The notes: a model not told the origin generated them from the sequence alone. A DNA stretch of 64,000 nt from an uncultured Chloroflexia bacterium (GCA_963712745.1 CAVQJC010000017.1:128001-192000), one strand, 5' to 3'; positions 1 through 64,000 are shown, numbered from the stretch's first letter. Numbers and translations: made by a program.

Positions 1-680
1 ACCTGGTGGCGGGCCACGTAGCGCACGCCGCCGGCGAGGCTCTTGCCGATGCCCTCAGACCGCTCGGGCTCCGGCATCGGCTTGCGTTCGATGCGCGTGA
101 CCAGCAGGACCGAGAGCCCCAGCAGCACGGCGATGGCGAAGTAGGTCGCCGGGATCCCGACGAAGGCGATGGCCAGGCCGCCGAACGCCGGCCCCACGAT
201 GGCAGCCGCGGTCCAGGCGCTGCCAGTCAGCGAGGCGCCGCGCGTGGCGTGTTCTACGGGGATGACCTGCGTCTCGAAGGCGACCAGGGCCGGTCGTTCG
301 AAGCCGGCCGCCACGCCCACCAGGAAGACGACCGCCAGGATGCCGGCGAAAGAGATGCTCTCGCCGGTGAGGGACAGCGCTGTCAGCACCAGCGCCCCGA
401 GCGTGAGCAGCACGCCTGTCAGCAGCACGATCGAGCGTCGGTCGCGCCGGTCCGCCACGTGCCCACCGAGCAGCATCAGGCCCAGTGCCGGGATGGCCTC
501 GACGAGGCCTAGGATGCCAAGCGCGAGTGGGTCGCCGGTGACCTCGTAGGTCTGGAAGGCCACGACCGTGGCGATGGCCGACATGCCCAGCGCCGCCAGG
601 CCGCGGGCTCCCAGCAACGCCCGGAACTCGGGCAGCGCCAGGAGGGCGCGCGTCTGGTCGCTCTCGGGTGTGGAGGTCAC
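1..680 (-). CDS. MFS transporter (runs off window start)
   Basis: Manual minus-strand translation from GTG 680: MTSTPESDQTRALLALPEFRALLGARGLAALGMSAIATVVAFQTYEVTGDPLALGILGLVEAIP..LLGGHVADRRDRR; MFS motif A (G..ADRxDRR). Not in the ORF track because the stop lies outside the window. Confidence 0.85.
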   Translation of the reverse strand, partial: MTSTPESDQTRALLALPEFRALLGARGLAALGMSAIATVVAFQTYEVTGDPLALGILGLVEAIPALGLMLLGGHVADRRDRRSIVLLTGVLLTLGALVLTALSLTGESISFAGILAVVFLVGVAAGFERPALVAFETQVIPVEHATRGASLTGSAWTAAAIVGPAFGGLAIAFVGIPATYFAIAVLLGLSVLLVTRIERKPMPEPERSEGIGKSLAGGVRYVARHQ

Positions 681-722
681 GCCCGGAGCCTAGACCGTGG
701 CGCGCCTCGCCAGTCGGGGCGC

Positions 723-776
723 TTGACGCACCGCCTGCCGAACCGTACCTTACGCCGTATTATTACAGCGTAAGGT
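723..776 (+). promoter_or_regulatory. sigma70-like promoter overlapped by inverted-repeat operator (TetR-type)
   Basis: TTGACG(723-728)-N17-TACCTT(746-751); inverted repeat ACCTTACGC..GCGTAAGGT at 747-776, upstream of the oxidoreductase. Confidence 0.6.
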
Positions 777-817
777 TGCCGCACGCGGCACGGACACATG
801 CGGCAGGGAGACAGGCG

Positions 818-1804
818 ATGAAGGCGATGATCCACCACGAGTTCGGCACAGCCAGCGAAGTCCTGCAGCTGGAGGACGTCACCACGCCGACGCCGGGCGA
901 GGGCGAGGTCCTGGTGCGCATCCGGGCGACCTCGGCCAATCCCTACGACTGGCACTTCATCCGCGGCGAGCCCCTCTTCATGCGGCTCGGTCCGGGCGGC
1001 CTGCGAACGCCCAAGCAGCCCATCCCAGGTGGCGACTTCGCGGGTGTGGTCGAGGCGGTCGGGGGAGGGGATGTCGGCGGGTTTGGTGTTGGGGACGAGG
1101 TCTACGGCTTCGCCCACGGTGCGTTCGCCGAGTACATCGCCGCTCCGCACGGTCGGATGGCCCGGAAGCCCGCCGGACTTACGTTCGAGGAGGCGGCGTC
1201 GCTCCCGCTGGTGGCGGCTACCGCCTGGCAGGGCCTCAAGGACGTCGGTCGCCTCGCAGCCGGCCAGAAGGCCCTCATCATCGGCGCCTCGGGCGGCATC
1301 GGCTCACTGGCAGTGCAGATGGCCAAGGCCTGGGGGGCGGAGGTCTCCGGTGTATGCAGCACCGCCAACGTCGAGCTCGTGCGTTCTCTCGGCGCCGACC
1401 ACGTCATCGACTACCGCGTCGAGGACTACACCCGCGGTGAGGCTCGGTACGACCTCGTCTTCCAGCTCGGGGGCACCATGCCGTCCGGATCGATCCGCAA
1501 CGTGATGACCAGGCAGGGCACGCTGGTGCAGTGCGCCGGCGATGGTGGGCGAGTGCTGGGGCCGCTCCCGAACATCATCAAGGCGATGGCGACGAACCCC
1601 TTCGTGAGCCAGCGGCTGGCGCTGGTGAACACGGTCGAGGACACGGCCACTTTTGACCGGATCCGCGAGATGGTGGAGGCAGGCGAGCTGCGCACGGTCA
1701 TCGACCGCACCGTCCCCTTCGAGCAGGCCGGTGCCGCGGTCGATCTCGTCGAGTCCGGCAGCCCGCGCGGCAAGGTCGTCATCAGCGGCCTTGAGTCGGC
1801 TTGA
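818..1804 (+). CDS. NAD(P)-dependent MDR-family oxidoreductase (alcohol dehydrogenase/quinone reductase-like)
   Basis: MKAM..GEVLVRIRATSANPYDW..GGDFAGVVEAVG..GASGGIG..RGKVVI; RBS GGAG before ATG 818. Confidence 0.92.
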   Translation: MKAMIHHEFGTASEVLQLEDVTTPTPGEGEVLVRIRATSANPYDWHFIRGEPLFMRLGPGGLRTPKQPIPGGDFAGVVEAVGGGDVGGFGVGDEVYGFAHGAFAEYIAAPHGRMARKPAGLTFEEAASLPLVAATAWQGLKDVGRLAAGQKALIIGASGGIGSLAVQMAKAWGAEVSGVCSTANVELVRSLGADHVIDYRVEDYTRGEARYDLVFQLGGTMPSGSIRNVMTRQGTLVQCAGDGGRVLGPLPNIIKAMATNPFVSQRLALVNTVEDTATFDRIREMVEAGELRTVIDRTVPFEQAGAAVDLVESGSPRGKVVISGLESA

Positions 1805-1974
1805 CGTGCCACCCCCCGCGTTGGGGCTGCTGCACGGTCGATGCCCGCCCCACCAGCCGGGTGCGGCGGGCGGGTCCTCCTGCTCGTGGTTTGGGGCCGT
1901 CGAGCCCTGGCCCGCCTCGACGCTCCCGCCCACGCTTGGCTTGGCATCGTGTCGACGTCGGGAGGAAGTCTGAT

Positions 1975-2088
1975 TTGGACGCACTTGCCGGACTGGGCAT
2001 CTTCTTCGCTGGTCTCGGGGTGTTCTTCGCCGGGGTCGGCGTACTCTGGGCCATCACGCTGTGGAGGGAGCGAAACCCGCGACCGTGA
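1975..2088 (+). CDS. small single-pass membrane protein (37 aa)
   Basis: GGAGG RBS at 1961, TTG start; MDALAGLGIFFAGLGVFFAGVGVLWAITLWRERNPRP has a hydrophobic helix and basic tail. Confidence 0.55.
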   Translation: MDALAGLGIFFAGLGVFFAGVGVLWAITLWRERNPRP

Positions 2089-2134
2089 TCTGGCGGCCGC
2101 GCGTAGCGAGGGCGACTTGCGGCCCGTTCGACTT

Positions 2135-2163
2135 TGAACGGTCCGACGCCTGCACTCCGTCAT
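2135..2163 (+). promoter_or_regulatory. putative ECF (autoregulatory) promoter
   Basis: TGAAC(2135-2139)-N18-CGTCAT directly upstream of the ECF sigma gene. Confidence 0.45.
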
Positions 2164-2209
2164 AGTCTGTGAGCGCGGCCGGACGGTCGTGCCACCAGCG
2201 GAGCGACCC

Positions 2210-2761
2210 GTGCAGCGTGACCTCGTCGTGGCGGCGCAAGCCGGCGACCATGATGCCTTCGAGGCCATCGCCATCTCGGAGGGGGACCGACTGTTCGCGC
2301 TTGCCCGACTCATCCTGCGCGACGCTGATCGGGCGCATGACGCGGTACAGGAGGCGCTCGTCCAGGCCTGGCGAGCACTTCCCCAGCTTCGTGACGCCGA
2401 CCGGTTCGACGCCTGGATACGACGACTGACCGTCAACGCCTGCTATGAACTGGCTCGGAGGGAGAAGCGCTGGGACGCCAAGATCAGTGCCGTCCGGCCA
2501 CCCGAGCCGGCGCCTGATGCGTCCCGAGCTGTGGCCGACCGCGACCAGCTCGAGCGTGGCTTCAGGCGCCTGAAGCCGGAGCAGCGGGCCGCGGTCGCGC
2601 TTCGCTACTACCTTGATCTCACCGTGCCGGAGGTGGCCGACGCACTCGGCATCCCCGAAGGCACCGCCAAGTCCAGGCTGCATCACGCGATGGCAGCGCT
2701 CCGAGCCGCTCTCGACGCTGATGCCAGAGTCAACCCCGACCTATCGGAGAAGACGGCATGA
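2210..2761 (+). CDS. ECF RNA polymerase sigma factor
   Basis: DAVQEALVQAWR (region 2), RLKPEQRAAVALRYYLDLTVPEVADALGIPEGTAKSRLH (region 4); GTG 2210 follows GGAG. Confidence 0.95.
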   Translation: MQRDLVVAAQAGDHDAFEAIAISEGDRLFALARLILRDADRAHDAVQEALVQAWRALPQLRDADRFDAWIRRLTVNACYELARREKRWDAKISAVRPPEPAPDASRAVADRDQLERGFRRLKPEQRAAVALRYYLDLTVPEVADALGIPEGTAKSRLHHAMAALRAALDADARVNPDLSEKTA

Positions 2762-3513
2762 ACCGCCACGACGACGCCGAGCGGCGCGTCAGCGCGTGGC
2801 TGCACGACGAGGCTCAGGGCGAGTTGCCCGACTGGGTCCTGCAGCAGACCTTCGAGCGAACACGCCACGAAGCGCAACGGCGCGGCCTCCGCGGCCGACT
2901 CACATCGATCACCGGAACCCCCACCAGCGCAGGGAGCACGACCATGTTCACGATCCCCCGGCTCGCGGCCGTCATCGCCGTGACCGCGCTCGCTACCACC
3001 GCCATCCTCAATGTCTCTCAGACCTCCAACGAGCCTGCGGGCGCAGAGGCGACCCGGGCCCCGGCGGTCGAGTTCACCGGCAAGACGCAGTTCGGCGACT
3101 GCTTCGGCCCCGACACGACCGTCCAGACCAGCCCAGGCTTCGTCAGAGAGACCGAGGAAGCAGGCTCGTACTGCGTGAACCCCACGACGGAGGCGTTCAC
3201 CGACCCGCGGCTCGGGGGTGAGTTCCGGGTCTGGGTGGGTGGGAATGACGGCTACGGCCTTGGGCCGACCATCTGGAGCAGTCGGTTCTCCATGCACGAC
3301 GAGGACGGGGCCTGGGTCCAGCGACCGGACTTGACGCTAAGCCATGCAGATGGCAGCGGGCCGAACGATGTCGTGATCATGGATGGAAGCGGCGCGTACG
3401 ACGGACTCAGCCTTATCGCCGAGGTCAGCTTCTTCGACTCGGTCTGGACCTGGCGCGGCTACATCATCGACGGTGATCTGCCGCCCACGCCTGAGGTCCG
3501 GCTACCCGAATAG
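2758..3513 (+). CDS. probable anti-sigma factor (cytoplasmic N-term, one TM, extracellular domain)
   Basis: ATGA overlap with the sigma gene; ERRVSAWLHDEA..PDWVLQQTFERTR N-terminus, TM segment LAAVIAVTALATTAIL, C-terminal domain ending GYIIDGDLPPTP. Confidence 0.75.
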   Translation: MNRHDDAERRVSAWLHDEAQGELPDWVLQQTFERTRHEAQRRGLRGRLTSITGTPTSAGSTTMFTIPRLAAVIAVTALATTAILNVSQTSNEPAGAEATRAPAVEFTGKTQFGDCFGPDTTVQTSPGFVRETEEAGSYCVNPTTEAFTDPRLGGEFRVWVGGNDGYGLGPTIWSSRFSMHDEDGAWVQRPDLTLSHADGSGPNDVVIMDGSGAYDGLSLIAEVSFFDSVWTWRGYIIDGDLPPTPEVRLPE

Positions 3514-3531
3514 CCGGCAACGCCCCCGCGG

Positions 3532-4149
3532 TCAGCCGGCCGGTTTGCGCCCGGTGAGCAGGAGAAGCGGGTAGATCCGGCCGTCCTCCCTCTCGAGCTC
3601 ATGGACGATGCGCGTCTGGGCATCCTCGAACCCGGCCGCTGTCGCCAGCGCTACCAGCGAGTCGCCCTCGAAACCGTGGTGATGGATGCCCGGCTGGTCG
3701 GGATCGTGGAAGGTCCCGTCCTCCTCGTCAAGGTCGATGAGCGCGATGTGACCACCCGCCGCCAGCGCCGCGTGGATCGAGCGTAGCGTCGCCTCGGTGT
3801 CCTCGACGTGATGGAGCACCAGCAGTGAGACGGCCAGGTCGAAGGGCGCGCCTTCGGGCGGCTCGTCCGCCGGGAAGTCGAAGACGATGGCTCGAACATC
3901 CACGATCCCTTCAGCCTCGATCCTGGTACGGGCGACCTCGATCATGCCCTCCGATGGGTCGGTCAGGACCACCGAGCCGACGTCCGCCAGCAGGTCGAGG
4001 CCCAGCAACCCGGTCCCGGCCCCGATGTCGACGACGCGCCCCTCGGCCGACAGGGGCACGTGCTCGCGGATGACCTCGGCCAGGGCATGGGCTCGCGCGC
4101 GGCGCTCGGGGGTGTCCCACTCGGCCGCCTTGGCATCGAAAACGCTCAT
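3532..4149 (-). CDS. class I SAM-dependent methyltransferase
   Basis: MSVFDAKAAEWD..VVDIGAGTG..FDLAVSLLVLHHV..HHGF. Confidence 0.9.
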   Translation of the reverse strand: MSVFDAKAAEWDTPERRARAHALAEVIREHVPLSAEGRVVDIGAGTGLLGLDLLADVGSVVLTDPSEGMIEVARTRIEAEGIVDVRAIVFDFPADEPPEGAPFDLAVSLLVLHHVEDTEATLRSIHAALAAGGHIALIDLDEEDGTFHDPDQPGIHHHGFEGDSLVALATAAGFEDAQTRIVHELEREDGRIYPLLLLTGRKPAG

Positions 4150-4174
4150 GCGCCCATCATGGCACCCTTGCCGC

Positions 4175-4606
4175 ATGCGCTTGATCACATCGGAGAACGT
4201 GGCCTCGTTCGTGGAGGACGGCGCGCTCCACGTCGAGGAGGGCTGGACCCTGGCACCGTCGGCGCTGGAGTACCTGCGTCGGAACCGCGTGCGTTTCGCA
4301 GGCGAGGAATCGCGCGCTGCGGCCGCGGCAGCAGCTGAGAACCTGGTCGTGATCACCGTCCAGGGCATCGACAGGCCGGGCATCATCGCCAGCGTCGCGG
4401 GCGAGGTCGCGCGTCAGAACGGCAACGTCACCGACCTCAGCCAGACGATCCTGGCGGGCGTGTTCGTGATGGTGCTGGTCGTGGACATGAGCGGCACGGA
4501 GGGCTACGACCCGCTGGTGGCTGGCCTTGAGAAGGTGGGTCGGGAGATCGGCATGGAAGTCTCCGTTCGCCTCTACTCCGTGTACGAAGCCATGCACCGC
4601 ATCTAG
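4175..4606 (+). CDS. ACT-domain protein (UPF0237-like) with N-terminal extension
   Basis: VITVQGIDRPGIIASVA..NVTDLSQTI..YEAMHRI; precedes the DUF711 gene as is typical. Confidence 0.85.
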   Translation: MRLITSENVASFVEDGALHVEEGWTLAPSALEYLRRNRVRFAGEESRAAAAAAAENLVVITVQGIDRPGIIASVAGEVARQNGNVTDLSQTILAGVFVMVLVVDMSGTEGYDPLVAGLEKVGREIGMEVSVRLYSVYEAMHRI

Positions 4607-4626
4607 CGGGCAGGAAGGCAGCACCG

Positions 4627-5982
4627 ATGGCGCGTGGCCCCCTGGGCATGGACGAGATCCTCGAGTCGGTGGGTATGGTCGGCCGCGACCACCTTGACAT
4701 CCGCACCGTCACGCTAGGCATCAACCTGCGTGGCTGCCGCACGCCAGAGGACGTGGTCCGGCGCATCACCACCACCGCAGGCGACCTGGTCCCCCTCACC
4801 AACGCCATCGCGGCCGAGACCGGCATCCCCATCGTCAACCGCCGCATCGCGGTCACGCCCATCGCCTGGGTGGCCGAGCGCGGGGACCGCCAGCTGCTGC
4901 TGGACCTGGCCCGGGCGCTGGACCAGGCCGCCGTCGAGGTCGGGGTCGACTTCATCGGCGGCTTCAGCGCCATGGTCGAGAAACACGCCTCGCGCATCGA
5001 CGAGGAGGTCATGGCTACGCTGCCCTACGCCTTTGCCGAGACGGGGCGGGTCTGCGGCTCGGTGAACGTGGCCACCACCGGCTCCGGCATCAACATGGAT
5101 GCCGTCCGCTTCATGGGCGAGGTCGTCAAGGAGACCGCAGCGACCACGGCTGACGAAGCCGCCATCGGCTGCGCCAAGCTCGTCGTCTTCGCCAATGCCG
5201 TGCCCGACAACCCCTTCATGGCCGGCGCCTTCCACGGGTTCGGCGAGGGCGACGCTGCCATCTCCGTAGGCATCTCCGGACCTGGCGTGGTGGCCAATGC
5301 GCTGCGCCGCCTGCCCCGGGGTGCGCCCATGCAGGAGCTGGCCGAGGAGATCAAGCGCACCGTCTTCAAGATCACGCGGGTGGGCGAGCACGTCGGTCGC
5401 GAAGTCTCCCGGCGGCTGGGTGTGGCCTTCGGCGTGGTCGACATCTCGCTGGCCCCCACCTCGACCCCCGGCGACTCGGTGGCGGAGATCCTCGAGCTCA
5501 TCGGCGTGGAGCGCGTGGGATTGCCCGGATCGACGGTGGGTCTGGCCATGCTCAACGATGCCGTGAAGAAGGGCGGGGCCATGGCCACCTCGCGGGCGGG
5601 CGGTCTGTCGGGTGCCTTCATCCCCGTCAGCGAAGACGCCAACTTCGCCTCTGCGGTGGCCGACGGGCACCTGGTGCTGGAGAAGCTGGAGGCCATGACC
5701 GCGGTCTGCTCGGTCGGTCTCGACATGATCGCCCTGCCCGGCGACACCTCGGCTCACACCATCGCGGCCATCATCGCCGACGAGGCCGCCATCGGCATCA
5801 TCAACGACAAGACCACCGCCTGCCGTCTGGTGCCGGTTCCGGGCGCGAAGCCGGGCGACTGGGTCGACTGGGGCGGGCTGCTGGGCCGAGCGCCGGTGAT
5901 GGAGGTGCGCGACCGACCGACCGTCGGCGTCATCGAGCGCGCCGGCCACATGCCGCCGCCACTGCGAGCGCTCGGGAACTGA
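4627..5982 (+). CDS. PFL/DUF711 (UPF0210) family protein
   Basis: LDIRTVTLGI, GIPIVNRRIAVTP, AKLVVFANAVPDNPFMAGAFHG, EKLEAMTAVCSVGLDM. Confidence 0.93.
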   Translation: MARGPLGMDEILESVGMVGRDHLDIRTVTLGINLRGCRTPEDVVRRITTTAGDLVPLTNAIAAETGIPIVNRRIAVTPIAWVAERGDRQLLLDLARALDQAAVEVGVDFIGGFSAMVEKHASRIDEEVMATLPYAFAETGRVCGSVNVATTGSGINMDAVRFMGEVVKETAATTADEAAIGCAKLVVFANAVPDNPFMAGAFHGFGEGDAAISVGISGPGVVANALRRLPRGAPMQELAEEIKRTVFKITRVGEHVGREVSRRLGVAFGVVDISLAPTSTPGDSVAEILELIGVERVGLPGSTVGLAMLNDAVKKGGAMATSRAGGLSGAFIPVSEDANFASAVADGHLVLEKLEAMTAVCSVGLDMIALPGDTSAHTIAAIIADEAAIGIINDKTTACRLVPVPGAKPGDWVDWGGLLGRAPVMEVRDRPTVGVIERAGHMPPPLRALGN

Positions 5983-6073
5983 GGGCCGCTACGGCCACGG
6001 CTCGAGCCGCCGTGATGGTTACTGCTCGAGCGCTGGGGAACTGAGGGCCGCTGTCGCGACGGCTCGAGCGCCG
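5961..6073. repeat. imperfect tandem duplication of the DUF711 3' end (~52 bp x2)
   Basis: ACTGCGAGCGCTCGGGAACTGAGGGCCGCT..ACGGCTCGAGCCGCCG (5961-6012) vs ACTGCTCGAGCGCTGGGGAACTGAGGGCCGCT..ACGGCTCGAGCGCCG (6021-6073). Confidence 0.7.
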
Positions 6074-6076
6074 GTC

Positions 6077-6463
6077 CTATCTGATGAGTTCGACGCGGAC
6101 GCCTGTCTCGAGATCGGCCCACGCACGGTCTGCGGTCAGCACCGGGAGTCCCCGCACCGATGCGGTCGCCAGACAGGCCCGGTCTGCGAGGCCCAGATGC
6201 CTGGCCCCACGGTGCCACAGGTCGGCAGCAGCCTCTGCCTCTTCGGTGCCGAATGGGACGAGGACCACACCCAGGCTCTGCAGGTCCTCGGCCAGGCCCT
6301 CGACACCGACCTCGTGAGCCCGGGCCTTCTGCAGGACCTCCGACCAGTTCACGGCTGAGACCAGGGCGGCAGACAGCAGCATCGCTACTGCATCGCCACC
6401 CGGCTCGCGTCCGAGCATGGCGAGGACGGCCGATGCATCGAGCACGTAACGTTCCCCGCTCAC
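6077..6463 (-). CDS. vapC: VapC/PIN-domain toxin
   Basis: YVLDASAVLA..SAVNWSEV..LGLADRACLA..VLTADRAW. Confidence 0.92.
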   Translation of the reverse strand: MSGERYVLDASAVLAMLGREPGGDAVAMLLSAALVSAVNWSEVLQKARAHEVGVEGLAEDLQSLGVVLVPFGTEEAEAAADLWHRGARHLGLADRACLATASVRGLPVLTADRAWADLETGVRVELIR

Positions 6464-6702
6464 TCGTCGCGCGCGGCCTCGGCGCGGCGATCGGCCAGCA
6501 ACTCCTCGACCAGGCTGACATCCGGATCCAACTTGTCGAAGCGTTCCTGAGCTCGACGCAGCACATCGGCTCGACGCTCCAGGACCAACCGTCCGTCCTC
6601 GACCCGTGCGACCAGCGGTTCGCCGGGTTCAGCGCCGAAGGCACGCCGCAGCTTGGCGGGAACGAGCACGCGTCCGTCAGTTTTTATAGTGACTGTCAAC
6701 AC
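6460..6702 (-). CDS. AbrB/MazE/SpoVT-family antitoxin
   Basis: VTIKTDGRVLVPAKLRRAFG..SLVEELLADRRAEA; overlaps the toxin start; TTGACA upstream. Confidence 0.85.
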   Translation of the reverse strand: MLTVTIKTDGRVLVPAKLRRAFGAEPGEPLVARVEDGRLVLERRADVLRRAQERFDKLDPDVSLVEELLADRRAEAARDE

Positions 6703-7120
6703 CCAATGAATCTGCCAGGTCAAGACTCGTGTGTCAATCACGCTGATGCGGCCCAGGGCCGGACTCGCCTGATTCGCCCGACCATCTTGCGGCCACGCGC
6801 CGCCAACCACTTGTGGACATGCGCCGCCATCACCGGAAGACCGCTCCGCCGTAACCATTCATCGACACGCGCTGCCACCACCTGTAGACCGCGCCACCGC
6901 CACCACCCTTCGTAGACACGCGTCGGTGTTGGCGACCGTAGTCGCGCTCGTAGCCACGTCGATCCGGCGATTCGGGCCGCTGGGAGCTCTCCCAGCGCTA
7001 CGCCGGGGTCAGGCGTCGCCGGGGTCGACCCCTGGCTACATCGTCGCCGGCGAGGCGCGACTACCGTCGCTCGCGCCGACCGCTGTCTATCGGGTCGGTC
7101 GCGAAGACCCGATAGCGTCG

Positions 7121-7221
7121 CCCGGGCCGACGGGTGGCTACGAGCTGCCGCGGGCCCGGGCCGACGGGTGGCTACGAGCTGCCACGGGCGCGGGCCGTCG
7201 CGTGGCTACGGAGCCGTCGCG
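7121..7221. repeat. 34-bp tandem repeat (2 near-identical + 1 degenerate) in a hairpin-rich intergenic region
   Basis: CCCGGGCCGACGGGTGGCTACGAGCTGCC(G/A)CGGG at 7121 and 7155; degenerate copy at 7189. Confidence 0.8.
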
Positions 7222-7279
7222 TCGCCAAGACGCCCTGGTGCTGCGCCGGCCGGTAGCGCCCGCTGACGCGAGCCCAATC

Positions 7280-8386
7280 CTAGCGGGCGTAGCCCTCGGC
7301 GGGATCGTCCGGGTCGGCCTCGACGGTCTCAGGTCGGGCGATCTGCGACTGCGCCACCACGGCATTCCGGCGCAGGCCGCGGAAGTCCTCCAGGTGTGTC
7401 CAGCCACGGTCTGCGTTCTGCTCGAGGAAGGCCTCCATGCCCTCGATGAGGCCGTGCACCACGTTGGGCCCGATGGCCTTGTCCAGCATGGCCGCGGTGG
7501 CGACCTGCACGGTGCCGCAGCCGAGCATGAAGTAGGAGAGGGCATCGGCCCAGGTCGAGATGCCGCCGACGCCGGAGAACTCGCGATCGGGGAATGCCTG
7601 GGTCATCTGGGCCATCTTGGCCAGCGACTGCATGAGGATGGCCGGCCCTCCGAGCCCTCCGGGCGAGGTCAGGCCATCGACGTTGACCTCGAACTCGAGC
7701 GTCACGGGGTCGATCGGCGGCAGCGAGGGGAACGTGTTGGAGGAGGTGATGGCGTCGGCTCCACCGCGGAAGGTCGCGCCGGCCTCCTCTGCGATGTCGG
7801 CCGTGGCAGGGGTGAGCTTGGCCCACACCGGCACCGTCGCGACCTCCTTCACGACCTGCGTCGTGGTCGACACCAGCCCCGCGTCCTTGCCCAGCCCTGA
7901 GCCCATGTCGTCACGGTCCATGTGCGGGCACGAGTAGTTGAGCTCGATGGCATCGACGCCTTCGTCCTGCACCGCCTTGGCCAGGGTCTGCCAGTTACGC
8001 ATCTCCTCGTCCGAGCCCGAGCCGGCCATGATGGAGGCCACCAGCACGTGCTCGGGATAGTCCCGCTTGACGGCCGACAACTTGCCGATCCACCAGTCGA
8101 GCGGCTTGTCGCTGATGAGCTCCCAGTTCCACGAGGCCATGACCGTCGAGGCGTCGCGCTTGGCCATCGACTTGCGCGACCCGCCGTCGTCGAGGCGCAG
8201 GAACTTGGTCTTGGGCCCGCGCACGTTATGCACCTGGTGCAGGCCGATGGTCTTGGTCACCACACCGCCCCAGCCCGCGTCGTAGGCGCGGCGGATGTTC
8301 GACTCCGACTCGGTCGGCGGCGCTGACGCGAGCATGAACGGGTTGGGGAACTTGATGCCGGTGAAGGTCGTCGACAGGTCGGCCAT
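7280..8386 (-). CDS. preA: dihydropyrimidine dehydrogenase subunit PreA-like (FMN barrel, no ferredoxin tail)
   Basis: NPFMLASAPP, GWGGVVTKT, NWELISD, ELNYSCPH, VPVWAKLTP, SGVGGI. Confidence 0.8.
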   Translation of the reverse strand: MADLSTTFTGIKFPNPFMLASAPPTESESNIRRAYDAGWGGVVTKTIGLHQVHNVRGPKTKFLRLDDGGSRKSMAKRDASTVMASWNWELISDKPLDWWIGKLSAVKRDYPEHVLVASIMAGSGSDEEMRNWQTLAKAVQDEGVDAIELNYSCPHMDRDDMGSGLGKDAGLVSTTTQVVKEVATVPVWAKLTPATADIAEEAGATFRGGADAITSSNTFPSLPPIDPVTLEFEVNVDGLTSPGGLGGPAILMQSLAKMAQMTQAFPDREFSGVGGISTWADALSYFMLGCGTVQVATAAMLDKAIGPNVVHGLIEGMEAFLEQNADRGWTHLEDFRGLRRNAVVAQSQIARPETVEADPDDPAEGYAR

Positions 8387-8527
8387 GGGTGTCTCCTCGC
8401 GTGTCGGGGAAGCGCGCATCGTAGACCACCTGCGCAGCATCGCCAGAGCCACTGGTCACATCGGACTCGACGAGCCGACGCCGAGACACGCCCATACTCG
8501 TGCGTCGCCTCCCGTACGATGCGAGCC

Positions 8528-9503
8528 ATGACCGAGACTCGCTCCCTTCCGCCTGGACCCCGTCCTGGTCGAGCGCCCGTGGGGAGGGACCCGGCTGGCC
8601 GGGTACGGCAAGACGCTGCCGGCAGGCGCGCGCATCGGCGAGAGCTGGGAGCTGTGCGACCTGCCGCAGCACGTGGCCCCGCACGTGGACGACCCCAGCA
8701 GCACCGTGCTCGACGGGCCCTTTGCCGGGGCCAGGCTGCGCACGGTCGTGGCCGAGGCCCGCGAGGCGCTGATGGGCCCGGTGCCGCCGACCCCGGATGC
8801 CCGCTTCCCGCTGCTGTTCAAGCTCCTCGATGCCCGCGAGCACCTCTCGGTGCAGGTCCATCCCCATGAAGCGTACGTGGCCGCCCATCCGGAGGCCCGG
8901 CTGAAGACCGAGTCGTGGTACATCATCGATGCCGACCCCGGAGCCTCGCTGTACCTCGACGTGACGCTCGAGACGACCAGGGCCGAGGTCGAGGCCGTCA
9001 TGGGCACGCCCGACATCGTGCCCCTGCTTGGTGAGCGGCCGGCCGTTCCCGGCGCCTTCCACCACGTGCCTGCCGGGCTCATCCACGCGCTCGGCGCGGG
9101 GACGTTCGTGGCCGAGGTGCAGACCCCCAGCGACACGACCTTCCGCATCTACGACTGGGCGAAGGAGTATGGGCGAGCACCCCGCCAGCTCCATCCGGCC
9201 GAGTCGTTGGGCAGCATCGTGCTCCGACCGGACGCGGCCTTCTCGCTCGATGCGATGTCGTCGACCGGCGTGCGCGAGCTCGTCCGCAACGACCACTACT
9301 GGATGCGCGAGCATCGCGTGGAGGCGGGCACAGGCGACCTCGCGCCGACGCCGGGGCCGACTATCCTCAACGTCACCCGCGGCGCGATCGTGCTCGACGA
9401 CCTCGAGCTGTCCAGGGGCACCACCGCCATCGTGCCGGCCTCGTCGAATGTCTCGACCTTCGAAGGCAGCGGCGCGGTGGTCATGGAGATGGGATTGGTA
9501 TGA
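8528..9503 (+). CDS. type I mannose-6-phosphate isomerase (one-base frameshift just after start)
   Basis: PFRLDPVLVERPWGG..GESWE..FPLLFKLLDAREHLSVQVHP..KTESW..EVQTPSDTTFRIYDW; ATG 8528 is one base out of frame with the body. Confidence 0.85.
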
Positions 9504-10810
9504 ACGACGAACCGACCACGACCGCCCTGCCCGATCACTCGGTCGTACCGGGCGTCTGGGCGCGCTTCACCGACATCGATGCCGACCACGGGCAGGGCTC
9601 ATGGCTCATCGCTCGCGATGGCACGCGCTACCTGGACTACACCAGCGGCATCGGTGTGACCAACACCGGCCATGCCCACCCGCGAGTCGTCGAGGCCATC
9701 CGCGAGCAGGCCGGCCAGCTCCTCCATGCCCAGCAGAACATCGTCTACCACGAGCCCGGGCTGCGGCTCCACGATCGTCTCGCCCGGATGCTGCCCGGGG
9801 GCCCGTGGCAGGCCTTCCTGGCCAACTCGGGTGCCGAGGCAGTGGAGGCGGCCGTGAAGCTGGCTCGAGTCAGTACCGGCCGCACGGCCGTCATCGCCTT
9901 CAGGTACGGCTTCCACGGCCGCACTGCCCAGGCCATGGCCTTGACGTCGGCCAAGCACAGCATCCGCTCGGCCAACGAGCCGGTCGCAGGCTCGGTCTAC
10001 TTCGCCGACTTCCCGTACTGCTATCGGTCGCCCGGCGGTGCCCACGATCGGGCCGAGTGCACCTGTGACTGGGAGGCGGGCCTGGAGCTGCTGTTCCACC
10101 AGCTGGTCGACCCTGACAGGGTGGCCGGAGTATTCGTGGAGCCGGTCATCGGAGAGGGTGGCTACATCGTGCCCCCACCGACGTTCCTGCCTCGCCTGCG
10201 CGAGATCACCCGGGAGCACGGCATGCTGCTCGTGGTCGACGAGGTGCAGACGGGCTTCGGGCGCACGGGCGAGATGTTCGCGCTCCAGCACACGCCCGTG
10301 GAGCCGGACATCATGATCGTGGCCAAGGGCATCGCCAGCGGCCTGCCGCTCTCAGGCATCGTGGCTCGCAGGGAGCTCATGGAGCGCTGGCCCCCGGGCA
10401 CGCACGGCGGCACATACGGCGGCAACGTCGTTTCCTGCGCGGCCGCGCTCGCGACCATCGAGGTCATCGAGCGGGAAGGCCTGGTGGCCAACGCCCGGGC
10501 CCGTGGTGCCCAGCTGCTCGAGGGCATCCGCGTGCTGCAGGGTCGCCACCCTGTCATCGGCGATGCCCGCGGGCTGGGCCTGATGGTGGCCCTGGAGATG
10601 GTGGTCCCCGGCGAGGGCGACGGACGCGTTCCGAACCCCGCCGCGCTGAAGGCCGTCCTCGCGGCTGCGCTCGAGCGCCGGCTGATGCTCTTGTCAGCCG
10701 GTCCCTACGGCAACGTCGTGCGGGTCATCCCGCCGCTGGTCACGACCGCCGACGAGGTCGATCTGGCACTGGGCGTCCTCGACGAAGCGCTCGCTGCGGC
10801 TGGGACCTGA
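9500..10810 (+). CDS. class-III PLP aminotransferase (4-aminobutyrate aminotransferase-like)
   Basis: NSGAEAVEAAVK, FHGRT, EPVIGEGG, DEVQTGFGRTG, AKGIASG, HGGTYGGN. Confidence 0.93.
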   Translation: MNDEPTTTALPDHSVVPGVWARFTDIDADHGQGSWLIARDGTRYLDYTSGIGVTNTGHAHPRVVEAIREQAGQLLHAQQNIVYHEPGLRLHDRLARMLPGGPWQAFLANSGAEAVEAAVKLARVSTGRTAVIAFRYGFHGRTAQAMALTSAKHSIRSANEPVAGSVYFADFPYCYRSPGGAHDRAECTCDWEAGLELLFHQLVDPDRVAGVFVEPVIGEGGYIVPPPTFLPRLREITREHGMLLVVDEVQTGFGRTGEMFALQHTPVEPDIMIVAKGIASGLPLSGIVARRELMERWPPGTHGGTYGGNVVSCAAALATIEVIEREGLVANARARGAQLLEGIRVLQGRHPVIGDARGLGLMVALEMVVPGEGDGRVPNPAALKAVLAAALERRLMLLSAGPYGNVVRVIPPLVTTADEVDLALGVLDEALAAAGT

Positions 10811-10817
10811 ACGTTGC

Positions 10818-11736
10818 TCAGTCGGGCTTGCCGTCCTCGTTCCGGTCGTTGGTCAGCGTCAGCGGCCCCAGACCACGCATGATCTCGCCGGCTGCGAAGC
10901 CCTCCCGGTAGGCCGGCATCGGCGGCGGCGGCGCGTCGCGGAGCTGCTGCCACATCCGGATCATCCCGTACGTCCCGTGCTGCCGGACCGCCTCGACGTG
11001 GTCCAGGTCGAGCACCTGGTTGAGGTACTCCTCTCCGCTGCCGCCGCTGGTCAGTACGTGGCCCTCGGGGTCGACCACGGTCGACCTGCCCGTGCCCATC
11101 AGCCCGCCGTAATTGGGGCTGACCACGTAGACCTGGTTGGCGATGGCATTGGCGCGTGTGAGCACGAGCTCCAGCTCGCGGTCGTTGGTGCGCGTATAGG
11201 TCGGCTGCAGGATGACCTCGGCACCCATCCAGGCGAGGTTGCGGGTCGATCTCCGGGACCCACGCGTCGAAGCAGATGATGACCCCGAAGCGACCGACGC
11301 CAGGGATATCGAAGACGGTCAACGAGTCGCCCGGCTTCGTCGTCTCGTAGGGCATCCAGGGCATGATCTTGCGGTAGGTCGCTACCAGCTCGCCCGCAGG
11401 GTCGAACACCAGCGCGGTGTTGTAGATGTCGCCACCGGCCCTCTCGTAGATCGAGCCCGGCACGATCCACTTGCCCACCGACCGGGCCAACTCGGAGATG
11501 CGCTGGGTGAGCGTCCCACCCACGGGCTCCGCCACCGACTCCACGTAGCCGTTGGGGTAGCCGTCACTCCAGCTGCCGAGAGCGGTGAGGTAGACCTCCG
11601 GGAAGACGTAGAGATCTAGGTTGGGAAAGACGGCCGCGAGCGTGCGCACGTGGTTCTCGAAGGACCGGAACGTCGCTTCCTGGTCGTAGGGAACGGGGGC
11701 GACCTGGGCCGCCACGATGCCGATGTGTCGGCTCAT
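10818..11736 (-). CDS. carbon-nitrogen hydrolase (nitrilase/amidase family), frameshift near 11247
   Basis: VFPE, YNTA, YRK, ICFD catalytic motifs; continues as TRNLAWMGAEVILQP in another frame (ORF 10818-11228). Confidence 0.88.
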
Positions 11737-12749
11737 GCGTGGACCTCCTGCTCATAGCGCTCTGCGGTCTGGTCGGCGAAGTGGCAGGCGGCTGCTCGGC
11801 CGCCGGGGGTCTCATCGGTCAGGGGGATCTCGGCCTCGCACGCCTGGGGCTGGCCCAGCCGCTCGCGCAGCCAGCACCGTGGATGGAAGGCGCAGCCCGG
11901 GGGCGGGGCGGTGGCGCTGGGGATCTCGCCGGAGAGGAGCAGCCGCGGAGGACCGTCAGCGTCGACGTCGGGGCGAGCCAGGATGAGCGCACGCGTGTAG
12001 GGGTGTCGGGCAGCCTCGAAGATCTGCTGCGCCGGTCCCTGCTCGACGATTCGCCCCAGGTACATCACGGCCACGCGTTCACAGAGGTAGCGGATCACAC
12101 CCAGGTCGTGGGAGATGAGCAGGTAGGCGAGATCGTGCTGCTCGCGCAGGCGCACCAACAGCTCCAGCACCTGCGCCTGCACCGACACGTCCAGGGCCGA
12201 AGTCGGTTCATCGAGGATGAGCAGGCGTGGCTCCAGGGAGATGGCGCGCGCGATGGCCACGCGCTGGCACTGTCCGCCCGAGAGCTCGTGTGGGCGCCGG
12301 TCGCGCAGGCCAAGCAGGAGACCGACCTCGTCGATGAGGCGTTCGACGGTGGTACGAAGCTCCCCGCGAGAAAGGCGGCGGTGCGCCCGCAGCGGCTCGG
12401 CGATGAGGTCGAACACGCTCATGCGCGGGTCCAGGGAGCCCACCGGGTCCTGGAAGACCACCTGCATCTGTGGCCGCATCTGGCGCAGGCTGCCACCGCG
12501 CAGGTGAGTGATATCTCGCCCGTCCAGCCGGATCGTCCCGGCGGTCGGCTCCAGCAGGCGCAGGATGCATCGTGCCAGCGTGGTCTTGCCCGAGCCGGAC
12601 TCTCCGACCAGGCCGACCGCCTCACCCGGCGCGATCTGCAGGTCCACGTCGGTCACGGCCTTGACCAGGCCCGCGCCTCGGTGGCCCTTGACCTCGAACT
12701 CCTTGACCAGCCCGTGCACCTGCACCAGCGGCGTCGTGGTGTCGCTCAT
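11733..12749 (-). CDS. peptide/Opp-type ABC transporter ATP-binding subunit (OppF-like)
   Basis: [36 protein letters not shown]. Confidence 0.95.
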
Positions 12750-13774
12750 GCGTCCACTCCGGCCTCGCCGGAGGCGACGTGGCAGGCGACCTGCTGTCCC
12801 GACGTCAGCACCTGCAGCTCCGGTCGCTCGGTAGCACAGCGTTCGATGGCCAGCTCGCAGCGGTCGCGGAAGGCGCAGCCCACGATCGCTCCCGGGTCGG
12901 GCGGGACCGAGCCGGGGATGGTGGCCAGCGTGCCCGCCGCTCGGTGGGTGCGTGGGACGGCGGCGATGAGGCCGCGGGTGTACGGATGCTGAGGGGCCCT
13001 GAACAGGGCTGCGGTCTCGGCCGTCTCGACCACCCGCCCGGCGTAGAGCACGGCTACCCGGCTGCAGACGCGGCGGACCACGCCGAGGTCATGGGTGATG
13101 AACAGGACGCTGAAGCCCATCTCCTGTTGGAGACCCAGGATGAGCTCCAGGATCTGGGCCGCGATGGTCACGTCCAGGGCCGTGGTGGGCTCATCGGCGA
13201 TGAGCAGCTCCGGTCGCGAGAGGAGGGCCATGGCCAACATCGCCCGCTGTAGCATGCCGCCCGAGAGCTGGTGCGGGTACGCTCCCGTCACGCGGCTCGG
13301 ATCGGGTAGTGCGCACGAGTACAAGACCTCGTGGATGCGCTCATTCGCGGCCTCTCCCTTGAGACCCTCGTGCGTGGCCAGCACGCTGCGCATCTGCGAC
13401 CCGATGGTGAACACCGGGTTGAAGCTGCTCGATGGGTTCTGGAAGACCATCGCCACGCGCGTGCCGCGGATGCGCTGGAAGTCACGCTCCGAGTAGGTCA
13501 AGAGGTCGTCGCCGAGCAATCGCATCTCGTCCGCCTCGACGCGGGCGCTGTCCGGCAGCAGACCCAGTAGAGAGAGGCCCGTCACCGTCTTGCCACAGCC
13601 GGTCTCTCCGACGATGCCCAGCACCTCACCCCGCTGGAGCTCGAGGTCCATGCCCGCGACTGCCGTGGTCTGGCGACCGGGCGTCTTGAAGGCGATGCGG
13701 AGTCCGCGCATCTGCAGGACCGGCTCCTCCCTGGCGCCCGCCTCCGGCAGTCGGTCTGGCTGTTGCCCGGTCAT
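12746..13774 (-). CDS. peptide/Opp-type ABC transporter ATP-binding subunit (OppD-like)
   Basis: [30 protein letters not shown]. Confidence 0.95.
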
Positions 13775-14663
13775 GGATCCTGCCTTGGGTCGAGCAGGCG
13801 CAGGAGCAGGTCACCCACGAGATTGAAAGCCAGCACCGCGACGAAGATGGCCAGCCCTGGGAAGGTGGCGATCCACCACTGCTCGAGGATGTACTGCATG
13901 CCCTCGAACACCATCAGGCCCCAATCGGGTGCGGGCGGCCGAGCGCCCAGCCCCAGGAAGGCCAGGATCCAGCGGCCAGGATGACCGTGCCGATGTCGAT
14001 CGTTGCCTGTACCACGATGGGTCCGGCCGAGTTGGGGATGACGTGACGGAGCACGATGGCACGGTCACGGATGCCCATCGAGCGGGCGGCGTCGATGAAT
14101 GGCCACTCCCGCAGCGAGACCGCCAGCCCACGAGCGATGCGGGCGTACCACGGCCACCACGAGATGACCAGGGCGAACGTCGCGTGCTGCAGGCCTGGTC
14201 CCAGGGCAGCCACGATGGCCATCGCCAGCAGCAGCGGCGGGAAAGCCAGGAACAGGTCGGTGATGCGCATGATCAGGCCATCCACTCGACCGCCCCAGTA
14301 GCCTGCGAAGGCCCCCAGCGGGACTCCCAGCAGCACCGCCAGCGCTACTACGGTGAGGGAGACCTGGAGGGCGATGCGGGCGCCGAGGATGACGCGACTG
14401 AAGACATCACGGCCAAGCCAGTCCGTTCCAAAGAGGTGCGCCTGGCTCGGTGCCTGCAGACGCGCTTCGACGTTGATGGTGCCCGAACCCGGCCCTGGAT
14501 CGGGTGCCAGCCACGGCCCGAAGATGGCCGCGATCACGAGCAGGGTGATCACGATCAGCCCGAACATGGCCAAGGGATCATGGAGGATGGCCCGCCCCGC
14601 ACGTCGCCAGAAGCCCGGCCGCTCTGCCACCACCGTGGGCAGCTGCGTGTACGTCGCGGCCAT
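13771..14663 (-). CDS. ABC permease (OppC-like), frameshift near 13965
   Basis: HLFGTDWLGRDVFSRVILGAR, RHVIPN; continues LAFLGLG..PDWG..FPGLAI..NLVGD..LDPR in a shifted frame to TGA overlapping the oppD ATG. Confidence 0.9.
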
Positions 14664-15679
14664 CAGGTCAGCCGGATGCGTGGGTCGACCCAGGCCTGGG
14701 CCAGGTCGACGGCGAGATTGATGAACACGTATGCCGCTGCGCCGAGCAGGGCGATGCCCATGATGGCCGGGTAGTCGGTAGCGAGGATGGCTTTGACCGA
14801 GAACGTGCCCAGGCCCGGCCAGTTGAAGATGTACTCGACGAAGAAGGTGCCTGTGATCAGGTAGGCCAGGGTCAGGCCGATGATGGTCAACACGGGTCCG
14901 AGTGCGTTGCGCAGCGCCAGCCGGCTCACGATGTAGCGCTCCCGCAGGCCGAAGGCCCGGGCCGTGCGGATGTAGTCACGACCCAGCGACTCCAGCATCG
15001 CTGAGCGCGTCATGCGCGAGATGAGCCCGATGGGATACGCCGCCAGCGTCAGAGCAGGCAGGATGATGTGCCAGGTCACGTCGACGAGTGCGACCCAGTT
15101 GCCGGTGATCAGCGAGTCCAGGAAGAAGACGCCGGTGACCTCCGCGATGGGGCTGGTGAAGCGCAGGTCGGAGTCCACGCGGCCAGCCAGCGGTAGCAGG
15201 TCGAGCGATCGGAAGAACAGCATCTGCAGCAGGAGGCCCAGGAAGAAGGCCGGCACCGAGACGCCGATGATCGAGACGAAGCGAACCCCCACATCGACGG
15301 GGCGACCCTGCCAGCGCGCGGAGAGCATGCCCAGAGCCAGTCCCAGCGGCAGCGCGATGAGCATGGCCGCGAGGATCAGTTCCAGCGATGCCGGAAGGCG
15401 CAGCAGGATCTCGTCGAGGACCGGACGCTTGGTGGCGATGGACGTGCCCCAATCGCCTTGCAGCAGGTCGCGCAGGTAGACCAGGTACTGGGTGACGACG
15501 TCCTTGTCGAGCCCCAGCTGGATACGCACGGCCTCGATCGATTCCGGGCGGGCGCGGGGCCCGATGTACATGGCTGCGACATCGGCCGGGATGAAGCGCG
15601 CCAGGGCGAAGGTGATGACCGAGACACCTGCGAGCACGAAGACGGAGGACCCGAGGCGACGCAGCAGGAAACGGATCAC
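14663..15679 (-). CDS. ABC permease (OppB-like)
   Basis: GDWGTS, DYIRTARAFGL, EYIFNWPGLG, DPRIRL. Confidence 0.95.
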   Translation of the reverse strand: MIRFLLRRLGSSVFVLAGVSVITFALARFIPADVAAMYIGPRARPESIEAVRIQLGLDKDVVTQYLVYLRDLLQGDWGTSIATKRPVLDEILLRLPASLELILAAMLIALPLGLALGMLSARWQGRPVDVGVRFVSIIGVSVPAFFLGLLLQMLFFRSLDLLPLAGRVDSDLRFTSPIAEVTGVFFLDSLITGNWVALVDVTWHIILPALTLAAYPIGLISRMTRSAMLESLGRDYIRTARAFGLRERYIVSRLALRNALGPVLTIIGLTLAYLITGTFFVEYIFNWPGLGTFSVKAILATDYPAIMGIALLGAAAYVFINLAVDLAQAWVDPRIRLT

Positions 15680-15715
15680 GGTCGGTGCGTCCCTGAGAAG
15701 TGATGCACAGAGATA

Positions 15716-15749
15716 GGCGCGTGAGTGCCTCCTTCAGCACTCACGCGCC
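15716..15749 (-). terminator. stem-loop after the substrate-binding gene (mRNA stabiliser/partial terminator)
   Basis: GGCGCGTGAGTGC-N8-GCACTCACGCGCC, perfect 13-bp stem. Confidence 0.65.
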
Positions 15750-15764
15750 CGATCGCGCTGGGGC

Positions 15765-17381
15765 CTACTCGGCCGGATGCATGGGGTAGAAGAACTGCGA
15801 GAAGGGATAGTTCAGGTTGTACTCGTAGCCGGCGATGTAGTTGGGGACCGGGACCGTCGACATCCTGTCGAAGAAGAAGATGCCCGGCGACTCCTCGACC
15901 AGCAGGTTCATCGCCTCGGTGTACTTGGCCTGGGCTGCATCGCGGTCAGTGCCGGTCAGCCCGATGGCCTCGTTGATGAGCGTGTCGAACTCGTCATTGA
16001 CCCAGTAGCTGAGGTTGAAGTAGGGAGCCTCGCTGGACTTGAACAGCGAGGCCAGGTTGTCCGAACCGGCGTCGGAATAGGTCGGCCAGTAGAGCACCAC
16101 GAACATGTCCTGGCGGCCCTCCGGCTCACCCTTGGCACGGTCCCATTGCTGGCCCCACGGCATGGGGGTCAGTTCGACGTTGCCACCGATCTCGCTGTAG
16201 GCCGCCTGCAGAAGAGGTGCGAAAGCCTGCTCGTGCGTGTTCTCGGCCGTGTAGGCGATCTCCATGTCGAAGCTGTCGACGCCGGCCTCGGCCATCAGCT
16301 CCTTGGCCTTCTCGATGTTGGTCTCGTACATTGCCACGCTCTCGTCGTAGGGGAACACGCCGATGGGCACGGCCGCCCGAGACTGGTTGCCGTTACCCTG
16401 GACGGCGACCTCGATGATGTCGTCGTACGGGGTCGCATAGGCGATGGCCTGACGCACCCGCGGGTCGTCGAATGGCGGACGCTGCGTGTTCAGCAGCCCG
16501 ACATAGTTGAGCAGTGACGCATCACGCATGACCGTGAAGTCCGGGTTGGAGTCGTACTCGTTCATGGACTCTTCGGGCACGCGCAGGGCCAGGTCGACCT
16601 GGCCGCCATCGAGCGCCTGCTGTTGCACTGCGGCATCGCCGATGATGCTCAGCACGACCTTCTCGAAGTGGTCGACATCCTCCCAGCCGCCTCGATAGTC
16701 GGGGAACTGCGTGAGTACGACCTCTGCGTCAGGCGTGTACGCCTCGAGCATGTAGGGCCCAGTGCCATAGCTGGCGCCGGCGCTCTCGAAGAACTCCGGG
16801 TCCGCCGCGGCGGCTTCGAGTGCCTTGGGGCTGACCATCCAGGCCGCGTATGTCGAGGCCGCGACCAGGTCCAGGGCGGCCGGCGCAGTCAGGTTGACAA
16901 CGAGCGTTTGCTCATCGGGCGTCTCGATCGATTCGATGCCTGGCCAGATCCACCAGGCGCCGGCCCGGCCACCCTCGGAGGTCGGCAGGCTGGCTGCCTC
17001 GATAGCGGCCTTGGCAGCCTCGGCGTTGAAGGGCTCGCCATCGTGGAAGGTGACGCCTTCCTGGAGCTGGAAGGTCCAGGTGAGCCCGTCGTCGCTGACC
17101 GACCAGTCCTCGGCCAGCCCGGGAGCGAATGCTTCCTCGGAGCCTGCAGGCGTCGCGTACAACAGCGGTTCGTACATGTTGGCCATGTACAGCGCCTCGG
17201 TGGAGAAGGAGGCGACCGGATCCCACGTGGTGATCGTCGCGGTCGTCGCTACGTTGAGGATGTCCAGGTCTTCGTCCTGGGCGCTGACAGCGCTGGTAGA
17301 GCCGACGACAGCCAGGCTCAACGCGGCTGTCACGGCCAGCGCGCCAGTGACGCGACGGTGTTGGGGAGTGGTTCCTAGCAT
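15765..17381 (-). CDS. ABC substrate-binding protein, family 5 (OppA/DppA-like)
   Basis: Signal peptide, LAEDWSVSDDGLTWTFQL..FHDG, GTGPY, PFDDPRVRQAI; GGAGGA RBS. Confidence 0.93.
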   Translation of the reverse strand: MLGTTPQHRRVTGALAVTAALSLAVVGSTSAVSAQDEDLDILNVATTATITTWDPVASFSTEALYMANMYEPLLYATPAGSEEAFAPGLAEDWSVSDDGLTWTFQLQEGVTFHDGEPFNAEAAKAAIEAASLPTSEGGRAGAWWIWPGIESIETPDEQTLVVNLTAPAALDLVAASTYAAWMVSPKALEAAAADPEFFESAGASYGTGPYMLEAYTPDAEVVLTQFPDYRGGWEDVDHFEKVVLSIIGDAAVQQQALDGGQVDLALRVPEESMNEYDSNPDFTVMRDASLLNYVGLLNTQRPPFDDPRVRQAIAYATPYDDIIEVAVQGNGNQSRAAVPIGVFPYDESVAMYETNIEKAKELMAEAGVDSFDMEIAYTAENTHEQAFAPLLQAAYSEIGGNVELTPMPWGQQWDRAKGEPEGRQDMFVVLYWPTYSDAGSDNLASLFKSSEAPYFNLSYWVNDEFDTLINEAIGLTGTDRDAAQAKYTEAMNLLVEESPGIFFFDRMSTVPVPNYIAGYEYNLNYPFSQFFYPMHPAE

Positions 17382-17494
17382 GGGTCCTCCTCGAGTGGAC
17401 ATGGGTGGGTCCCGACCGGCGGGTATCCCTCCGCTCCGATCGGCACAGTGTTGCGGGCCTTCACCATTCCGTCTAATACTTGGAACGGTCAGTA

Positions 17495-17515
17495 ATCATA
17501 CCTAGGAGGCATGAT
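17495..17515. promoter_or_regulatory. LysR-type dyad operator
   Basis: ATCATACC-TAGGA-GGCATGAT dyad at the lysR start, between divergent genes. Confidence 0.4.
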
Positions 17516-18416
17516 GGAGCTACGGCACCTGCGGTACTTCGTGGCGGTCGCCGACGCCGGCTCCATCACGCGCGCCGCCACGGTGGTACGGGTCGCCCAG
17601 CCCTCGCTGTCGAGGCAACTCCGCCAGCTGGAGCAGGAGGTGGGTGAACCGCTCTTCGATCGCAGTGGCCGCCGCGCACGGCTGACCGCGGCCGGCGAGG
17701 TGTTCCTCCCGCTTGCGCGCGACCTGGTCGGCCGCGCCGACCGCGCGGTGGCGCTGATGCATGGCCTCGCCGCCTCGGCCCGAGTGGCACTGCGGATAGC
17801 CGCGCCCGAGACCACGGTGGCCGACGTCATCGCCCCGTTCCTGGCCACCCTGCCGCCCGAGGCCCCCATGATCGACGTTCGCGAGGCGCTGCCGGCGAGC
17901 GTCCACGCCGAGGTCCTGGCCGGCACCGCCGACGTGGGCGTGTCCTCGGTACCCCCGCCGCGCGAGCTGACCAGCCGGCTGCTGGTGCACTTCCCCATCT
18001 GGGCCTACGTGCCGCCCGACCACCGCTGGTCCCGCCGGCGCAGCATCACCATCCGCGAGCTGGCCCGTGAGCGCCTGCTGGTGCTCGGACCCGACCATGG
18101 CTCACGGCGCCAGTTGGAGGCGGCCATGTCCGATGCCGGCGTCTCCTATCAGCTCGCGGCGGAGACCAACGTGCCCGGTGTCGCCCAGGCGCTGGCGGCG
18201 GCCGGCCGGGGCGTGGCGGTCGTCTCCGACGACGCTCGCTACGGACTCCGTGGCGTGCGCATCCGTCCCTCGGGCGGGCCCATCGAGCTGCGGGTGCCAC
18301 TGTTCGGAGCGTGGGAGGCCAGCCACTATGCCTCGGACGTGATCGCCGAGCTGGTAGACGGTTTCGCTGACTACGTGCAGGGCCGCTACGCCGGCAGGGG
18401 TGCAGCTGCGCCCTGA
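17511..18416 (+). CDS. LysR-family transcriptional regulator
   Basis: MELRHLRYFVAVADAGSITRAA..QPSLSRQLRQLE..LFDR..LTAAG. Confidence 0.96.
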   Translation: MMELRHLRYFVAVADAGSITRAATVVRVAQPSLSRQLRQLEQEVGEPLFDRSGRRARLTAAGEVFLPLARDLVGRADRAVALMHGLAASARVALRIAAPETTVADVIAPFLATLPPEAPMIDVREALPASVHAEVLAGTADVGVSSVPPPRELTSRLLVHFPIWAYVPPDHRWSRRRSITIRELARERLLVLGPDHGSRRQLEAAMSDAGVSYQLAAETNVPGVAQALAAAGRGVAVVSDDARYGLRGVRIRPSGGPIELRVPLFGAWEASHYASDVIAELVDGFADYVQGRYAGRGAAAP

Positions 18417-19538
18417 TCAGTCGACCTCGGCAGTGCCCTCGCTGACCAGGCCCTCGATCTCCGCGGCATCCATCTCGCCGGCCTCGAACGCGTCCACGCG
18501 CTCACGTACGCGCATGACCATGGCCACTGCCGGAGCGGAGAGCGTGGCCCCGAGGATGCCGAAGAGCACCGAGCCCACGATGGTCGAGCCGAAGCCGACG
18601 ATCGGGTGCAGGTCCAAGGCGTTGCGCTCGAGTTGCCGCTGGACGATGGGCTGGACCACGTTCTGGGCCACGAGGATGACCACCAGCATGATCAGCGCGG
18701 GCACGATGCCGCCCGAGCCGAAGGCGATGAGCAGGGCGAAGACCGACGAGATCAGCGCCCCCAGGTAGGGCACGTAGGACGTCACGAAGGTGACGAGCGC
18801 GATGGTGAACCCCAGGGGCACGCCCATGATCACCGCGGCCAGCCAGACCATCACCACCACCGGCAGGCTGGAGATGGTGAGTACGTAGAAGTAATCGCGG
18901 AACGAGCGCGTGGCATCCAGCACGATGCCGGCACCAAGGTCAGCCGGGACACCCAGGTGCGAGCCGACCCAGCCGGCGAGCGTGTCCCACTCGGCCAGGA
19001 CGAAGTAGAGGATGAAGAGGGCGATGAAGGTGCTGACCAGGAAGCTGCTGATGCCCGAGAACGCGCTGGGCACATAGGAGAGCAGGCCCGGAAGCGCATC
19101 GTCGAGGAAGCTCGATAGCTGGTCGCGCACGTCGTCGATGGCGGCGATGGTGACGCCCTGGTCGCCGAGCCAGTCGCGGCCGAGGTCGATGGCGGCCTGT
19201 GTCTGGTTCACGATCTCGGGCCCCTGGTCGATGACGCCGATGGCCACGACCCCGACGATCACGATGGCCAGCACGAAGATGCCGACCAGTACCAGCAGTG
19301 AGGCCAGCTGGCGAGGCATCACCCGGGCCAGCAACGAGGCTACGGGCTGGAAGACCATGCCCAGGACCACGGCCACGATGAGCGGGATGATGAAGCTGCT
19401 GAACGTCGAGAAGCCCATGTACAGCAGCACTGTCAGCGCCAGGATGCCCACGATCGACCAGGCGCGGATGCCGGCCGCCCGCAGCTGCCGGTCACGTCGG
19501 GGGTCGAAGAGGATGGAGCCGCGGTGGCGCTGGCTCAT
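18417..19538 (-). CDS. AI-2E family transporter
   Basis: Multi-TM; SYVPYLGA, QNVVQP, LHP..GATLSAP. Confidence 0.88.
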   Translation of the reverse strand: MSQRHRGSILFDPRRDRQLRAAGIRAWSIVGILALTVLLYMGFSTFSSFIIPLIVAVVLGMVFQPVASLLARVMPRQLASLLVLVGIFVLAIVIVGVVAIGVIDQGPEIVNQTQAAIDLGRDWLGDQGVTIAAIDDVRDQLSSFLDDALPGLLSYVPSAFSGISSFLVSTFIALFILYFVLAEWDTLAGWVGSHLGVPADLGAGIVLDATRSFRDYFYVLTISSLPVVVMVWLAAVIMGVPLGFTIALVTFVTSYVPYLGALISSVFALLIAFGSGGIVPALIMLVVILVAQNVVQPIVQRQLERNALDLHPIVGFGSTIVGSVLFGILGATLSAPAVAMVMRVRERVDAFEAGEMDAAEIEGLVSEGTAEVD

Positions 19539-20002
19539 CAGGACTCCTCCGGCTGGGGGGACGCGGCCATCGTGACCGATGAAGGAGCCGCCTGCGCGAC
19601 CGGGATGCGGTAGAGGAACACCCCGAGGATGATCGCGATGGCCACCAGCGCTGCACGCAGTGCCAGTGCGTCCACGACGATGATCGAGATCGCGAAGGTG
19701 GCGGCCACCACCAGGATCGCGCGCGTCTTCACGCCCGGCGGCAGGGACCGCGAGCGCCGCCACTCGGCGACGATCGGACCCAGGGCGGGCTGTCCCAGCA
19801 GCCACGCGTACAGGCGCGCCGAGGCACGGGCATAGCAGGCGGCGGTCACCAGCAGGAACGGAGTGGTGGGCAGGACGGGCAGGAAGATGCCCATGACCCC
19901 GAGCGCGAGGGCGACCGTGCCCACCACTATCAGCACCGCCCGCAGCAGCGGCGAGGTGGCGGCTGGCATCGGAACGGCCGTAGGCGGGTCAGGCTGGGTC
20001 AT
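19538..20002 (-). CDS. YbaN/DUF454 membrane protein
   Basis: LGVMGIFLPVLPTTPFLLVTAACYARAS. Confidence 0.9.
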   Translation of the reverse strand: MTQPDPPTAVPMPAATSPLLRAVLIVVGTVALALGVMGIFLPVLPTTPFLLVTAACYARASARLYAWLLGQPALGPIVAEWRRSRSLPPGVKTRAILVVAATFAISIIVVDALALRAALVAIAIILGVFLYRIPVAQAAPSSVTMAASPQPEES

Positions 20003-20075
20003 CGGTCCAATGATGCCCGCCAACCGCCCTGTGTGCCATCCTGTCCAGCCGGAGCGTGCCGCGTCATCGACCTGG

Positions 20076-21128
20076 CTAGCGCTCCGTCTGCGCGCTGCCG
20101 CGTGAGATCCCGCGCAGCAGCCGCCCGAGGATGTCCGCCCCTGTGACGATGCGGCGCTGGGGGCCCCACAGGAGCACGACATCATCATCGATGACGTCAT
20201 CCTCGCTGCGCACGCCACCCGCCTGCAGCCGACCGATGATGCGGCCCAGTGGCATGGCCGGGTCGAGGACGATGACCGGTCGGTGGCAGTGCGGTGCCAC
20301 GACCGCCCCGTCGCCGTGGGTCAGCACGTCTCGCAGGAAGCCGTCGGCGTCGAGCGCCATGCGCGGTTCGCCTGCCGGGTCGGTCAGGATCACCCACTTG
20401 TGTCCGGACTCGTTCACCCGGCGCACGAAGGGATCGTCGCGCCCTCCGTGGATCTGGGGCAGCTGCAGCGTCGAGCCACCGTCGTCGCGCAGCGGCAGGG
20501 CCAATACGCTGCCGGCATCGAGCTCCTCTCCTTCGTCCTGCACCTGGACATCGTCGAGGGCCAGGAAGTTCAGTGCACCCATGGCTTCGACACGGTCGAC
20601 CTCGTGCGCGTCCGGGGCATCCATATGCGCGCGGATGAGCTCGCGCAGCTCATGCTCGCGAAAGTAGACGGTGCGCTCGCGGCCAAGCAGCGCGTCGAGC
20701 ATCCGCGCGGAAGGCAGTGCCACCGGCGCCAGCAGGAACTGCCACACGCGCAGCAGCGGCGCCAGCAGCGAGGCCGTCTTGAGCGCATTGCGCGAGAAGT
20801 AGGCTTGCGGCAGGATCTCGCCGCCGAAGGTGATGATGACCGTGCTGAAGACGAAGGCCAGCAGGCCCACGAGGACCGATCCCACGAGCAGCGTGAGTGT
20901 CACGTTGATGGCCACGTTGCCCCATAGGATGGTCGTCAGCAGCCAGCTGGAGTCCTCGCGCATGGCCAGCACACGCTCGGCCCGGTGATCGCCTGAATCG
21001 AGGGCTACCTTCAGCTCCAGGCGGCTGAGGCTGAAGAAGGCCAGGTTCAGGCCGGAGAACATGGCCGACTGGCTGACGCAGAACAGCACACCGATCCACA
21101 CGAGCGCGTTGGCCAGCGTGTCGTCCAC
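20076..21128 (-). CDS. DUF21/CNNM-domain membrane protein
   Basis: SAMFSGLNLAFFSL, LLTTILWGNV, GEILPQA. Confidence 0.88.
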   Translation of the reverse strand: MDDTLANALVWIGVLFCVSQSAMFSGLNLAFFSLSRLELKVALDSGDHRAERVLAMREDSSWLLTTILWGNVAINVTLTLLVGSVLVGLLAFVFSTVIITFGGEILPQAYFSRNALKTASLLAPLLRVWQFLLAPVALPSARMLDALLGRERTVYFREHELRELIRAHMDAPDAHEVDRVEAMGALNFLALDDVQVQDEGEELDAGSVLALPLRDDGGSTLQLPQIHGGRDDPFVRRVNESGHKWVILTDPAGEPRMALDADGFLRDVLTHGDGAVVAPHCHRPVIVLDPAMPLGRIIGRLQAGGVRSEDDVIDDDVVLLWGPQRRIVTGADILGRLLRGISRGSAQTER

Positions 21129-21204
21129 TTCTTCCCGGTGCCTCCCTGACTGCGGGGTTCGCGGTGCTGCCGGAGGGCCCGCCGGCCGCGATGCTATCGT
21201 CGCC

Positions 21205-21699
21205 ATGATGAGCGACAGTGAGAGCGAACGCATCCGCCGCGTGTCGGGTGAGCTCGATGCCCTGCCCGTCGAGACCCGCCGGTTCGTGTCCGTCTACGCC
21301 TATGTCCTGGCCCGGGTGGTGCGCACCGATCCGGGCTTCAGCGATGCGGAGCGCTTGGCCGTGGAGGGCGCCGTCATCGAGGCAGCCGGGCTCTCGGAGG
21401 GCCAGGCTGCGCTGATCGTCCAGACGGCGCACAGCATGGGTTCGCTGTACGGCGCGACGGAGGACTACGTCCTCACTCGTGAGTTCGCGCGCGTGGCGAC
21501 GCGCGCGCAGTGCGAGGCCTTGCTGCGAACGGGATTCGCGGTCAGCGCAGCCGACGATTACGTCAGCCAATCCGAGTTGTCGGAGATCCGCGAGATCGGC
21601 GCCGAGCTCGGTTTCGGCGCGGAGGAGGTCGAGGCCATCCGGCGCGAGGCGCTGGCCCAGCTGGGCCTCACGAGCGAGGGCCCGGGCGAGGGCGACTGA
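21205..21699 (+). CDS. TerB-family protein
   Basis: AYVLARVVRTD..FSDAE..GATEDYVLTREF..FAVSAAD..E..EIREIGAELG. Confidence 0.75.
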   Translation: MMSDSESERIRRVSGELDALPVETRRFVSVYAYVLARVVRTDPGFSDAERLAVEGAVIEAAGLSEGQAALIVQTAHSMGSLYGATEDYVLTREFARVATRAQCEALLRTGFAVSAADDYVSQSELSEIREIGAELGFGAEEVEAIRREALAQLGLTSEGPGEGD

Positions 21700-21710
21700 C
21701 CGCCGCCGGT

Positions 21711-22757
21711 TCAGGCGGGCGGCACGTCCGCGGGCGCGTGATCTCGCGCGTAGTCCACCAGCGCCCGCAGGTTCTGTGGTGGCGTCTCCGGCGCGACCTC
21801 GCAGCCGGTGCCCACGACGTGGTTGGGACCGGCGATGCGATGGCACCGCGCAGCCGCCGCATACACGTCCTCGGGCGTGCCCCTGAGCATCTCCTCGACC
21901 GTGTTGACGTTGCCCAGGATGACCTTATCCGGGCCCAGTACCTCGCGGGCGTGGACCAGGTCCACGGGGAAGTCGAGCTCGAAGATATCCACCGGCAGCT
22001 CGCGCATGGTGGGCAGCAGGTCGTCGGTGCGGCCGCACATGTGCAGGCGCACGATGACATCCGGGCGGATCGCCTTGATGTCCTCCACCACGCGTCGCTG
22101 GGCGGGGTAGATGAAGCGCTGGTAGTGGGCTGGGCTCATCATCGAAGCTGCCGCGTCGCTCATGCCGATGGTGTCCGCGCCGGCCTCGACTTGCGGTTTC
22201 CAGTAGGCCCGGCCGACCTGTGAGGTGAAGTCCAGCAGCTCGTCGACGAAGGCCTCGTCCTCGTAGATATCCATCATCAGGGCCGACAGGCCGCGCATCT
22301 CGGCGCCCAGGGCCAGTGGTCCCTCGACCCAGCCGACGATCGACACGCCGGGCCCGGCCGTCTCGCGCATCAGGCCGATCGACTCGACACGGTCGCGCAT
22401 GCGGCCGGGAGCCAGGGGATCGGGCACACGCAGTCCCGCCAGCCTGCCCTTGTCACGCACCAGTGCCCTGGACTCGACGATGGCCGGACCACTGTCGGCC
22501 CATTCCACGCTGCTGTCGTCCCCGCCGGCGATATCGATGAGCTCGCGCGCCGGGTCGGAGCACTGCATCAGGCAGTCGATGCCGTAGTCCTCGGCCATCG
22601 ACATCTGGGCCTCGGCCAGGCGCCGGCCGTCGGTGACGTAGTCGTTGTAGTGGATACCCACGTGCCGCGCGGCGAACTGCATGATCAGCGGCTGGACGGG
22701 CAAGTGGTCGACGCGTTCGCCTGCGATGATCCCGCGGATGCGCTGGAGGCTGTCCAT
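21711..22757 (-). CDS. uroporphyrinogen decarboxylase-fold protein (MtaA/CmuA methyltransferase-like)
   Basis: GWVEGP, GADTIGMSDAAAS, LHMCG, LGNV, GTGCEV. Confidence 0.85.
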   Translation of the reverse strand: MDSLQRIRGIIAGERVDHLPVQPLIMQFAARHVGIHYNDYVTDGRRLAEAQMSMAEDYGIDCLMQCSDPARELIDIAGGDDSSVEWADSGPAIVESRALVRDKGRLAGLRVPDPLAPGRMRDRVESIGLMRETAGPGVSIVGWVEGPLALGAEMRGLSALMMDIYEDEAFVDELLDFTSQVGRAYWKPQVEAGADTIGMSDAAASMMSPAHYQRFIYPAQRRVVEDIKAIRPDVIVRLHMCGRTDDLLPTMRELPVDIFELDFPVDLVHAREVLGPDKVILGNVNTVEEMLRGTPEDVYAAAARCHRIAGPNHVVGTGCEVAPETPPQNLRALVDYARDHAPADVPPA

Positions 22758-22826
22758 GACCCTACTGTGGTCTGGCCCGACGCCGGGGTGCAGGGCGGTT
22801 CGGACCGCTTCGGGCCTGCCGGACGG

Positions 22827-23624
22827 TCAACGGATGCGCAATCCGCCCCGCAGCTCGACGCCTCTGAGCACGAATTGGTCGACCGATGCATCCACGGTCA
22901 GGGCCACGCCGCGCCGGGGTGCGCTGATAGATGGCCGCGGCTTGTCGGTCGCGACACGTACTCCGTAGATGCCCAGATCGTCGTGGACGTGTGAGGCACG
23001 GCGGCACCGCCCGAGCAGCATCAGGCGGTCGCCGGCAGACGCTTCGCGGACGGCCGGCGGAAGCGCGCCATAGCTCTGGATGGTCCCGACGTTCATGACC
23101 CGGCAGGAGCTGCGGCGAAGCGGCGGGACGGAGCCGGAAGGTGCTGCCCACCAGGCCGGTGCCCATGCGCCTGCATCTCCCACCACGAGCCCCGGGCGGA
23201 CCACGACCCGCTTGGCGATGCGCAGGCCATCGACGCGTGGTTCGATGATCAGGGCCGGCCGCCGGCTGCCGCTCTTGAGGGTCGGCGGACCGGAGTCGCG
23301 GACGCCCGTGCGCCGGCAGCCGTTCTGGTCGCAGACCATGCTCGAGCTGGCGATACGCCGGCCGCCGATGGTGACGTCCCTGTCGATGATGGTCGTGCCG
23401 GTGCAGGTTCCCTGCACCACCAGGCGGTCACCAGGGGAGGCGGCGCGGATGGCTCGTTGCAGGTTGCCGCGGACCGCCCCGGTCGCCGTGTTGGTGACCT
23501 TGCAGGCGGCGGCTGAGGTGGCACTGGAGGCAGCGGGTACGCCCGACACCAGCATCGCCGCCGCCGCGGCGATGGCGAACACTCGGCCCAGGTGGCGGAT
23601 GGGATGCGTCCTGGTCATGCCCAC
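22827..23624 (-). CDS. secreted hypothetical protein with internal repeat
   Basis: Signal peptide; C.V.N....LQRAIRAASPGDRLVVQGTC repeated as C.V.N...AVREASAGDRLMLLGRC. Confidence 0.6.
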   Translation of the reverse strand: MGMTRTHPIRHLGRVFAIAAAAAMLVSGVPAASSATSAAACKVTNTATGAVRGNLQRAIRAASPGDRLVVQGTCTGTTIIDRDVTIGGRRIASSSMVCDQNGCRRTGVRDSGPPTLKSGSRRPALIIEPRVDGLRIAKRVVVRPGLVVGDAGAWAPAWWAAPSGSVPPLRRSSCRVMNVGTIQSYGALPPAVREASAGDRLMLLGRCRRASHVHDDLGIYGVRVATDKPRPSISAPRRGVALTVDASVDQFVLRGVELRGGLRIR

Positions 23625-23804
23625 ATCCTGTCCTATCAGAAGTACCAGTCGGTCACTGGTACCTGAATCCTGGTGTCGTCGGACACCACGTCGTCGGCCG
23701 CGTCGCTCAGGAGAACCAGAAGCCCGCGTCGATCCATCAGCGCACGCTGGTGACCATCGGCACGACCGTGGCTGTCGGCTTGTCCGCGCGGATAGGATTG
23801 GAGC

Positions 23805-24161
23805 ATGGGCACGTCCCGAGCGGCGCCGGGGGGCCGGATCGCCCCGGTGCTCGAAACGATCCTGCCGCTCTTCGCGGCCGCCGTCTTCGTCATCGTCTGG
23901 GCCTACGTCGCAGTCACCGCCTTGACCGAAAGCTCGCTCGCGGCAGACACCTGGGCCTGGCTGAGCGGCCTCGACACGATCCCGGCCGTCATCGCCTGGC
24001 TGGCCATGCTGCCTCTGGGCTTCTTCCTGTGGGCCTGGCAGGCGGACCTCGAGCCACTCCTCATGGGCGTGGTCATGCTCGGCCTCCTGGCCTGGACCTG
24101 GGTTGCCTGGGCGGGGCTCGTCCGTGCCACGCGGCGCCGCCGCGGGGCCGCTAGCCGGTAG
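23805..24161 (+). CDS. small membrane protein
   Basis: Three Trp-rich hydrophobic segments; start uncertain. Confidence 0.6.
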   Translation: MGTSRAAPGGRIAPVLETILPLFAAAVFVIVWAYVAVTALTESSLAADTWAWLSGLDTIPAVIAWLAMLPLGFFLWAWQADLEPLLMGVVMLGLLAWTWVAWAGLVRATRRRRGAASR

Positions 24162-25008
24162 GCGCTCGAACCGCCACCGCGAACTCGGGCAGCGATGGAT
24201 CGAAGGGTTCGCCCGCGACGTCGCCGTAGACCTCGTCCACGACCAGGCCGGCTGCCTCGACCTCCGCCGTCAGCGATTCCAGCGAGTAGTGCTGGAACCA
24301 GTTGAAGTACTCGGTCTCGCGGTCGCGTTCGACGATGAGGTACCTCTCCAGCACGACCTTGTCATCGTCGTATCTGAACGTGTTCTGGAAGCCGAAGTAC
24401 GGCTGTGACGACCAGAAGCCGTCCATCATGCCCTCGCCATAGGCGGCCATCTCCTCCCAGGTCTCGTAGTAGGCCAGCGAGTAGACGTCGAACAGGAACG
24501 CGCCCCCGGGTGCGAGCAGGTCGCCCACGCGGCGCAGGAGCCGGCCACGCTGTTCGGGGGAGAGGGCGCAGTAGTCGCACATGATCATCGTGGCCAGGTC
24601 GTAGCCCGGCTCGATGTCGAGCGTGAGGTAGTCGCCCAGCCGGTAGTCGATCCCCAGTCCATCCTGCGCTGCCTGCTGGCGGGCGTACTCGATCGACCGC
24701 GGCGAGATGTCCACCCCGGTCACGGCCGCGCCGCGACGGGCGAGACGGTTGGCGTAGAGGCCCGGCCCGCAGCCCAGGTCGATCAGCCGTGAGCCCTCAC
24801 CCAGCCCGAAGGTCGCGCTGATCCAGTCGACCGAGGCTTCGATGAACTCCGTGCGCCGCGAGGCCAGGTCGACGTCGCCGTCGAGGTGGTAGCGCAGCAT
24901 CATCTCGGAGATGTCCGGTGACGACCACAGTGCGTCGGTGGTGTAGCGCGAGTAGACGTCGGGGCGCCGGCCGATGCGCTCGAGGGTCTCGAAGAGGGTC
25001 TCGCTCAT
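24151..25008 (-). CDS. class I SAM-dependent methyltransferase
   Basis: LIDLGCGPGLY..VTGVDISPRSI..GGAFLFDV. Confidence 0.9.
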   Translation of the reverse strand: MSETLFETLERIGRRPDVYSRYTTDALWSSPDISEMMLRYHLDGDVDLASRRTEFIEASVDWISATFGLGEGSRLIDLGCGPGLYANRLARRGAAVTGVDISPRSIEYARQQAAQDGLGIDYRLGDYLTLDIEPGYDLATMIMCDYCALSPEQRGRLLRRVGDLLAPGGAFLFDVYSLAYYETWEEMAAYGEGMMDGFWSSQPYFGFQNTFRYDDDKVVLERYLIVERDRETEYFNWFQHYSLESLTAEVEAAGLVVDEVYGDVAGEPFDPSLPEFAVAVRAPTG

Positions 25009-25928
25009 GTCGTCTCCAGAGTCTCGAACGGTCGTTTCTGCTTGAAGCGGTGCTCGGGGATGGGGGCACCGGTCCGCTCGAGGGCGATGCGCCAACGCGG
25101 TGACGCACCCAGTGCCCAGCGCATGGCCAGCATGGAGCCTCGGCCGACCGCGTGCGCGCCGGGGCGGGGCTTGAGCCCGAGAGCACGTCGGATGCGCCGC
25201 GGGATGGTGGTCACAGCAGCGCTCGCCAGCAGTTGGTAGGCGAAGGTCACGAACGGGTCGAGTGGTGGCTCACGCAGGAAGTCGACCGCGTCACGCATGC
25301 CCGGTGACGGCGCCACGGCGGGGTGCTGGGCCACCCAGCGTGAGAGCTGCTCGGCGGTCTCAGGGATGGGGTCGGCATCGAGCAGGCGCCCGATGCGAGC
25401 CTGCTCGGCCACGAAGCGATCGGCCTCATCGTCGTCGAGGTGACGAGCGCCGAACTCCTGGAACGCGCTCAGGAAGGAGTCGGTCAGGGAGTTGTGGACC
25501 CAGGCGGCGAGCGCCGGGGCATCGGCCGAATAGGGCAGCCCCCGGTGCGACGTGCCCTGCACCGGCCGGTGCGCGCGACGGACGATGGCCACGGCGGCCT
25601 CGACCTCAGGCATGGCGCCGAACGACGTGGCGGTGACGTAGGCCGATGTCCGTGACAGTCGACCCAGCGGATCCTCGCGATAGCGGGAGTGGTCCGCGAC
25701 CCCGGCGACCACCTCGGGGTGCGCCGCCTGGATGAGCAGGGCACGGATACCGGCGATGAAGCCCGAGACGTCGCCCATGACCTCCCAGCTGACCGAGTCC
25801 GGCCCGAAGAGGCCCGGGTCGCCGGCGTAGTCGAGCGTGTGCTCCATGGGGTCCCCCGCATGCGCGAAGAGGCTCACGGTGCGGCTGACGACGGTGATGC
25901 GCAGACGTTCGATCGGTGAGGTGGTCAT
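25005..25928 (-). CDS. oxygenase MpaB/DUF2236 family protein
   Basis: GLFGPDSVSWEV, LLIQAAHP, DPLGRL, YSADAP..WVH. Confidence 0.88.
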   Translation of the reverse strand: MTTSPIERLRITVVSRTVSLFAHAGDPMEHTLDYAGDPGLFGPDSVSWEVMGDVSGFIAGIRALLIQAAHPEVVAGVADHSRYREDPLGRLSRTSAYVTATSFGAMPEVEAAVAIVRRAHRPVQGTSHRGLPYSADAPALAAWVHNSLTDSFLSAFQEFGARHLDDDEADRFVAEQARIGRLLDADPIPETAEQLSRWVAQHPAVAPSPGMRDAVDFLREPPLDPFVTFAYQLLASAAVTTIPRRIRRALGLKPRPGAHAVGRGSMLAMRWALGASPRWRIALERTGAPIPEHRFKQKRPFETLETT

Positions 25929-25970
25929 CTCGCTGCCCACTGTAGACCGCATGCCCGGCATACTCGACCC

Positions 25971-26173
25971 ATGCTGGCAGGAGTGGATTGGGGCGGAACG
26001 AAGATGGAAGTCGTGGCCATGTCCCCCGATGGTGTCGAGCACTTCCGCGAGCGCGAGGATACGCCGCGAGGGGACTACGACGCCTGCCTGGCCGTCATCG
26101 CTTCGCTGGTCGAGCGCGCACAGGCAAGGGTCGGTCGCTGCGAGGCGCGGCCTGGCCGTGGGCGGAGGCATGA
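25971..26173 (+). pseudogene. ROK-family (fructokinase Mak-like) remnant with internal deletion
   Basis: GVDWGGTKMEV..R..TPRGDY N-terminus is joined to RGAAWPW-stop, a Mak-like C-terminus, overlapping the next ATG. Confidence 0.7.
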
Positions 26174-26970
26174 CCGTGGCTGACCTGCTGGCCGAGCGCT
26201 ACGACTTCGGAGCGAGCTTGATCGTCGAGGCGGCTACCCTGGCGCAGCGCTACTACGAGTCCCAGGACTCGCTCACCGTGCGCTCCAAGGGCACCCAGGA
26301 CGTGGTCAGCGAGGCTGACGTCGAGGTCGAGAAGCTCATCCGCGGGGCCATCGAGGCGCGCTACCCCCGAGACGCGTTCTTCGGCGAGGAGTTCGGCCAC
26401 AACGATGTCGAGGGTGCTGAATCGATTTGGATCGTCGACCCCATCGATGGCACGCAGCCCTTCCTGAGCGAGCTTTCCTCGTGGTGCGTCTCCATCGGCT
26501 TCGCCCATCAGGGCCGGCTGGAGATGGGCTTCCTGGCGGCCCCCGCGCGCGACGAGATCTTCATCGGCCGGGTCGGCCACGGTGCCACGCTCAACGGACG
26601 ACCCATCCATGTGTCCGACTCGACCAGCCTCGACGACGGGCTGCTTTCGATCGGCATGTCGCCCAGGATCGGGCCCGAGGAGATCCTGCCCATGTTCGAT
26701 CGATTGCTGCGGCAGGGCGTCGTCTACTACCGCGAGGGCTCGGGCGCGTTGTCGCTGGCGTACGTGGCTGCCGGGCGATTGATCGGCTACATCGAGTCGC
26801 ATCTCAACTCGTGGGACGGCGCCGCCGGCGTGGCCATCGTCCAGGCTGCCGGCGGCCGCGTGAACGACTTCCTGACCCCCGAGTCGCTCTTCCACGGCGC
26901 GCCCATCATCGCCACCAACGAGGCGCTCTACCCCGCCCTCGAGGCGGTCCTGCCCGACCACCTGCGCTAG
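26170..26970 (+). CDS. inositol monophosphatase family protein
   Basis: DVVSEAD, GEE, WIVDPIDGT, WDGAAG. Confidence 0.93.
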   Translation: MTVADLLAERYDFGASLIVEAATLAQRYYESQDSLTVRSKGTQDVVSEADVEVEKLIRGAIEARYPRDAFFGEEFGHNDVEGAESIWIVDPIDGTQPFLSELSSWCVSIGFAHQGRLEMGFLAAPARDEIFIGRVGHGATLNGRPIHVSDSTSLDDGLLSIGMSPRIGPEEILPMFDRLLRQGVVYYREGSGALSLAYVAAGRLIGYIESHLNSWDGAAGVAIVQAAGGRVNDFLTPESLFHGAPIIATNEALYPALEAVLPDHLR

Positions 26971-26978
26971 GCGGCTCG

Positions 26979-27323
26979 TCAGCCGAAGAAGGCGACCAGG
27001 GCGCCCCGGCCGCCGCGTGCACGAAGTCGGAGCTCCGAACCAAGCCCCAGGAGGGCAAGCACCACGGCCATCGGCATGAGGAGCAGGCCGCTGCCATCCC
27101 CGGTGATGACGACGCTCGCGACGGCGCCGAGACCGATCAGCCAGGCCTCGTTCACGCAGGCCTGGTCGTGGCACGGGAAGAAGCCACCCTGGCTGATGCC
27201 GTTGCTGGCCATGGCCAGCCACAGCAAGGCCACGGCCGGAGCCCCGAGTGCCACGACTGTTCCTGCCAGACCCGCCAGCCAGGTGACCCACAGGCCCGGC
27301 CAACTCCGCCCATCGTTCGTCAT
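26979..27323 (-). CDS. small membrane protein (CHDQACV motif)
   Basis: GGGAGG RBS; hydrophobic; shares CHDQACV with the upstream gene. Confidence 0.6.
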   Translation of the reverse strand: MTNDGRSWPGLWVTWLAGLAGTVVALGAPAVALLWLAMASNGISQGGFFPCHDQACVNEAWLIGLGAVASVVITGDGSGLLLMPMAVVLALLGLGSELRLRARGGRGALVAFFG

Positions 27324-27802
27324 GTCTCCACCTCCCTGTTCGGCCCGAACCTGGCCCAGAGCCGCAGCGTCGTGCCGAGCGCCAGGGCCGCGGCGATGCC
27401 TGCGACCAGCAACAACAACTCCCGCGGCTCCCAGCTCAGTCGGCCGGTCGCGTCCAGGATGGCCAGGCAGCTGAACCACGCGGCCGTGACCAGGCTCGCG
27501 CCCAGTGCCACCAGGAGCGCCCTGGTCGTCGACCACGTCGCCAGCACGATGAGCACCATGGTGGTGGCGACGAACACCAGGGTCATGAGGCCGATGCTCC
27601 GGTACTGATCGACGCACGCCTGGTCGTGGCAGGCCAGCCCTGCTCCCTGCTGGACGCTCGCTTCGGCGAAGCCCCACGCCAGGCAGCCCCCGAGCATCAC
27701 CGGCACCGCGATGAGCACACCGGCGATTCCCGCGATCCAGGTCAGGACCAGGCCGGCCCAGTTCAGGATCTGCCAACGCCGTGGCTTCTCGGTCTCGGTC
27801 AT
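27320..27802 (-). CDS. membrane protein (CHDQACV motif)
   Basis: 4 TM segments; ATGA-coupled to the downstream paralog. Confidence 0.65.
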   Translation of the reverse strand: MTETEKPRRWQILNWAGLVLTWIAGIAGVLIAVPVMLGGCLAWGFAEASVQQGAGLACHDQACVDQYRSIGLMTLVFVATTMVLIVLATWSTTRALLVALGASLVTAAWFSCLAILDATGRLSWEPRELLLLVAGIAAALALGTTLRLWARFGPNREVET

Positions 27803-27886
27803 GCCCTGACCATCAGCCTGAGGACTCCCCCGCGCATCAGGTCCCGCCTCAGTCCGGCCCTCATTCCCCCGTGATCGCCCCTGACG

Positions 27887-27917
27887 GCCGTTATCCTACC
27901 AATGGTAGGATAACGGC
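27887..27917. promoter_or_regulatory. perfect palindromic TA operator containing -10 TAGGAT
   Basis: GCCGTTATCCTACC-AAT-GGTAGGATAACGGC abuts the antitoxin ATG (leaderless-like). Confidence 0.75.
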
Positions 27918-28151
27918 ATGGCCATGAAGAAGGTCTCGGTCACGCTCGACGCAGACCTGGTAGCAGAGATCAAGGCCGAGGTCGGGGAGCGCGGCTTCTC
28001 GCGCTACCTCAACGAGGCGCTGGCGCGGCGGCGTCAACGTGAGCGGCTCGAGCAGCTCGAGCGTGAGCTGGCCGACGAGTTTGGGCCGATTCCTGATGAG
28101 GCCAGACGGTGGGCCGAGTCCCTCGATTGGCCGGAGGAGCGGGACGCTTGA
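27918..28151 (+). CDS. ribbon-helix-helix antitoxin
   Basis: KKVSVTLDADLV..FSRYLNEAL..EFGPI. Confidence 0.85.
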   Translation: MAMKKVSVTLDADLVAEIKAEVGERGFSRYLNEALARRRQRERLEQLERELADEFGPIPDEARRWAESLDWPEERDA

Positions 28152-28543
28152 GGCGGAGACTCGTTCTGGACGCGGGGGCGCTGATCGCCCTGTCTCGCGG
28201 CGACATCAAGGTGCGGGCCGCGCTGGCCTCGGCGCTCGTTCGTGGATACGAAGTCATCGTGCCCACGCCTGTCGTGGCCCAGGTCCACCGAGGAGGGCCC
28301 GACCGCGCGCGTACTGATCGTGTGCTCGGCGAGGTCAATTCATTCTTGCCCACCAGCCTTGAGTCGGCACTGCATGCCGGGGAGCTGTTGGCCCGGGCCA
28401 GGATGTCGGACGCAGTCGATGCCATCGTCGCTGCGGAGGCGCTAGCCGATGAGCCATCGATGGTCCTCACGAGTGACTTCCACGACCTGGCCCGCCTCGT
28501 GGAGGCGGGCCATCGATCGCGAGTTGAGGTCGTCGGTATCTAG
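28148..28543 (+). CDS. PIN-domain toxin
   Basis: LVLDAGALIAL..VPTPVVAQV..DAVDAIV..VLTSD; TTG start overlaps the antitoxin stop. Confidence 0.85.
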   Translation: MRRRLVLDAGALIALSRGDIKVRAALASALVRGYEVIVPTPVVAQVHRGGPDRARTDRVLGEVNSFLPTSLESALHAGELLARARMSDAVDAIVAAEALADEPSMVLTSDFHDLARLVEAGHRSRVEVVGI

Positions 28544-28547
28544 CGCG

Positions 28548-29711
28548 TCAGTCGACGAGATACTCGTAAGTGATGATCATCTCGTCGCCGGGCTCGACCG
28601 AGATCGGCCAGCGCATGATGTTGCCGGCCTCGAGCTGCGGCTGGATGGAGGCCTGCAGCTCCTCTGCCTGCGGCGGCAGGAAGTCGACGACGTCCATGTG
28701 CACCGTGGTCGGGGTGAAGTTCTCGATGGTCAGCGTGACCTCGTACTGGTAGTCGAAGCGGCCCATGTCGACCGCCTGCTGGGTCTGCTCACGCTTGACG
28801 CGCACGTCCTGCAGGTGGCCGATGGTCACGCTGCCCTCGCCGCCGACCGGCGTGAGTTCGATGAAGTCACTGCCGATGAAGAGGCCGTCCTGGTAGTTGC
28901 GCACGACGCCCTCGCTGAAGGGCTGGTCGCTCTCGTTCTTGACCTTGTAGATGACGGTGACCTGCTCGTCGGTAGGGGCGTTCCAGATGTGCAGCCGACG
29001 CGCCGGCAGCTCCTGTCCCACCAGCTGGGCGTAGATGGTGTCGCCGGGCTCCGCGGTCAACTGCCCGATGTCATAGGTGTGCTGGATGTCGACCTGCCCC
29101 ACGGGTGCGGAGACGGACAGTGTGTCCGCCATCTCGAAGCCGGCCAGCTTCTGGTTCAGCGACAGCTCAGCGGCAGGGGCGATGGGGCTGCTCAGATCGA
29201 CCATGCCGGCGACCAGCTGGGTCTCGACGTCGTCGAGCTCCAGAGCGTTGTCGCTGATCTCTGCGAAGTAGTCGAGCTCGACCGTCTCGTCGGTGTCGGC
29301 CCCGACCCACATGTCGTAGGTGGGCCGCCAGCTCACGCCACCAAGGAGGTACTCCATGGAGATGTCGCGCAGCTCGGAGTCGGTGGCGGACTGCCACTTT
29401 ATCGTGGGCTGTCCGGTGCGGTGGTCGAGACGGTAGTTGGCCACCCGCTGGCCGTTCTCGCGCAGCACGAGCGTGTCCGCGTAGACCGTCGGCGGCAGCA
29501 CGATGCGCACGTCGACGCCGCCGGGGAGTGCTACCTCGTCGCGGGCGTAGGCCACGTTGTTGAGGAACACCGCGACCCGGTCGGGGGCGCTGGTGTAGCT
29601 GATCTGGTCGTCGACCTTGGCGGCCGCAGCGCCGGCCGTGGCGCCCACGAGGACGCTGGCGGTGATGGCGACGGTGACCGGGGTGCGGAGTGGTGCTGAT
29701 AGCGCACGCAT
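28548..29711 (-). CDS. DUF4139-like secreted protein
   Basis: Signal peptide; VAVFLNNVAYARD, YLLGGVSWRPTY, LVAG, C-terminal W.I.V.PG....ITYEY. Confidence 0.7.
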   Translation of the reverse strand: MRALSAPLRTPVTVAITASVLVGATAGAAAAKVDDQISYTSAPDRVAVFLNNVAYARDEVALPGGVDVRIVLPPTVYADTLVLRENGQRVANYRLDHRTGQPTIKWQSATDSELRDISMEYLLGGVSWRPTYDMWVGADTDETVELDYFAEISDNALELDDVETQLVAGMVDLSSPIAPAAELSLNQKLAGFEMADTLSVSAPVGQVDIQHTYDIGQLTAEPGDTIYAQLVGQELPARRLHIWNAPTDEQVTVIYKVKNESDQPFSEGVVRNYQDGLFIGSDFIELTPVGGEGSVTIGHLQDVRVKREQTQQAVDMGRFDYQYEVTLTIENFTPTTVHMDVVDFLPPQAEELQASIQPQLEAGNIMRWPISVEPGDEMIITYEYLVD

Positions 29712-29764
29712 GGTGGGCTCCCTTCGTTGGGCGCGCCGGTCCAGCGTGGCGCGCGCTCAGACCA

Positions 29765-29792
29765 AAGACGACGGCGCAGGCAGACGAGTTCC
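29765..29792 (-). promoter_or_regulatory. putative ECF promoter for the DUF4139-like gene
   Basis: Minus strand GGAAC-N17-CGTCTT. Confidence 0.4.
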
Positions 29793-29967
29793 GTCGCGTG
29801 GTGGCGCAACGCACCGCACCCCCTCTGAGGAGAGCCGGGGGATCGGCCACGACGTTGGACGCAGTACCGCATCTCGCTCGAGACGCCCGAGTAGCCCCCG
29901 CCGACTCGGCCGCCTGCGGCGCTTGCTGATCAACGGGGTGAGGGCCCGATAGCCCGGCTTGCGCGCA

Positions 29968-30010
29968 GCCATGGCGGCGACGACCGGACATCAGCCGTTC
30001 ATGGCGGTTC
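29968..30010 (+). repeat. array core element copy 1 (degenerate)
   Basis: GCCATGGCGGCGACGACCGGACATCAGCCGTTCATGGCGGTTC. Confidence 0.75.
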
Positions 30011-30090
30011 GGGTCGTCCTGGGCTAGTCCGGCCAGCCCACGTTCGAGCCACGCGGCTGGGCATACGTCGGACCGGCCGGGCCCTCTACG

Positions 30091-30411
30091 CTATGCGCCG
30101 GGTGCGCGGAAGCTCGGCGACAGCTTGGCGGCGTCGTCGATCTCCTCGGGCGTGAGGAGCACCGTCGTGCGAACTCCCATGGCACCTGACGCCGAAGCCG
30201 TCATGGCACCGGCCGCCGCTGCCGCGTGGTCGGGCAGGTCCGCGATCAGGTAGAAGTCGTCACTACCGAACCCGAAGTAATACGCCTCGACGGTGCCGCC
30301 GAGCGACGTGATGATCTGTTCGGCCACCTCACGGCGGCGCGTGCCTCCCTCGGCAAGGACGCCGCGTGCACCCTCGGATGTGTAGCTGCCCGTGAACAGG
30401 AACTTCGCCAT
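30091..30411 (-). CDS. GYD-domain protein
   Basis: MAKFLFTGSYTSEG..GGTVEAYYFGFGSDD..TTVLLTPEEID. Confidence 0.85.
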   Translation of the reverse strand: MAKFLFTGSYTSEGARGVLAEGGTRRREVAEQIITSLGGTVEAYYFGFGSDDFYLIADLPDHAAAAAGAMTASASGAMGVRTTVLLTPEEIDDAAKLSPSFRAPGA

Positions 30412-30693
30412 TTCTGCCTCCTACCGCGTGGTGTCCGTGCGGACACGCAGACGTCGCGGCGAAGTCAGAGTAGGGCCCGCGTGGATGATGTCAACGACGG
30501 GCGGACGCCCGGGACCATCAGTGAACGCGATGGCATGTACATCGCAGCCCGTCCCCGTCCCTCTTGCGCCGGTGCTGACGCAGAACGGCCGACGCTCAGA
30601 CCGACACGTCCCGGTCCGCGTCGATGCCCAGGGCCAACGCCCCCTGCCGGTAGCCCAGCGCCTCGGGGGCCGGACGGCCCGGACGCGTGCATT

Positions 30694-30738
30694 GCCATGG
30701 CGGTGACGACCAGACATCACCCGCTTCACGTGGCGATT
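30694..30738 (+). repeat. array core element copy 2
   Basis: GCCATGGCGGTGACGACCAGACATCACCCGCTTCACGTGGCGATT. Confidence 0.85.
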
Positions 30739-30786
30739 TGGCGGCATCGTCTGCGAGTGCCGTAGACGCCCGCGAGAGAATCGTGT

Positions 30787-30867
30787 GCAGCGGGAGGCTG
30801 TGAAGTCCGGCTCGCGTACGTTGACCCGCCTGAGTCGCTTCGAGCCACTGGCGAACCCGACCCGCGC
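30787..30867 (+). ncRNA. c-di-GMP-II-like riboswitch (copy 1)
   Basis: GCGGGAGGC-TGTGAA..CCGCCTG..GAGCCACTGGCGAACCCGACCCGC; P1 GCGGG/CCCGC, pseudoknot CGCC/GGCG; 15 nt before ATG. Confidence 0.7.
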
Positions 30868-30881
30868 AGGAGGGGGAGGCC

Positions 30882-31739
30882 ATGCGATCCATGAGGTGGG
30901 TGCTGGCGGCGGTCGTAGCGCTGCTACTGACCGCGTCGTCCGTGCCCGGCCAGGCCGACGGCAACGAGGTCGAGTCCGGGGTCGAGCACGACCCGTTGTA
31001 CGAGGCGCTGGACGCCGAGTGCGCCAGGATCGCGAGACTCCCCTCTGGAAGGGCAGTCCAGGATGAAGGATTCCATCTGCTGGAGGGGCTGGACGCTGAG
31101 CGGAGTCACCTCGAGTGGCAGCTGGAGGGAGCCCGGAAGGCCCTTGCGGCGACGGGGCCAAGCGATGGTCAGCTTACCCCGTGGCAACGCACGGTGACCG
31201 AGGAGATCGAGGACTTCGAACAGCAGCTGGCGTTCATCCGGCTATCGCGCACGGTGATCGATGAATGCCTCGCAGGTCGCTACCAGGAGCTCGTTCGCCT
31301 TTGGGGCGCGGAGACCGAGCCGGGTACCCTTCGCGCTAGCTGGGACAAGGCCACCTGCACGGACACGCCCGGAGTCGAAGTGGCCAGGGCGGGCGCCCTG
31401 GACCTGACTCTCGGAGATGGCGGGGTTTCCGGGATCGTCCGCTGGATCTCGAAGCCAGAGCAGTCGGAGGAGGAAGCGGGCGCAGGGACCGCGGGCAGGG
31501 AGATCACCCTCGACGTCAGGGGGGCGTACGAGCATGATGGGACTATCCAGCTCATGCTGGCGAGACCCGAAGCACTGGACGAGTTCCGTTTGCGCGGGGA
31601 GGTCGAGTTCACTCCGATGGGCCTCAGGGGGAGTGGCGAGATCCGGTACGGGATCACGTTGGAAGGCTGCAACATCGGTCCGGACCCGGACGTGTGCGTG
31701 CACCAGGTCAGTTGTTCCGGACGGTGGACGAGTCAGTAG
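30882..31739 (+). CDS. secreted hypothetical protein
   Basis: GGAGG RBS, signal peptide MRWVLAAVVALLLTASS, several Cys. Confidence 0.7.
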   Translation: MRSMRWVLAAVVALLLTASSVPGQADGNEVESGVEHDPLYEALDAECARIARLPSGRAVQDEGFHLLEGLDAERSHLEWQLEGARKALAATGPSDGQLTPWQRTVTEEIEDFEQQLAFIRLSRTVIDECLAGRYQELVRLWGAETEPGTLRASWDKATCTDTPGVEVARAGALDLTLGDGGVSGIVRWISKPEQSEEEAGAGTAGREITLDVRGAYEHDGTIQLMLARPEALDEFRLRGEVEFTPMGLRGSGEIRYGITLEGCNIGPDPDVCVHQVSCSGRWTSQ

Positions 31740-31815
31740 CGGATGCTCCGCATGCCCGCGCTGCGCCTGTCGAGAGGCTGGCCGCAGCTCCGCGCCCCGG
31801 TCCCCAAGGAACATG

Positions 31816-31860
31816 GCCATGGCGGCGCCGACAAGAGATCTCCCTCTATTCATGGCGGTT
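31816..31860 (+). repeat. array core element copy 3 (degenerate)
   Basis: GCCATGGCGGCGCCGACAAGAGATCTCCCTCTATTCATGGCGGTT. Confidence 0.8.
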
Positions 31861-31901
31861 TGGCATCGCGGGTTGATGGACAGCCGCGAGAGAATCATGG
31901 G

Positions 31902-31979
31902 TAGCGGGAGGCAGCGAGACGCGGTCCACACCCTGGCCGCCTGGACCGCGCCGAGCCACTGGCGAACCCGGCCCGCCTA
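31902..31979 (+). ncRNA. c-di-GMP-II-like riboswitch (copy 2)
   Basis: GCGGGAGGCAGCGAGA-CGCGGTCC..GGCCGCCT-GGACCGCG-CCGAGCCACTGGCGAACCCGGCCCGC; perfect inner stem. Confidence 0.75.
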
Positions 31980-31995
31980 GCAGAGGGGGTAGGCG

Positions 31996-32442
31996 ATGCA
32001 GCACATGCGTGAAGAGGTACGAGTGGAGGCACCCGTCGAGCACGTCTGGAAGTTCTACTGCGACACATCGAACTGGCCTGACTTCATGCCACGGGCCAAG
32101 TGTTCGGATTTCAGCGGGCCGCTGGACAAGGTCGGGACGACGTACGTCGGGGGCATGCGGCTGATGGGCTACGAGTTCAAGACGACCTACGAGATAGTCG
32201 AGGTCGAGCCGCAGCGGCTCATCCACGAACACACCGACGACGGTCCCATGGACAACTACTGGCGGTTCGACTCCGACGGCGATGCGACCAAGGTCGTCAT
32301 CGAGTCCGACTACGAGATGCCGGGCAAGGTGCCGGGCTTCATCAAGGACCTCATGAGCAAAGCCTGGATCGAGCGGAACATGCGCCAGTCGCTGGCCGAC
32401 TTCAAGGCCCTCGCCGAGGCGAAGGTCCCGGCGCACGCCTAG
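31996..32442 (+). CDS. SRPBCC/polyketide cyclase-family protein
   Basis: VEAPVEHVWKF..NWPDFMP..LADFKALAE. Confidence 0.85.
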   Translation: MQHMREEVRVEAPVEHVWKFYCDTSNWPDFMPRAKCSDFSGPLDKVGTTYVGGMRLMGYEFKTTYEIVEVEPQRLIHEHTDDGPMDNYWRFDSDGDATKVVIESDYEMPGKVPGFIKDLMSKAWIERNMRQSLADFKALAEAKVPAHA

Positions 32443-32555
32443 CCTAGCCGCGGCTGCATGAGGCCCATCCATGAGGATGGGCCTCCCCTCGCACATGGGG
32501 GCGCGCGAGCGCCCCCGCCGGGCTCAGTCTTCGAGGCCGGAGGCTCAGCGGCGAT

Positions 32556-32600
32556 GCCATGGCTGCGACGACCAGACATCGCCCTCAATGCGTGGCGGTT
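32556..32600 (+). repeat. array core element copy 4 (degenerate)
   Basis: GCCATGGCTGCGACGACCAGACATCGCCCTCAATGCGTGGCGGTT. Confidence 0.8.
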
Positions 32601-32603
32601 CGG

Positions 32604-32750
32604 CTACTCCTCCTCGAACAGGAACACGATCGTCTCGGCGATGGTCAGCCAGTCATCGGCGGGCGGGCCGCCTGTCGTGCTGCACCAGAGCCACGTCGAT
32701 GACAGCACAGACGAAGTCGCCGTCGTACAGGTAGATCAGGGCGTCCGAAG
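32604..32750 (-). pseudogene. 3' remnant of a family-II cassette gene
   Basis: Translates WLWCSTTGGPPADDWLTIAETIVFLFEEE*; no start found. Confidence 0.65.
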
Positions 32751-32770
32751 TCGGCCCGCAGAGGGTCTGG

Positions 32771-33763
32771 TCACTCGATCGGGATCGAGAGGGGGGCGCC
32801 TTCCGCGTACAGCGTCGCCGCGAGGATCACCACCTCATCGTCGGTCGTGTTCGCCCCGAAGTGCTGAAGGTCTGGGTTCTCGACGATGCTGTCGCCGGTC
32901 TTGAGCGTGTACGTGGCCGGGCCGACGGGTTCGCTGGAGCCATCTGCGTGGATGATCGTGCCCTCACCCGAGATGATCGTGTACTCGAGCGCTCCGCGGA
33001 CGATGCGTGCGATCTGCCAGCCGGCATGCGTGTGCGGGGCCAGCTCCGCGCCGGCAGGGATGCGGTACTGCCACAGCCCCAGCTCCTCACCCGGGGCCGA
33101 GCTCGGTCGTGCGAGTCCCAGATCGGTGCGGGTGATACCGACCTCCTCGATGGCGGGTCCACCGGTCTCCACGACGGCCACGCCGGGTTCCGCATCGGAT
33201 CTCTTGCTGCTCTTGTCCTTCGTGTCCTTCTTGTCGAGCTTGATCTTCTTGCCATCAGAGAAGTAGAGCGCGTGCACCCAACTGTCGTCTGCGAGGTGCT
33301 CTGTCACAGCCGAGCCCGTGGCGCCGTAGAACTTGCCCGATCCGCCCAGGATCGGCCGAGTCGTGACGTTGCCGGTGGCGATGGTGGGGCCCTGGGCCGG
33401 GTAGAGGGCGCTGCCACCGACCACGACCTGATCCACGTCGCCATCGCCGAACGAGAAGACGAGGGTGCTGATGCGGATCTCGTCGCCTTGCGCCGGCACA
33501 TCCACCGCGGTCGTCGTCAGTGTCGCGTCGAGGCGGCCGATCACCTGGCCGTCCTCAGCGGTCGTCTCGGTCGAGGTGACCCGGAGGTCCCCCAACTGGT
33601 GACCATCAGACGCGGCATTCGTGAGCGTGACGACGACCGCGTCGTGGTAGACAGAGAGCGATTCCTTCTCACGTGCCGCGCTCACCGGGGCGGCCAGGAC
33701 GACGAGCAGCAGTAGGCTGGTCAGGAGCGCGGTGAAGTACAGAGGCTGGAAACGGCTGTGCAC
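32771..33763 (-). CDS. secreted two-domain protein (dirigent/AOC-like barrel + cupin)
   Basis: Signal peptide; GHQLGD..PILGGSGKFYGATG; Lys-rich linker; cupin PHTHAG..G....H. Confidence 0.7.
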   Translation of the reverse strand: MHSRFQPLYFTALLTSLLLLVVLAAPVSAAREKESLSVYHDAVVVTLTNAASDGHQLGDLRVTSTETTAEDGQVIGRLDATLTTTAVDVPAQGDEIRISTLVFSFGDGDVDQVVVGGSALYPAQGPTIATGNVTTRPILGGSGKFYGATGSAVTEHLADDSWVHALYFSDGKKIKLDKKDTKDKSSKRSDAEPGVAVVETGGPAIEEVGITRTDLGLARPSSAPGEELGLWQYRIPAGAELAPHTHAGWQIARIVRGALEYTIISGEGTIIHADGSSEPVGPATYTLKTGDSIVENPDLQHFGANTTDDEVVILAATLYAEGAPLSIPIE

Positions 33764-33937
33764 TGGCTGATCTCCGAAGTCGGTTGGATGACGGAGTGGC
33801 AATCATCGGGCAGCGACGGCCAGCGGGCAAGTCGCCGGGATAGGCTCGGAGTCCCCCGACCCGATGCCTCCTCGGTCTTCACCCTCCTCTCACGACCCAG
33901 CGGGTCGAGTGCCCCGCACATCGCCGGGACCCGCCCC

Positions 33938-35617
33938 CTACGCCCTGGCCAGCTTCTTGTAGCGGATGCGGTGCGGCTGGTCGGCCGCTGTCCCCAACTC
34001 CTTGCGCCGGAAGGCCTCGTAGTCGCTCACGTTCCCCTCGAAGAAGCGCACTTGGGAATCGCCCTCGAAGGCGAGGATGTGGGTCGCGATCCGGTCGAGG
34101 AACCAGCGGTCGTGGGAGATGACCACGACGCAGCCCGGGAACGACTCCAGGCCGGCCTCGAGCGCTCGCAGCGTGTCCACGTCGAGGTCGTTGGTCGGTT
34201 CGTCGAGCAGCAGCACGTTGCCACCCGTCTGCAGCAGCTTGGCGAGGTGCACCCGGTTCCGCTCGCCACCCGACAGTTGGCCGACGAGCTTCTGCTGGTC
34301 GGTGCCACGGAAGTTGAACGATGAGACATAGGCGCGGGCCGGGACCTCGCGTGCCCCGGTCTTGATGAACTCGGCACCCTGGGTGATCTCCCCGAATACC
34401 GTCTTGTCGGCGGCCAGGTCGTCGCGCTCCTGGTCGACATAGCTCAGCGCGACGGTGTCACCGATCGCGATCGACCCGGCGTCGGGTGCCTCCTGCCCGA
34501 CGAGCATCCGGAACAGCGTCGTCTTGCCGGCGCCGTTGGGTCCGATGATCCCGACGATGCCGGCCCGCGGCAGCGAGAACGTCAGGTCCTCGATGAGCAG
34601 CTTCTCGCGGTAGCCCTTGCGCAGGCCGGCGACATCGATGACCTTGTCACCGAGCCGCGGCCCCGGGGGGATGGCGATCTCGAGCTCGCGGGCGCTGGCC
34701 TTGTCGTCGTTCGCCTCGGCCAGGAGTCGCTCGTAGGCTGACAGTCGAGCCTTGCCCTTGGCCTGACGCGCCTTCGCACCCATGCGCACCCATTCGAGCT
34801 CGCGCGCGAGCGTCCGCTGCCGGGCATCGACCTGCTTCTGCTCGGTCGCCAGCCGCGCGAGCTTCTGCTCGAGCCAGCTCGAGTAGTTGCCACTGAACGG
34901 GATGCCGCGGCCCCGGTCGAGCTCAAGGATCCACTTGGCCACGTTGTCGAGGAAGTATCGATCATGGGTGATGGCGACGACGGTACCGGCGTATTCGGAC
35001 AGGAAGCGCTCCAGCCATTCGACCGACTCGGCATCGAGGTGGTTCGTCGGTTCGTCGAGCAGCAGCAGGTCCGGGTGGCGCATGAGCAGTCGTGCGAGCG
35101 CCACGCGGCGCTTCTCGCCGCCGGAGAGCGTCCTGACGTCGGCGTCGTCGGGCGGGCAACGGAGCGCGTCCATCGCGATGTCGACGTTGCGCTCGAGGTT
35201 CCACGCGTCCGCGGCTTCGATGCGGTCCTCGAGGACCGCCTGCTCGGCGCCGATCGCGTCGTAGTCGGCGTCGGGATCGGACCAGCGGGCCATGACCGCG
35301 TTGTACTGGTCGATGAGCGACTGGACCTCGCGGACGCCGTCGAGCACGTTGCCCTTGACGTCCTTCGCGGAGTCGAGCCCGGGCTCCTGCTCGAGGTATC
35401 CGACGGTGAAGCCCGGGGTCAGCCGAGCCTCGCCGTTGTAGCCGTCGTCGAGCCCGGCCATGATCTTGAGCAGGCTCGACTTGCCGGCGCCGTTGGGCCC
35501 GATGACCCCGATCTTGGCGCCGGGATAGAAGGACAGCGAGATGTCCTCCAGCACGGTCCGGTCGGGCGGATAGTGCCGGGCGAGCTTGTACGCGGTGTAG
35601 ATGAATTCGGCTGGCAT
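33938..35617 (-). CDS. ettA: energy-dependent translational throttle ABC-F protein EttA
   Basis: ISLSFYPGAKIGVIGPNGAGKS, ELEWVR..KARQAKGKARL, LSGGERNRVHLAK, PHRIRYKKL. Confidence 0.96.
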   Translation of the reverse strand: MPAEFIYTAYKLARHYPPDRTVLEDISLSFYPGAKIGVIGPNGAGKSSLLKIMAGLDDGYNGEARLTPGFTVGYLEQEPGLDSAKDVKGNVLDGVREVQSLIDQYNAVMARWSDPDADYDAIGAEQAVLEDRIEAADAWNLERNVDIAMDALRCPPDDADVRTLSGGEKRRVALARLLMRHPDLLLLDEPTNHLDAESVEWLERFLSEYAGTVVAITHDRYFLDNVAKWILELDRGRGIPFSGNYSSWLEQKLARLATEQKQVDARQRTLARELEWVRMGAKARQAKGKARLSAYERLLAEANDDKASARELEIAIPPGPRLGDKVIDVAGLRKGYREKLLIEDLTFSLPRAGIVGIIGPNGAGKTTLFRMLVGQEAPDAGSIAIGDTVALSYVDQERDDLAADKTVFGEITQGAEFIKTGAREVPARAYVSSFNFRGTDQQKLVGQLSGGERNRVHLAKLLQTGGNVLLLDEPTNDLDVDTLRALEAGLESFPGCVVVISHDRWFLDRIATHILAFEGDSQVRFFEGNVSDYEAFRRKELGTAADQPHRIRYKKLARA

Positions 35618-35699
35618 GAGGCTAGGGTAGCGACCCTCCGCGGGGCAGCGCCTCGGGCTCGGTCGACACGGACCGTGCGCGTCCTCAGCCCGCCTGGCT

Positions 35700-35739
35700 C
35701 ATCCTCCGCGCCCCGGCCATCGGGTCAAGCGCCGGACGG
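35700..35739 (-). promoter_or_regulatory. conserved minus-strand promoter module (upstream of ettA)
   Basis: TTGACC-N16-GAGGAT on the minus strand. Confidence 0.5.
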
Positions 35740-35755
35740 ACCTGGGTCCCGCCTG

Positions 35756-35800
35756 GCCATGGCGGCGACGACCAGACCAAACCCGCTATTCATTATGTTT
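35756..35800 (+). repeat. array core element copy 5 (right end diverged)
   Basis: GCCATGGCGGCGACGACCAGACCAAACCCGCTATTCATTATGTTT. Confidence 0.85.
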
Positions 35801-35840
35801 GCTGAAGCCAGCCGACCCCTGTGCTAGTCCTCGCTCGCGC

Positions 35841-36473
35841 CTACCCCTCGACGGGCAGGAACTCGAAGGTCTCGGCGATGGAGAGCCAGTCGGGGTTGGG
35901 AGCCTCCTCGCCACCACACGTGATGCCGTAGATCGTCGAGTCGTCCTGCAGCAGGAACTGCGTGCCCGCGAACGGTGTGGGTCAGTCTGGATCGACGAAG
36001 GTGTGATCGATGCGAACCGCCTCGCCCGCTGGAAGCGTCACGACGGTAACCGTCGCGCCGCCAGGGTATCGATCGTCGGCCTGGAGGCGGGCGACGTGCT
36101 CTGCCACCAGTGAGTCGAGTGGGACGATCGCAGCCATGACCTCGACCCCGCAGTAGCCTGGGACTTCCTGGGGGCCCACGTACGGCATCGCCAGGACGGG
36201 TGACTCCTCGCTGACGGCCTCGTAGAGCCAGCTGAGATCAGCGGCATAGGTCGAGTCGGTCACGTTGCTGAGCATCTCGCCTAGCGAGCCGGCATCGAGC
36301 CCAGACCGGCGGACCCAAGCCCAATCATCGGGAAACGCCAGCGCGAAGCCAGCACCGGGCACCTCCACTCGACCACCCAGGCCAACCGGTCCGGGCGACG
36401 GTTCCCGTGCCACCACCCCAGTCCCTAGTACTAGGACCAGCAGCCCTGCCAGCAGTCCGACTCGCTTGCCCAC
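35841..36473 (-). pseudogene. family-II secreted protein with in-frame TGA at 35982
   Basis: GKRVGLLAGLLVLVLG..GGRVEVPGAGFALAFPDDW..LPAGEAVR..DPD*PTPF..ITC..PDWLSIAETFEFLPVEG*, same frame on both sides of the stop. Confidence 0.75.
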
Positions 36474-36499
36474 CACGTCCCCCATCCTGCTTGTCGTCA

Positions 36500-36549
36500 C
36501 ATCCTCTGCACCCCGCTCAGCGGGTCAAGGGCCGGACGGCCCGGCGGCG
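36500..36549 (-). promoter_or_regulatory. conserved minus-strand promoter module
   Basis: CATCCTCTGCACCCCGCTCAGCGGGTCAAGGGCCGGACGGCCCGGCGGC. Confidence 0.55.
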
Positions 36550-36568
36550 TGACGGAGCTGGAGCGCGA

Positions 36569-36863
36569 TCAGTCCGGATCGAACGAAGCGGCGAGCGTCT
36601 GGAGCGCGGTTACCGCATCAGGGGCGTTGGAGGCCCGCCGATCACCGGACGGCCCCGAGGCCACGGCCTGCCACTCGCCGGATGGACGATCTCCCGAGCC
36701 ATCGGACGAGACGTAGTGCACGCCGGAACAGCACCCACCCATCAGGCAGCCGGTCCTCTGTTGCCAGCCAGGCGCTCGTCAGCCGATCGGGAACGGTCCC
36801 GTCTCGTCGGACCGTGGTCTGGCCGAACGCCGTCGCGACCGTCGCCAACTTCGCCCATACCAT
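36569..36863 (-). CDS. hypothetical protein (probable frameshift ~36725)
   Basis: MVWAKL..AWLATEDRLPDGWVL / GVHYVS..EWQAVASGPSG..ALQTLAASFDPD*; lies behind a promoter module. Confidence 0.35.
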
Positions 36864-36908
36864 CACGTCACCCCTGCCCGAGCGACCGGCACTCCCGGTC
36901 AGTACTCC

Positions 36909-36957
36909 CATAGTCCGCGCCTCGGTCAGCGGGTCAAGGGCCGGACGGCCCGGCGGC
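36909..36957 (-). promoter_or_regulatory. conserved minus-strand promoter module
   Basis: TTGACC-N16-GACTAT variant. Confidence 0.55.
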
Positions 36958-36964
36958 ATGCGTG

Positions 36965-37009
36965 GCCATGGCGGCGACGACGAGACCAAACCCGCTATAC
37001 ATGGCGATT
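36965..37009 (+). repeat. array core element copy 6
   Basis: GCCATGGCGGCGACGACGAGACCAAACCCGCTATACATGGCGATT. Confidence 0.9.
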
Positions 37010-37057
37010 CCGTGCGGCCCACTGGAGCTTCGTGGACGCCCGCGAGAGAATCGTCGT

Positions 37058-37134
37058 AGCGGGAGGCAATGACGCGCGGCCCCAGCCCTGGCCGCCTGGA
37101 CCGTGCCGAGTCACTGGCGGACCCGACCCGCGCT
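37058..37134 (+). ncRNA. c-di-GMP-II-like riboswitch (copy 3)
   Basis: GCGGGAGGCAATGA..GGCCGCCTGGACCGTGCCGAGTCACTGGCGGACCCGACCCGC. Confidence 0.75.
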
Positions 37135-37149
37135 TGTGAGGGGGATGTC

Positions 37150-38031
37150 ATGCGTACGTTGCGGCTGTCCCTGGTCGGGACGGTCATCGTGATGCTGCTC
37201 GGCGGGCTGGGCAGCACGGTGCTCGCGCACGATGAGATGCCTGGCGTCGGCGTCGAGGTCTTGGGCGACCTCGGCGCCATCCCAGGCGAGGCCATCCCCG
37301 AGGACGCCGTCCGTGTCGCGTTCGCTCGGACTAGCATCGAGCCGGGCGTGACCGGCGAGGTCGGCTCGGCCCAGCCCCATGAATGGGCCAGCCTGGAATG
37401 CGTCCAGCACGGTTCGCTCACGTTCACGGACAGCGACCGGACAGTGATCTGGCGGGTGGGCGAAACGACCGAGGACCTCCCCGCTGGGACGACCGCCAGC
37501 GTGAACACCGGGGATCTCGTGCTCTTCTATGACGGCGGGGCCGGGAGGAGTTTCGCGAACGCGGGGCCCGAGACGTACGTGACGTACTCCGTGGCGGTCG
37601 GCGACAGTGATGACCCGGCGGAGCCACCGGTCCTGCCCCCCGGCGTCTCCTGGCGGCTCCTCGTCTTCGACGTGCTGGCACCCGAGACCGTGGATCTCTG
37701 GTTCACGACACCGGTCGCGGTGGCGTTCGAGCGACTCGCGTTCTACCCCGGCGGCCAGCTCGTGCTTGGGTCTGACGAGGCCGGGTTGCTGCGCCTCCTG
37801 GCGCTCGAAGAAGGTCGCCTGGAGAGCGGCTTCGCGGCCCCATCCGAGGTCGCCGGGGCGCTGACCGACTCGGTCAGGTTCATCGCGCCCGACGCCGACA
37901 TTCTCACGTCGGGATCATTCGCGGACGACACGGTCTACGTGATCCGAAACGAGTCGGACGAGCCTGCGATTGTCCTGAGCGCCACGCTGACGCATGTTGA
38001 TGGGACCACGGAGGCCAAGCCCGCCGAGTAA
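37150..38031 (+). CDS. secreted protein, probable bicupin fold
   Basis: Signal peptide MRTLRLSLVGTVIVMLLGGL; two cupin-like halves (RTSIEPG..VQHGSLTF..N.GPE; RLAFYPG..EEGRL..RNESDEPA). Confidence 0.7.
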   Translation: MRTLRLSLVGTVIVMLLGGLGSTVLAHDEMPGVGVEVLGDLGAIPGEAIPEDAVRVAFARTSIEPGVTGEVGSAQPHEWASLECVQHGSLTFTDSDRTVIWRVGETTEDLPAGTTASVNTGDLVLFYDGGAGRSFANAGPETYVTYSVAVGDSDDPAEPPVLPPGVSWRLLVFDVLAPETVDLWFTTPVAVAFERLAFYPGGQLVLGSDEAGLLRLLALEEGRLESGFAAPSEVAGALTDSVRFIAPDADILTSGSFADDTVYVIRNESDEPAIVLSATLTHVDGTTEAKPAE

Positions 38032-38068
38032 CCCCATCGCGCCGCCTCGGCTGCCTGCCGCCCTGCCC

Positions 38069-38107
38069 CATCCTCCGCGCCCCGCTCAGCCGGTCAAGGG
38101 CCGGACT
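38069..38107 (-). promoter_or_regulatory. conserved minus-strand promoter module (orphan, faces the end of a + gene)
   Basis: CATCCTCCGCGCCCCGCTCAGCCGGTCAAGGGCCGGAC. Confidence 0.5.
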
Positions 38108-38201
38108 GACTGGTGGCATGGGTGGCGGCAGGCTACCCGGCATCACGTGGTCCCTTCGGCACTGTCGGTCCGAGTGGACACCTCGGTATCGTCGAGCCGC
38201 C

Positions 38202-38516
38202 ATGGCGGACCCGCTGGAGCCTGACACGCGGCCGGACGAGCCGCACATCACAAACCCATCGATGCGCGAGGCGGAAGAGCCGGACCTAGCGCGCGTGGCC
38301 GAGGAGTGGAGGCGAGAGACACGCCAAGCGAAGGACCAGCGGAACGCCGAAACCGAGGAGTGGCTGAAGGCGTTCGAGGCCAAGCATGAGAACCCGAGGG
38401 ACACCTTCCTCGGGCTGCTACTGCATGGTTGCTGTTGGTGGTCCCTCATGAGAATGGCGTGCGCCACCCTGCTGGTCGTGTTCGTCGCAGCTTGGGCCCG
38501 GCGTGCGAGGGGGTAG
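38202..38516 (+). CDS. small hypothetical protein with C-terminal TM
   Basis: Charged N-terminus, hydrophobic C-terminus; ends just before core copy 7. Confidence 0.45.
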   Translation: MADPLEPDTRPDEPHITNPSMREAEEPDLARVAEEWRRETRQAKDQRNAETEEWLKAFEAKHENPRDTFLGLLLHGCCWWSLMRMACATLLVVFVAAWARRARG

Positions 38517-38545
38517 CACCTCATCGCGCCGCCTCGGCTACCTGC

Positions 38546-38590
38546 GCCATGGCGGCGATGACCAGACATAACCCGCTATTCATGGCGATT
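38546..38590 (+). repeat. array core element copy 7
   Basis: GCCATGGCGGCGATGACCAGACATAACCCGCTATTCATGGCGATT. Confidence 0.92.
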
Positions 38591-38609
38591 CTGGAGTAGT
38601 GGTCAGTGG

Positions 38610-39791
38610 CTAGCCCGCCTCGGCGGGCAGGAACTCGAACGAGTCGGCGATGGAGAGCCAGCGGTCGTCGAAGCCGTGGTAGCCAAAGCAGCCAATCAGA
38701 GCTTCGGGGCCGTCGGTAGCGAGAGCGGTCTCGAAATCGATCAAGAACGTCGAGTTGTACGTCGCCCTGCCGGTGTCCGCTCGGGTGACGTAGTCGATGC
38801 GGTGAGACGGGCCGGCCGGCAGCATCAGCTCCGACACGGTCGGCCCCTCGGCCAGCCCAGGGTCGCCTCTCGCGTGATCGAGTGCGCCGGCGAGGACGTC
38901 ATCGAGCGAGCTGCCGACGGGCAGATCCGTGGATTGGACCAGGCACGTCGTGGCCGGCCACCCATCGGGCTCGACCGGTCCGAACACCAGGGCGTGGAAC
39001 GCGTACCCCTGGTCCGACAGCGCGCTCAGTTGCTCCAGCATCGTCGCGGTCGTATCGACCCAGCGCGGATGTGTCTGACGGACGAGGTCAAGGTTCTCCT
39101 CCGCGCTTGCCTCGTTCGGGTCAAGGATGACCCAGTCGTCCGGAAAGGTCAGTGCAAATCCTGGAGCGATAGCCTCCAGGCGACCGCCCATGCCGGCCGT
39201 GTCGCGGGGGCGGAGCCACTCGAGTGACTCGGCGATAGCGCGCCACCTATCCGGGGTCGGATGCGGACCTTCACACGTGAGGATGACGCTCCAGGCATCA
39301 CCGCCGATCATGAAGCCCTCGCGGTAGAGCGCCACCTCGTCCGTGTCTGGCGGCACGACCTGCCATCGATAAGTGACGGCGGGGCCGGCCGGGAGCTCGG
39401 TCTGCGAAATGCCCTCGTACGCATGGACACTGGGCTCTGCCCTGATGGCCGCATCCAGCCCTCCGTAGAACCCCGGGTCGAGGACCTCTTCTCCGTCCCA
39501 CGGGACCACGTCCAGATCGCAAGCGTCGCCCGATGGCGACATCAGGAAGAGTTCTGACTCAGTCTCCTCATCGAGCAGGCCGACCTGCGCGCCGGCGGCC
39601 TGCAACTGGGCGTCGAGTTCCACGGTGAGGTCGAAGGCGATCCAATCGGTCGGGATCGATACGGCGATGCCGTGCCTGGGCATCTCCACGCGCCCACCGA
39701 ACCACGGTGGAGGCTGCGACTCTGACGCCACCACCCCAGACCCCAACGACAGAACCATCAGTAGCGCCAGCAACCCGACTCGCCTGCCCAT
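38610..39791 (-). CDS. family-II secreted protein, tandem domain
   Basis: Signal peptide; GGRVE..P.DW..LPAGP..LTC..DRW..IAES twice; ends DRWLSIADSFEFLPAEAG. Confidence 0.8.
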   Translation of the reverse strand: MGRRVGLLALLMVLSLGSGVVASESQPPPWFGGRVEMPRHGIAVSIPTDWIAFDLTVELDAQLQAAGAQVGLLDEETESELFLMSPSGDACDLDVVPWDGEEVLDPGFYGGLDAAIRAEPSVHAYEGISQTELPAGPAVTYRWQVVPPDTDEVALYREGFMIGGDAWSVILTCEGPHPTPDRWRAIAESLEWLRPRDTAGMGGRLEAIAPGFALTFPDDWVILDPNEASAEENLDLVRQTHPRWVDTTATMLEQLSALSDQGYAFHALVFGPVEPDGWPATTCLVQSTDLPVGSSLDDVLAGALDHARGDPGLAEGPTVSELMLPAGPSHRIDYVTRADTGRATYNSTFLIDFETALATDGPEALIGCFGYHGFDDRWLSIADSFEFLPAEAG

Positions 39792-39799
39792 AACGTCTC

Positions 39800-39846
39800 C
39801 ATCCTCCGCGCCCCGCGCCGCGGGTCAAGGGCCGGACGGCCCGACG
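39800..39846 (-). promoter_or_regulatory. conserved minus-strand promoter module
   Basis: TTGACC-N16-GAGGAT a few nt before ATG 39791. Confidence 0.55.
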
Positions 39847-39891
39847 GCCATGGCGGCGACGACCAGACCAAACCCGCTATTCATGGCGATT
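39847..39891 (+). repeat. array core element copy 8
   Basis: GCCATGGCGGCGACGACCAGACCAAACCCGCTATTCATGGCGATT. Confidence 0.92.
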
Positions 39892-39960
39892 TCGGAGTCG
39901 CGTTCGCGCCAGCGTGCTGACTGCGTTGGTGACCCCTCACGCTTGGCCTGATGCCCGCGC

Positions 39961-40350
39961 TCAGCGGTAGCCGAGGACGAGCGTTAAGAACAACAACAGG
40001 ATGACGAAGAAGCTCACGGCGGCGAGGACGAAGCTCACGAGACCGACGATCAACCACGCCCCGAGGCCATGGAGCCCCATTCGACGACCGGTCCCGAGGA
40101 TCACCAGCGGGACCAGGATCAGCCCAAGTAGCCCCAACCCGAGCCCGAGGTCGATACCTGCCGCTGAGTCCACCACGGCACCGACTCCGGAGAGCAGGAA
40201 CCAGGCGCCGATGAGCGTAGCCGTGGCCAGGACAGTGGTCGCCGATGCTGCCTTGGAGCGGTCCCGGAGCGCGTTGTACAGCCCCTCGCCCACCCAGCCG
40301 TACAGCCTCAAGTCATCACTCACGGCACCGCTCCCCGCGATGGTCTGCAT
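39961..40350 (-). CDS. small membrane protein (3 TM)
   Basis: Hydrophobic ORF between core copies, behind a promoter module. Confidence 0.6.
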   Translation of the reverse strand: MQTIAGSGAVSDDLRLYGWVGEGLYNALRDRSKAASATTVLATATLIGAWFLLSGVGAVVDSAAGIDLGLGLGLLGLILVPLVILGTGRRMGLHGLGAWLIVGLVSFVLAAVSFFVILLLFLTLVLGYR

Positions 40351-40380
40351 CGCGATCAGGTTTGTGCCCGACCATCCGCC

Positions 40381-40420
40381 CATCCTCCGCGCACCGGCCA
40401 GTGGGTCAAGGGCCGGACGG
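40381..40420 (-). promoter_or_regulatory. conserved minus-strand promoter module
   Basis: CATCCTCCGCGCACCGGCCAGTGGGTCAAGGGCCGGACGG. Confidence 0.55.
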
Positions 40421-40428
40421 CATGCATC

Positions 40429-40473
40429 GCCATGGCGGCGACGATCAGACATAATCAGCTGTACATGGCGATT
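40429..40473 (+). repeat. array core element copy 9
   Basis: GCCATGGCGGCGACGATCAGACATAATCAGCTGTACATGGCGATT. Confidence 0.9.
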
Positions 40474-40522
40474 CTCGATTGGCGCTCGAGAGCCGATGGA
40501 CGCCCGCGAGAGAATCGCAGGT

Positions 40523-40593
40523 AGCGGGAGGCGATGAGACGCGGCCGAGCAATGTCCGCCTGGACCGCCCGAGCCACTGGCCAACCCGGCCCG
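40523..40593 (+). ncRNA. c-di-GMP-II-like riboswitch (copy 4, partly degenerate)
   Basis: GCGGGAGGCGATGA..CCGCCTGGACCGCCCGAGCCACTGGCCAACCCGGCCCG; one pseudoknot pair broken. Confidence 0.6.
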
Positions 40594-40613
40594 AGGATGA
40601 GAGGGGGGACTTC

Positions 40614-41150
40614 ATGCGCACGTTGCGGCCGTCACTGGCGGCGATCATCATCTTGGTGCTGGCCATGACATCGGGCAGCGCGGTCTTGGCCCAGTCGGAC
40701 GACGCGCCTGCCGCCTGGGTCGAAGCGACGAGCATCGCGCATCCCTGCGTCGGACTCGGGGAACCCGAGGAGTACATCGAGGAGACGCACGTGACCCGTC
40801 TCCGAGGCTCGGCTCTCGACTGCAGCATGGACCTTGGCGACGCCCGCCTGAAGGGCACTGCGGATATGAGCTGGAACTACGACTGCTACGACGCGGTCGG
40901 GGCCGGCTGCGTGCGTTGGGGCTCCGTGGTGCTGACTGGGCCCGATGGCACATGGGAGGGTACGTTCAGCGGCGTAGAGAGCCCCGCAGGGTCCGGTGCT
41001 TCCTTCTCTGCTGAGTACATCGAGCTCGCGGGCAGGGGTGCCTACGATGGGCTTGCGTACGTGGGTCAGGCAGCCAACCAGTTCAGCACTTCTGGACGGT
41101 GGTTCGGCATCGTGTACGAAGGCGAGTTGCCGTCTCCGTCCGCCGAGTAG
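40614..41150 (+). CDS. family-I secreted protein
   Basis: MRTLRPSL signal peptide; DARLKG..G.W.G..LAGRGAYDGL..GIVYEGELP. Confidence 0.8.
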   Translation: MRTLRPSLAAIIILVLAMTSGSAVLAQSDDAPAAWVEATSIAHPCVGLGEPEEYIEETHVTRLRGSALDCSMDLGDARLKGTADMSWNYDCYDAVGAGCVRWGSVVLTGPDGTWEGTFSGVESPAGSGASFSAEYIELAGRGAYDGLAYVGQAANQFSTSGRWFGIVYEGELPSPSAE

Positions 41151-41198
41151 TCGCATCGCGTCGCCTCGGCTGCTTGCGGCTCAGGATCGGCGTGCATA

Positions 41199-41243
41199 GC
41201 CACGGCGGCGACGACCAGACCAAACCCGCTATACATGGCGATT
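41199..41243 (+). repeat. array core element copy 10
   Basis: GCCACGGCGGCGACGACCAGACCAAACCCGCTATACATGGCGATT. Confidence 0.92.
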
Positions 41244-41260
41244 CCTGTTAGCGAGTCGGG

Positions 41261-42394
41261 TCAGGTCGGCAGTTCGGCCAGCACGTCCTCGATGGCCATC
41301 CCACCGCTGCCACTGACGATGAACAGGACACCGCGAACGGTATACATGAACGACCACGTCGAACCGTCATCCGCCTCCTCCGCGTCATCCGTCCAGACGG
41401 TACGTTCACCGTAGGTCCGAGTCGGCCACTCCGAGAGCGGCGGGGTCACAGAGGTGCCCATCTCGCTGCGCATGATCTGTACCAGTTGCTCCATCACGAC
41501 TACGGGCGGGACTCCAGCAACTCGGATGGCCTCAACGACGTACTGCTCCGGCACCGACCGGTCAGCCGTACGCGCATGTGCCACCTGCAGGTCCCTGAAC
41601 TCCTGTCCGAGGTCGGAGATCAAGCGTCGGAACAACCGGCGAGCGTCTTCCTCGGTCAGCACCAGAGACGAGCTGCTCTCGACGGACAGCGGAGTATCGC
41701 CGATCACGTGCGGCAGCAGGGAGATCACCTGGTCGGACGGGAGCGGCAGGGTCTCGACGGTCTCGGCGATGGAGAGCCAGTCGTCGTCGGGGCGTTGGAA
41801 AGCTGAGCACGTCATCGTCAAGATGTCGCCGCCGACGTCGATCAGATACATCGTGACGGGGCCCCAGACGTCACGGTCGTAGGCATTCTGGGCGGTCGCT
41901 CGAAGTACCAGACCGGGACCGGTCGGCACGTCCACCGGCATCGGCGGGTCGGCATCCACCATCGACTCCGCGTCCACCATCGTCTGGTACAGACCTTCGG
42001 CGAAGGCATCGAGCCGCCAGCCTTCCCCGAGCCTTGGATAGAACAAGCAGCTCTCCGTCTCCGCGAGGGAGCACACTGAGGACGAGAGGTCCATACCCAA
42101 TAGCGGGAAGGATCCCTCAGCGGCCAAGAGCGAGAGGTTCATGTGCAGGCACGAGAGCCCAGCTGCAGTCAGTCCACCATCAGGCGAGTCCATGGCGCGG
42201 ACCTGTGAGTCGATGTCGGCGCCAGGGTCGAACGCCACCCAGCCCTCGGGGAGGGTGACCGCGAAGCCGTACTCAGCGATCTCCACGCGCCCGCCCATCC
42301 ACGGCGGAGGCGAGGCATCCTCCGCCCGCGCGGACCCGAATACAGTCGCCAGCAGACTGACCACAAGCAGCGCCACGCTCGCCAGCTGTCGCAT
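41261..42394 (-). CDS. secreted fusion protein: family-II + family-III domains
   Basis: GGRVE..GFAVTLPEGW..DDWLSIAETVE then LLPHVIGD..EAIRVAG..IEDVLAELP. Confidence 0.8.
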   Translation of the reverse strand: MRQLASVALLVVSLLATVFGSARAEDASPPPWMGGRVEIAEYGFAVTLPEGWVAFDPGADIDSQVRAMDSPDGGLTAAGLSCLHMNLSLLAAEGSFPLLGMDLSSSVCSLAETESCLFYPRLGEGWRLDAFAEGLYQTMVDAESMVDADPPMPVDVPTGPGLVLRATAQNAYDRDVWGPVTMYLIDVGGDILTMTCSAFQRPDDDWLSIAETVETLPLPSDQVISLLPHVIGDTPLSVESSSSLVLTEEDARRLFRRLISDLGQEFRDLQVAHARTADRSVPEQYVVEAIRVAGVPPVVVMEQLVQIMRSEMGTSVTPPLSEWPTRTYGERTVWTDDAEEADDGSTWSFMYTVRGVLFIVSGSGGMAIEDVLAELPT

Positions 42395-42417
42395 TCTCGT
42401 ACCTGTGCGGATGCCCT

Positions 42418-42464
42418 CATCCTCCGCGCCCCGCTCAGCGGGTCAAGGGCCGGACGGCCCGGCG
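42418..42464 (-). promoter_or_regulatory. conserved minus-strand promoter module
   Basis: CATCCTCCGCGCCCCGCTCAGCGGGTCAAGGGCCGGACGGCCCGGCG. Confidence 0.55.
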
Positions 42465-42509
42465 TCCATGGCGGCGACGACCAGACATAACCCGCTATAC
42501 ATGGCGATT
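42465..42509 (+). repeat. array core element copy 11
   Basis: TCCATGGCGGCGACGACCAGACATAACCCGCTATACATGGCGATT. Confidence 0.92.
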
Positions 42510-42530
42510 CGTACCGTCCGCTCGGCCGAG

Positions 42531-43136
42531 CTACGCTCCGGCGGGCAGGAACTCGAAGGTCGCGGCGATGGACAGCCAGTCATCCTCGGGTGCTCCTCGC
42601 GAACAGCCGAGGAAGTACCACCGGTGTCCATCACCGAAGAGGTACATAGCGTATCGGTCAGCGGTCTCCAGCGACGCCCAGTCGGGGTACCCGCCGGGCT
42701 CGCCCCAGAAGTTCGCGTCTGAGGGCACCAGGTCCATGGTGACCCGTCCGACGCGTCCAGCCGGCAGGTCGATGACCGCGCCGGTGACGTTCCTGGCGGC
42801 GAGACTGTCGTCCCATCGCGAGACCAACGCATCGAGCCAGTCGTCAATCGACTCGACCGGCAGGACCGGCTCAACGACGGACGAGTCAAAGACCTCACAG
42901 TAGCCACCCGGCCCCGAGGAGGTCAGGCCCGGCAAGTACGGGGGGTGATCCAGCATCCCAATGACCTCCCACCCGTCGGGGAAGGCGATGGCGATTCCCA
43001 GATCCGGGAAGGTCCGGATGGTGGCGGCAGGCTGCCCCGTCACCTCCGGGCTCGCCGACGGTGACTGCGCCGTGATGGCGCTCGACGTCGTGGCTAGGAG
43101 ACACGCCACCGCAACCGAGATGATGAGCCGTCGCAT
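42531..43136 (-). CDS. family-II secreted protein
   Basis: Signal peptide; GIAIAFPDGW..LPAGRVGR..LGC..DDWLSIAATFEFLPAGA. Confidence 0.8.
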   Translation of the reverse strand: MRRLIISVAVACLLATTSSAITAQSPSASPEVTGQPAATIRTFPDLGIAIAFPDGWEVIGMLDHPPYLPGLTSSGPGGYCEVFDSSVVEPVLPVESIDDWLDALVSRWDDSLAARNVTGAVIDLPAGRVGRVTMDLVPSDANFWGEPGGYPDWASLETADRYAMYLFGDGHRWYFLGCSRGAPEDDWLSIAATFEFLPAGA

Positions 43137-43161
43137 GATCGACTCCCGTGCGCGATGCCCC

Positions 43162-43210
43162 CATCCTCTCCGCCCCGCTCAGTGGGTCAAGGGCCGGACG
43201 GCCCGGCGGC
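43162..43210 (-). promoter_or_regulatory. conserved minus-strand promoter module
   Basis: CATCCTCTCCGCCCCGCTCAGTGGGTCAAGGGCCGGACGGCCCGGCGGC. Confidence 0.55.
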
Positions 43211-43218
43211 GTGCCATC

Positions 43219-43265
43219 GCCATGTACGGGCGATGACCAGACCAAACCCGCTATTCATGGCGATT
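43219..43265 (+). repeat. array core element copy 12
   Basis: GCCATGTACGGGCGATGACCAGACCAAACCCGCTATTCATGGCGATT. Confidence 0.9.
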
Positions 43266-43377
43266 CTCGCTTGGGGCGGAGTTCGCAGCAACGGCTCGTG
43301 GGACGCCTGCGCCTCGAGAATCGTCTACCTGGTACAGGCGGGATCGACTCGTCAGCGTGAGAATCGAGGGAGAGACC

Positions 43378-43899
43378 ATGGGAACGATCAGGATCGGCAT
43401 CATCACGCTCCTCACCATCGGCCAGCTGGCGGGCTCAGCGGTCAGTGTCGCAGCGCAGGACGATGAAGCCGTCGTCGTGAGCGGGGGCATGAGTCCGATT
43501 GGCGGCGCGAGCGTGCCGTGCGAGCTGGAGGAGGATTTCACCGAACTCGACGACGGCACGGCCAGCTGGACCTGGTGCTTCGGTCTCGTGATGGACGATC
43601 CACGGCTCACCGGCGACGGCTCCGTCGTCATGGCTGAGCGGGCGTACGACGGCTTCGGCCTGATCTCCTCGAGGGTGGAGATAGCCAACGAAGGAGGGTC
43701 GTGGTCGGGCAACGGCACCAGGGTCTTCATCGACGGAGATCCGGGGATCGATATCGAGCAACTCGTACTCACCGGGGCCGGTGGATATGGCGGCCTGACG
43801 GCCATCCTCTATGCCGATCCGGAGTTCGGCTTCCGCGGATTGGACTCGTGGAACGGCGTCATCATCTCGGGCGAGATGCCAGGACTACCTGCCGAGTAG
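43378..43899 (+). CDS. family-I secreted protein
   Basis: Signal peptide; DDPRLTG..GGSWSG..LTGAGGYGGL..GVIISGEMP. Confidence 0.8.
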   Translation: MGTIRIGIITLLTIGQLAGSAVSVAAQDDEAVVVSGGMSPIGGASVPCELEEDFTELDDGTASWTWCFGLVMDDPRLTGDGSVVMAERAYDGFGLISSRVEIANEGGSWSGNGTRVFIDGDPGIDIEQLVLTGAGGYGGLTAILYADPEFGFRGLDSWNGVIISGEMPGLPAE

Positions 43900-43905
43900 A
43901 CCCCT

Positions 43906-43957
43906 CGCGCCACCTCCGCCTCGGCGGGCAGGAACTCGAAGGTCTCGGCGATGGAGG
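43906..43957 (-). pseudogene. short 3'-end remnant of a family-II gene
   Basis: Encodes SIAETFEFLPAE immediately after the stop codon of the 43958 gene. Confidence 0.6.
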
Positions 43958-44557
43958 CTATGGCAGTTCGGCCAGCACGTCCTCGATGGTCGGTTCGGTC
44001 GGTGCGTCGGGGTCAGAGCCAACGCGACCAAGCCGCACTCTGAACAGGACCTCGCCCTTCGGGTAGAGGTACTCGATGAAGCGGTCGTCGGCGCCATCGA
44101 AGGTAACGACCACGACGCGGCGGTCACCGATGTCCTGCCAGTCCATAGCGGCCACTGGCAGTTGGTCGGCGACAGCTTGGGACTCGCGTCGCAACCCCTC
44201 GAACACGCCTGCCCAGAAGTCTGCCGCCTGAGCACCCACGATGCGTGTCGCCTCGATACTCAGGAACCGGTCTCCTTCCGGGTGAACTCCATAGCCGCCT
44301 GCGGCTCTGACATCCTCCGGCTCCAGTCCGAGTGGCACCAAGACATCACGCCAGCCTGCGGTCCACTCCGCATCGGCGGAAGAGACAGCCGAGAAGTCCA
44401 GGATGGACAGGTCGATGTCCCCGACCTGTGACGGGATGATGGACGCCAAGTCATCGGGTGCGAACGGCGGCGTGGCCTCCGCTGACGGCGACTGAGCCAA
44501 CGCCCCAGACCCCAGCGACAGAACCATCAGCCCTGCCAATAGCCCGGCTCGCTTCAC
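43958..44557 (-). CDS. family-III secreted protein
   Basis: KRAGLLAGLMVLSLGSG signal peptide; IIPSQVGD..EATRIVG..IEDVLAELP. Confidence 0.78.
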   Translation of the reverse strand: MKRAGLLAGLMVLSLGSGALAQSPSAEATPPFAPDDLASIIPSQVGDIDLSILDFSAVSSADAEWTAGWRDVLVPLGLEPEDVRAAGGYGVHPEGDRFLSIEATRIVGAQAADFWAGVFEGLRRESQAVADQLPVAAMDWQDIGDRRVVVVTFDGADDRFIEYLYPKGEVLFRVRLGRVGSDPDAPTEPTIEDVLAELP

Positions 44558-44584
44558 GGCTCCACCCCTCCTGCGGATGCCGCT

Positions 44585-44633
44585 CATCCTCCGCGCCCCG
44601 AGCCCCGGGTCAAGGGCCGGACGGCCCGGCGGC
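44585..44633 (-). promoter_or_regulatory. conserved minus-strand promoter module
   Basis: CATCCTCCGCGCCCCGAGCCCCGGGTCAAGGGCCGGACGGCCCGGCGGC. Confidence 0.55.
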
Positions 44634-44640
44634 ACGCTCA

Positions 44641-44685
44641 GCCCTGGCGGCGACGACCAGACATAACCCGGTATTCATGGCGATT
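44641..44685 (+). repeat. array core element copy 13
   Basis: GCCCTGGCGGCGACGACCAGACATAACCCGGTATTCATGGCGATT. Confidence 0.9.
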
Positions 44686-44733
44686 CCGTGCGGCCCACTG
44701 GAGCCTCGTGGACGCCCGCGAGAGAATCGTCGT

Positions 44734-44810
44734 AGCGGGAGGCAAAGACGCGCGGCCCCAGCCCTGGCCGCCTGGACCGTGCCGAGTCACTGGCGGACCC
44801 GACCCGCGCT
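44734..44810 (+). ncRNA. c-di-GMP-II-like riboswitch (copy 5)
   Basis: Identical to copy 3 except AATGA>AAAGA. Confidence 0.7.
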
Positions 44811-44825
44811 TGTGAGGGGGATGTC

Positions 44826-45359
44826 ATGCGTACGTTGCGGCTGTCCCTGGTCGGGACGGTCATCGTGATGCTGCTCGGCGGGCTGGCTGGAGCGGTGCTT
44901 GGCGCAGGACGAGGAGGAAGCGCCCGTATGGGTGACCCTCCTCGCGCAGGAGAACTGCCGGATGGAGGCGGACCCCGGCACCTACGAGCCAGGCGCAGGA
45001 CGCGCCAAGAAGATCCGCGACCTGCCCCTCGCTTGCGACCTCACCTACAGCGATGCCCGCCTTAGCGGGCCGAGCCACATGCTCTACAACGAGGACTGCT
45101 TCGAGTCGGGCATCTGCGTCGGGTGGGGGACCATCGGATCGACGGCTCCGACGGATCGTGGACCGGGTGGTGGCACGAGATCGACGACGAGGACGACGAT
45201 ACGAGCTTCCACATCGTGCTGACCGGCGACGGCGGTTACGAGGGACTCACCGCCATCATCTACTCACTCGGGGTCTGGGAAACGTTCCCCGACGAGTACG
45301 GTGTCATCTACCGGGGCGATCCGCCGCCAGGTCCCGAGGTGCTGTTGACTGCTGAGTAG
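44826..45359 (+). CDS. family-I secreted protein with two compensating frameshifts (~44900, ~45131)
   Basis: MRTLRLSLVG.. / AQDEE..SDARLSG..YNEDC / DGSWTG..LTGDGGYEGL..GVIYRGDPP. Confidence 0.7.
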
Positions 45360-45586
45360 CAGATCACCAGGCGACCGCGCCACGCTCACCGCCGCGAGCG
45401 AGATCCATACAGGGATAGACACCGATACGACGGTCATCTACCCCTGCTCGAGCTGAGCCGCACCGACATCGACCCCACGGCGCCCTGAGAACAGCACCGC
45501 CACCCTGGAGCAGCACTTCCCGCTGCCGCGTTCATGACCTCCGCCTCTTGAACCGAGCGGTACTGCTGTGGCCTCATACCCATCTG

Positions 45587-45663
45587 AGCGGGAGGCGATG
45601 AGGCACGGCCCACACCCTGGCCGCTGGGACCGCGTCCGAGCCACTGGCGAAACCGGCCCGCGC
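45587..45663 (+). ncRNA. c-di-GMP-II-like riboswitch (copy 6)
   Basis: GCGGGAGGCGATGA..GGCCGCTGGGACCGCGTCCGAGCCACTGGCGAAACCGGCCCGC. Confidence 0.7.
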
Positions 45664-45679
45664 AGCAAAGGGGGATGTC

Positions 45680-46579
45680 ATGCGGACGTTGCGACTGTCC
45701 CTGTCGGTGACGGTCATCTTGGCACTGCTGAGCGGACTGGGCAGTGCGGTCGTGGCTCAGTCGGAGGAGCCGAACCAACAGAGCGCGTGGCCGAGCCTCA
45801 CGACGTCCCTCGAGTACGGCGAAGACCCAAAGCAGGTTATCCATGCCTACGAGCCAGAGCCTCGGACCGCGCCACGGCCCGCCGTCGTCTTCTTCTCCGG
45901 CGGCGGATACGACATCGGGGATCCGCTGTGGGTCCTCGACTCTGCACGCCAGATGGCCGAGGCTGGCTACGTGGCCTTTGCGGCGGGCTACCGCCTCCAC
46001 GATCCGTCGACGGGCACGAACCCATGGCCGGCACAACTCGAGGATGCCCAGGCAGCGGTCCGCTGGATCCGCGCTCACGCGGCGGACTACGGCGTCGACC
46101 CCGACCGGATCTGCGCCCTCGGCCATTCCTCCGGTGGCCACCTCGCGTCGCTGGTCGGCATGACCGATGCCCGCGACACGAGTGACCCTGACATGGCGGG
46201 CATCTCGAGCCGCGTCACCTGCGTCGTCAGCGTCTCGGGCGACGTCGACCTCACGATCGGCAACCCGTACCCGGAGCAGACGGCGGTCTACGAGAGCCTG
46301 CTGGGCGCCAGCTACGAGGATGACCCCGCCGCGTGGCGTGCGGTCTCGCCCGCCTACCTCGTCGATGCGGAGACCGTGCCCATCCTCATCATCCACGGCA
46401 CCCGCGACACCAACGTCGACGTTCAGGCGTCCCGGAACCTGGCGGCAGCCCTCGCCGAGGTCGACCGGGAGTTCGTCTACGCCGAGATAGACGCCGACCA
46501 CTTCGACATCTTCGAGCAGCCCCCGACCCTGCCGCTCACCGAGACGTTCCTCGTCTACCAACTCCATCCAGAGGAGTGA
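45680..46579 (+). CDS. secreted alpha/beta hydrolase (esterase/lipase)
   Basis: MRTLRLSL signal peptide; SGGGY, WPAQLED, GHSSGG nucleophile, HGTRD, H. Confidence 0.9.
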   Translation: MRTLRLSLSVTVILALLSGLGSAVVAQSEEPNQQSAWPSLTTSLEYGEDPKQVIHAYEPEPRTAPRPAVVFFSGGGYDIGDPLWVLDSARQMAEAGYVAFAAGYRLHDPSTGTNPWPAQLEDAQAAVRWIRAHAADYGVDPDRICALGHSSGGHLASLVGMTDARDTSDPDMAGISSRVTCVVSVSGDVDLTIGNPYPEQTAVYESLLGASYEDDPAAWRAVSPAYLVDAETVPILIIHGTRDTNVDVQASRNLAAALAEVDREFVYAEIDADHFDIFEQPPTLPLTETFLVYQLHPEE

Positions 46580-46762
46580 TGACCGACCGGTCGATGGCGG
46601 CTCGATGGACGGCGAACCCAGAGCGAGTTGAAGAGATACGCGGCGCCAGCGCAAGCGCACCCGGCTGGAGCGTGGGCCGAGACCAAGGAGTAGGCGAGAG
46701 CTAGGAGTCGGCGACCAGCCGTGCCCACCGGCTGATTCGCTCGCGCCGCCTCGGCTGCCTGC

Positions 46763-46829
46763 GCCATGGCGACGACGACCAGACGTCGTACGCGTGGCGA
46801 CCAGACCAAGCCCGCTATACATGGCGATA
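46763..46829 (+). repeat. array core element copy 14 (internally duplicated)
   Basis: GCCATGGCGACGACGACCAGACGTCGTACGCGTGGCGACCAGACCAAGCCCGCTATACATGGCGAT. Confidence 0.85.
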
Positions 46830-46865
46830 CGCCGGGTCGGCAGGTCAAGCGCGATACGGCCGCGC

Positions 46866-47840
46866 CTACTCCTCGGCGGGTCGGAACTCGAACGTCTCGG
46901 CGATGGACTGCCAACGATCCTGAGGGGCTGCAACCCCGAAGCAAGTAAGGGAGTAGTAGGACGTCCCGTCGGTCACGAGGTAGGCGCTCCTCTCGAGGTT
47001 CGCGCCCTCATCCACGTCATCGATGCGGACAGCCGAACCGCTGGGCAACTCGATGGCGGTCGTGGCTAGCGTCGCAGGCGCCGACCGGAACATGGCGATG
47101 AACGCCTCCACGAAGCCCTCGAGGTCGCTCCACGCCACGTCGGCGTGGCGTCCGTGGGGCCAGTACCAAGCACGGCAGGTGTCCTCGCCCGGCATGAACG
47201 CCAGCATCACCATCTGGCCCGTGGTGGTCGGCCTGTCTTCCCGCGTGAATACGACTGACCAGTCCTCGGGGAGGGTGAGCGCGAAGCCCGCTTCGGGCAC
47301 CCAGCCTCGCAAGCGACGTTCCAGGTTCGTCGGCTGGTCCTGCCGAAGCGGGTCGATAGCGATCGAGTTCGCGATAGACAGCCAGCGATCGGTCGGCGGG
47401 TCGGTGCTGGTGCAGGTCAGCACGCGATAGGACGAGCCGACCTCCCAGTAGTAGCTCGTCACCAGGTACACACCATCGGGCCCATAGTCCTGCCACGCCT
47501 CGGTGCGAAGGGCCGCTCCCTGCGGGGTCGCGACTGTCACGGCGGAGGCGGCGGCAGGACCGCCTCCTTGCTCGACCAACGCGGCCAGGCAAAGGGTCTC
47601 ATCGGTGTCGTACAGCGTGAGCAATGGCGTCACATCGCCTCGCGTGGTCAACTCGTACGGATCGCCGGGCGTGGCCTCCCAGAGGTGCGGCGGGACGACC
47701 CAGAGCCCGGAGCCCAGGCTCTCGACACGACCTGCGGACCAGAACGTCGCTTCGGTCGTTGGTGTCGGCGACTGCGCGGCCACACCATTCGCAACCATCG
47801 CGAGGGTCAGCCCGGCCAGCATTCCAGATCGTCTGCGCAT
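46866..47840 (-). CDS. family-II secreted protein, tandem domain
   Basis: Signal peptide; LTC..DRWLSIANS then GFALTLPEDW..LPSGSAVR..LTC..DRWQSIAETFEFRPAEE. Confidence 0.8.
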   Translation of the reverse strand: MRRRSGMLAGLTLAMVANGVAAQSPTPTTEATFWSAGRVESLGSGLWVVPPHLWEATPGDPYELTTRGDVTPLLTLYDTDETLCLAALVEQGGGPAAASAVTVATPQGAALRTEAWQDYGPDGVYLVTSYYWEVGSSYRVLTCTSTDPPTDRWLSIANSIAIDPLRQDQPTNLERRLRGWVPEAGFALTLPEDWSVVFTREDRPTTTGQMVMLAFMPGEDTCRAWYWPHGRHADVAWSDLEGFVEAFIAMFRSAPATLATTAIELPSGSAVRIDDVDEGANLERSAYLVTDGTSYYSLTCFGVAAPQDRWQSIAETFEFRPAEE

Positions 47841-47849
47841 CACTTGCCC

Positions 47850-47898
47850 CATCCTCGCCTGCCGGCTCAGTCGGTCAAGGGCCGGACAGCCCGGCGGC
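47850..47898 (-). promoter_or_regulatory. conserved minus-strand promoter module
   Basis: CATCCTCGCCTGCCGGCTCAGTCGGTCAAGGGCCGGACAGCCCGGCGGC. Confidence 0.55.
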
Positions 47899-47905
47899 AT
47901 GCATC

Positions 47906-47945
47906 GCCATGGTGCCGACGACCAGACGGCGTACGCCTGGCGAGT
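47906..47945 (+). repeat. array core element copy 15 (short terminal variant)
   Basis: GCCATGGTGCCGACGACCAGACGGCGTACGCCTGGCGA. Confidence 0.75.
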
Positions 47946-48020
47946 GGAGGAGCTCGAGACGCGAAGACGCGGCACCCCTCCACGGAATGCCGCGCCGTCG
48001 TCCGCGAGTGACTGCCGGAA

Positions 48021-48998
48021 TCAGCCCATGGTCAGGGCCATCACCGCCTTCTGCGCGTGGAGCCGGTTCTCTGCCTCGTCGAAGGCCGCCGACTTGGGCC
48101 CGTCGATGACCGCGTCGGTCACCTCCACGCCACGGTCCGCCGGCAGCGGATGCATCCAGATGGCGTCGTCCGCGGTCATGGCCATGCGACGCTCGTCTGA
48201 GATCCAGTCGGTGTACTTGGACGCGATCTTGGCGCCCTCCTCGTCGGAGACTCCCAGCATGTGAGCACCCCACGACTTGGCGTACACGATGTCGGCGCCG
48301 TCGAAGCCGGCGTCGAAGTCGTCCAGCTTCTCGAACGCCCCGCCGGCCCGGGCCGCGTTGGCCTCGGCCTCAGCCATGATGTCCGGCATCAGCTCGAACT
48401 CGGGCGGATGCACGAGCTTGACGTCCATGCCGAAGCGGGTCGCGGCCAGCAACAGCGACTGCGGCACCGAGATGGGCTTCTGGTAGCTCGAGGCGTAGGC
48501 CCAACTGATGGTGATCGACTGGCCCTTGAGGCGGCCCTTCTTCTCGATGATGGTCATCAGGTCCGCGAGGATCTGGAAGGGGTGGTAGATCTCGCACTGC
48601 ATGTTGAGCACAGGCACGCGGGATGCCTCCGCCACGTCGCGGATGTACTGGTTGCCCTCACCGAAGGTGACGTGCCGGATGGCGATGCCGTCGTTGTAGC
48701 GGCCCAGGATCTCGCCGATCTCCGTGGCCGTGTCGCCGTGCGCGATCTGCGTGGTGCGGCTCTCCATGAACATGCCGTGCCCGCCGAGCTGGGCCATGCC
48801 CGCCTCGAACGAGGCACGCGTGCGTGTGCTGGAGAAGAAGAAGAGCATGGCCAGCGTCTTGTCCAGCAGGTAGGCGTGGCGCTCGCCCAGGGCACGCTTG
48901 CGCTTGAGCTCGAAGGCCACGTCCAGCGCGGTCTCGATCTCCTCGTTGGTCCAGTCCGACAGCGCGATGAGGTCGCGGCCACGGAGTCCGGTCTGCAT
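48021..48998 (-). CDS. carbamoyltransferase, YgeW/knotted-OTC-like
   Basis: SSTRTR, HPFQ, SWAYASSYQKPISVPQS (YgeW-type loop), HPLPAD, EAENRLH. Confidence 0.8.
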   Translation of the reverse strand: MQTGLRGRDLIALSDWTNEEIETALDVAFELKRKRALGERHAYLLDKTLAMLFFFSSTRTRASFEAGMAQLGGHGMFMESRTTQIAHGDTATEIGEILGRYNDGIAIRHVTFGEGNQYIRDVAEASRVPVLNMQCEIYHPFQILADLMTIIEKKGRLKGQSITISWAYASSYQKPISVPQSLLLAATRFGMDVKLVHPPEFELMPDIMAEAEANAARAGGAFEKLDDFDAGFDGADIVYAKSWGAHMLGVSDEEGAKIASKYTDWISDERRMAMTADDAIWMHPLPADRGVEVTDAVIDGPKSAAFDEAENRLHAQKAVMALTMG

Positions 48999-49008
48999 GA
49001 TGCGCCCC

Positions 49009-49965
49009 TTACTCGGCCTTGCCCAGGATGAGGGTCAGCAGCGCCATGCGCATGACCACGCCGTTGAAGGCCTCGACCCAGTAGCGGCCGAAACGCGTCT
49101 CGTCGACGTCGGGAGTCAGCTCGTCCATGCGCGGCAGGCTGTGCAGCACGAAGGCATCACGCTTGGCCTTCTCATGGAGCAGCTGCAAGTTGACGCGGTA
49201 CTCGACCGGCGTCAGGCCCTTCTCGACATCCTTCTCGTCCACGCGGCCCTTGGTGTAGTCGGCCTGCACCACCGGCTCCATGTAGATGACGTCGGCCTCG
49301 CCGATGACGTCGCGGATGTCGCCGACCTCACGGTAGTAGGTGGAGCGCTCGTCGAGCTCGGCCTTGAACTCGGGCAGCAGGCTCATCTCCTCTGGGCCGA
49401 TGATGATGGCTTCCATGTCGAATCGGGACATGGCGTAGAGGATCGAGTGCATGGTGCGCATGCGCATGTCGCCAACCAGGATGAGCTTGAGCCCGTCGAG
49501 CGTGCCCTTCTCCTTCCAGATGGTGTAGAGGTCGGTCAGCACCTGGGTGGGATGCTCGCCCCAGCCGTCGCCGCAGTTGATGACGGGCACTGACGACCAC
49601 TTGGCAGCCTCGTGCGGCGCACCCTGCATGTAGTGCCGGATGGCGATGACGTCGCCGTAGTACTCCAGCATGTGGAAGGTGTCCTTGATCGACTCCATGT
49701 AGAAGTCGCCGGCGCGGGTCATCTTGGCGTCACTGAAGCCGAGTACGTGGCCACCGAGCCGGTGCATGGCGGCCTCGGTCGAGAGGCGCGTGCGCGTGGA
49801 CGGCTGGTAGAAGGCGGTCAGCAGTGTCTTGTCGGAGAGCAGGTCGGTATTGCGGCGATCGCGCGCGATGGGAGCGAGGTCGTCACAGACCTGGAAGATG
49901 CGCAGATACTCGTCGCGGGTCATGTCCTTGAGCGACAGGATGTCGCGGCCCTTGAAGCTTCTCAT
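49009..49965 (-). CDS. aspartate carbamoyltransferase-like enzyme
   Basis: FYQPSTRTRLS, PVINCGDGWGEHPTQ, LHSLPR, NGVVMRMALL. Confidence 0.82.
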   Translation of the reverse strand: MRSFKGRDILSLKDMTRDEYLRIFQVCDDLAPIARDRRNTDLLSDKTLLTAFYQPSTRTRLSTEAAMHRLGGHVLGFSDAKMTRAGDFYMESIKDTFHMLEYYGDVIAIRHYMQGAPHEAAKWSSVPVINCGDGWGEHPTQVLTDLYTIWKEKGTLDGLKLILVGDMRMRTMHSILYAMSRFDMEAIIIGPEEMSLLPEFKAELDERSTYYREVGDIRDVIGEADVIYMEPVVQADYTKGRVDEKDVEKGLTPVEYRVNLQLLHEKAKRDAFVLHSLPRMDELTPDVDETRFGRYWVEAFNGVVMRMALLTLILGKAE

Positions 49966-49985
49966 CGGGGGTTCTCTTCCTCCTG

Positions 49986-51409
49986 CTAGTGGGGACTGGG
50001 GGCGTCAGCGTGCCGTCGGGCGCCGCTGAAGATCACTGCCACGGTCTCGTCAGGGCGGACGATCGCGTCGCGGGTGAGCTGGATGAGGCCGGCGAGGCCG
50101 GCGGTTCCGGTGTGGTCGGCGTCGATCCCGAGGTCGGGGCGAGCCAGGGCATTGGCAGCTTCGAGCGTAGCCTCGTCGACCACGACCGAGCGGCCGCCGG
50201 TCACGAGCATGGCCCGGACGACGGCCAGCCAATCGTACGTCTCATCGTCGAGGATGCCGTGGGCGACCGATACCGGCTCGGTCTCCCAGGCCCACATGAA
50301 GTCGGAGCGGTGCCGGGCGATGACCTCCAGGCCGTGCTCCGCGGCCTCGGCCGGGATGGGCACACCCTCGATGGCGCCGAGCTGGCCGAGCACGCGCTCG
50401 TAGGCACGCGCCAGCGGGTATCCACCCTCTGTCTGGACGGTGTCGATGACGGGCATGCGCTCGAGCTGGCCGAAGGCGACTGCCTCGTCGAGCGCCTGCG
50501 CTGTGGCGGAGGCGAAGGCCCCGCCCCCGACGTGGATGACCAGTCGGTCGAGCGCGGAGGCGTCGTCGGGCAGTTGGTCGATGAGCTCCCAGCCCAGGGT
50601 CTGACCGCCCTCGATGACGAGCCCGTTGAGATTGCCCTGCACGGTGAAGGGCACGGCTCCCGCACCGATGGCCTCCATCAGGCGATGCACGGTGGGGTCA
50701 CCCGGGTCCCCGGCCTGTCGCTGGCAGACCTCGATCTCGGCCTTGAGGGCGCGCAGACGATCGACCACGGCCGGCTCTGCCGATGTGGGTACGAACACCA
50801 GCAAGCGCCGCCGCGCGGCGCGGGCCACGACCGCCGCAGCCAGGGCGGCGTTGCCGCAGGAGGCGATGGCCAGCGGCGCGTCGGGATCGGCCTGCCCCAG
50901 TGCCTCGGCCACGTTGAGCGCAAGCATCACGCCCATGAGGTGGCGCGCCTTGTGCGATCCCGAGACATTGCCGGTCTCGTCCTTGACCCACACGCCAGCA
51001 CCGTGTGTGAAGCCGAGCTCCGTGTCCAGACTGGTCGAGCGCACGATGGGCGTGGCTCGGAAGCCGCGGCCGTCGACCTGCGCGATGGCCTCGTCGAGGC
51101 CGCACACGAGGTCGAGGTAGCGCCGGTCACTCCAGCCCGCGGCGCGGGCCACGTGGTAGCTGTGGAAGCGGCGCCGGTAGCGCACGAAGGGGTTGGCCGA
51201 TGGCTCCTCGTCGGGCTCCGCGGTCGCAGCGGCCACGGCGGCCGCATCGAGCACCCGTCGCAGGACGTGGTCGGTGTCATCGTCGGTCCCGGCCTTGGGG
51301 CAGACCCAGGCGACGGGTCGCTCGAGAGGCACCTGCGCCCCGCAGCCGGCACAGACGAGCCGGCTGGCGCCGAGCGTGGCTGCCTCCGCGGGCCGCGGAC
51401 CGGTCACCG

Positions 51410-51413
<4 letters not shown>
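49986..51413 (-). CDS. PLP-dependent fold-II enzyme (threonine synthase-like)
   Basis: CAGCG..CP, VKDETGNVSGSHKAR, ASCGNAA, HVGGG. Confidence 0.8.
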
Positions 51414-52897
<1,484 letters not shown>

Positions 52898-53085
52898 CGT
52901 CGCCTCCGTTGTCTTCGTCTTCAGCCGTCGCCATAGAAGGCAGCTCGCCTCGTCTGTGCGACGGATGGCCGACCGTGGCCGTGCCTGCGGGATGGGCGGC
53001 ATCAGCTTGTCGGTTGCGCCTAGCCTAACGGTGTCTGTTGAAGGTAGGGTGGTGCTAGGGCCACATGGCCCCGCGTCACGCACGA

Positions 53086-55707
53086 ATGGCAGGACACGTG
53101 GACATCACCCTCAACGGCCGGCCCCGCTCGGTCGATCCCGCTCCCGGAACATCCCTCCTCCAGCTGCTTCGCGGCGACCTCGGGCTGCGCTCGATGAAGG
53201 ATGGCTGCGCGCCCGAAGGCTCCTGCGGCGCCTGCACCGTCATCGTCGACGGCCGTCCGGTCGTTTCCTGCGCCCAGCCGGCCGAGCGCTTCGAGGGCAA
53301 GGACATCGAGACGCTGGAGGGCCTGCCCGACGATTCCCGCGAGCTGTGGGCCGACGCCTTCAGTGCCACCGGTGCCTCCCAGTGCGGCTACTGCACGCCG
53401 GGCATCGTGATGAAGGCGGAAGCGCTGCTGCGGCGCGAGCCGGATCCGGGTCGGGAGGTCATCACCAAGGCGCTGGCGGGCAACCTCTGTCGTTGCACCG
53501 GCTATCTCTCCATCATCGATGCCATCGGGCAGGTGGCGGATGCTCGCAACGGCGGGCCCCGGCCGGTACCGCACCCCGGAGCTGCGATAGGCGACCCCGC
53601 GCCCAAGTACCGCTCGCGCGAGCAGGTGCTGGGCATGCAGGAGTACGTGGCCGACCATGTCGTGCCGGGCATGCTCCACGGCGCCCTGCGCTTCTCCGAC
53701 CATCCGCGGGCGGTGGTCAGGGCCATCGATACCTCCGCTGCCGAGGCCGCGCCCGGCGTGGTCGCCGTCATCACCGCCGCGGACGTTCCCGGCAAGCGCA
53801 ACCAGGGCCTCATCAAGGACGACTGGCGGCAGCTGGTCGCGGTCGGTGAGACCACGCGCTACGTGGGTGACGTGCTGGCTGCGGTCGCGGCCGAGACCCG
53901 GGCCCAGGCTCGCGCGGCGGCGGAGCTCATCGAGGTCGAGTACGAGGTGCTCACTCCTGTCACCGACCCCTTCGAGGCCATGGTCGAAGGAGCGCCTCAG
54001 GTCGCGCCCGGCGGCAACGTGCTCTCGAACTCGGCCTACACGCGTGGCGACGTGGAGGCTGCCTTCGCGGACTCGGCTCACGTCGTCTCCGAGTCGTTCA
54101 GGACCGCCGGCATCGAGCACGCCTATCTCGAGCCCGAGTCGAGCCTGGCCGTGCCGCAGACCGGCGAGGGGGCGCGCATGCTCGTGCTCTCGCAGGGCCA
54201 GGGCGCCTGGGAGGACCGACGCCAGATCGCCTCCCTGCTGGGCTGGGAACCGACCGACGTGCTGGTCACGCAAGTCGCCACCGGCGGCGCCTTCGGCGGC
54301 AAGGAGGACCTCAACGTGCAGGGCCACGCCGCGCTGCTCGCTCTCAAGACCGATCGGCCGGTGCTGCTGGCGCTGTCGCGCGCCGACTCCCTGCGTTTCT
54401 CCATCAAGCGCCACCGCTTCTGGATGGAGTACACGGTGGCCTGCGACGCCGAGGGCATCCTCACCGGCGTCAGGGCCCGCTTCATCGGCGACAACGGCGG
54501 TTACGCCAGCGTCGGGGCCAAGGTCCTCGAGCGCGCGGCCGGACATGCCTGCAGCGCCTACAAGGTGCCCAACGTCGACGTCCAGGCCAACGCCATCCTG
54601 ACCAACAACCCGCCCTGCGGTGCCATGCGCGGCTTTGGTGCCAACCAGGCCAACTTCGGCATGGAGACGCTGCTCGACCGGCTCGCGGAGCAGGTCGGCA
54701 TCGACGGCTGGGAGATCCGCTGGCGCAACGCGCTCGCGGAGGGCGACCGCTTCGGCACCGGCCAGAAGCTAGGCCCGGGTGTCGGGCTCAAGGACACGCT
54801 GCTGGCGGTCAAGGACCAGTACCGGAACGCCAGGTACGCGGGCATCGCCTGCGGCGCCAAGAACACCGGCATCGGCAACGGCATGAAGGAGTTCGGCCGG
54901 GCCGTGGTGCGGCCCGAGGGTGACGGCAGGCTCACCGTCTTCCACAGCTGGACCGAGATGGGCCAGGGCACCCATACGGTCATGCGCCAGATCGCCAGCG
55001 ACGAGCTGGACCTGGCGCCAGAGGTCATCAGCGTCGTGGTCGACACCAGCCACGAGCTCGACACCGGCATCACCACTGCCTCTCGCGCCACGATGCTCGG
55101 CGGGCGGGCCGTGCTGCAGGCCTGTCAGGACCTGCGCCGCGAGATGGTCAAGCGACGCTGCCGGCTCGACGACCTGGCCGGCGAGGAGTTCCCGGCCGAG
55201 ATCCTGGTCGACTGGACCACGCCGCTCGGCGCCGACGTGGAGGAGCCCATCACTCACTTCGGCTACGGCTGGGCGACCCAGGTCTGCATCCTCGACGACG
55301 AGGGCCGCATCGAGAAGTTCATCGCCGCCCATGACGTGGGCAAGGCTCTCGATCCACTGATGCTCGAAGGCCAGGTCGTAGGCGGCGTGCACATGGGCCT
55401 GGGCCACACGCTCAGCGAGACCTTCGAGACCGAGGGCGGCTTCCCGGTCACCGACACCATCAAGTCGCTCAACATCATCCCCGCTTCGGGCATGCCGCCG
55501 GTCGAGACCATCCTCATCGAGGAGCACCAGCCCGAGGGTCCGTACGGTGCCAAGGGCATGGGTGAGGCGGTGCTGGTGCCCACGGCTGCGGCGGTAGCCG
55601 GCGCGCTCTATGCCTTCGACGGCGTGCGGCGGACCGATCTGCCGATGCGCGACTCGCCGGCCGCACTGGCGGCCGTGCCCAAGCTGCGCCGGCGCAAGGG
55701 AGGTTGA
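53086..55707 (+). CDS. xdh: selenium-dependent xanthine dehydrogenase-type molybdenum hydroxylase (fused 2Fe-2S + Moco)
   Basis: KDGCAPEGSCGAC, QCGYCTPG, NLCRCTGY, GGAFGGKED, GAMRGFG, GAKGMGE. Confidence 0.88.
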   Translation: MAGHVDITLNGRPRSVDPAPGTSLLQLLRGDLGLRSMKDGCAPEGSCGACTVIVDGRPVVSCAQPAERFEGKDIETLEGLPDDSRELWADAFSATGASQCGYCTPGIVMKAEALLRREPDPGREVITKALAGNLCRCTGYLSIIDAIGQVADARNGGPRPVPHPGAAIGDPAPKYRSREQVLGMQEYVADHVVPGMLHGALRFSDHPRAVVRAIDTSAAEAAPGVVAVITAADVPGKRNQGLIKDDWRQLVAVGETTRYVGDVLAAVAAETRAQARAAAELIEVEYEVLTPVTDPFEAMVEGAPQVAPGGNVLSNSAYTRGDVEAAFADSAHVVSESFRTAGIEHAYLEPESSLAVPQTGEGARMLVLSQGQGAWEDRRQIASLLGWEPTDVLVTQVATGGAFGGKEDLNVQGHAALLALKTDRPVLLALSRADSLRFSIKRHRFWMEYTVACDAEGILTGVRARFIGDNGGYASVGAKVLERAAGHACSAYKVPNVDVQANAILTNNPPCGAMRGFGANQANFGMETLLDRLAEQVGIDGWEIRWRNALAEGDRFGTGQKLGPGVGLKDTLLAVKDQYRNARYAGIACGAKNTGIGNGMKEFGRAVVRPEGDGRLTVFHSWTEMGQGTHTVMRQIASDELDLAPEVISVVVDTSHELDTGITTASRATMLGGRAVLQACQDLRREMVKRRCRLDDLAGEEFPAEILVDWTTPLGADVEEPITHFGYGWATQVCILDDEGRIEKFIAAHDVGKALDPLMLEGQVVGGVHMGLGHTLSETFETEGGFPVTDTIKSLNIIPASGMPPVETILIEEHQPEGPYGAKGMGEAVLVPTAAAVAGALYAFDGVRRTDLPMRDSPAALAAVPKLRRRKGG

Positions 55708-55709
55708 CC

Positions 55710-57062
55710 ATGAGCCTGCTCATCGCGAACGGAACCGTCGTCACCTCGCTCGACCCCATCGCGGTCGAGCAGGCGGACGTGCTCATCGGCGGTGGCCATA
55801 TCGTCGGGCTGGGGAGCCCCGAACAGGAGGAGCCGGCCGAACGCGTGGTGCAGGAGTGCATCGACGCCTCGGGCTGCCTGGTCATCCCCGGCAACGTCAA
55901 CGCTCACATGCACCTCTACTCGGCGCTGGCCCGGGGCATGCCCTATCACCTGGAGCCGCCGACCAACTTCCTGCAGATCCTGCAGCGCGTGTGGTGGCGC
56001 CTGGACCGTGCCCTCGATGACGAGTCGGTGCGGGCCTCGGTGCTGCTGGGCGGGATGGAGGCGCTGCTGGCAGGGACGACCACGCTCGTCGACCACCACG
56101 CCTCGCCCAACGCCATCGAGGGCACGCTCGACGTGGTGGCCGAGGCACTCTCGTCGCTCGGGCTGCGCTCGGTCTGCTGCTACGAGGTCTCTGACCGAGA
56201 TGGTCCCGAGCGGGCCCGGGCCGGCCTCGACGAGAGTCGCCGTTTCGCGGCCCGCTGTGCGACCGGCGAACTGCCGCTGGCGCGGGCCATGGTCGGCGCG
56301 CACGCGTCGTTCACGTTGTCCGACGGAACGCTGGACGAGTGTGTCGACATCGCGCAGGACGCGGGAGTGGGCATCCATATCCATGCCGCCGAGGACGCTG
56401 CCGACGAGGTCGATGCCGAGCGGCGCTACGGGAAGCGGGTGGCCGCGCGCCTGGCCGACGCGGGTGCTCTCGACGAGCGCACCCTGCTGGCCCACGGCGT
56501 CCATCTCGACGACGACGAGGTACGGCTGGTGCGGGCCGCGGGCTCGACGCTGGCGCACAACGCCCGCTCGAACATGAACAACAACGTGGGGCGCACGCCG
56601 CTGGCAGGTCTCGGCGAGCGCGTCGCACTGGGCACCGACGGCATCGGCTCGGATATGTTCACCGAGTCCCAGGCTGCCTTCTTCCGGCTGATGGAGGATG
56701 GCGGCGCCGGCTACGACTGGCCGCTGGCGCGGCTGTCGGTGAGCGCCTCGGTGGCGGGATCCGCCTTCGGCGAGCCGGCCCTCGGGCGCATCGAGCCGGG
56801 GGCTCCGGCCGACATCACCATCCTCGACTACGACGCGCCCACGCCCATGGACGCGGGCACGCTGGCCGGCCACTGGCTCTTCGGCCTGGGCTCGCGGCAC
56901 GTGCGCGACGTGGTCGTGGCCGGCCGCGCGGTCGTGCGCGACCGTCGCCTGACACTCGTCGACCAGGACGAGATCGTGGCCAGCGCCCGCAGCGAGGCAG
57001 CCAGGCTGTGGGGCATCCTCGATACCATCGATGCTCACCCGTACGACCCCGCGGAGGCGTGA
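55710..57062 (+). CDS. ssnA: SsnA-type amidohydrolase
   Basis: HMHLYSALARG, WWRLDRALD, DHHASP, GAHASFT, HIHAAE, SNMNN. Confidence 0.88.
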   Translation: MSLLIANGTVVTSLDPIAVEQADVLIGGGHIVGLGSPEQEEPAERVVQECIDASGCLVIPGNVNAHMHLYSALARGMPYHLEPPTNFLQILQRVWWRLDRALDDESVRASVLLGGMEALLAGTTTLVDHHASPNAIEGTLDVVAEALSSLGLRSVCCYEVSDRDGPERARAGLDESRRFAARCATGELPLARAMVGAHASFTLSDGTLDECVDIAQDAGVGIHIHAAEDAADEVDAERRYGKRVAARLADAGALDERTLLAHGVHLDDDEVRLVRAAGSTLAHNARSNMNNNVGRTPLAGLGERVALGTDGIGSDMFTESQAAFFRLMEDGGAGYDWPLARLSVSASVAGSAFGEPALGRIEPGAPADITILDYDAPTPMDAGTLAGHWLFGLGSRHVRDVVVAGRAVVRDRRLTLVDQDEIVASARSEAARLWGILDTIDAHPYDPAEA

Positions 57063-57092
57063 GGCGGGCCGCGGACCAGGGGGAGACAGGGC

Positions 57093-60000
57093 ATGAGTGA
57101 CCGCTTCCATCCCATCTCGATGGAACAACTGACCGACTGGGTCTTCGACGAGCTGGAACTGAGGGACTCGCTCTTCGGCATACCTCGCTCGGCCTTCTTC
57201 GTGCCCGGCGAGGCCGACCGCTTGCGCGTGGCGGTCTACGGCCAGACGCTGGAGACGCCGTTCGGGGTAGCCGCCGGCCCGCACACCCAGATGGCCCAGA
57301 ACATCATCGTGTCCTGGCTGGTGGGGGCTCGCTTCATCGAGCTCAAGACGGTCCAGACGCTCGATGAGCTGGAGGTCGCCAAGCCCTGTATCGACGTCGA
57401 GGACGAGGGCTACAACGTCGAGTGGAGCCAGGAGCTCAAGATCTTCGAGTCGTTCGACGAGTACCTCCGCGCCTGGGTGCTCATCCACGCGCTGCACCAC
57501 CGGCTCGGCTTCCCCGGCGACCGGCCCGGGATGATCTTCAACATGAGCGTGGGCTACAACCTGGAGGGCATCCAGAAGCCCAACGTGCAGTGGTACCTGG
57601 ACACCATGGCCGACGCCTCGGCCTACCTGCCGGCCTACCTCGATATCGTCGCCCGCCGCTACCCACAGGTCCGCGAGCTGGAGATCCCGGCTTGCGTGTC
57701 TGACACCATGACGCTCTCCACCATGCACGGCTGTCCGCCCGAGGAGATCGAGCGCATCTCCCTCTACCTACTCGAGGAGCGGGGGCTGCACACGTCGGTC
57801 AAGTGCAACCCCACCCTGCTGGGAGCCGACCGCGTCCGCCGCATCATCAACGAGGATCTCGCCTTCGTCGACGTGCCCGTTCCGGACGAGGCCTTCGGCC
57901 ACGACCTCAAGTACGAGGACGCGGTGCCCATGTTCCACAACCTGCGCCGGGTCGCGGCGGCACAGGGGCTCGAGTTCGGGCTCAAGCTCTCGAACACGCT
58001 CGAGGTCGAGAACTGGCGCACCCGCTTCGACGGGGACGGGATGATGTACCTCTCCGGCCGGGCCCTGCACCCGGTGACCACCAACCTCGCGGCGCGCCTG
58101 TCGGAGGACTTCCGCGGCGGCCTGATGCTCTCGTACGCCGGTGGTGCCGACTGCTACAACGTGGCCGAGCTGCTGGCTGCCGGCATGAAGACCGTGACGG
58201 TCTGCTCCGACCTGCTCAAGACCGGCGGCTACCTGCGCATGTCGCAGTACACCGAGAACCTGGCCGCGGCCATGGCGGAGACCGGCGCGGTCGACCTGGC
58301 CGACCTGGTCGCCCGTCGGGCCATCGCGAGCGATGGTTTCGGGGAGTTCGTGCCGCTGCTGAAGTGGTCGGCGCTGTCCGACAGCGGCCTGGCCCTGGGT
58401 GACGACGACTGCGAAGCGTTGGCCGCCTCGCTCGCCGAGGGCGAGGAGCCGGTGGTCGACCGCGTGGCGGCCTGGGCCACCGGCATCGGTTTCGACGAGA
58501 CTCGTTCGGCCGCCTTGCGTGGCCTGGTGGCCAGGGTGCTGGCCCGCATCAACCTCCGCTCATATGCCCAGGCCGTGCGCTCGGACTGGCGCTATCACAA
58601 GCGGTCGCTCCGCACCGACCGCTCCAAGACGACGCGGGAACTGGGGCTCTTCGACTGCATCGAGGCGCCCTGCACCGACGAATGCCCGGTCGACCAGAAG
58701 GTGCCCCAGTACATGGACGCGGTGCGCCGGGGTGACTTCGCCCAGGCCGTGCGCATCACCCGCGAGGACAACCCGCTGCCCTCCATCCTGGGCCAGGTCT
58801 GCGACCACCTCTGCGAGAACACCTGCATCCGCACCCACCTCGACCAGCCGCTGGCCATCCGCCACATCAAGCGCTTCATCATGGAGCAGGAGCAGCCCAT
58901 CGAGCTGGGGCCCAAGCCGCGCAGCGGGCCCAGGGTGGCCATCATCGGTGCCGGCCCCGCGGGCCTGGCGGCCGCGCAGGAGCTGGGCTTCGCCGGCTTC
59001 GCGGTGACCATCTTCGAGTCCCACCCCTACGCCGGCGGCATGGTCGGCGGCGCCATCCCCGAGTACCGGCTGCCCCAGGCCAAGATCGACCAGGACCTGG
59101 CGTTGCTCGAGCGGCTGGGCGTGGAGATCAGCTACGGTCAGACGGCCGGGGTGGACGTCACCCTCGATGGCTTGCGCTCGGACGGGTTCGAGGCCATCTT
59201 CGTGGCCATCGGCGCGCAGCGGGCCAAGCACCTCGGCCTCGAAGGCGAGGATGCCGAGGGTGTGATGGACGCCCTGCACTTCCTGCGCAGCGTGCGCGAG
59301 GGTGATCCCGTGCCCATCGGGGCCCGGGTCGGCGTCATCGGGGCAGGGGACACGGCCATGGACGCGGTCCGCTCCGCGTTGCGGGTGGGCGCCCGGGAGG
59401 CCCTGCTCGTCTATCGCCGCACCGTCGACCAGATGCCGGCCGATCCCGAGGAGATCCACGCCTGTCGCGAGGAGGGCGTAGGGATCGTGGAGCTGGCCAA
59501 GCCTGCGTCTCTGCATGTCGAGGACGGCAAGCTGGTGGGGCTGATCTGCAGGCGCATGGAGTACCGGGGTGACCGCGACGCCGGAGGTCGGAAGGTCCCC
59601 CACGAGGTCCCGGGATCCGAGTTCGAGATCCCGCTCGACACGCTCATCCTGGCTATCAGCCAGCACTCGGAGCTGGACCTCTTCGGGGCCGAACAGCCGG
59701 CTCTGACCGAGCGCGGCTACATCGACGTCGATCCGTTCACGTTCGAGACCTCCATCCCCGGGGTCTACGCCGGCGGCGACGTGGCGGCAGACGGACCCTC
59801 GTCCATCGTCAAGGCGGCCGCGGAGGGCAAGGCCGTGGCGGCGGCCATCATGGCCGCGCAGGGTGGGGCGCCGGAGGCTGCGGAGGTCGCTGCCGAGCAG
59901 GTCGACCTCCACGAGATGATCGTTCGGCGTGCGCGCCGCGAGTACCGCACGCCCATCCGCTTCACTCCGCTCGAGGCACGCGGCGGGTTCGAGCAGACGG

Positions 60001-60656
60001 TCGTGGGCTATACGCCCCAGCAGGCCCAGGCGGAGGCGGGGCGCTGCCTCGACTGCCACGAGATGTGCAGCCTGTGCGTGGGCGTCTGCCCCAACATGGC
60101 GCTGATGACGTACGCGTCCGAGCCGTTCACCGCGGCGCTGCCGGAGCTGCGAGTGCAGGGTGGCGCAGTGGTAGCCGGAGAGCGGCACGCCTACCGCGCA
60201 CAGCAGACGCTCCAGATCGCGGTGCTGACCGACTTCTGCAACGAATGCGGCAACTGCACCACGGCCTGCCCCACGTCCGGCGATCCCTACCGCGACAAGC
60301 CGCGGCTCTACCTGGATCGGTCCGATTTCGAGGAGCAGGCGGACAATGCCTTCATGCTCCTGGACGACGGCACGATCGAGGCTCGCGTGGGCGGTCGGAC
60401 GCACCGGCTCACCATCAACGGCGCGATCGAGTACCACGCGCCGTCACTCGAGGCCCGACTCGACCCCGAGACTTTCGCGCTCCGGGAAGTCACCGCTCGT
60501 CCCACGGCGACCGAGGGTGAGGCGCTCTCGCTCGAGCCGGCCGCGGACATGTACGTCCTGCTGCGCGGGCTCCAGGGGTCGATGGCGCATCTGCCCACGG
60601 TAGCCGTCGGCGGCGAGGGGGGGACCCGCGTGGCGCACCCCGGCTACGCCGGCTAG
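57093..60656 (+). CDS. ygfK: YgfK-type Fe-S flavoprotein oxidoreductase
   Basis: GVAAGPHTQMAQNI, KPCID..EGYNVEWS, FGLKLSNT, GAGPAG, CNECGNC..CP. Confidence 0.92.
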   Translation: MSDRFHPISMEQLTDWVFDELELRDSLFGIPRSAFFVPGEADRLRVAVYGQTLETPFGVAAGPHTQMAQNIIVSWLVGARFIELKTVQTLDELEVAKPCIDVEDEGYNVEWSQELKIFESFDEYLRAWVLIHALHHRLGFPGDRPGMIFNMSVGYNLEGIQKPNVQWYLDTMADASAYLPAYLDIVARRYPQVRELEIPACVSDTMTLSTMHGCPPEEIERISLYLLEERGLHTSVKCNPTLLGADRVRRIINEDLAFVDVPVPDEAFGHDLKYEDAVPMFHNLRRVAAAQGLEFGLKLSNTLEVENWRTRFDGDGMMYLSGRALHPVTTNLAARLSEDFRGGLMLSYAGGADCYNVAELLAAGMKTVTVCSDLLKTGGYLRMSQYTENLAAAMAETGAVDLADLVARRAIASDGFGEFVPLLKWSALSDSGLALGDDDCEALAASLAEGEEPVVDRVAAWATGIGFDETRSAALRGLVARVLARINLRSYAQAVRSDWRYHKRSLRTDRSKTTRELGLFDCIEAPCTDECPVDQKVPQYMDAVRRGDFAQAVRITREDNPLPSILGQVCDHLCENTCIRTHLDQPLAIRHIKRFIMEQEQPIELGPKPRSGPRVAIIGAGPAGLAAAQELGFAGFAVTIFESHPYAGGMVGGAIPEYRLPQAKIDQDLALLERLGVEISYGQTAGVDVTLDGLRSDGFEAIFVAIGAQRAKHLGLEGEDAEGVMDALHFLRSVREGDPVPIGARVGVIGAGDTAMDAVRSALRVGAREALLVYRRTVDQMPADPEEIHACREEGVGIVELAKPASLHVEDGKLVGLICRRMEYRGDRDAGGRKVPHEVPGSEFEIPLDTLILAISQHSELDLFGAEQPALTERGYIDVDPFTFETSIPGVYAGGDVAADGPSSIVKAAAEGKAVAAAIMAAQGGAPEAAEVAAEQVDLHEMIVRRARREYRTPIRFTPLEARGGFEQTVVGYTPQQAQAEAGRCLDCHEMCSLCVGVCPNMALMTYASEPFTAALPELRVQGGAVVAGERHAYRAQQTLQIAVLTDFCNECGNCTTACPTSGDPYRDKPRLYLDRSDFEEQADNAFMLLDDGTIEARVGGRTHRLTINGAIEYHAPSLEARLDPETFALREVTARPTATEGEALSLEPAADMYVLLRGLQGSMAHLPTVAVGGEGGTRVAHPGYAG

Positions 60657-60806
60657 CAGCGGAGTCTCGCCCTGGCCTTCACCGCTCGAAACTCACCCTT
60701 CGGTCGAGCCGCGCGTCGGGGGCGCGGCCGGCCTCCTGGCCAGCCGCACCGCGACCCGGAGGAGGACGCGTCTACGCAGGAGCGCGGATTCGCGCGCCTG
60801 ACTGGC

Positions 60807-62582
60807 GTGCCCTGGAGCCGACTGCTCGGCTACCTGCGGCCACAGCTGAAGCTCTTTGCGCTGGCGGTGGTGGCGCTGCTCATCTCCACCGGTTCAGGCC
60901 TGCTCCTTCCGCTCGTCATCGGTGGCCTCGTCAACGAGGTGGTTAGCGCCGGCGACGCGGCCGGCCTCGACCAGCTGCTGCTCGCACTGGTCGGCATCAC
61001 GCTCGTGCTGGCGGTGACCGGGTTCGTGCAGACATGGTCGCTGGGCGTCATCGGCGAGCGCATCGTGGCTCGTCTGCGGGCCCAGGTCTTCGACCGGCTG
61101 GTTACGCTGGAGCTCGACTTCTACGTGCGGCGCCGCGTAGGCGAGCTCATCTCGCGGCTCTCGAGCGACGTGACCCAGGTGCGCACGATGTTGACCCAGA
61201 CGCTGACCGCGCTGCTGTCGTCGCTGCTGGGGCTCATCGGTTCGATCGTGGTGCTCTTCCTGCTCAGTCCCGGCCTGCTCGTGGTGATCCTCGTGCTGGC
61301 GCCGGCTATCGTCATCATCGCCGTCGTCTTCGCCCGGCCGCTGCGCCAGCTATCGACCCGGGTGCAGGACGCTATCGCCGCTTCCACCACCACGGCCGAG
61401 GAGGCGCTGAGCGGGATCCGGGTGGTCAAGTCCTTTGGGCGCGAGGAGTGGGAGCGACATCGCTACGGCGAGGATCTGCGAGGTGTCGTGGGCATGGCCA
61501 CGCGGCTGGTGACCTGGCGCGGCCTCTTCGGCTCCATGATGACGGTGCTCGGCTTCGGCACGCTCATCATCCTGCTCTGGTTCACCGGACACCAGGTCAT
61601 CGAGGGCACCATCACCCTGGGCGCGCTCACGAGCTTCCTGCTCTACGGCATCACCATCGGCACCAGCCTCTCGTCGATCGCCGGCATCTACGGCCAATTC
61701 CAGGAGGGTGCCGGCGCCGTGGCCAGGGTCTTCGAGATCATCGACGAGCGCCCCACCATCCGTGAGGACGCTTCGGCCGCGCCCCTGGAGGCGGTATCGG
61801 GACGGGTCATCTTCGAGGGCGTCACCTTCGGCTACGGCGACGAACGCGCCGTGCTCCGTGACATCTCACTGGACATCGCGCCCGGCGAAGTGCTCGCGGT
61901 GGTCGGTCCGTCGGGCGCGGGCAAGACGACTTTCTGCAATCTCATCCCCCGGCTGTGGGACGTGTCGGAGGGCCGCGTGCTCGTCGACGGTCTTGATGTC
62001 CGCGATGTGCGTCTGCGCAGCCTGCGCGGTGCGGTCTCGCTGGTGCCCCAGGACGCGACCATCTTCGGCGGCACGGTCGAGGAGAACATCCGTTACGGCC
62101 GGCTGGACGCGACCGAAGAAGAGCTGGTGGCGGCGGCACAGGCGGCCAATGCCCACGACTTCATCAGCGCCCTGCCGCAGGGCTACGGGACGGTGGTGGG
62201 AGACCGTGGCACCAGGCTATCCGGCGGTCAGCGCCAGCGCGTGGCCATCGCCCGGGCCATCCTCAAGGACGCGCCCATCCTCATACTCGATGAGGCCACC
62301 TCCTCGCTGGACAATGAGTCCGAACGGTTGGTGCAGGAGGCGCTGGCGCGGCTCATGGTCGGGCGCACCACGGTGGTGGTGGCGCACCGGCTCTCCACTA
62401 TCCGGGCCGCCGATCGCATCGCGGTGCTCGACGATGGCTGGCTGCTGGAGCTAGGCACGCACGAAGAGCTGCTGGCGAAGGACGGGCTCTACGCTCACCT
62501 CTGGCGGCTGCAGGCGTCCGAGCGCCCGGCTACGTCGGAGGACGCCGGACTCACGGCGGAGGCAGCGACTCCGGCCGCGTGA
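60807..62582 (+). CDS. ABC exporter, fused permease-ATPase (MsbA-like)
   Basis: 6 TM + GPSGAGKT, LSGGQRQR, DEATSSLD, AHRLST. Confidence 0.93.
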   Translation: MPWSRLLGYLRPQLKLFALAVVALLISTGSGLLLPLVIGGLVNEVVSAGDAAGLDQLLLALVGITLVLAVTGFVQTWSLGVIGERIVARLRAQVFDRLVTLELDFYVRRRVGELISRLSSDVTQVRTMLTQTLTALLSSLLGLIGSIVVLFLLSPGLLVVILVLAPAIVIIAVVFARPLRQLSTRVQDAIAASTTTAEEALSGIRVVKSFGREEWERHRYGEDLRGVVGMATRLVTWRGLFGSMMTVLGFGTLIILLWFTGHQVIEGTITLGALTSFLLYGITIGTSLSSIAGIYGQFQEGAGAVARVFEIIDERPTIREDASAAPLEAVSGRVIFEGVTFGYGDERAVLRDISLDIAPGEVLAVVGPSGAGKTTFCNLIPRLWDVSEGRVLVDGLDVRDVRLRSLRGAVSLVPQDATIFGGTVEENIRYGRLDATEEELVAAAQAANAHDFISALPQGYGTVVGDRGTRLSGGQRQRVAIARAILKDAPILILDEATSSLDNESERLVQEALARLMVGRTTVVVAHRLSTIRAADRIAVLDDGWLLELGTHEELLAKDGLYAHLWRLQASERPATSEDAGLTAEAATPAA

Positions 62583-62997
62583 CGAACGGGTCGACGACCT
62601 CGACGCCGTCGAGATCTTGGCCATGCTGCAGATCCCCGGACAGCAGATACCGACAGCCTGCGGCGCGAGCCGCCGCCACGATCTGGGCGTCCCAGAAGTG
62701 CAGTCCGTAGCGGCCCTCGATGCGCCACGCGTCGTCCAACAGTGGCCCGTCCACGCGGACCGGCCGCCACGCCATCAGGTCGCGCACGTCGGCCTGGGCC
62801 GTGTCGCGGTCGAGCCCCGGAACGAGCTTGCGAGTCAGCCCGACGTAGTACTCGTGAAGCACCTGGAAGCTGAGCCGGGCTCTTCGCGTTTGCCACAGGC
62901 TGTCGACCCACGCCTGAGCCAGCGGTTGCCTGCGGGTCTCCGAGGCATCGCGGGCATAGAGCAGGACGTTGGTGTCAACGAAGACCGTCGCGGTCAT
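62551..62997 (-). CDS. PIN-domain toxin
   Basis: FVDTNVLLYA..QVLHE..FWDAQIVAAA..LSGDLQHG. Confidence 0.92.
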   Translation of the reverse strand: MTATVFVDTNVLLYARDASETRRQPLAQAWVDSLWQTRRARLSFQVLHEYYVGLTRKLVPGLDRDTAQADVRDLMAWRPVRVDGPLLDDAWRIEGRYGLHFWDAQIVAAARAAGCRYLLSGDLQHGQDLDGVEVVDPFVTRPESLPPP

Positions 62998-63214
62998 GGA
63001 GCTCCTCTCGCGACGGATATCGGCCAGATGTCTTCAGCACAGCTGTCGATCTTGCCTGGTAGCGAGCCATGGCCTCCGGGTATGACTCGTGTGCCGCCAT
63101 CGCACGCTCGAGCATCTCCCGCAGGAACGCGGACATGCTGACATCGTTTCGAGCAGCTTCGACACGAGCCCACCGTGCGGTCTTCTCGTCGAGTGTGACG
63201 GTCACGTTCTTCAT
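62975..63214 (-). CDS. antitoxin (RHH/DUF6364-like)
   Basis: MKNVTVTLDE..ARVEAAR..SMSAFL..SREELHDR. Confidence 0.85.
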   Translation of the reverse strand: MKNVTVTLDEKTARWARVEAARNDVSMSAFLREMLERAMAAHESYPEAMARYQARSTAVLKTSGRYPSREELHDRDGLR

Positions 63215-63250
63215 GACACGAATCTCGTGGAACACGAAGATCGTGTCAAG
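63215..63250 (-). promoter_or_regulatory. TA promoter with two tandem palindromic operators
   Basis: CACGAATCTCGTG and CACGAAGATCGTG; TTGACA on the minus strand at 63245-63250. Confidence 0.65.
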
Positions 63251-63381
63251 CCCCATCCGAGCGACGCCTCCTGGTTCCGATCTCGGCCTCCCTCGAGCTG
63301 GATCTCTTGCGCCGATCCCCCAGGGCGCGCCATGCCGCCCCGCCGCCGGTCTACGATGGAGATGTGACCTCCCCGAGGACG

Positions 63382-64000
63382 ATGCCGCGTTCATCCCTGC
63401 CTGCCACCGCGTCGGGCACGAATGTCCATGCCTACACGCCGGGCGACTGGGGTCTGCTGGTCGCCATCGCGCTCATCTGGGGCTCGTCGTTCCTGTTCAT
63501 GGAGATCGGCCTGCGCGCGTTCGAACCGGGAGTCATCACCCTCGCGCGTGTCGGGCTGGGAGCAGCCACGCTCGCGCTGTTCGCGAGGGCGAGGACGCCT
63601 GTCGAGCGGGCGGACTGGCCGCGGATCGCTGTCCTTGGGGTCGTCTGGATCGCGGTCCCCCTGACGATCTTTCCGCTCGCCCAGCAGTGGACGACCTCGA
63701 GCGTGGCCGGGATGATCAACGGGGCCATGCCGGTGTTCACCGTGCTGTGGGCCACCTACCTCATGCGCAGACTGCCCGGCTGGCGGCAGTTGCTGGGCAT
63801 CGGGCTGGGCTTCGTGGGCATGTTGCTGGTGTTCGTGCCCGAGCTGGAGGCCGGCCCGGACGAGATCCTGGGCGCACTGCTGGTCGTGGTGGCGGTCGCC
63901 TTCTACGGGCTGGCGGCCAACCTCTCGGTGCCGCTATCCCAGCGGTATGGCTCGCTGCCGGTGGTCTTCCGGGCGCAGCTCGTGGCGCTCGTCTTCGTGG
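63382..64000 (+). CDS. DMT/EamA-family transporter (runs off window end)
   Basis: Manual translation: LLVAIALIWGSSFLF..ARVGLGA..SSVAGMINGAMPVF..LGIGLGFVG. Confidence 0.88.
   Translation, partial: MPRSSLPATASGTNVHAYTPGDWGLLVAIALIWGSSFLFMEIGLRAFEPGVITLARVGLGAATLALFARARTPVERADWPRIAVLGVVWIAVPLTIFPLAQQWTTSSVAGMINGAMPVFTVLWATYLMRRLPGWRQLLGIGLGFVGMLLVFVPELEAGPDEILGALLVVVAVAFYGLAANLSVPLSQRYGSLPVVFRAQLVALVFV

What the first reader, a model, noticed from the sequence alone, without database searches (positions are those of the whole stretch)
38546..38590. Core element resembles a Xer/dif-type tyrosine-recombinase site and can also fold as a bulged hairpin
Seen: the bottom strand reads AATCGCCATGA-ATAGCGGG-TTATGTCTGGT (11-8-11), with TTTGGTCTGGT in about half the copies. 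Established: XerD arms begin TTATG (E. coli dif TTATGTTAAAT), XerC arms end near CATAA, and cer has an 8-bp spacer. Seen: the full element has terminal dyad GCCATG..CATGGC (ATCGCCATG..CATGGCGAT in copies 9 and 12) and inner GCGG/CCGC with a 4-nt bulge, so ssDNA recognition as for attC or REP is also possible. Inference: host XerC/D or a related enzyme acts in trans, which would explain the missing integrase.
Basis: partly seen in the sequence, partly recalled or inferred. Interest (0 to 1): 0.8.

Follow-up and report, generated by a model that had tools for sequence, protein, structure and literature searches.

The report
Boundary repeat of gene-cassette arrays
The 45-base element is the repeated boundary mark of integron-like arrays of swappable single-gene cassettes in one group of soil Chloroflexota, but it does not look like a Xer/dif site and no dedicated recombinase was found.

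Summary
The sequence is there as described. It is one of about 15 same-strand copies of a 45-nt element (E) in window 29967-47946.

E = left block GCCATGGCGGCGACGACCAGAC, then 4 variable bases, then right block CCCGCTATNCATGGCGATT.

- **Distribution:** E occurs only in arrays, in 4 loci of this genome and in 17 of 49 genomes of the genus. It separates diverse one-gene cassettes of either orientation.
- **Terminal site:** 14 of 17 arrays examined end in a distinct site T, made of the same left block plus RTCGTACGCSTGGCG.
- **Mobility:** Single cassettes are shared between unrelated arrays and between species at 93-99% identity. Housekeeping flanks between those species are only 73-85% identical.
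- **Against Xer/dif:** The organism's own candidate dif is unlike E or T.
- **Against a hairpin:** The hairpin shows no covariation.
- **Against a canonical integron:** Integron integrase is not associated with E.

Best reading (about 45%): E and T are the cassette and terminal sites of an undescribed integron-like system served in trans. XerC and XerD are the only recombinases found in all six E-bearing genomes checked.

Main rival (about 30%): E is a conserved repeat used as homology for ordinary recombination. Breakpoints of recent exchanges scatter across E.

The parts
38545..38594 (+). Element E, the copy in the finding (left block L, variable ATAA, right block R)
   Evidence: Sequence. 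Profile hit C17:166545-166594, E 2.6e-17.
29967..30013 (+). First E copy of the array (variant with a short deletion in R)
   Evidence: Profile hit C17:157967-158013. Context.
30693..30741 (+). E copy
31815..31863 (+). E copy (diverged), followed by a riboswitch-led + cassette
32556..32603 (+). E copy
35755..35793 (+). E copy with damaged right end (CATTATG)
36964..37012 (+). E copy, about 45 nt upstream of the riboswitch at 37053-37137
39847..39895 (+). E copy
40428..40477 (+). E copy with the longer dyad ATCGCCATG..CATGGCGAT
41198..41247 (+). E copy
42466..42511 (+). E copy
43229..43269 (+). E copy with damaged left end
44641..44688 (+). E copy
46762..46830 (+). Composite site: L, then one 22-nt T-type unit (GTCGTACGCGTGGCGACCAGAC), then R
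47904..47946 (+). Terminal site T of the array (L + GGCGTACGCCTGGCG). Unrelated flank and OTCase genes follow.
39797..39846 (-). Element F, one example of about 10 in the window. It is the conserved leader of minus-strand cassette genes; its reverse complement has TTGACC and GGAGGATG. Its distance from E varies.
   Evidence: (families D3, D11)
38508..38545 (+). Element D15, the conserved 3' tail of plus-strand cassette genes, one example of 5 in the window
   Evidence: (family D15)
37053..37137 (+). c-di-GMP-II-GCG variant riboswitch leading a + cassette gene. Others are at 31898-31982, 44729-44813 and 45582-45667.

Best explanation
E is the repeated boundary site of a gene-cassette array that works like a chromosomal integron but is not one.

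Proposed mechanism:
- Each cassette is usually one gene with its own leader, in either orientation. It carries the right block of E at one end and the left block L at the other.
- Every array is closed by a special terminal site T, which is L plus RTCGTACGCSTGGCG.
- T reads as an 11-7-11 core with partly symmetric inner arms (CCAGAC / GYCTGG).
- E and T are identical up to ...GACCAGAC and diverge from the next base, at the arm/spacer junction.
- I infer that a recombinase supplied in trans exchanges strands at that point. E x T inserts a cassette at the array end and regenerates T. E x E deletes or releases cassettes.
- Ordinary homologous recombination between the many E copies then blurs the junctions.

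Shown: the anatomy, the polarity, the terminal site, the diversity and turnover of cassettes, and the transfer of single cassettes between loci and species.

Inferred: site-specific strand exchange, the crossover point, and the enzyme. That enzyme may be the host XerC/XerD or an unrecognised protein.
For: 1. Polarity and terminal site. In 17 array stretches from 11 genomes there are 112 E and 16 T sites, and every site in an array lies on the same strand. 14 of 17 arrays end in T, and T is never followed by more than one further cassette.

2. E is not tied to gene expression.
- It sits between genes in convergent, divergent and tandem contexts in the window.
- Its distance to the neighbouring leaders F and to the box upstream of the riboswitch varies.
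- Of 47 riboswitch hits of the type that leads + cassettes in this genome, 15 lie in the four E arrays or beside the two solitary E-like sites. The other 32 lie elsewhere, where the E profile finds nothing. 16 of those upstream regions were read and show no E.

3. Cassette content is diverse. It includes SRPBCC, cupin, ABC-F, hydrolases, rhodanese, GNAT, Kelch, ECF sigma factors, RTX and methyltransferases. About 70% of cassette proteins have no Pfam hit. In clustering, 66 of 132 cassette proteins were singletons. Arrays at the same locus in different species share few cassettes.

4. Single cassettes move.
- G014 array a, cassette 6 equals array b, cassette 1 at 99.3% identity, with unrelated neighbours.
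- Two cassettes in the window's array match two on contig C7 at 98-99%.
- Between species, G014a cassette 4 matches G171 at 93.2% over 1301 nt, and G014a cassette 2 matches G170 at 96.2% over 548 nt. Housekeeping flanks of these species are 73-85% identical.

5. Growth at the T end. A cassette orthologous between G000 C7 and G014 (84% identity) is last before T in G014. In G000 it is 8 cassettes away from T, and homology ends at GACCAGAC.

6. Composite site. Window 46762-46830 is L, one 22-nt T unit, then R, followed by one cassette and a T. That is the product expected from insertion at the second GACCAGAC of a tandem T. Such a tandem T stands unoccupied at C1:113290-113360.

7. Strong sequence constraint. 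GGCGACGACCAGAC is nearly invariant in 77 copies from genomes whose housekeeping DNA differs by 15-27%.

8. IS110-family elements have inserted at the same position of E (CCCGCT|AT) in two genomes.
Against: 1. No recombinase gene lies beside T or the array start in any array examined: 4 arrays in this genome, 13 arrays in 10 other genomes, and 9 metagenome contigs.

2. No recombinase family is confined to E-bearing genomes in what I tested. XerC and XerD occur in E-free genomes too. Serine recombinases were found in 3 of 5 E-bearing genomes and IS110-family in 4 of 5.

3. In the nine junction pairs listed, from about eight recent exchanges, the point where identity stops is not fixed:
- before E, once
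- at the start of D15, once
- at the first CATGGCG, twice
- at GACCAGAC or the end of T, once
- at or after the second CATGGCG, three times
- unresolved, once
A precise recombinase alone would give one point.

4. E itself has no dyad-symmetric arms around its variable spacer. Its T-like right arm lies 12 nt rather than 7 nt from the left arm.

5. No circular or excised forms were seen. The public runs hold only thin, fragmentary contigs.

6. All genomes are incomplete metagenome bins, 58-95% complete.
Confidence: 0.45

Rival explanations
1. E is a conserved protein-binding or otherwise selected intergenic repeat. Its many copies serve as portable homology. Cassettes are swapped, duplicated and taken up from relatives by ordinary homologous recombination or gene conversion, and no dedicated site-specific recombinase exists.
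For: - Breakpoints of the nine junction pairs scatter in and around E and the neighbouring conserved tails D15 and F.
- Two inter-species cassette transfers exclude the E copies on one or both sides.
- Cassette fusions arose at a CGCCTCGGC microhomology.
- No associated recombinase was found.
Against: - It does not explain why all 128 sites in 17 arrays keep one orientation.
- It does not explain why a distinct 15-nt right half (T) is conserved at the end of 14 of 17 arrays at unrelated loci.
- It does not explain the composite L/T-unit/R site.
- 45 nt is short for efficient RecA-dependent exchange (general knowledge).
- It names no function for the near-invariant GGCGACGACCAGAC.
Confidence: 0.3
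2. One reading: E is a Xer/dif-type core (11-8-11, XerC arm AATCGCCATGA, XerD arm TTATGTCTGGT). The host XerC/XerD recognise it by its likeness to dif.
For: - XerC-like and XerD-like genes are present.
- They are the only recombinases found in all 6 E-bearing genomes tested.
- In ATAA copies, TTATGT equals the start of the XerD arm of the candidate dif.
- The his-locus arrays lie 25-72 kb from dif in 4 genomes.
Against: - TTATG is present in 13 of 77 copies. The commonest variant is TTTGG, and 9 copies have TGATG.
- Arm identity to the native dif is 6/11 and 7/11 at best, and the spacer is 8 rather than 6.
- Conservation peaks outside the proposed arms.
- T bears no likeness to dif.
- Other arrays are far from dif: about 1.09 Mb away in G024, and no dif on the 452-kb window contig.
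- E-free genomes have the same Xer genes.
Confidence: 0.07
3. E acts as a folded single strand, a bulged hairpin recognised like an integron attC site or a REP element. The enzyme would be an integron integrase or an HUH/RAYT enzyme.
For: - The predicted DNA hairpin exists (7 + 4 bp with a TATT bulge), and T folds into a longer hairpin.
- The array architecture resembles clusters of attC sites.
Against: - No covariation: paired cells 86.1% against 85.9% in shuffles, 179 of 500 shuffles at least as high. Changes break pairs.
- Folding z-scores are -0.9 and -0.3 for two typical copies.
- The putative loop is the best conserved part.
- No RYYYAAC/GTTRRRY pair, by inspection.
- Integron integrase scores over its cut-off in 1 of 49 genus genomes (G177). 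That genome has no E and has different, canonical-looking repeats.
- No Y1 HUH transposase in this genome.
- Copies are confined to 4 arrays plus 2 solitary sites, not dispersed like REP.
Confidence: 0.05
4. E is a transcription signal shared by the cassette genes: a promoter or operator, a bidirectional terminator, or an insulator.
For: - E lies 20-50 nt after the stop codon of minus-strand genes, and after the D15 tail of plus-strand genes, in many junctions.
- It lies about 45 nt upstream of riboswitch-led genes.
Against: - 5 of 13 junctions in the window are divergent, where no terminator is needed, and 4 are convergent, where no promoter is needed.
- 32 of 47 riboswitch-led genes in the genome lie outside the E arrays, and the 16 such upstream regions read show no E.
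- Spacing to the leaders varies.
- Strict one-strand polarity, whatever the gene direction, is not expected of a terminator or operator.
- No U-tract follows the hairpin.
- No Rfam family matches: best hit E 0.2, 20 bits against a 50-bit cut-off.
Confidence: 0.1

Closest known systems
Sedentary chromosomal integrons and CALINs (clusters of attC sites lacking an integron integrase). CALIN is named in the abstract of PMC7923331. IntegronFinder is PMC4889954. Both were seen only in the listing.
   Same: - Long one-directional arrays of a short conserved site separating mostly single, very diverse genes of largely unknown function.
- Several arrays per genome, and high turnover between related species.
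- A distinct site at one end of the array, functionally like attI.
- Insertion sequences that target the repeat. That IS1111-type elements target attC is recalled, not looked up here.
   Different: - No IntI in E-bearing genomes.
- E lacks the R''/R' boxes and shows no structure-preserving variation.
- E is conserved in sequence, above all where attC would have its variable loop.
- Cassettes carry their own leaders (riboswitch or F element) and face either way.
- No integrase or promoter beside the terminal site.
- A canonical integron with different repeats exists in a sister genome.
Acinetobacter plasmid dif modules (pdif sites, XerC/XerD). Seen as abstracts in the listing: PMC6449649, PMC7399989, PMC13141974.
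   Same: Small accessory-gene modules bounded by short recombinase-type sites, with no recombinase of their own. They are thought to be moved by host Xer proteins in trans, and modules are shuffled between replicons.
   Different: - pdif sites resemble dif and alternate in orientation around modules (recalled). E and T do not resemble the native dif and are all direct.
- E arrays are chromosomal, much longer, and have a terminal site.
XerCD-dependent integrating elements (IMEX such as CTX phage). Recalled, no call.
   Same: Integration by host recombinases supplied in trans. Tandem accretion at one site is possible.
   Different: Those elements integrate at dif itself. E/T arrays lie at 3-4 non-dif loci per genome, and T is unlike dif.
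REP/BIME elements with RAYT transposases. Recalled.
   Same: A short intergenic imperfect palindrome, often just after stop codons.
   Different: - REPs are dispersed in hundreds of copies. E occurs only in arrays.
- No Y1 transposase was found.

Membership tests
Xer/dif-type core site | Two 11-bp arms with conserved inner ends (...ATAA / TTAT...) around a 6-8 bp spacer | tested here: not met
   TTATG is present in 13 of 77 copies. The tetranucleotide giving it is the least conserved part of E. The proposed arms match each other at 6/11 positions.
Xer/dif-type core site | Likeness to the organism's own dif | tested here: not met
   The candidate dif ACTTCCGATAA-TGCAAG-TTATGTAACAT is single copy in 32 of 49 genus genomes. 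It matches E's proposed arms at 6/11 and 7/11 at best, with spacer 6 against 8. T shows no likeness.
Xer/dif-type core site | XerC and XerD encoded by the host | tested here: met
   C4:215177 and C4:255936. Both are present in 5 of 5 other E-bearing genomes, but also in E-free genomes.
Xer/dif-type core site | Binding and strand exchange by XerC/XerD | not testable with these tools
   Needs EMSA and a recombination assay.
Integron attC site / CALIN | Integron integrase (IntI, TIGR02249) in the genome or lineage carrying the sites | tested here: not met
   Over the cut-off in 1 of 49 genus genomes (G177, 483.7 bits). G177 has 0 E matches. G000's best hit is 84.9 bits against a 265-bit cut-off.
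Integron attC site / CALIN | Inverted R''(RYYYAAC)...R'(GTTRRRY) boxes at the two ends of the site | tested here: not met
   By inspection of the consensus, only one near-match (ACATAAC / ACCAAAC) exists. It lies in the middle of E and has no inverted partner.
Integron attC site / CALIN | Hairpin kept by structure rather than sequence | tested here: not met
   No covariation on 77 copies. Sequence conservation is highest in the putative loop.
Integron attC site / CALIN | One-directional arrays of sites separating diverse, mostly single-gene cassettes | tested here: met
Integron attC site / CALIN | Cassettes individually mobile, with junctions at one fixed point of the site | tested here: inconclusive
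   Mobility is shown. Junction positions scatter.
REP/BIME | Many dispersed intergenic copies and a RAYT/Y1 transposase | tested here: not met
   Copies occur only in 4 arrays plus 2 solitary sites. PF01797 gives 0 hits in an 84.6%-complete genome.
Acinetobacter-type dif modules | Modules flanked by dif-like sites in alternating orientation | tested here: not met
   All 128 sites are direct within their arrays, and they are not dif-like. The alternating rule itself is recalled.
Promoter/operator of the cassette genes | Fixed position upstream of the regulated genes, and present wherever those genes occur | tested here: not met
   32 of 47 riboswitch hits lie outside the E arrays, and the 16 such upstream regions read show no E. 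E also lies in convergent junctions. Spacing varies.

The most novel reading that the evidence does not exclude
A previously undescribed gene-cassette capture system in Chloroflexota (Limnocylindria-type soil and sediment bacteria). It has a sequence-specific 45-bp cassette site (E) and a dedicated array-terminal integration site (T). There is no integron integrase, and cassettes carry their own riboswitch or leader. It would be driven in trans either by the housekeeping XerC/XerD on non-dif sites or by a recombinase of a kind not yet recognised. It would be an independent invention of the integron principle.
Probability: 0.35. Interest if true: 0.85.

Novelty: new variant of a known kind. Interest (0 to 1): 0.7.

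Why it matters
Integrons are so far the only well-understood system that stockpiles and shuffles single-gene cassettes. They depend on one enzyme family (IntI) and on structure-specific attC sites.

A second, unrelated cassette system would show that this architecture evolved more than once. Here it would have a sequence-specific site, a terminal docking site and no integrase of its own. That would make the question of which enzyme can drive it directly testable with two short oligonucleotide substrates, E and T.

The arrays are also a concentrated, fast-changing store of secreted proteins of unknown function. They include dozens of genes behind c-di-GMP-II-variant riboswitches whose ligand is, to my recollection, unknown. 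All this is in an abundant but uncultured soil lineage.

If instead E is only a homology anchor for ordinary recombination, it is still a clear natural example of cassette exchange between species.

Tried and rejected
- **Public sequencing runs:** no RNA holder listed. The best DNA holders carry at most 22% of the sampled words. I laid 4 runs, all Logan contigs and mostly 200-900 bp long. The joints listed fall in riboswitch and other repeats with short sides, so they give no usable evidence on excision, circles or strain variants.
- **GC skew:** too weak and noisy on the four contigs to assign replication direction or to confirm the terminus.
- **Parallel (direct-repeat) change of the two CATGGCG heptamers:** 4 parallel changes against 1.2 expected, but 2 of the 4 belong to one duplicated cassette. 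I dropped it.
- **E as coding sequence:** both the + strand reading (MAATTR...) and the - strand reading (MNSGLCLVVAAMA...) fail. Wobble positions are the most conserved, and 9 of 77 copies put a stop codon in the - strand frame (my reading).
- **Long-range pairing of F with E:** rejected because the F-E spacing varies by 0-14 nt.
- **Rfam:** nothing at E.
- **Search for a recombinase:**
  - Flanks of all arrays examined hold none.
  - Cassette contents hold only IS21 and IS110 insertions.
  - Metagenome contigs with T show housekeeping neighbours and one IS110 fragment.
  - The one serine recombinase in G000 is split over two frames.
  - A loose pattern search for ends of the E-targeting IS110 in G000 gave only noise.
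- **Literature:** no paper joining Limnocylindr* with integron or cassette terms appeared among the 15 listed, all of which show 0 occurrences of Limnocylindr. The Chloroflexi/integron search found only general integron papers. Three papers merely mention the riboswitch variants. I read only listings and abstract starts. Supplements were not consulted.

Full report
**What is at the coordinates.**
Window 38546-38590 reads GCCATGGCGGCGATGACCAGACATAACCCGCTATTCATGGCGATT. The dyads GCCATG/CATGGC and GCGG/CCGC with a 4-nt bulge are real and form the minimum-energy fold of the single strand.

The element, which I call E, recurs:
- A 30-nt pattern finds 8 copies in the window against 0 in 100 shuffles.
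- A profile built from 78 copies finds about 15 sites between 29967 and 47946, all on the + strand.

The window is contig C17:128001-192000 of a 4.2-Mb, 68% G+C, 84.6%-complete genome. Its relatives in the public collection are labelled Chloroflexia or Candidatus Limnocylindrales metagenome bins.

**Anatomy of E (112 sites located; 77 distinct copies aligned).**
- Left block L, GCCATGGCGGCGACGACCAGAC. Its core GGCGACGACCAGAC is nearly invariant.
- Four variable bases: CAAA 28, ATAA 13, ATCA 9, ATGA 6, others 21 of 77.
- Right block R, CCCGCTATNCATGGCGATT.

Its TTATG exists in only 13 of 77 copies.

**Where E occurs.**
- In this genome E occurs only in four loci (C17, C7, C10 and a mini-array on C1), plus two solitary degenerate copies.
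- It is present in 17 of 49 genomes of the genus.
- The terminal site T was not found in 120 genomes from 49 other genera of the family. E itself was not searched for in them.
- In the 17 array stretches I fetched from 11 genomes there are 112 E sites, and all sites within an array lie on one strand.

**The terminal site.**
14 of these 17 arrays end, always at the same end, in a different site T. T is the same L, followed from the base after ...GACCAGAC by RTCGTACGCSTGGCG. After that the flanks are unrelated between loci.
- T reads as GACGACCAGAC - GTCGTAC - GCCTGGCGA. This is an 11-7-11 arrangement with partly symmetric inner arms, and T also folds as a long hairpin.
- On contig C1 three 22-nt T-type units stand in tandem.
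- Window 46762-46830 is L, one such unit, then R, followed by one cassette and a final T at 47904-47946. That is the product expected if a cassette entered the second GACCAGAC of a tandem T.
- Nine metagenome contigs with T show the same L + T arrangement beside housekeeping genes.

**What lies between the sites.**
Usually there is one gene, on either strand.
- Minus-strand genes belong largely to one secreted family ending ...DWLSIAETFEFLPAEA. They carry a conserved leader, F.
- Plus-strand genes mostly have a signal peptide and a conserved tail, D15. They sit behind c-di-GMP-II-GCG/GAG variant riboswitches: 4 in the window and 29 more in eight other fetched stretches. Almost all of those lie in arrays and all share E's orientation.
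- Beyond these two families the content is very diverse, and about 70% of cassette proteins have no Pfam match.
- In clustering, 66 of 132 cassette proteins are singletons.
- Arrays sit at the same loci in different species: next to hisA; next to an RpiB-like gene with MarR and methyladenine glycosylase; and, in the window, next to two OTCase-type genes. They nevertheless share few cassettes.

**Cassettes move one at a time.**
- Within G014, one cassette is 99.3% identical in two arrays with unrelated neighbours.
- Two cassettes of the window's array match two on C7 at 98-99%.
- Between species, a 1301-nt cassette is 93.2% identical and a 548-nt one 96.2% identical in non-orthologous arrays. 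Housekeeping flanks of the same species pairs are 73-85% identical.
- A cassette that is orthologous between G000 and G014 is last before T in G014 but eight cassettes from T in G000. Homology stops at GACCAGAC. This fits growth at the T end.

- *dif:* a single site ACTTCCGATAA-TGCAAG-TTATGTAACAT exists on C10. It is found exactly once in 32 of 49 genus genomes, with changes concentrated in the 6-bp spacer. I take it as the native dif. That arms stay constant while the spacer varies is what I recall of dif sites. It shares 6/11 and 7/11 positions with the proposed arms of the best E variant, and nothing with T.
- *Position:* the his-locus arrays are 25-72 kb from this dif in four genomes, which reflects synteny. 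Other arrays are not near it. The window's 452-kb contig has no dif, and in G024 the array is about 1.09 Mb from dif.
- *Hairpin:* on 77 copies, 86.1% of cells pair against 85.9% in shuffles, and there are 2 compensatory cells against 2.8 expected. The fold is a by-product of the conserved letters, or at least gains no support from variation.
- *Integron:* IntI scores over its cut-off in one genus genome only. That genome has no E and carries different repeats with GTTRRRY-like ends.
- *REP-like:* no Y1 transposase was found, and E has no dispersed copies.

**Expression signal?**
E lies in convergent, divergent and tandem junctions alike, at variable distance from the leaders. Of 47 riboswitch hits in the genome, 32 lie outside the E arrays, and the 16 such upstream regions I read show no E. 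One-strand polarity irrespective of gene direction points to a DNA-level role.

**Which enzyme?**
None is encoded beside any array. In six E-bearing genomes, XerC-like and XerD-like genes are always present. Other tyrosine recombinases are fragmentary and not shared. Serine recombinases were found in 3 of 5 genomes and IS110-family genes in 4 of 5. These bins are 78-88% complete, so an absence is weak evidence.

**What speaks against a precise recombinase.**
In nine junction pairs, from about eight recent exchanges, the point where near-identity ends varies from just left of E to just right of it. Some cassettes have fused at a 9-nt microhomology. Homologous recombination between the many E, D15 and F copies clearly acts here. 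It may be the whole story for E x E exchange. It does not account for T, for the strict polarity, or for the composite site.

**Verdict.**
The Xer/dif and hairpin readings are not supported in their specifics.

E is best described as the boundary site of integron-like cassette arrays that lack an integron integrase and end in a dedicated terminal site. I put site-specific recombination in trans at about 0.45. A conserved repeat used only as homology gets about 0.30. The rest is shared among a transcription signal, a true Xer/dif site and a folded single-strand site.

I found no description of this in the searches I ran, in which I read only listings and abstract starts.

Noticed in passing
window 31898-31982, 37053-37137, 44729-44813, 45582-45667; genome-wide: c-di-GMP-II-GCG/GAG variant riboswitches are extremely numerous. 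There are 47 hits at E <= 0.001 with RF03170 in this 4.2-Mb genome (32 of them over the gathering score), 4 in the window, and 29 more in eight other fetched stretches, almost all within arrays. A cluster of six on contig C5 (76-113 kb) has a different conserved upstream element and no E.
   Followed up: partly
L015:15245-16720 (G022) and L016, reverse strand, about 960-2240 (G013): IS110-family insertion sequences interrupt E at the same point (CCCGCT | ATTCATGG) in two genomes. The left end of the IS contains GACCCGCTATGCGG, which mimics the target. From recalled knowledge of IS110 bridge RNAs, this is what a guide segment would look like.
   Followed up: partly
G000 contig C10:83909-83936 (L026): Candidate chromosomal dif, ACTTCCGATAATGCAAGTTATGTAACAT. 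It is single copy in 32 of 49 genomes of the genus, with variation almost only in the 6-bp spacer.
   Followed up: yes
G177:C10:96075-97019 with L027 6900-19900: A bona fide integron integrase (TIGR02249, 483.7 bits) in one genome of the same genus. Beside it are repeats ending in GTTAGGC/GTTGGGC-type boxes. This looks like a canonical integron, unrelated to E.
   Followed up: partly
G000 contig C1:113290-113360 (L024): Three tandem 22-nt units GACCAGACGTCGTACGCGTGGC directly after an F element and a left block L. This looks like an empty, reiterated terminal site.
   Followed up: partly
window 38610-39791, 41261-42394, 42531-43136, 46866-47840 (minus strand): A paralogous family of secreted proteins with one or two repeats of a domain ending DDWLSIAETFEFLP(A/V)E. 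It has no Pfam match. 14 members were found in the arrays compared.
   Followed up: partly
window 43242-44662 and 44685-46763: Two 'cassettes' are fusions of two cassettes each. The E between them was lost, in one case by a join at CGCCTCGGC shared by the D15 tail and the 3' end of a minus-strand gene. The gene at 44826 onward is truncated.
   Followed up: yes
G000 contig C1:7391-8800 (L037): A large serine recombinase gene split over two reading frames, probably broken.
   Followed up: no
window 48021-48998 and 49009-49965: Two adjacent aspartate/ornithine carbamoyltransferase-type genes directly beyond the terminal site, followed by a PLP-dependent enzyme gene.
   Followed up: no
G000 contig C4:198554-198597 and C20:287469-287512: Two solitary, degenerate E-like copies, each about 45 nt upstream of a variant riboswitch. 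An IS110-family gene lies 2.8 kb from the C4 copy, and another lies 3.3 kb from the C1 mini-array.
   Followed up: partly
L014:2083-3153 (G014): A heliorhodopsin gene 3 kb upstream of an array start. An IS21 pair (IstA/IstB) lies between it and the first E.
   Followed up: no
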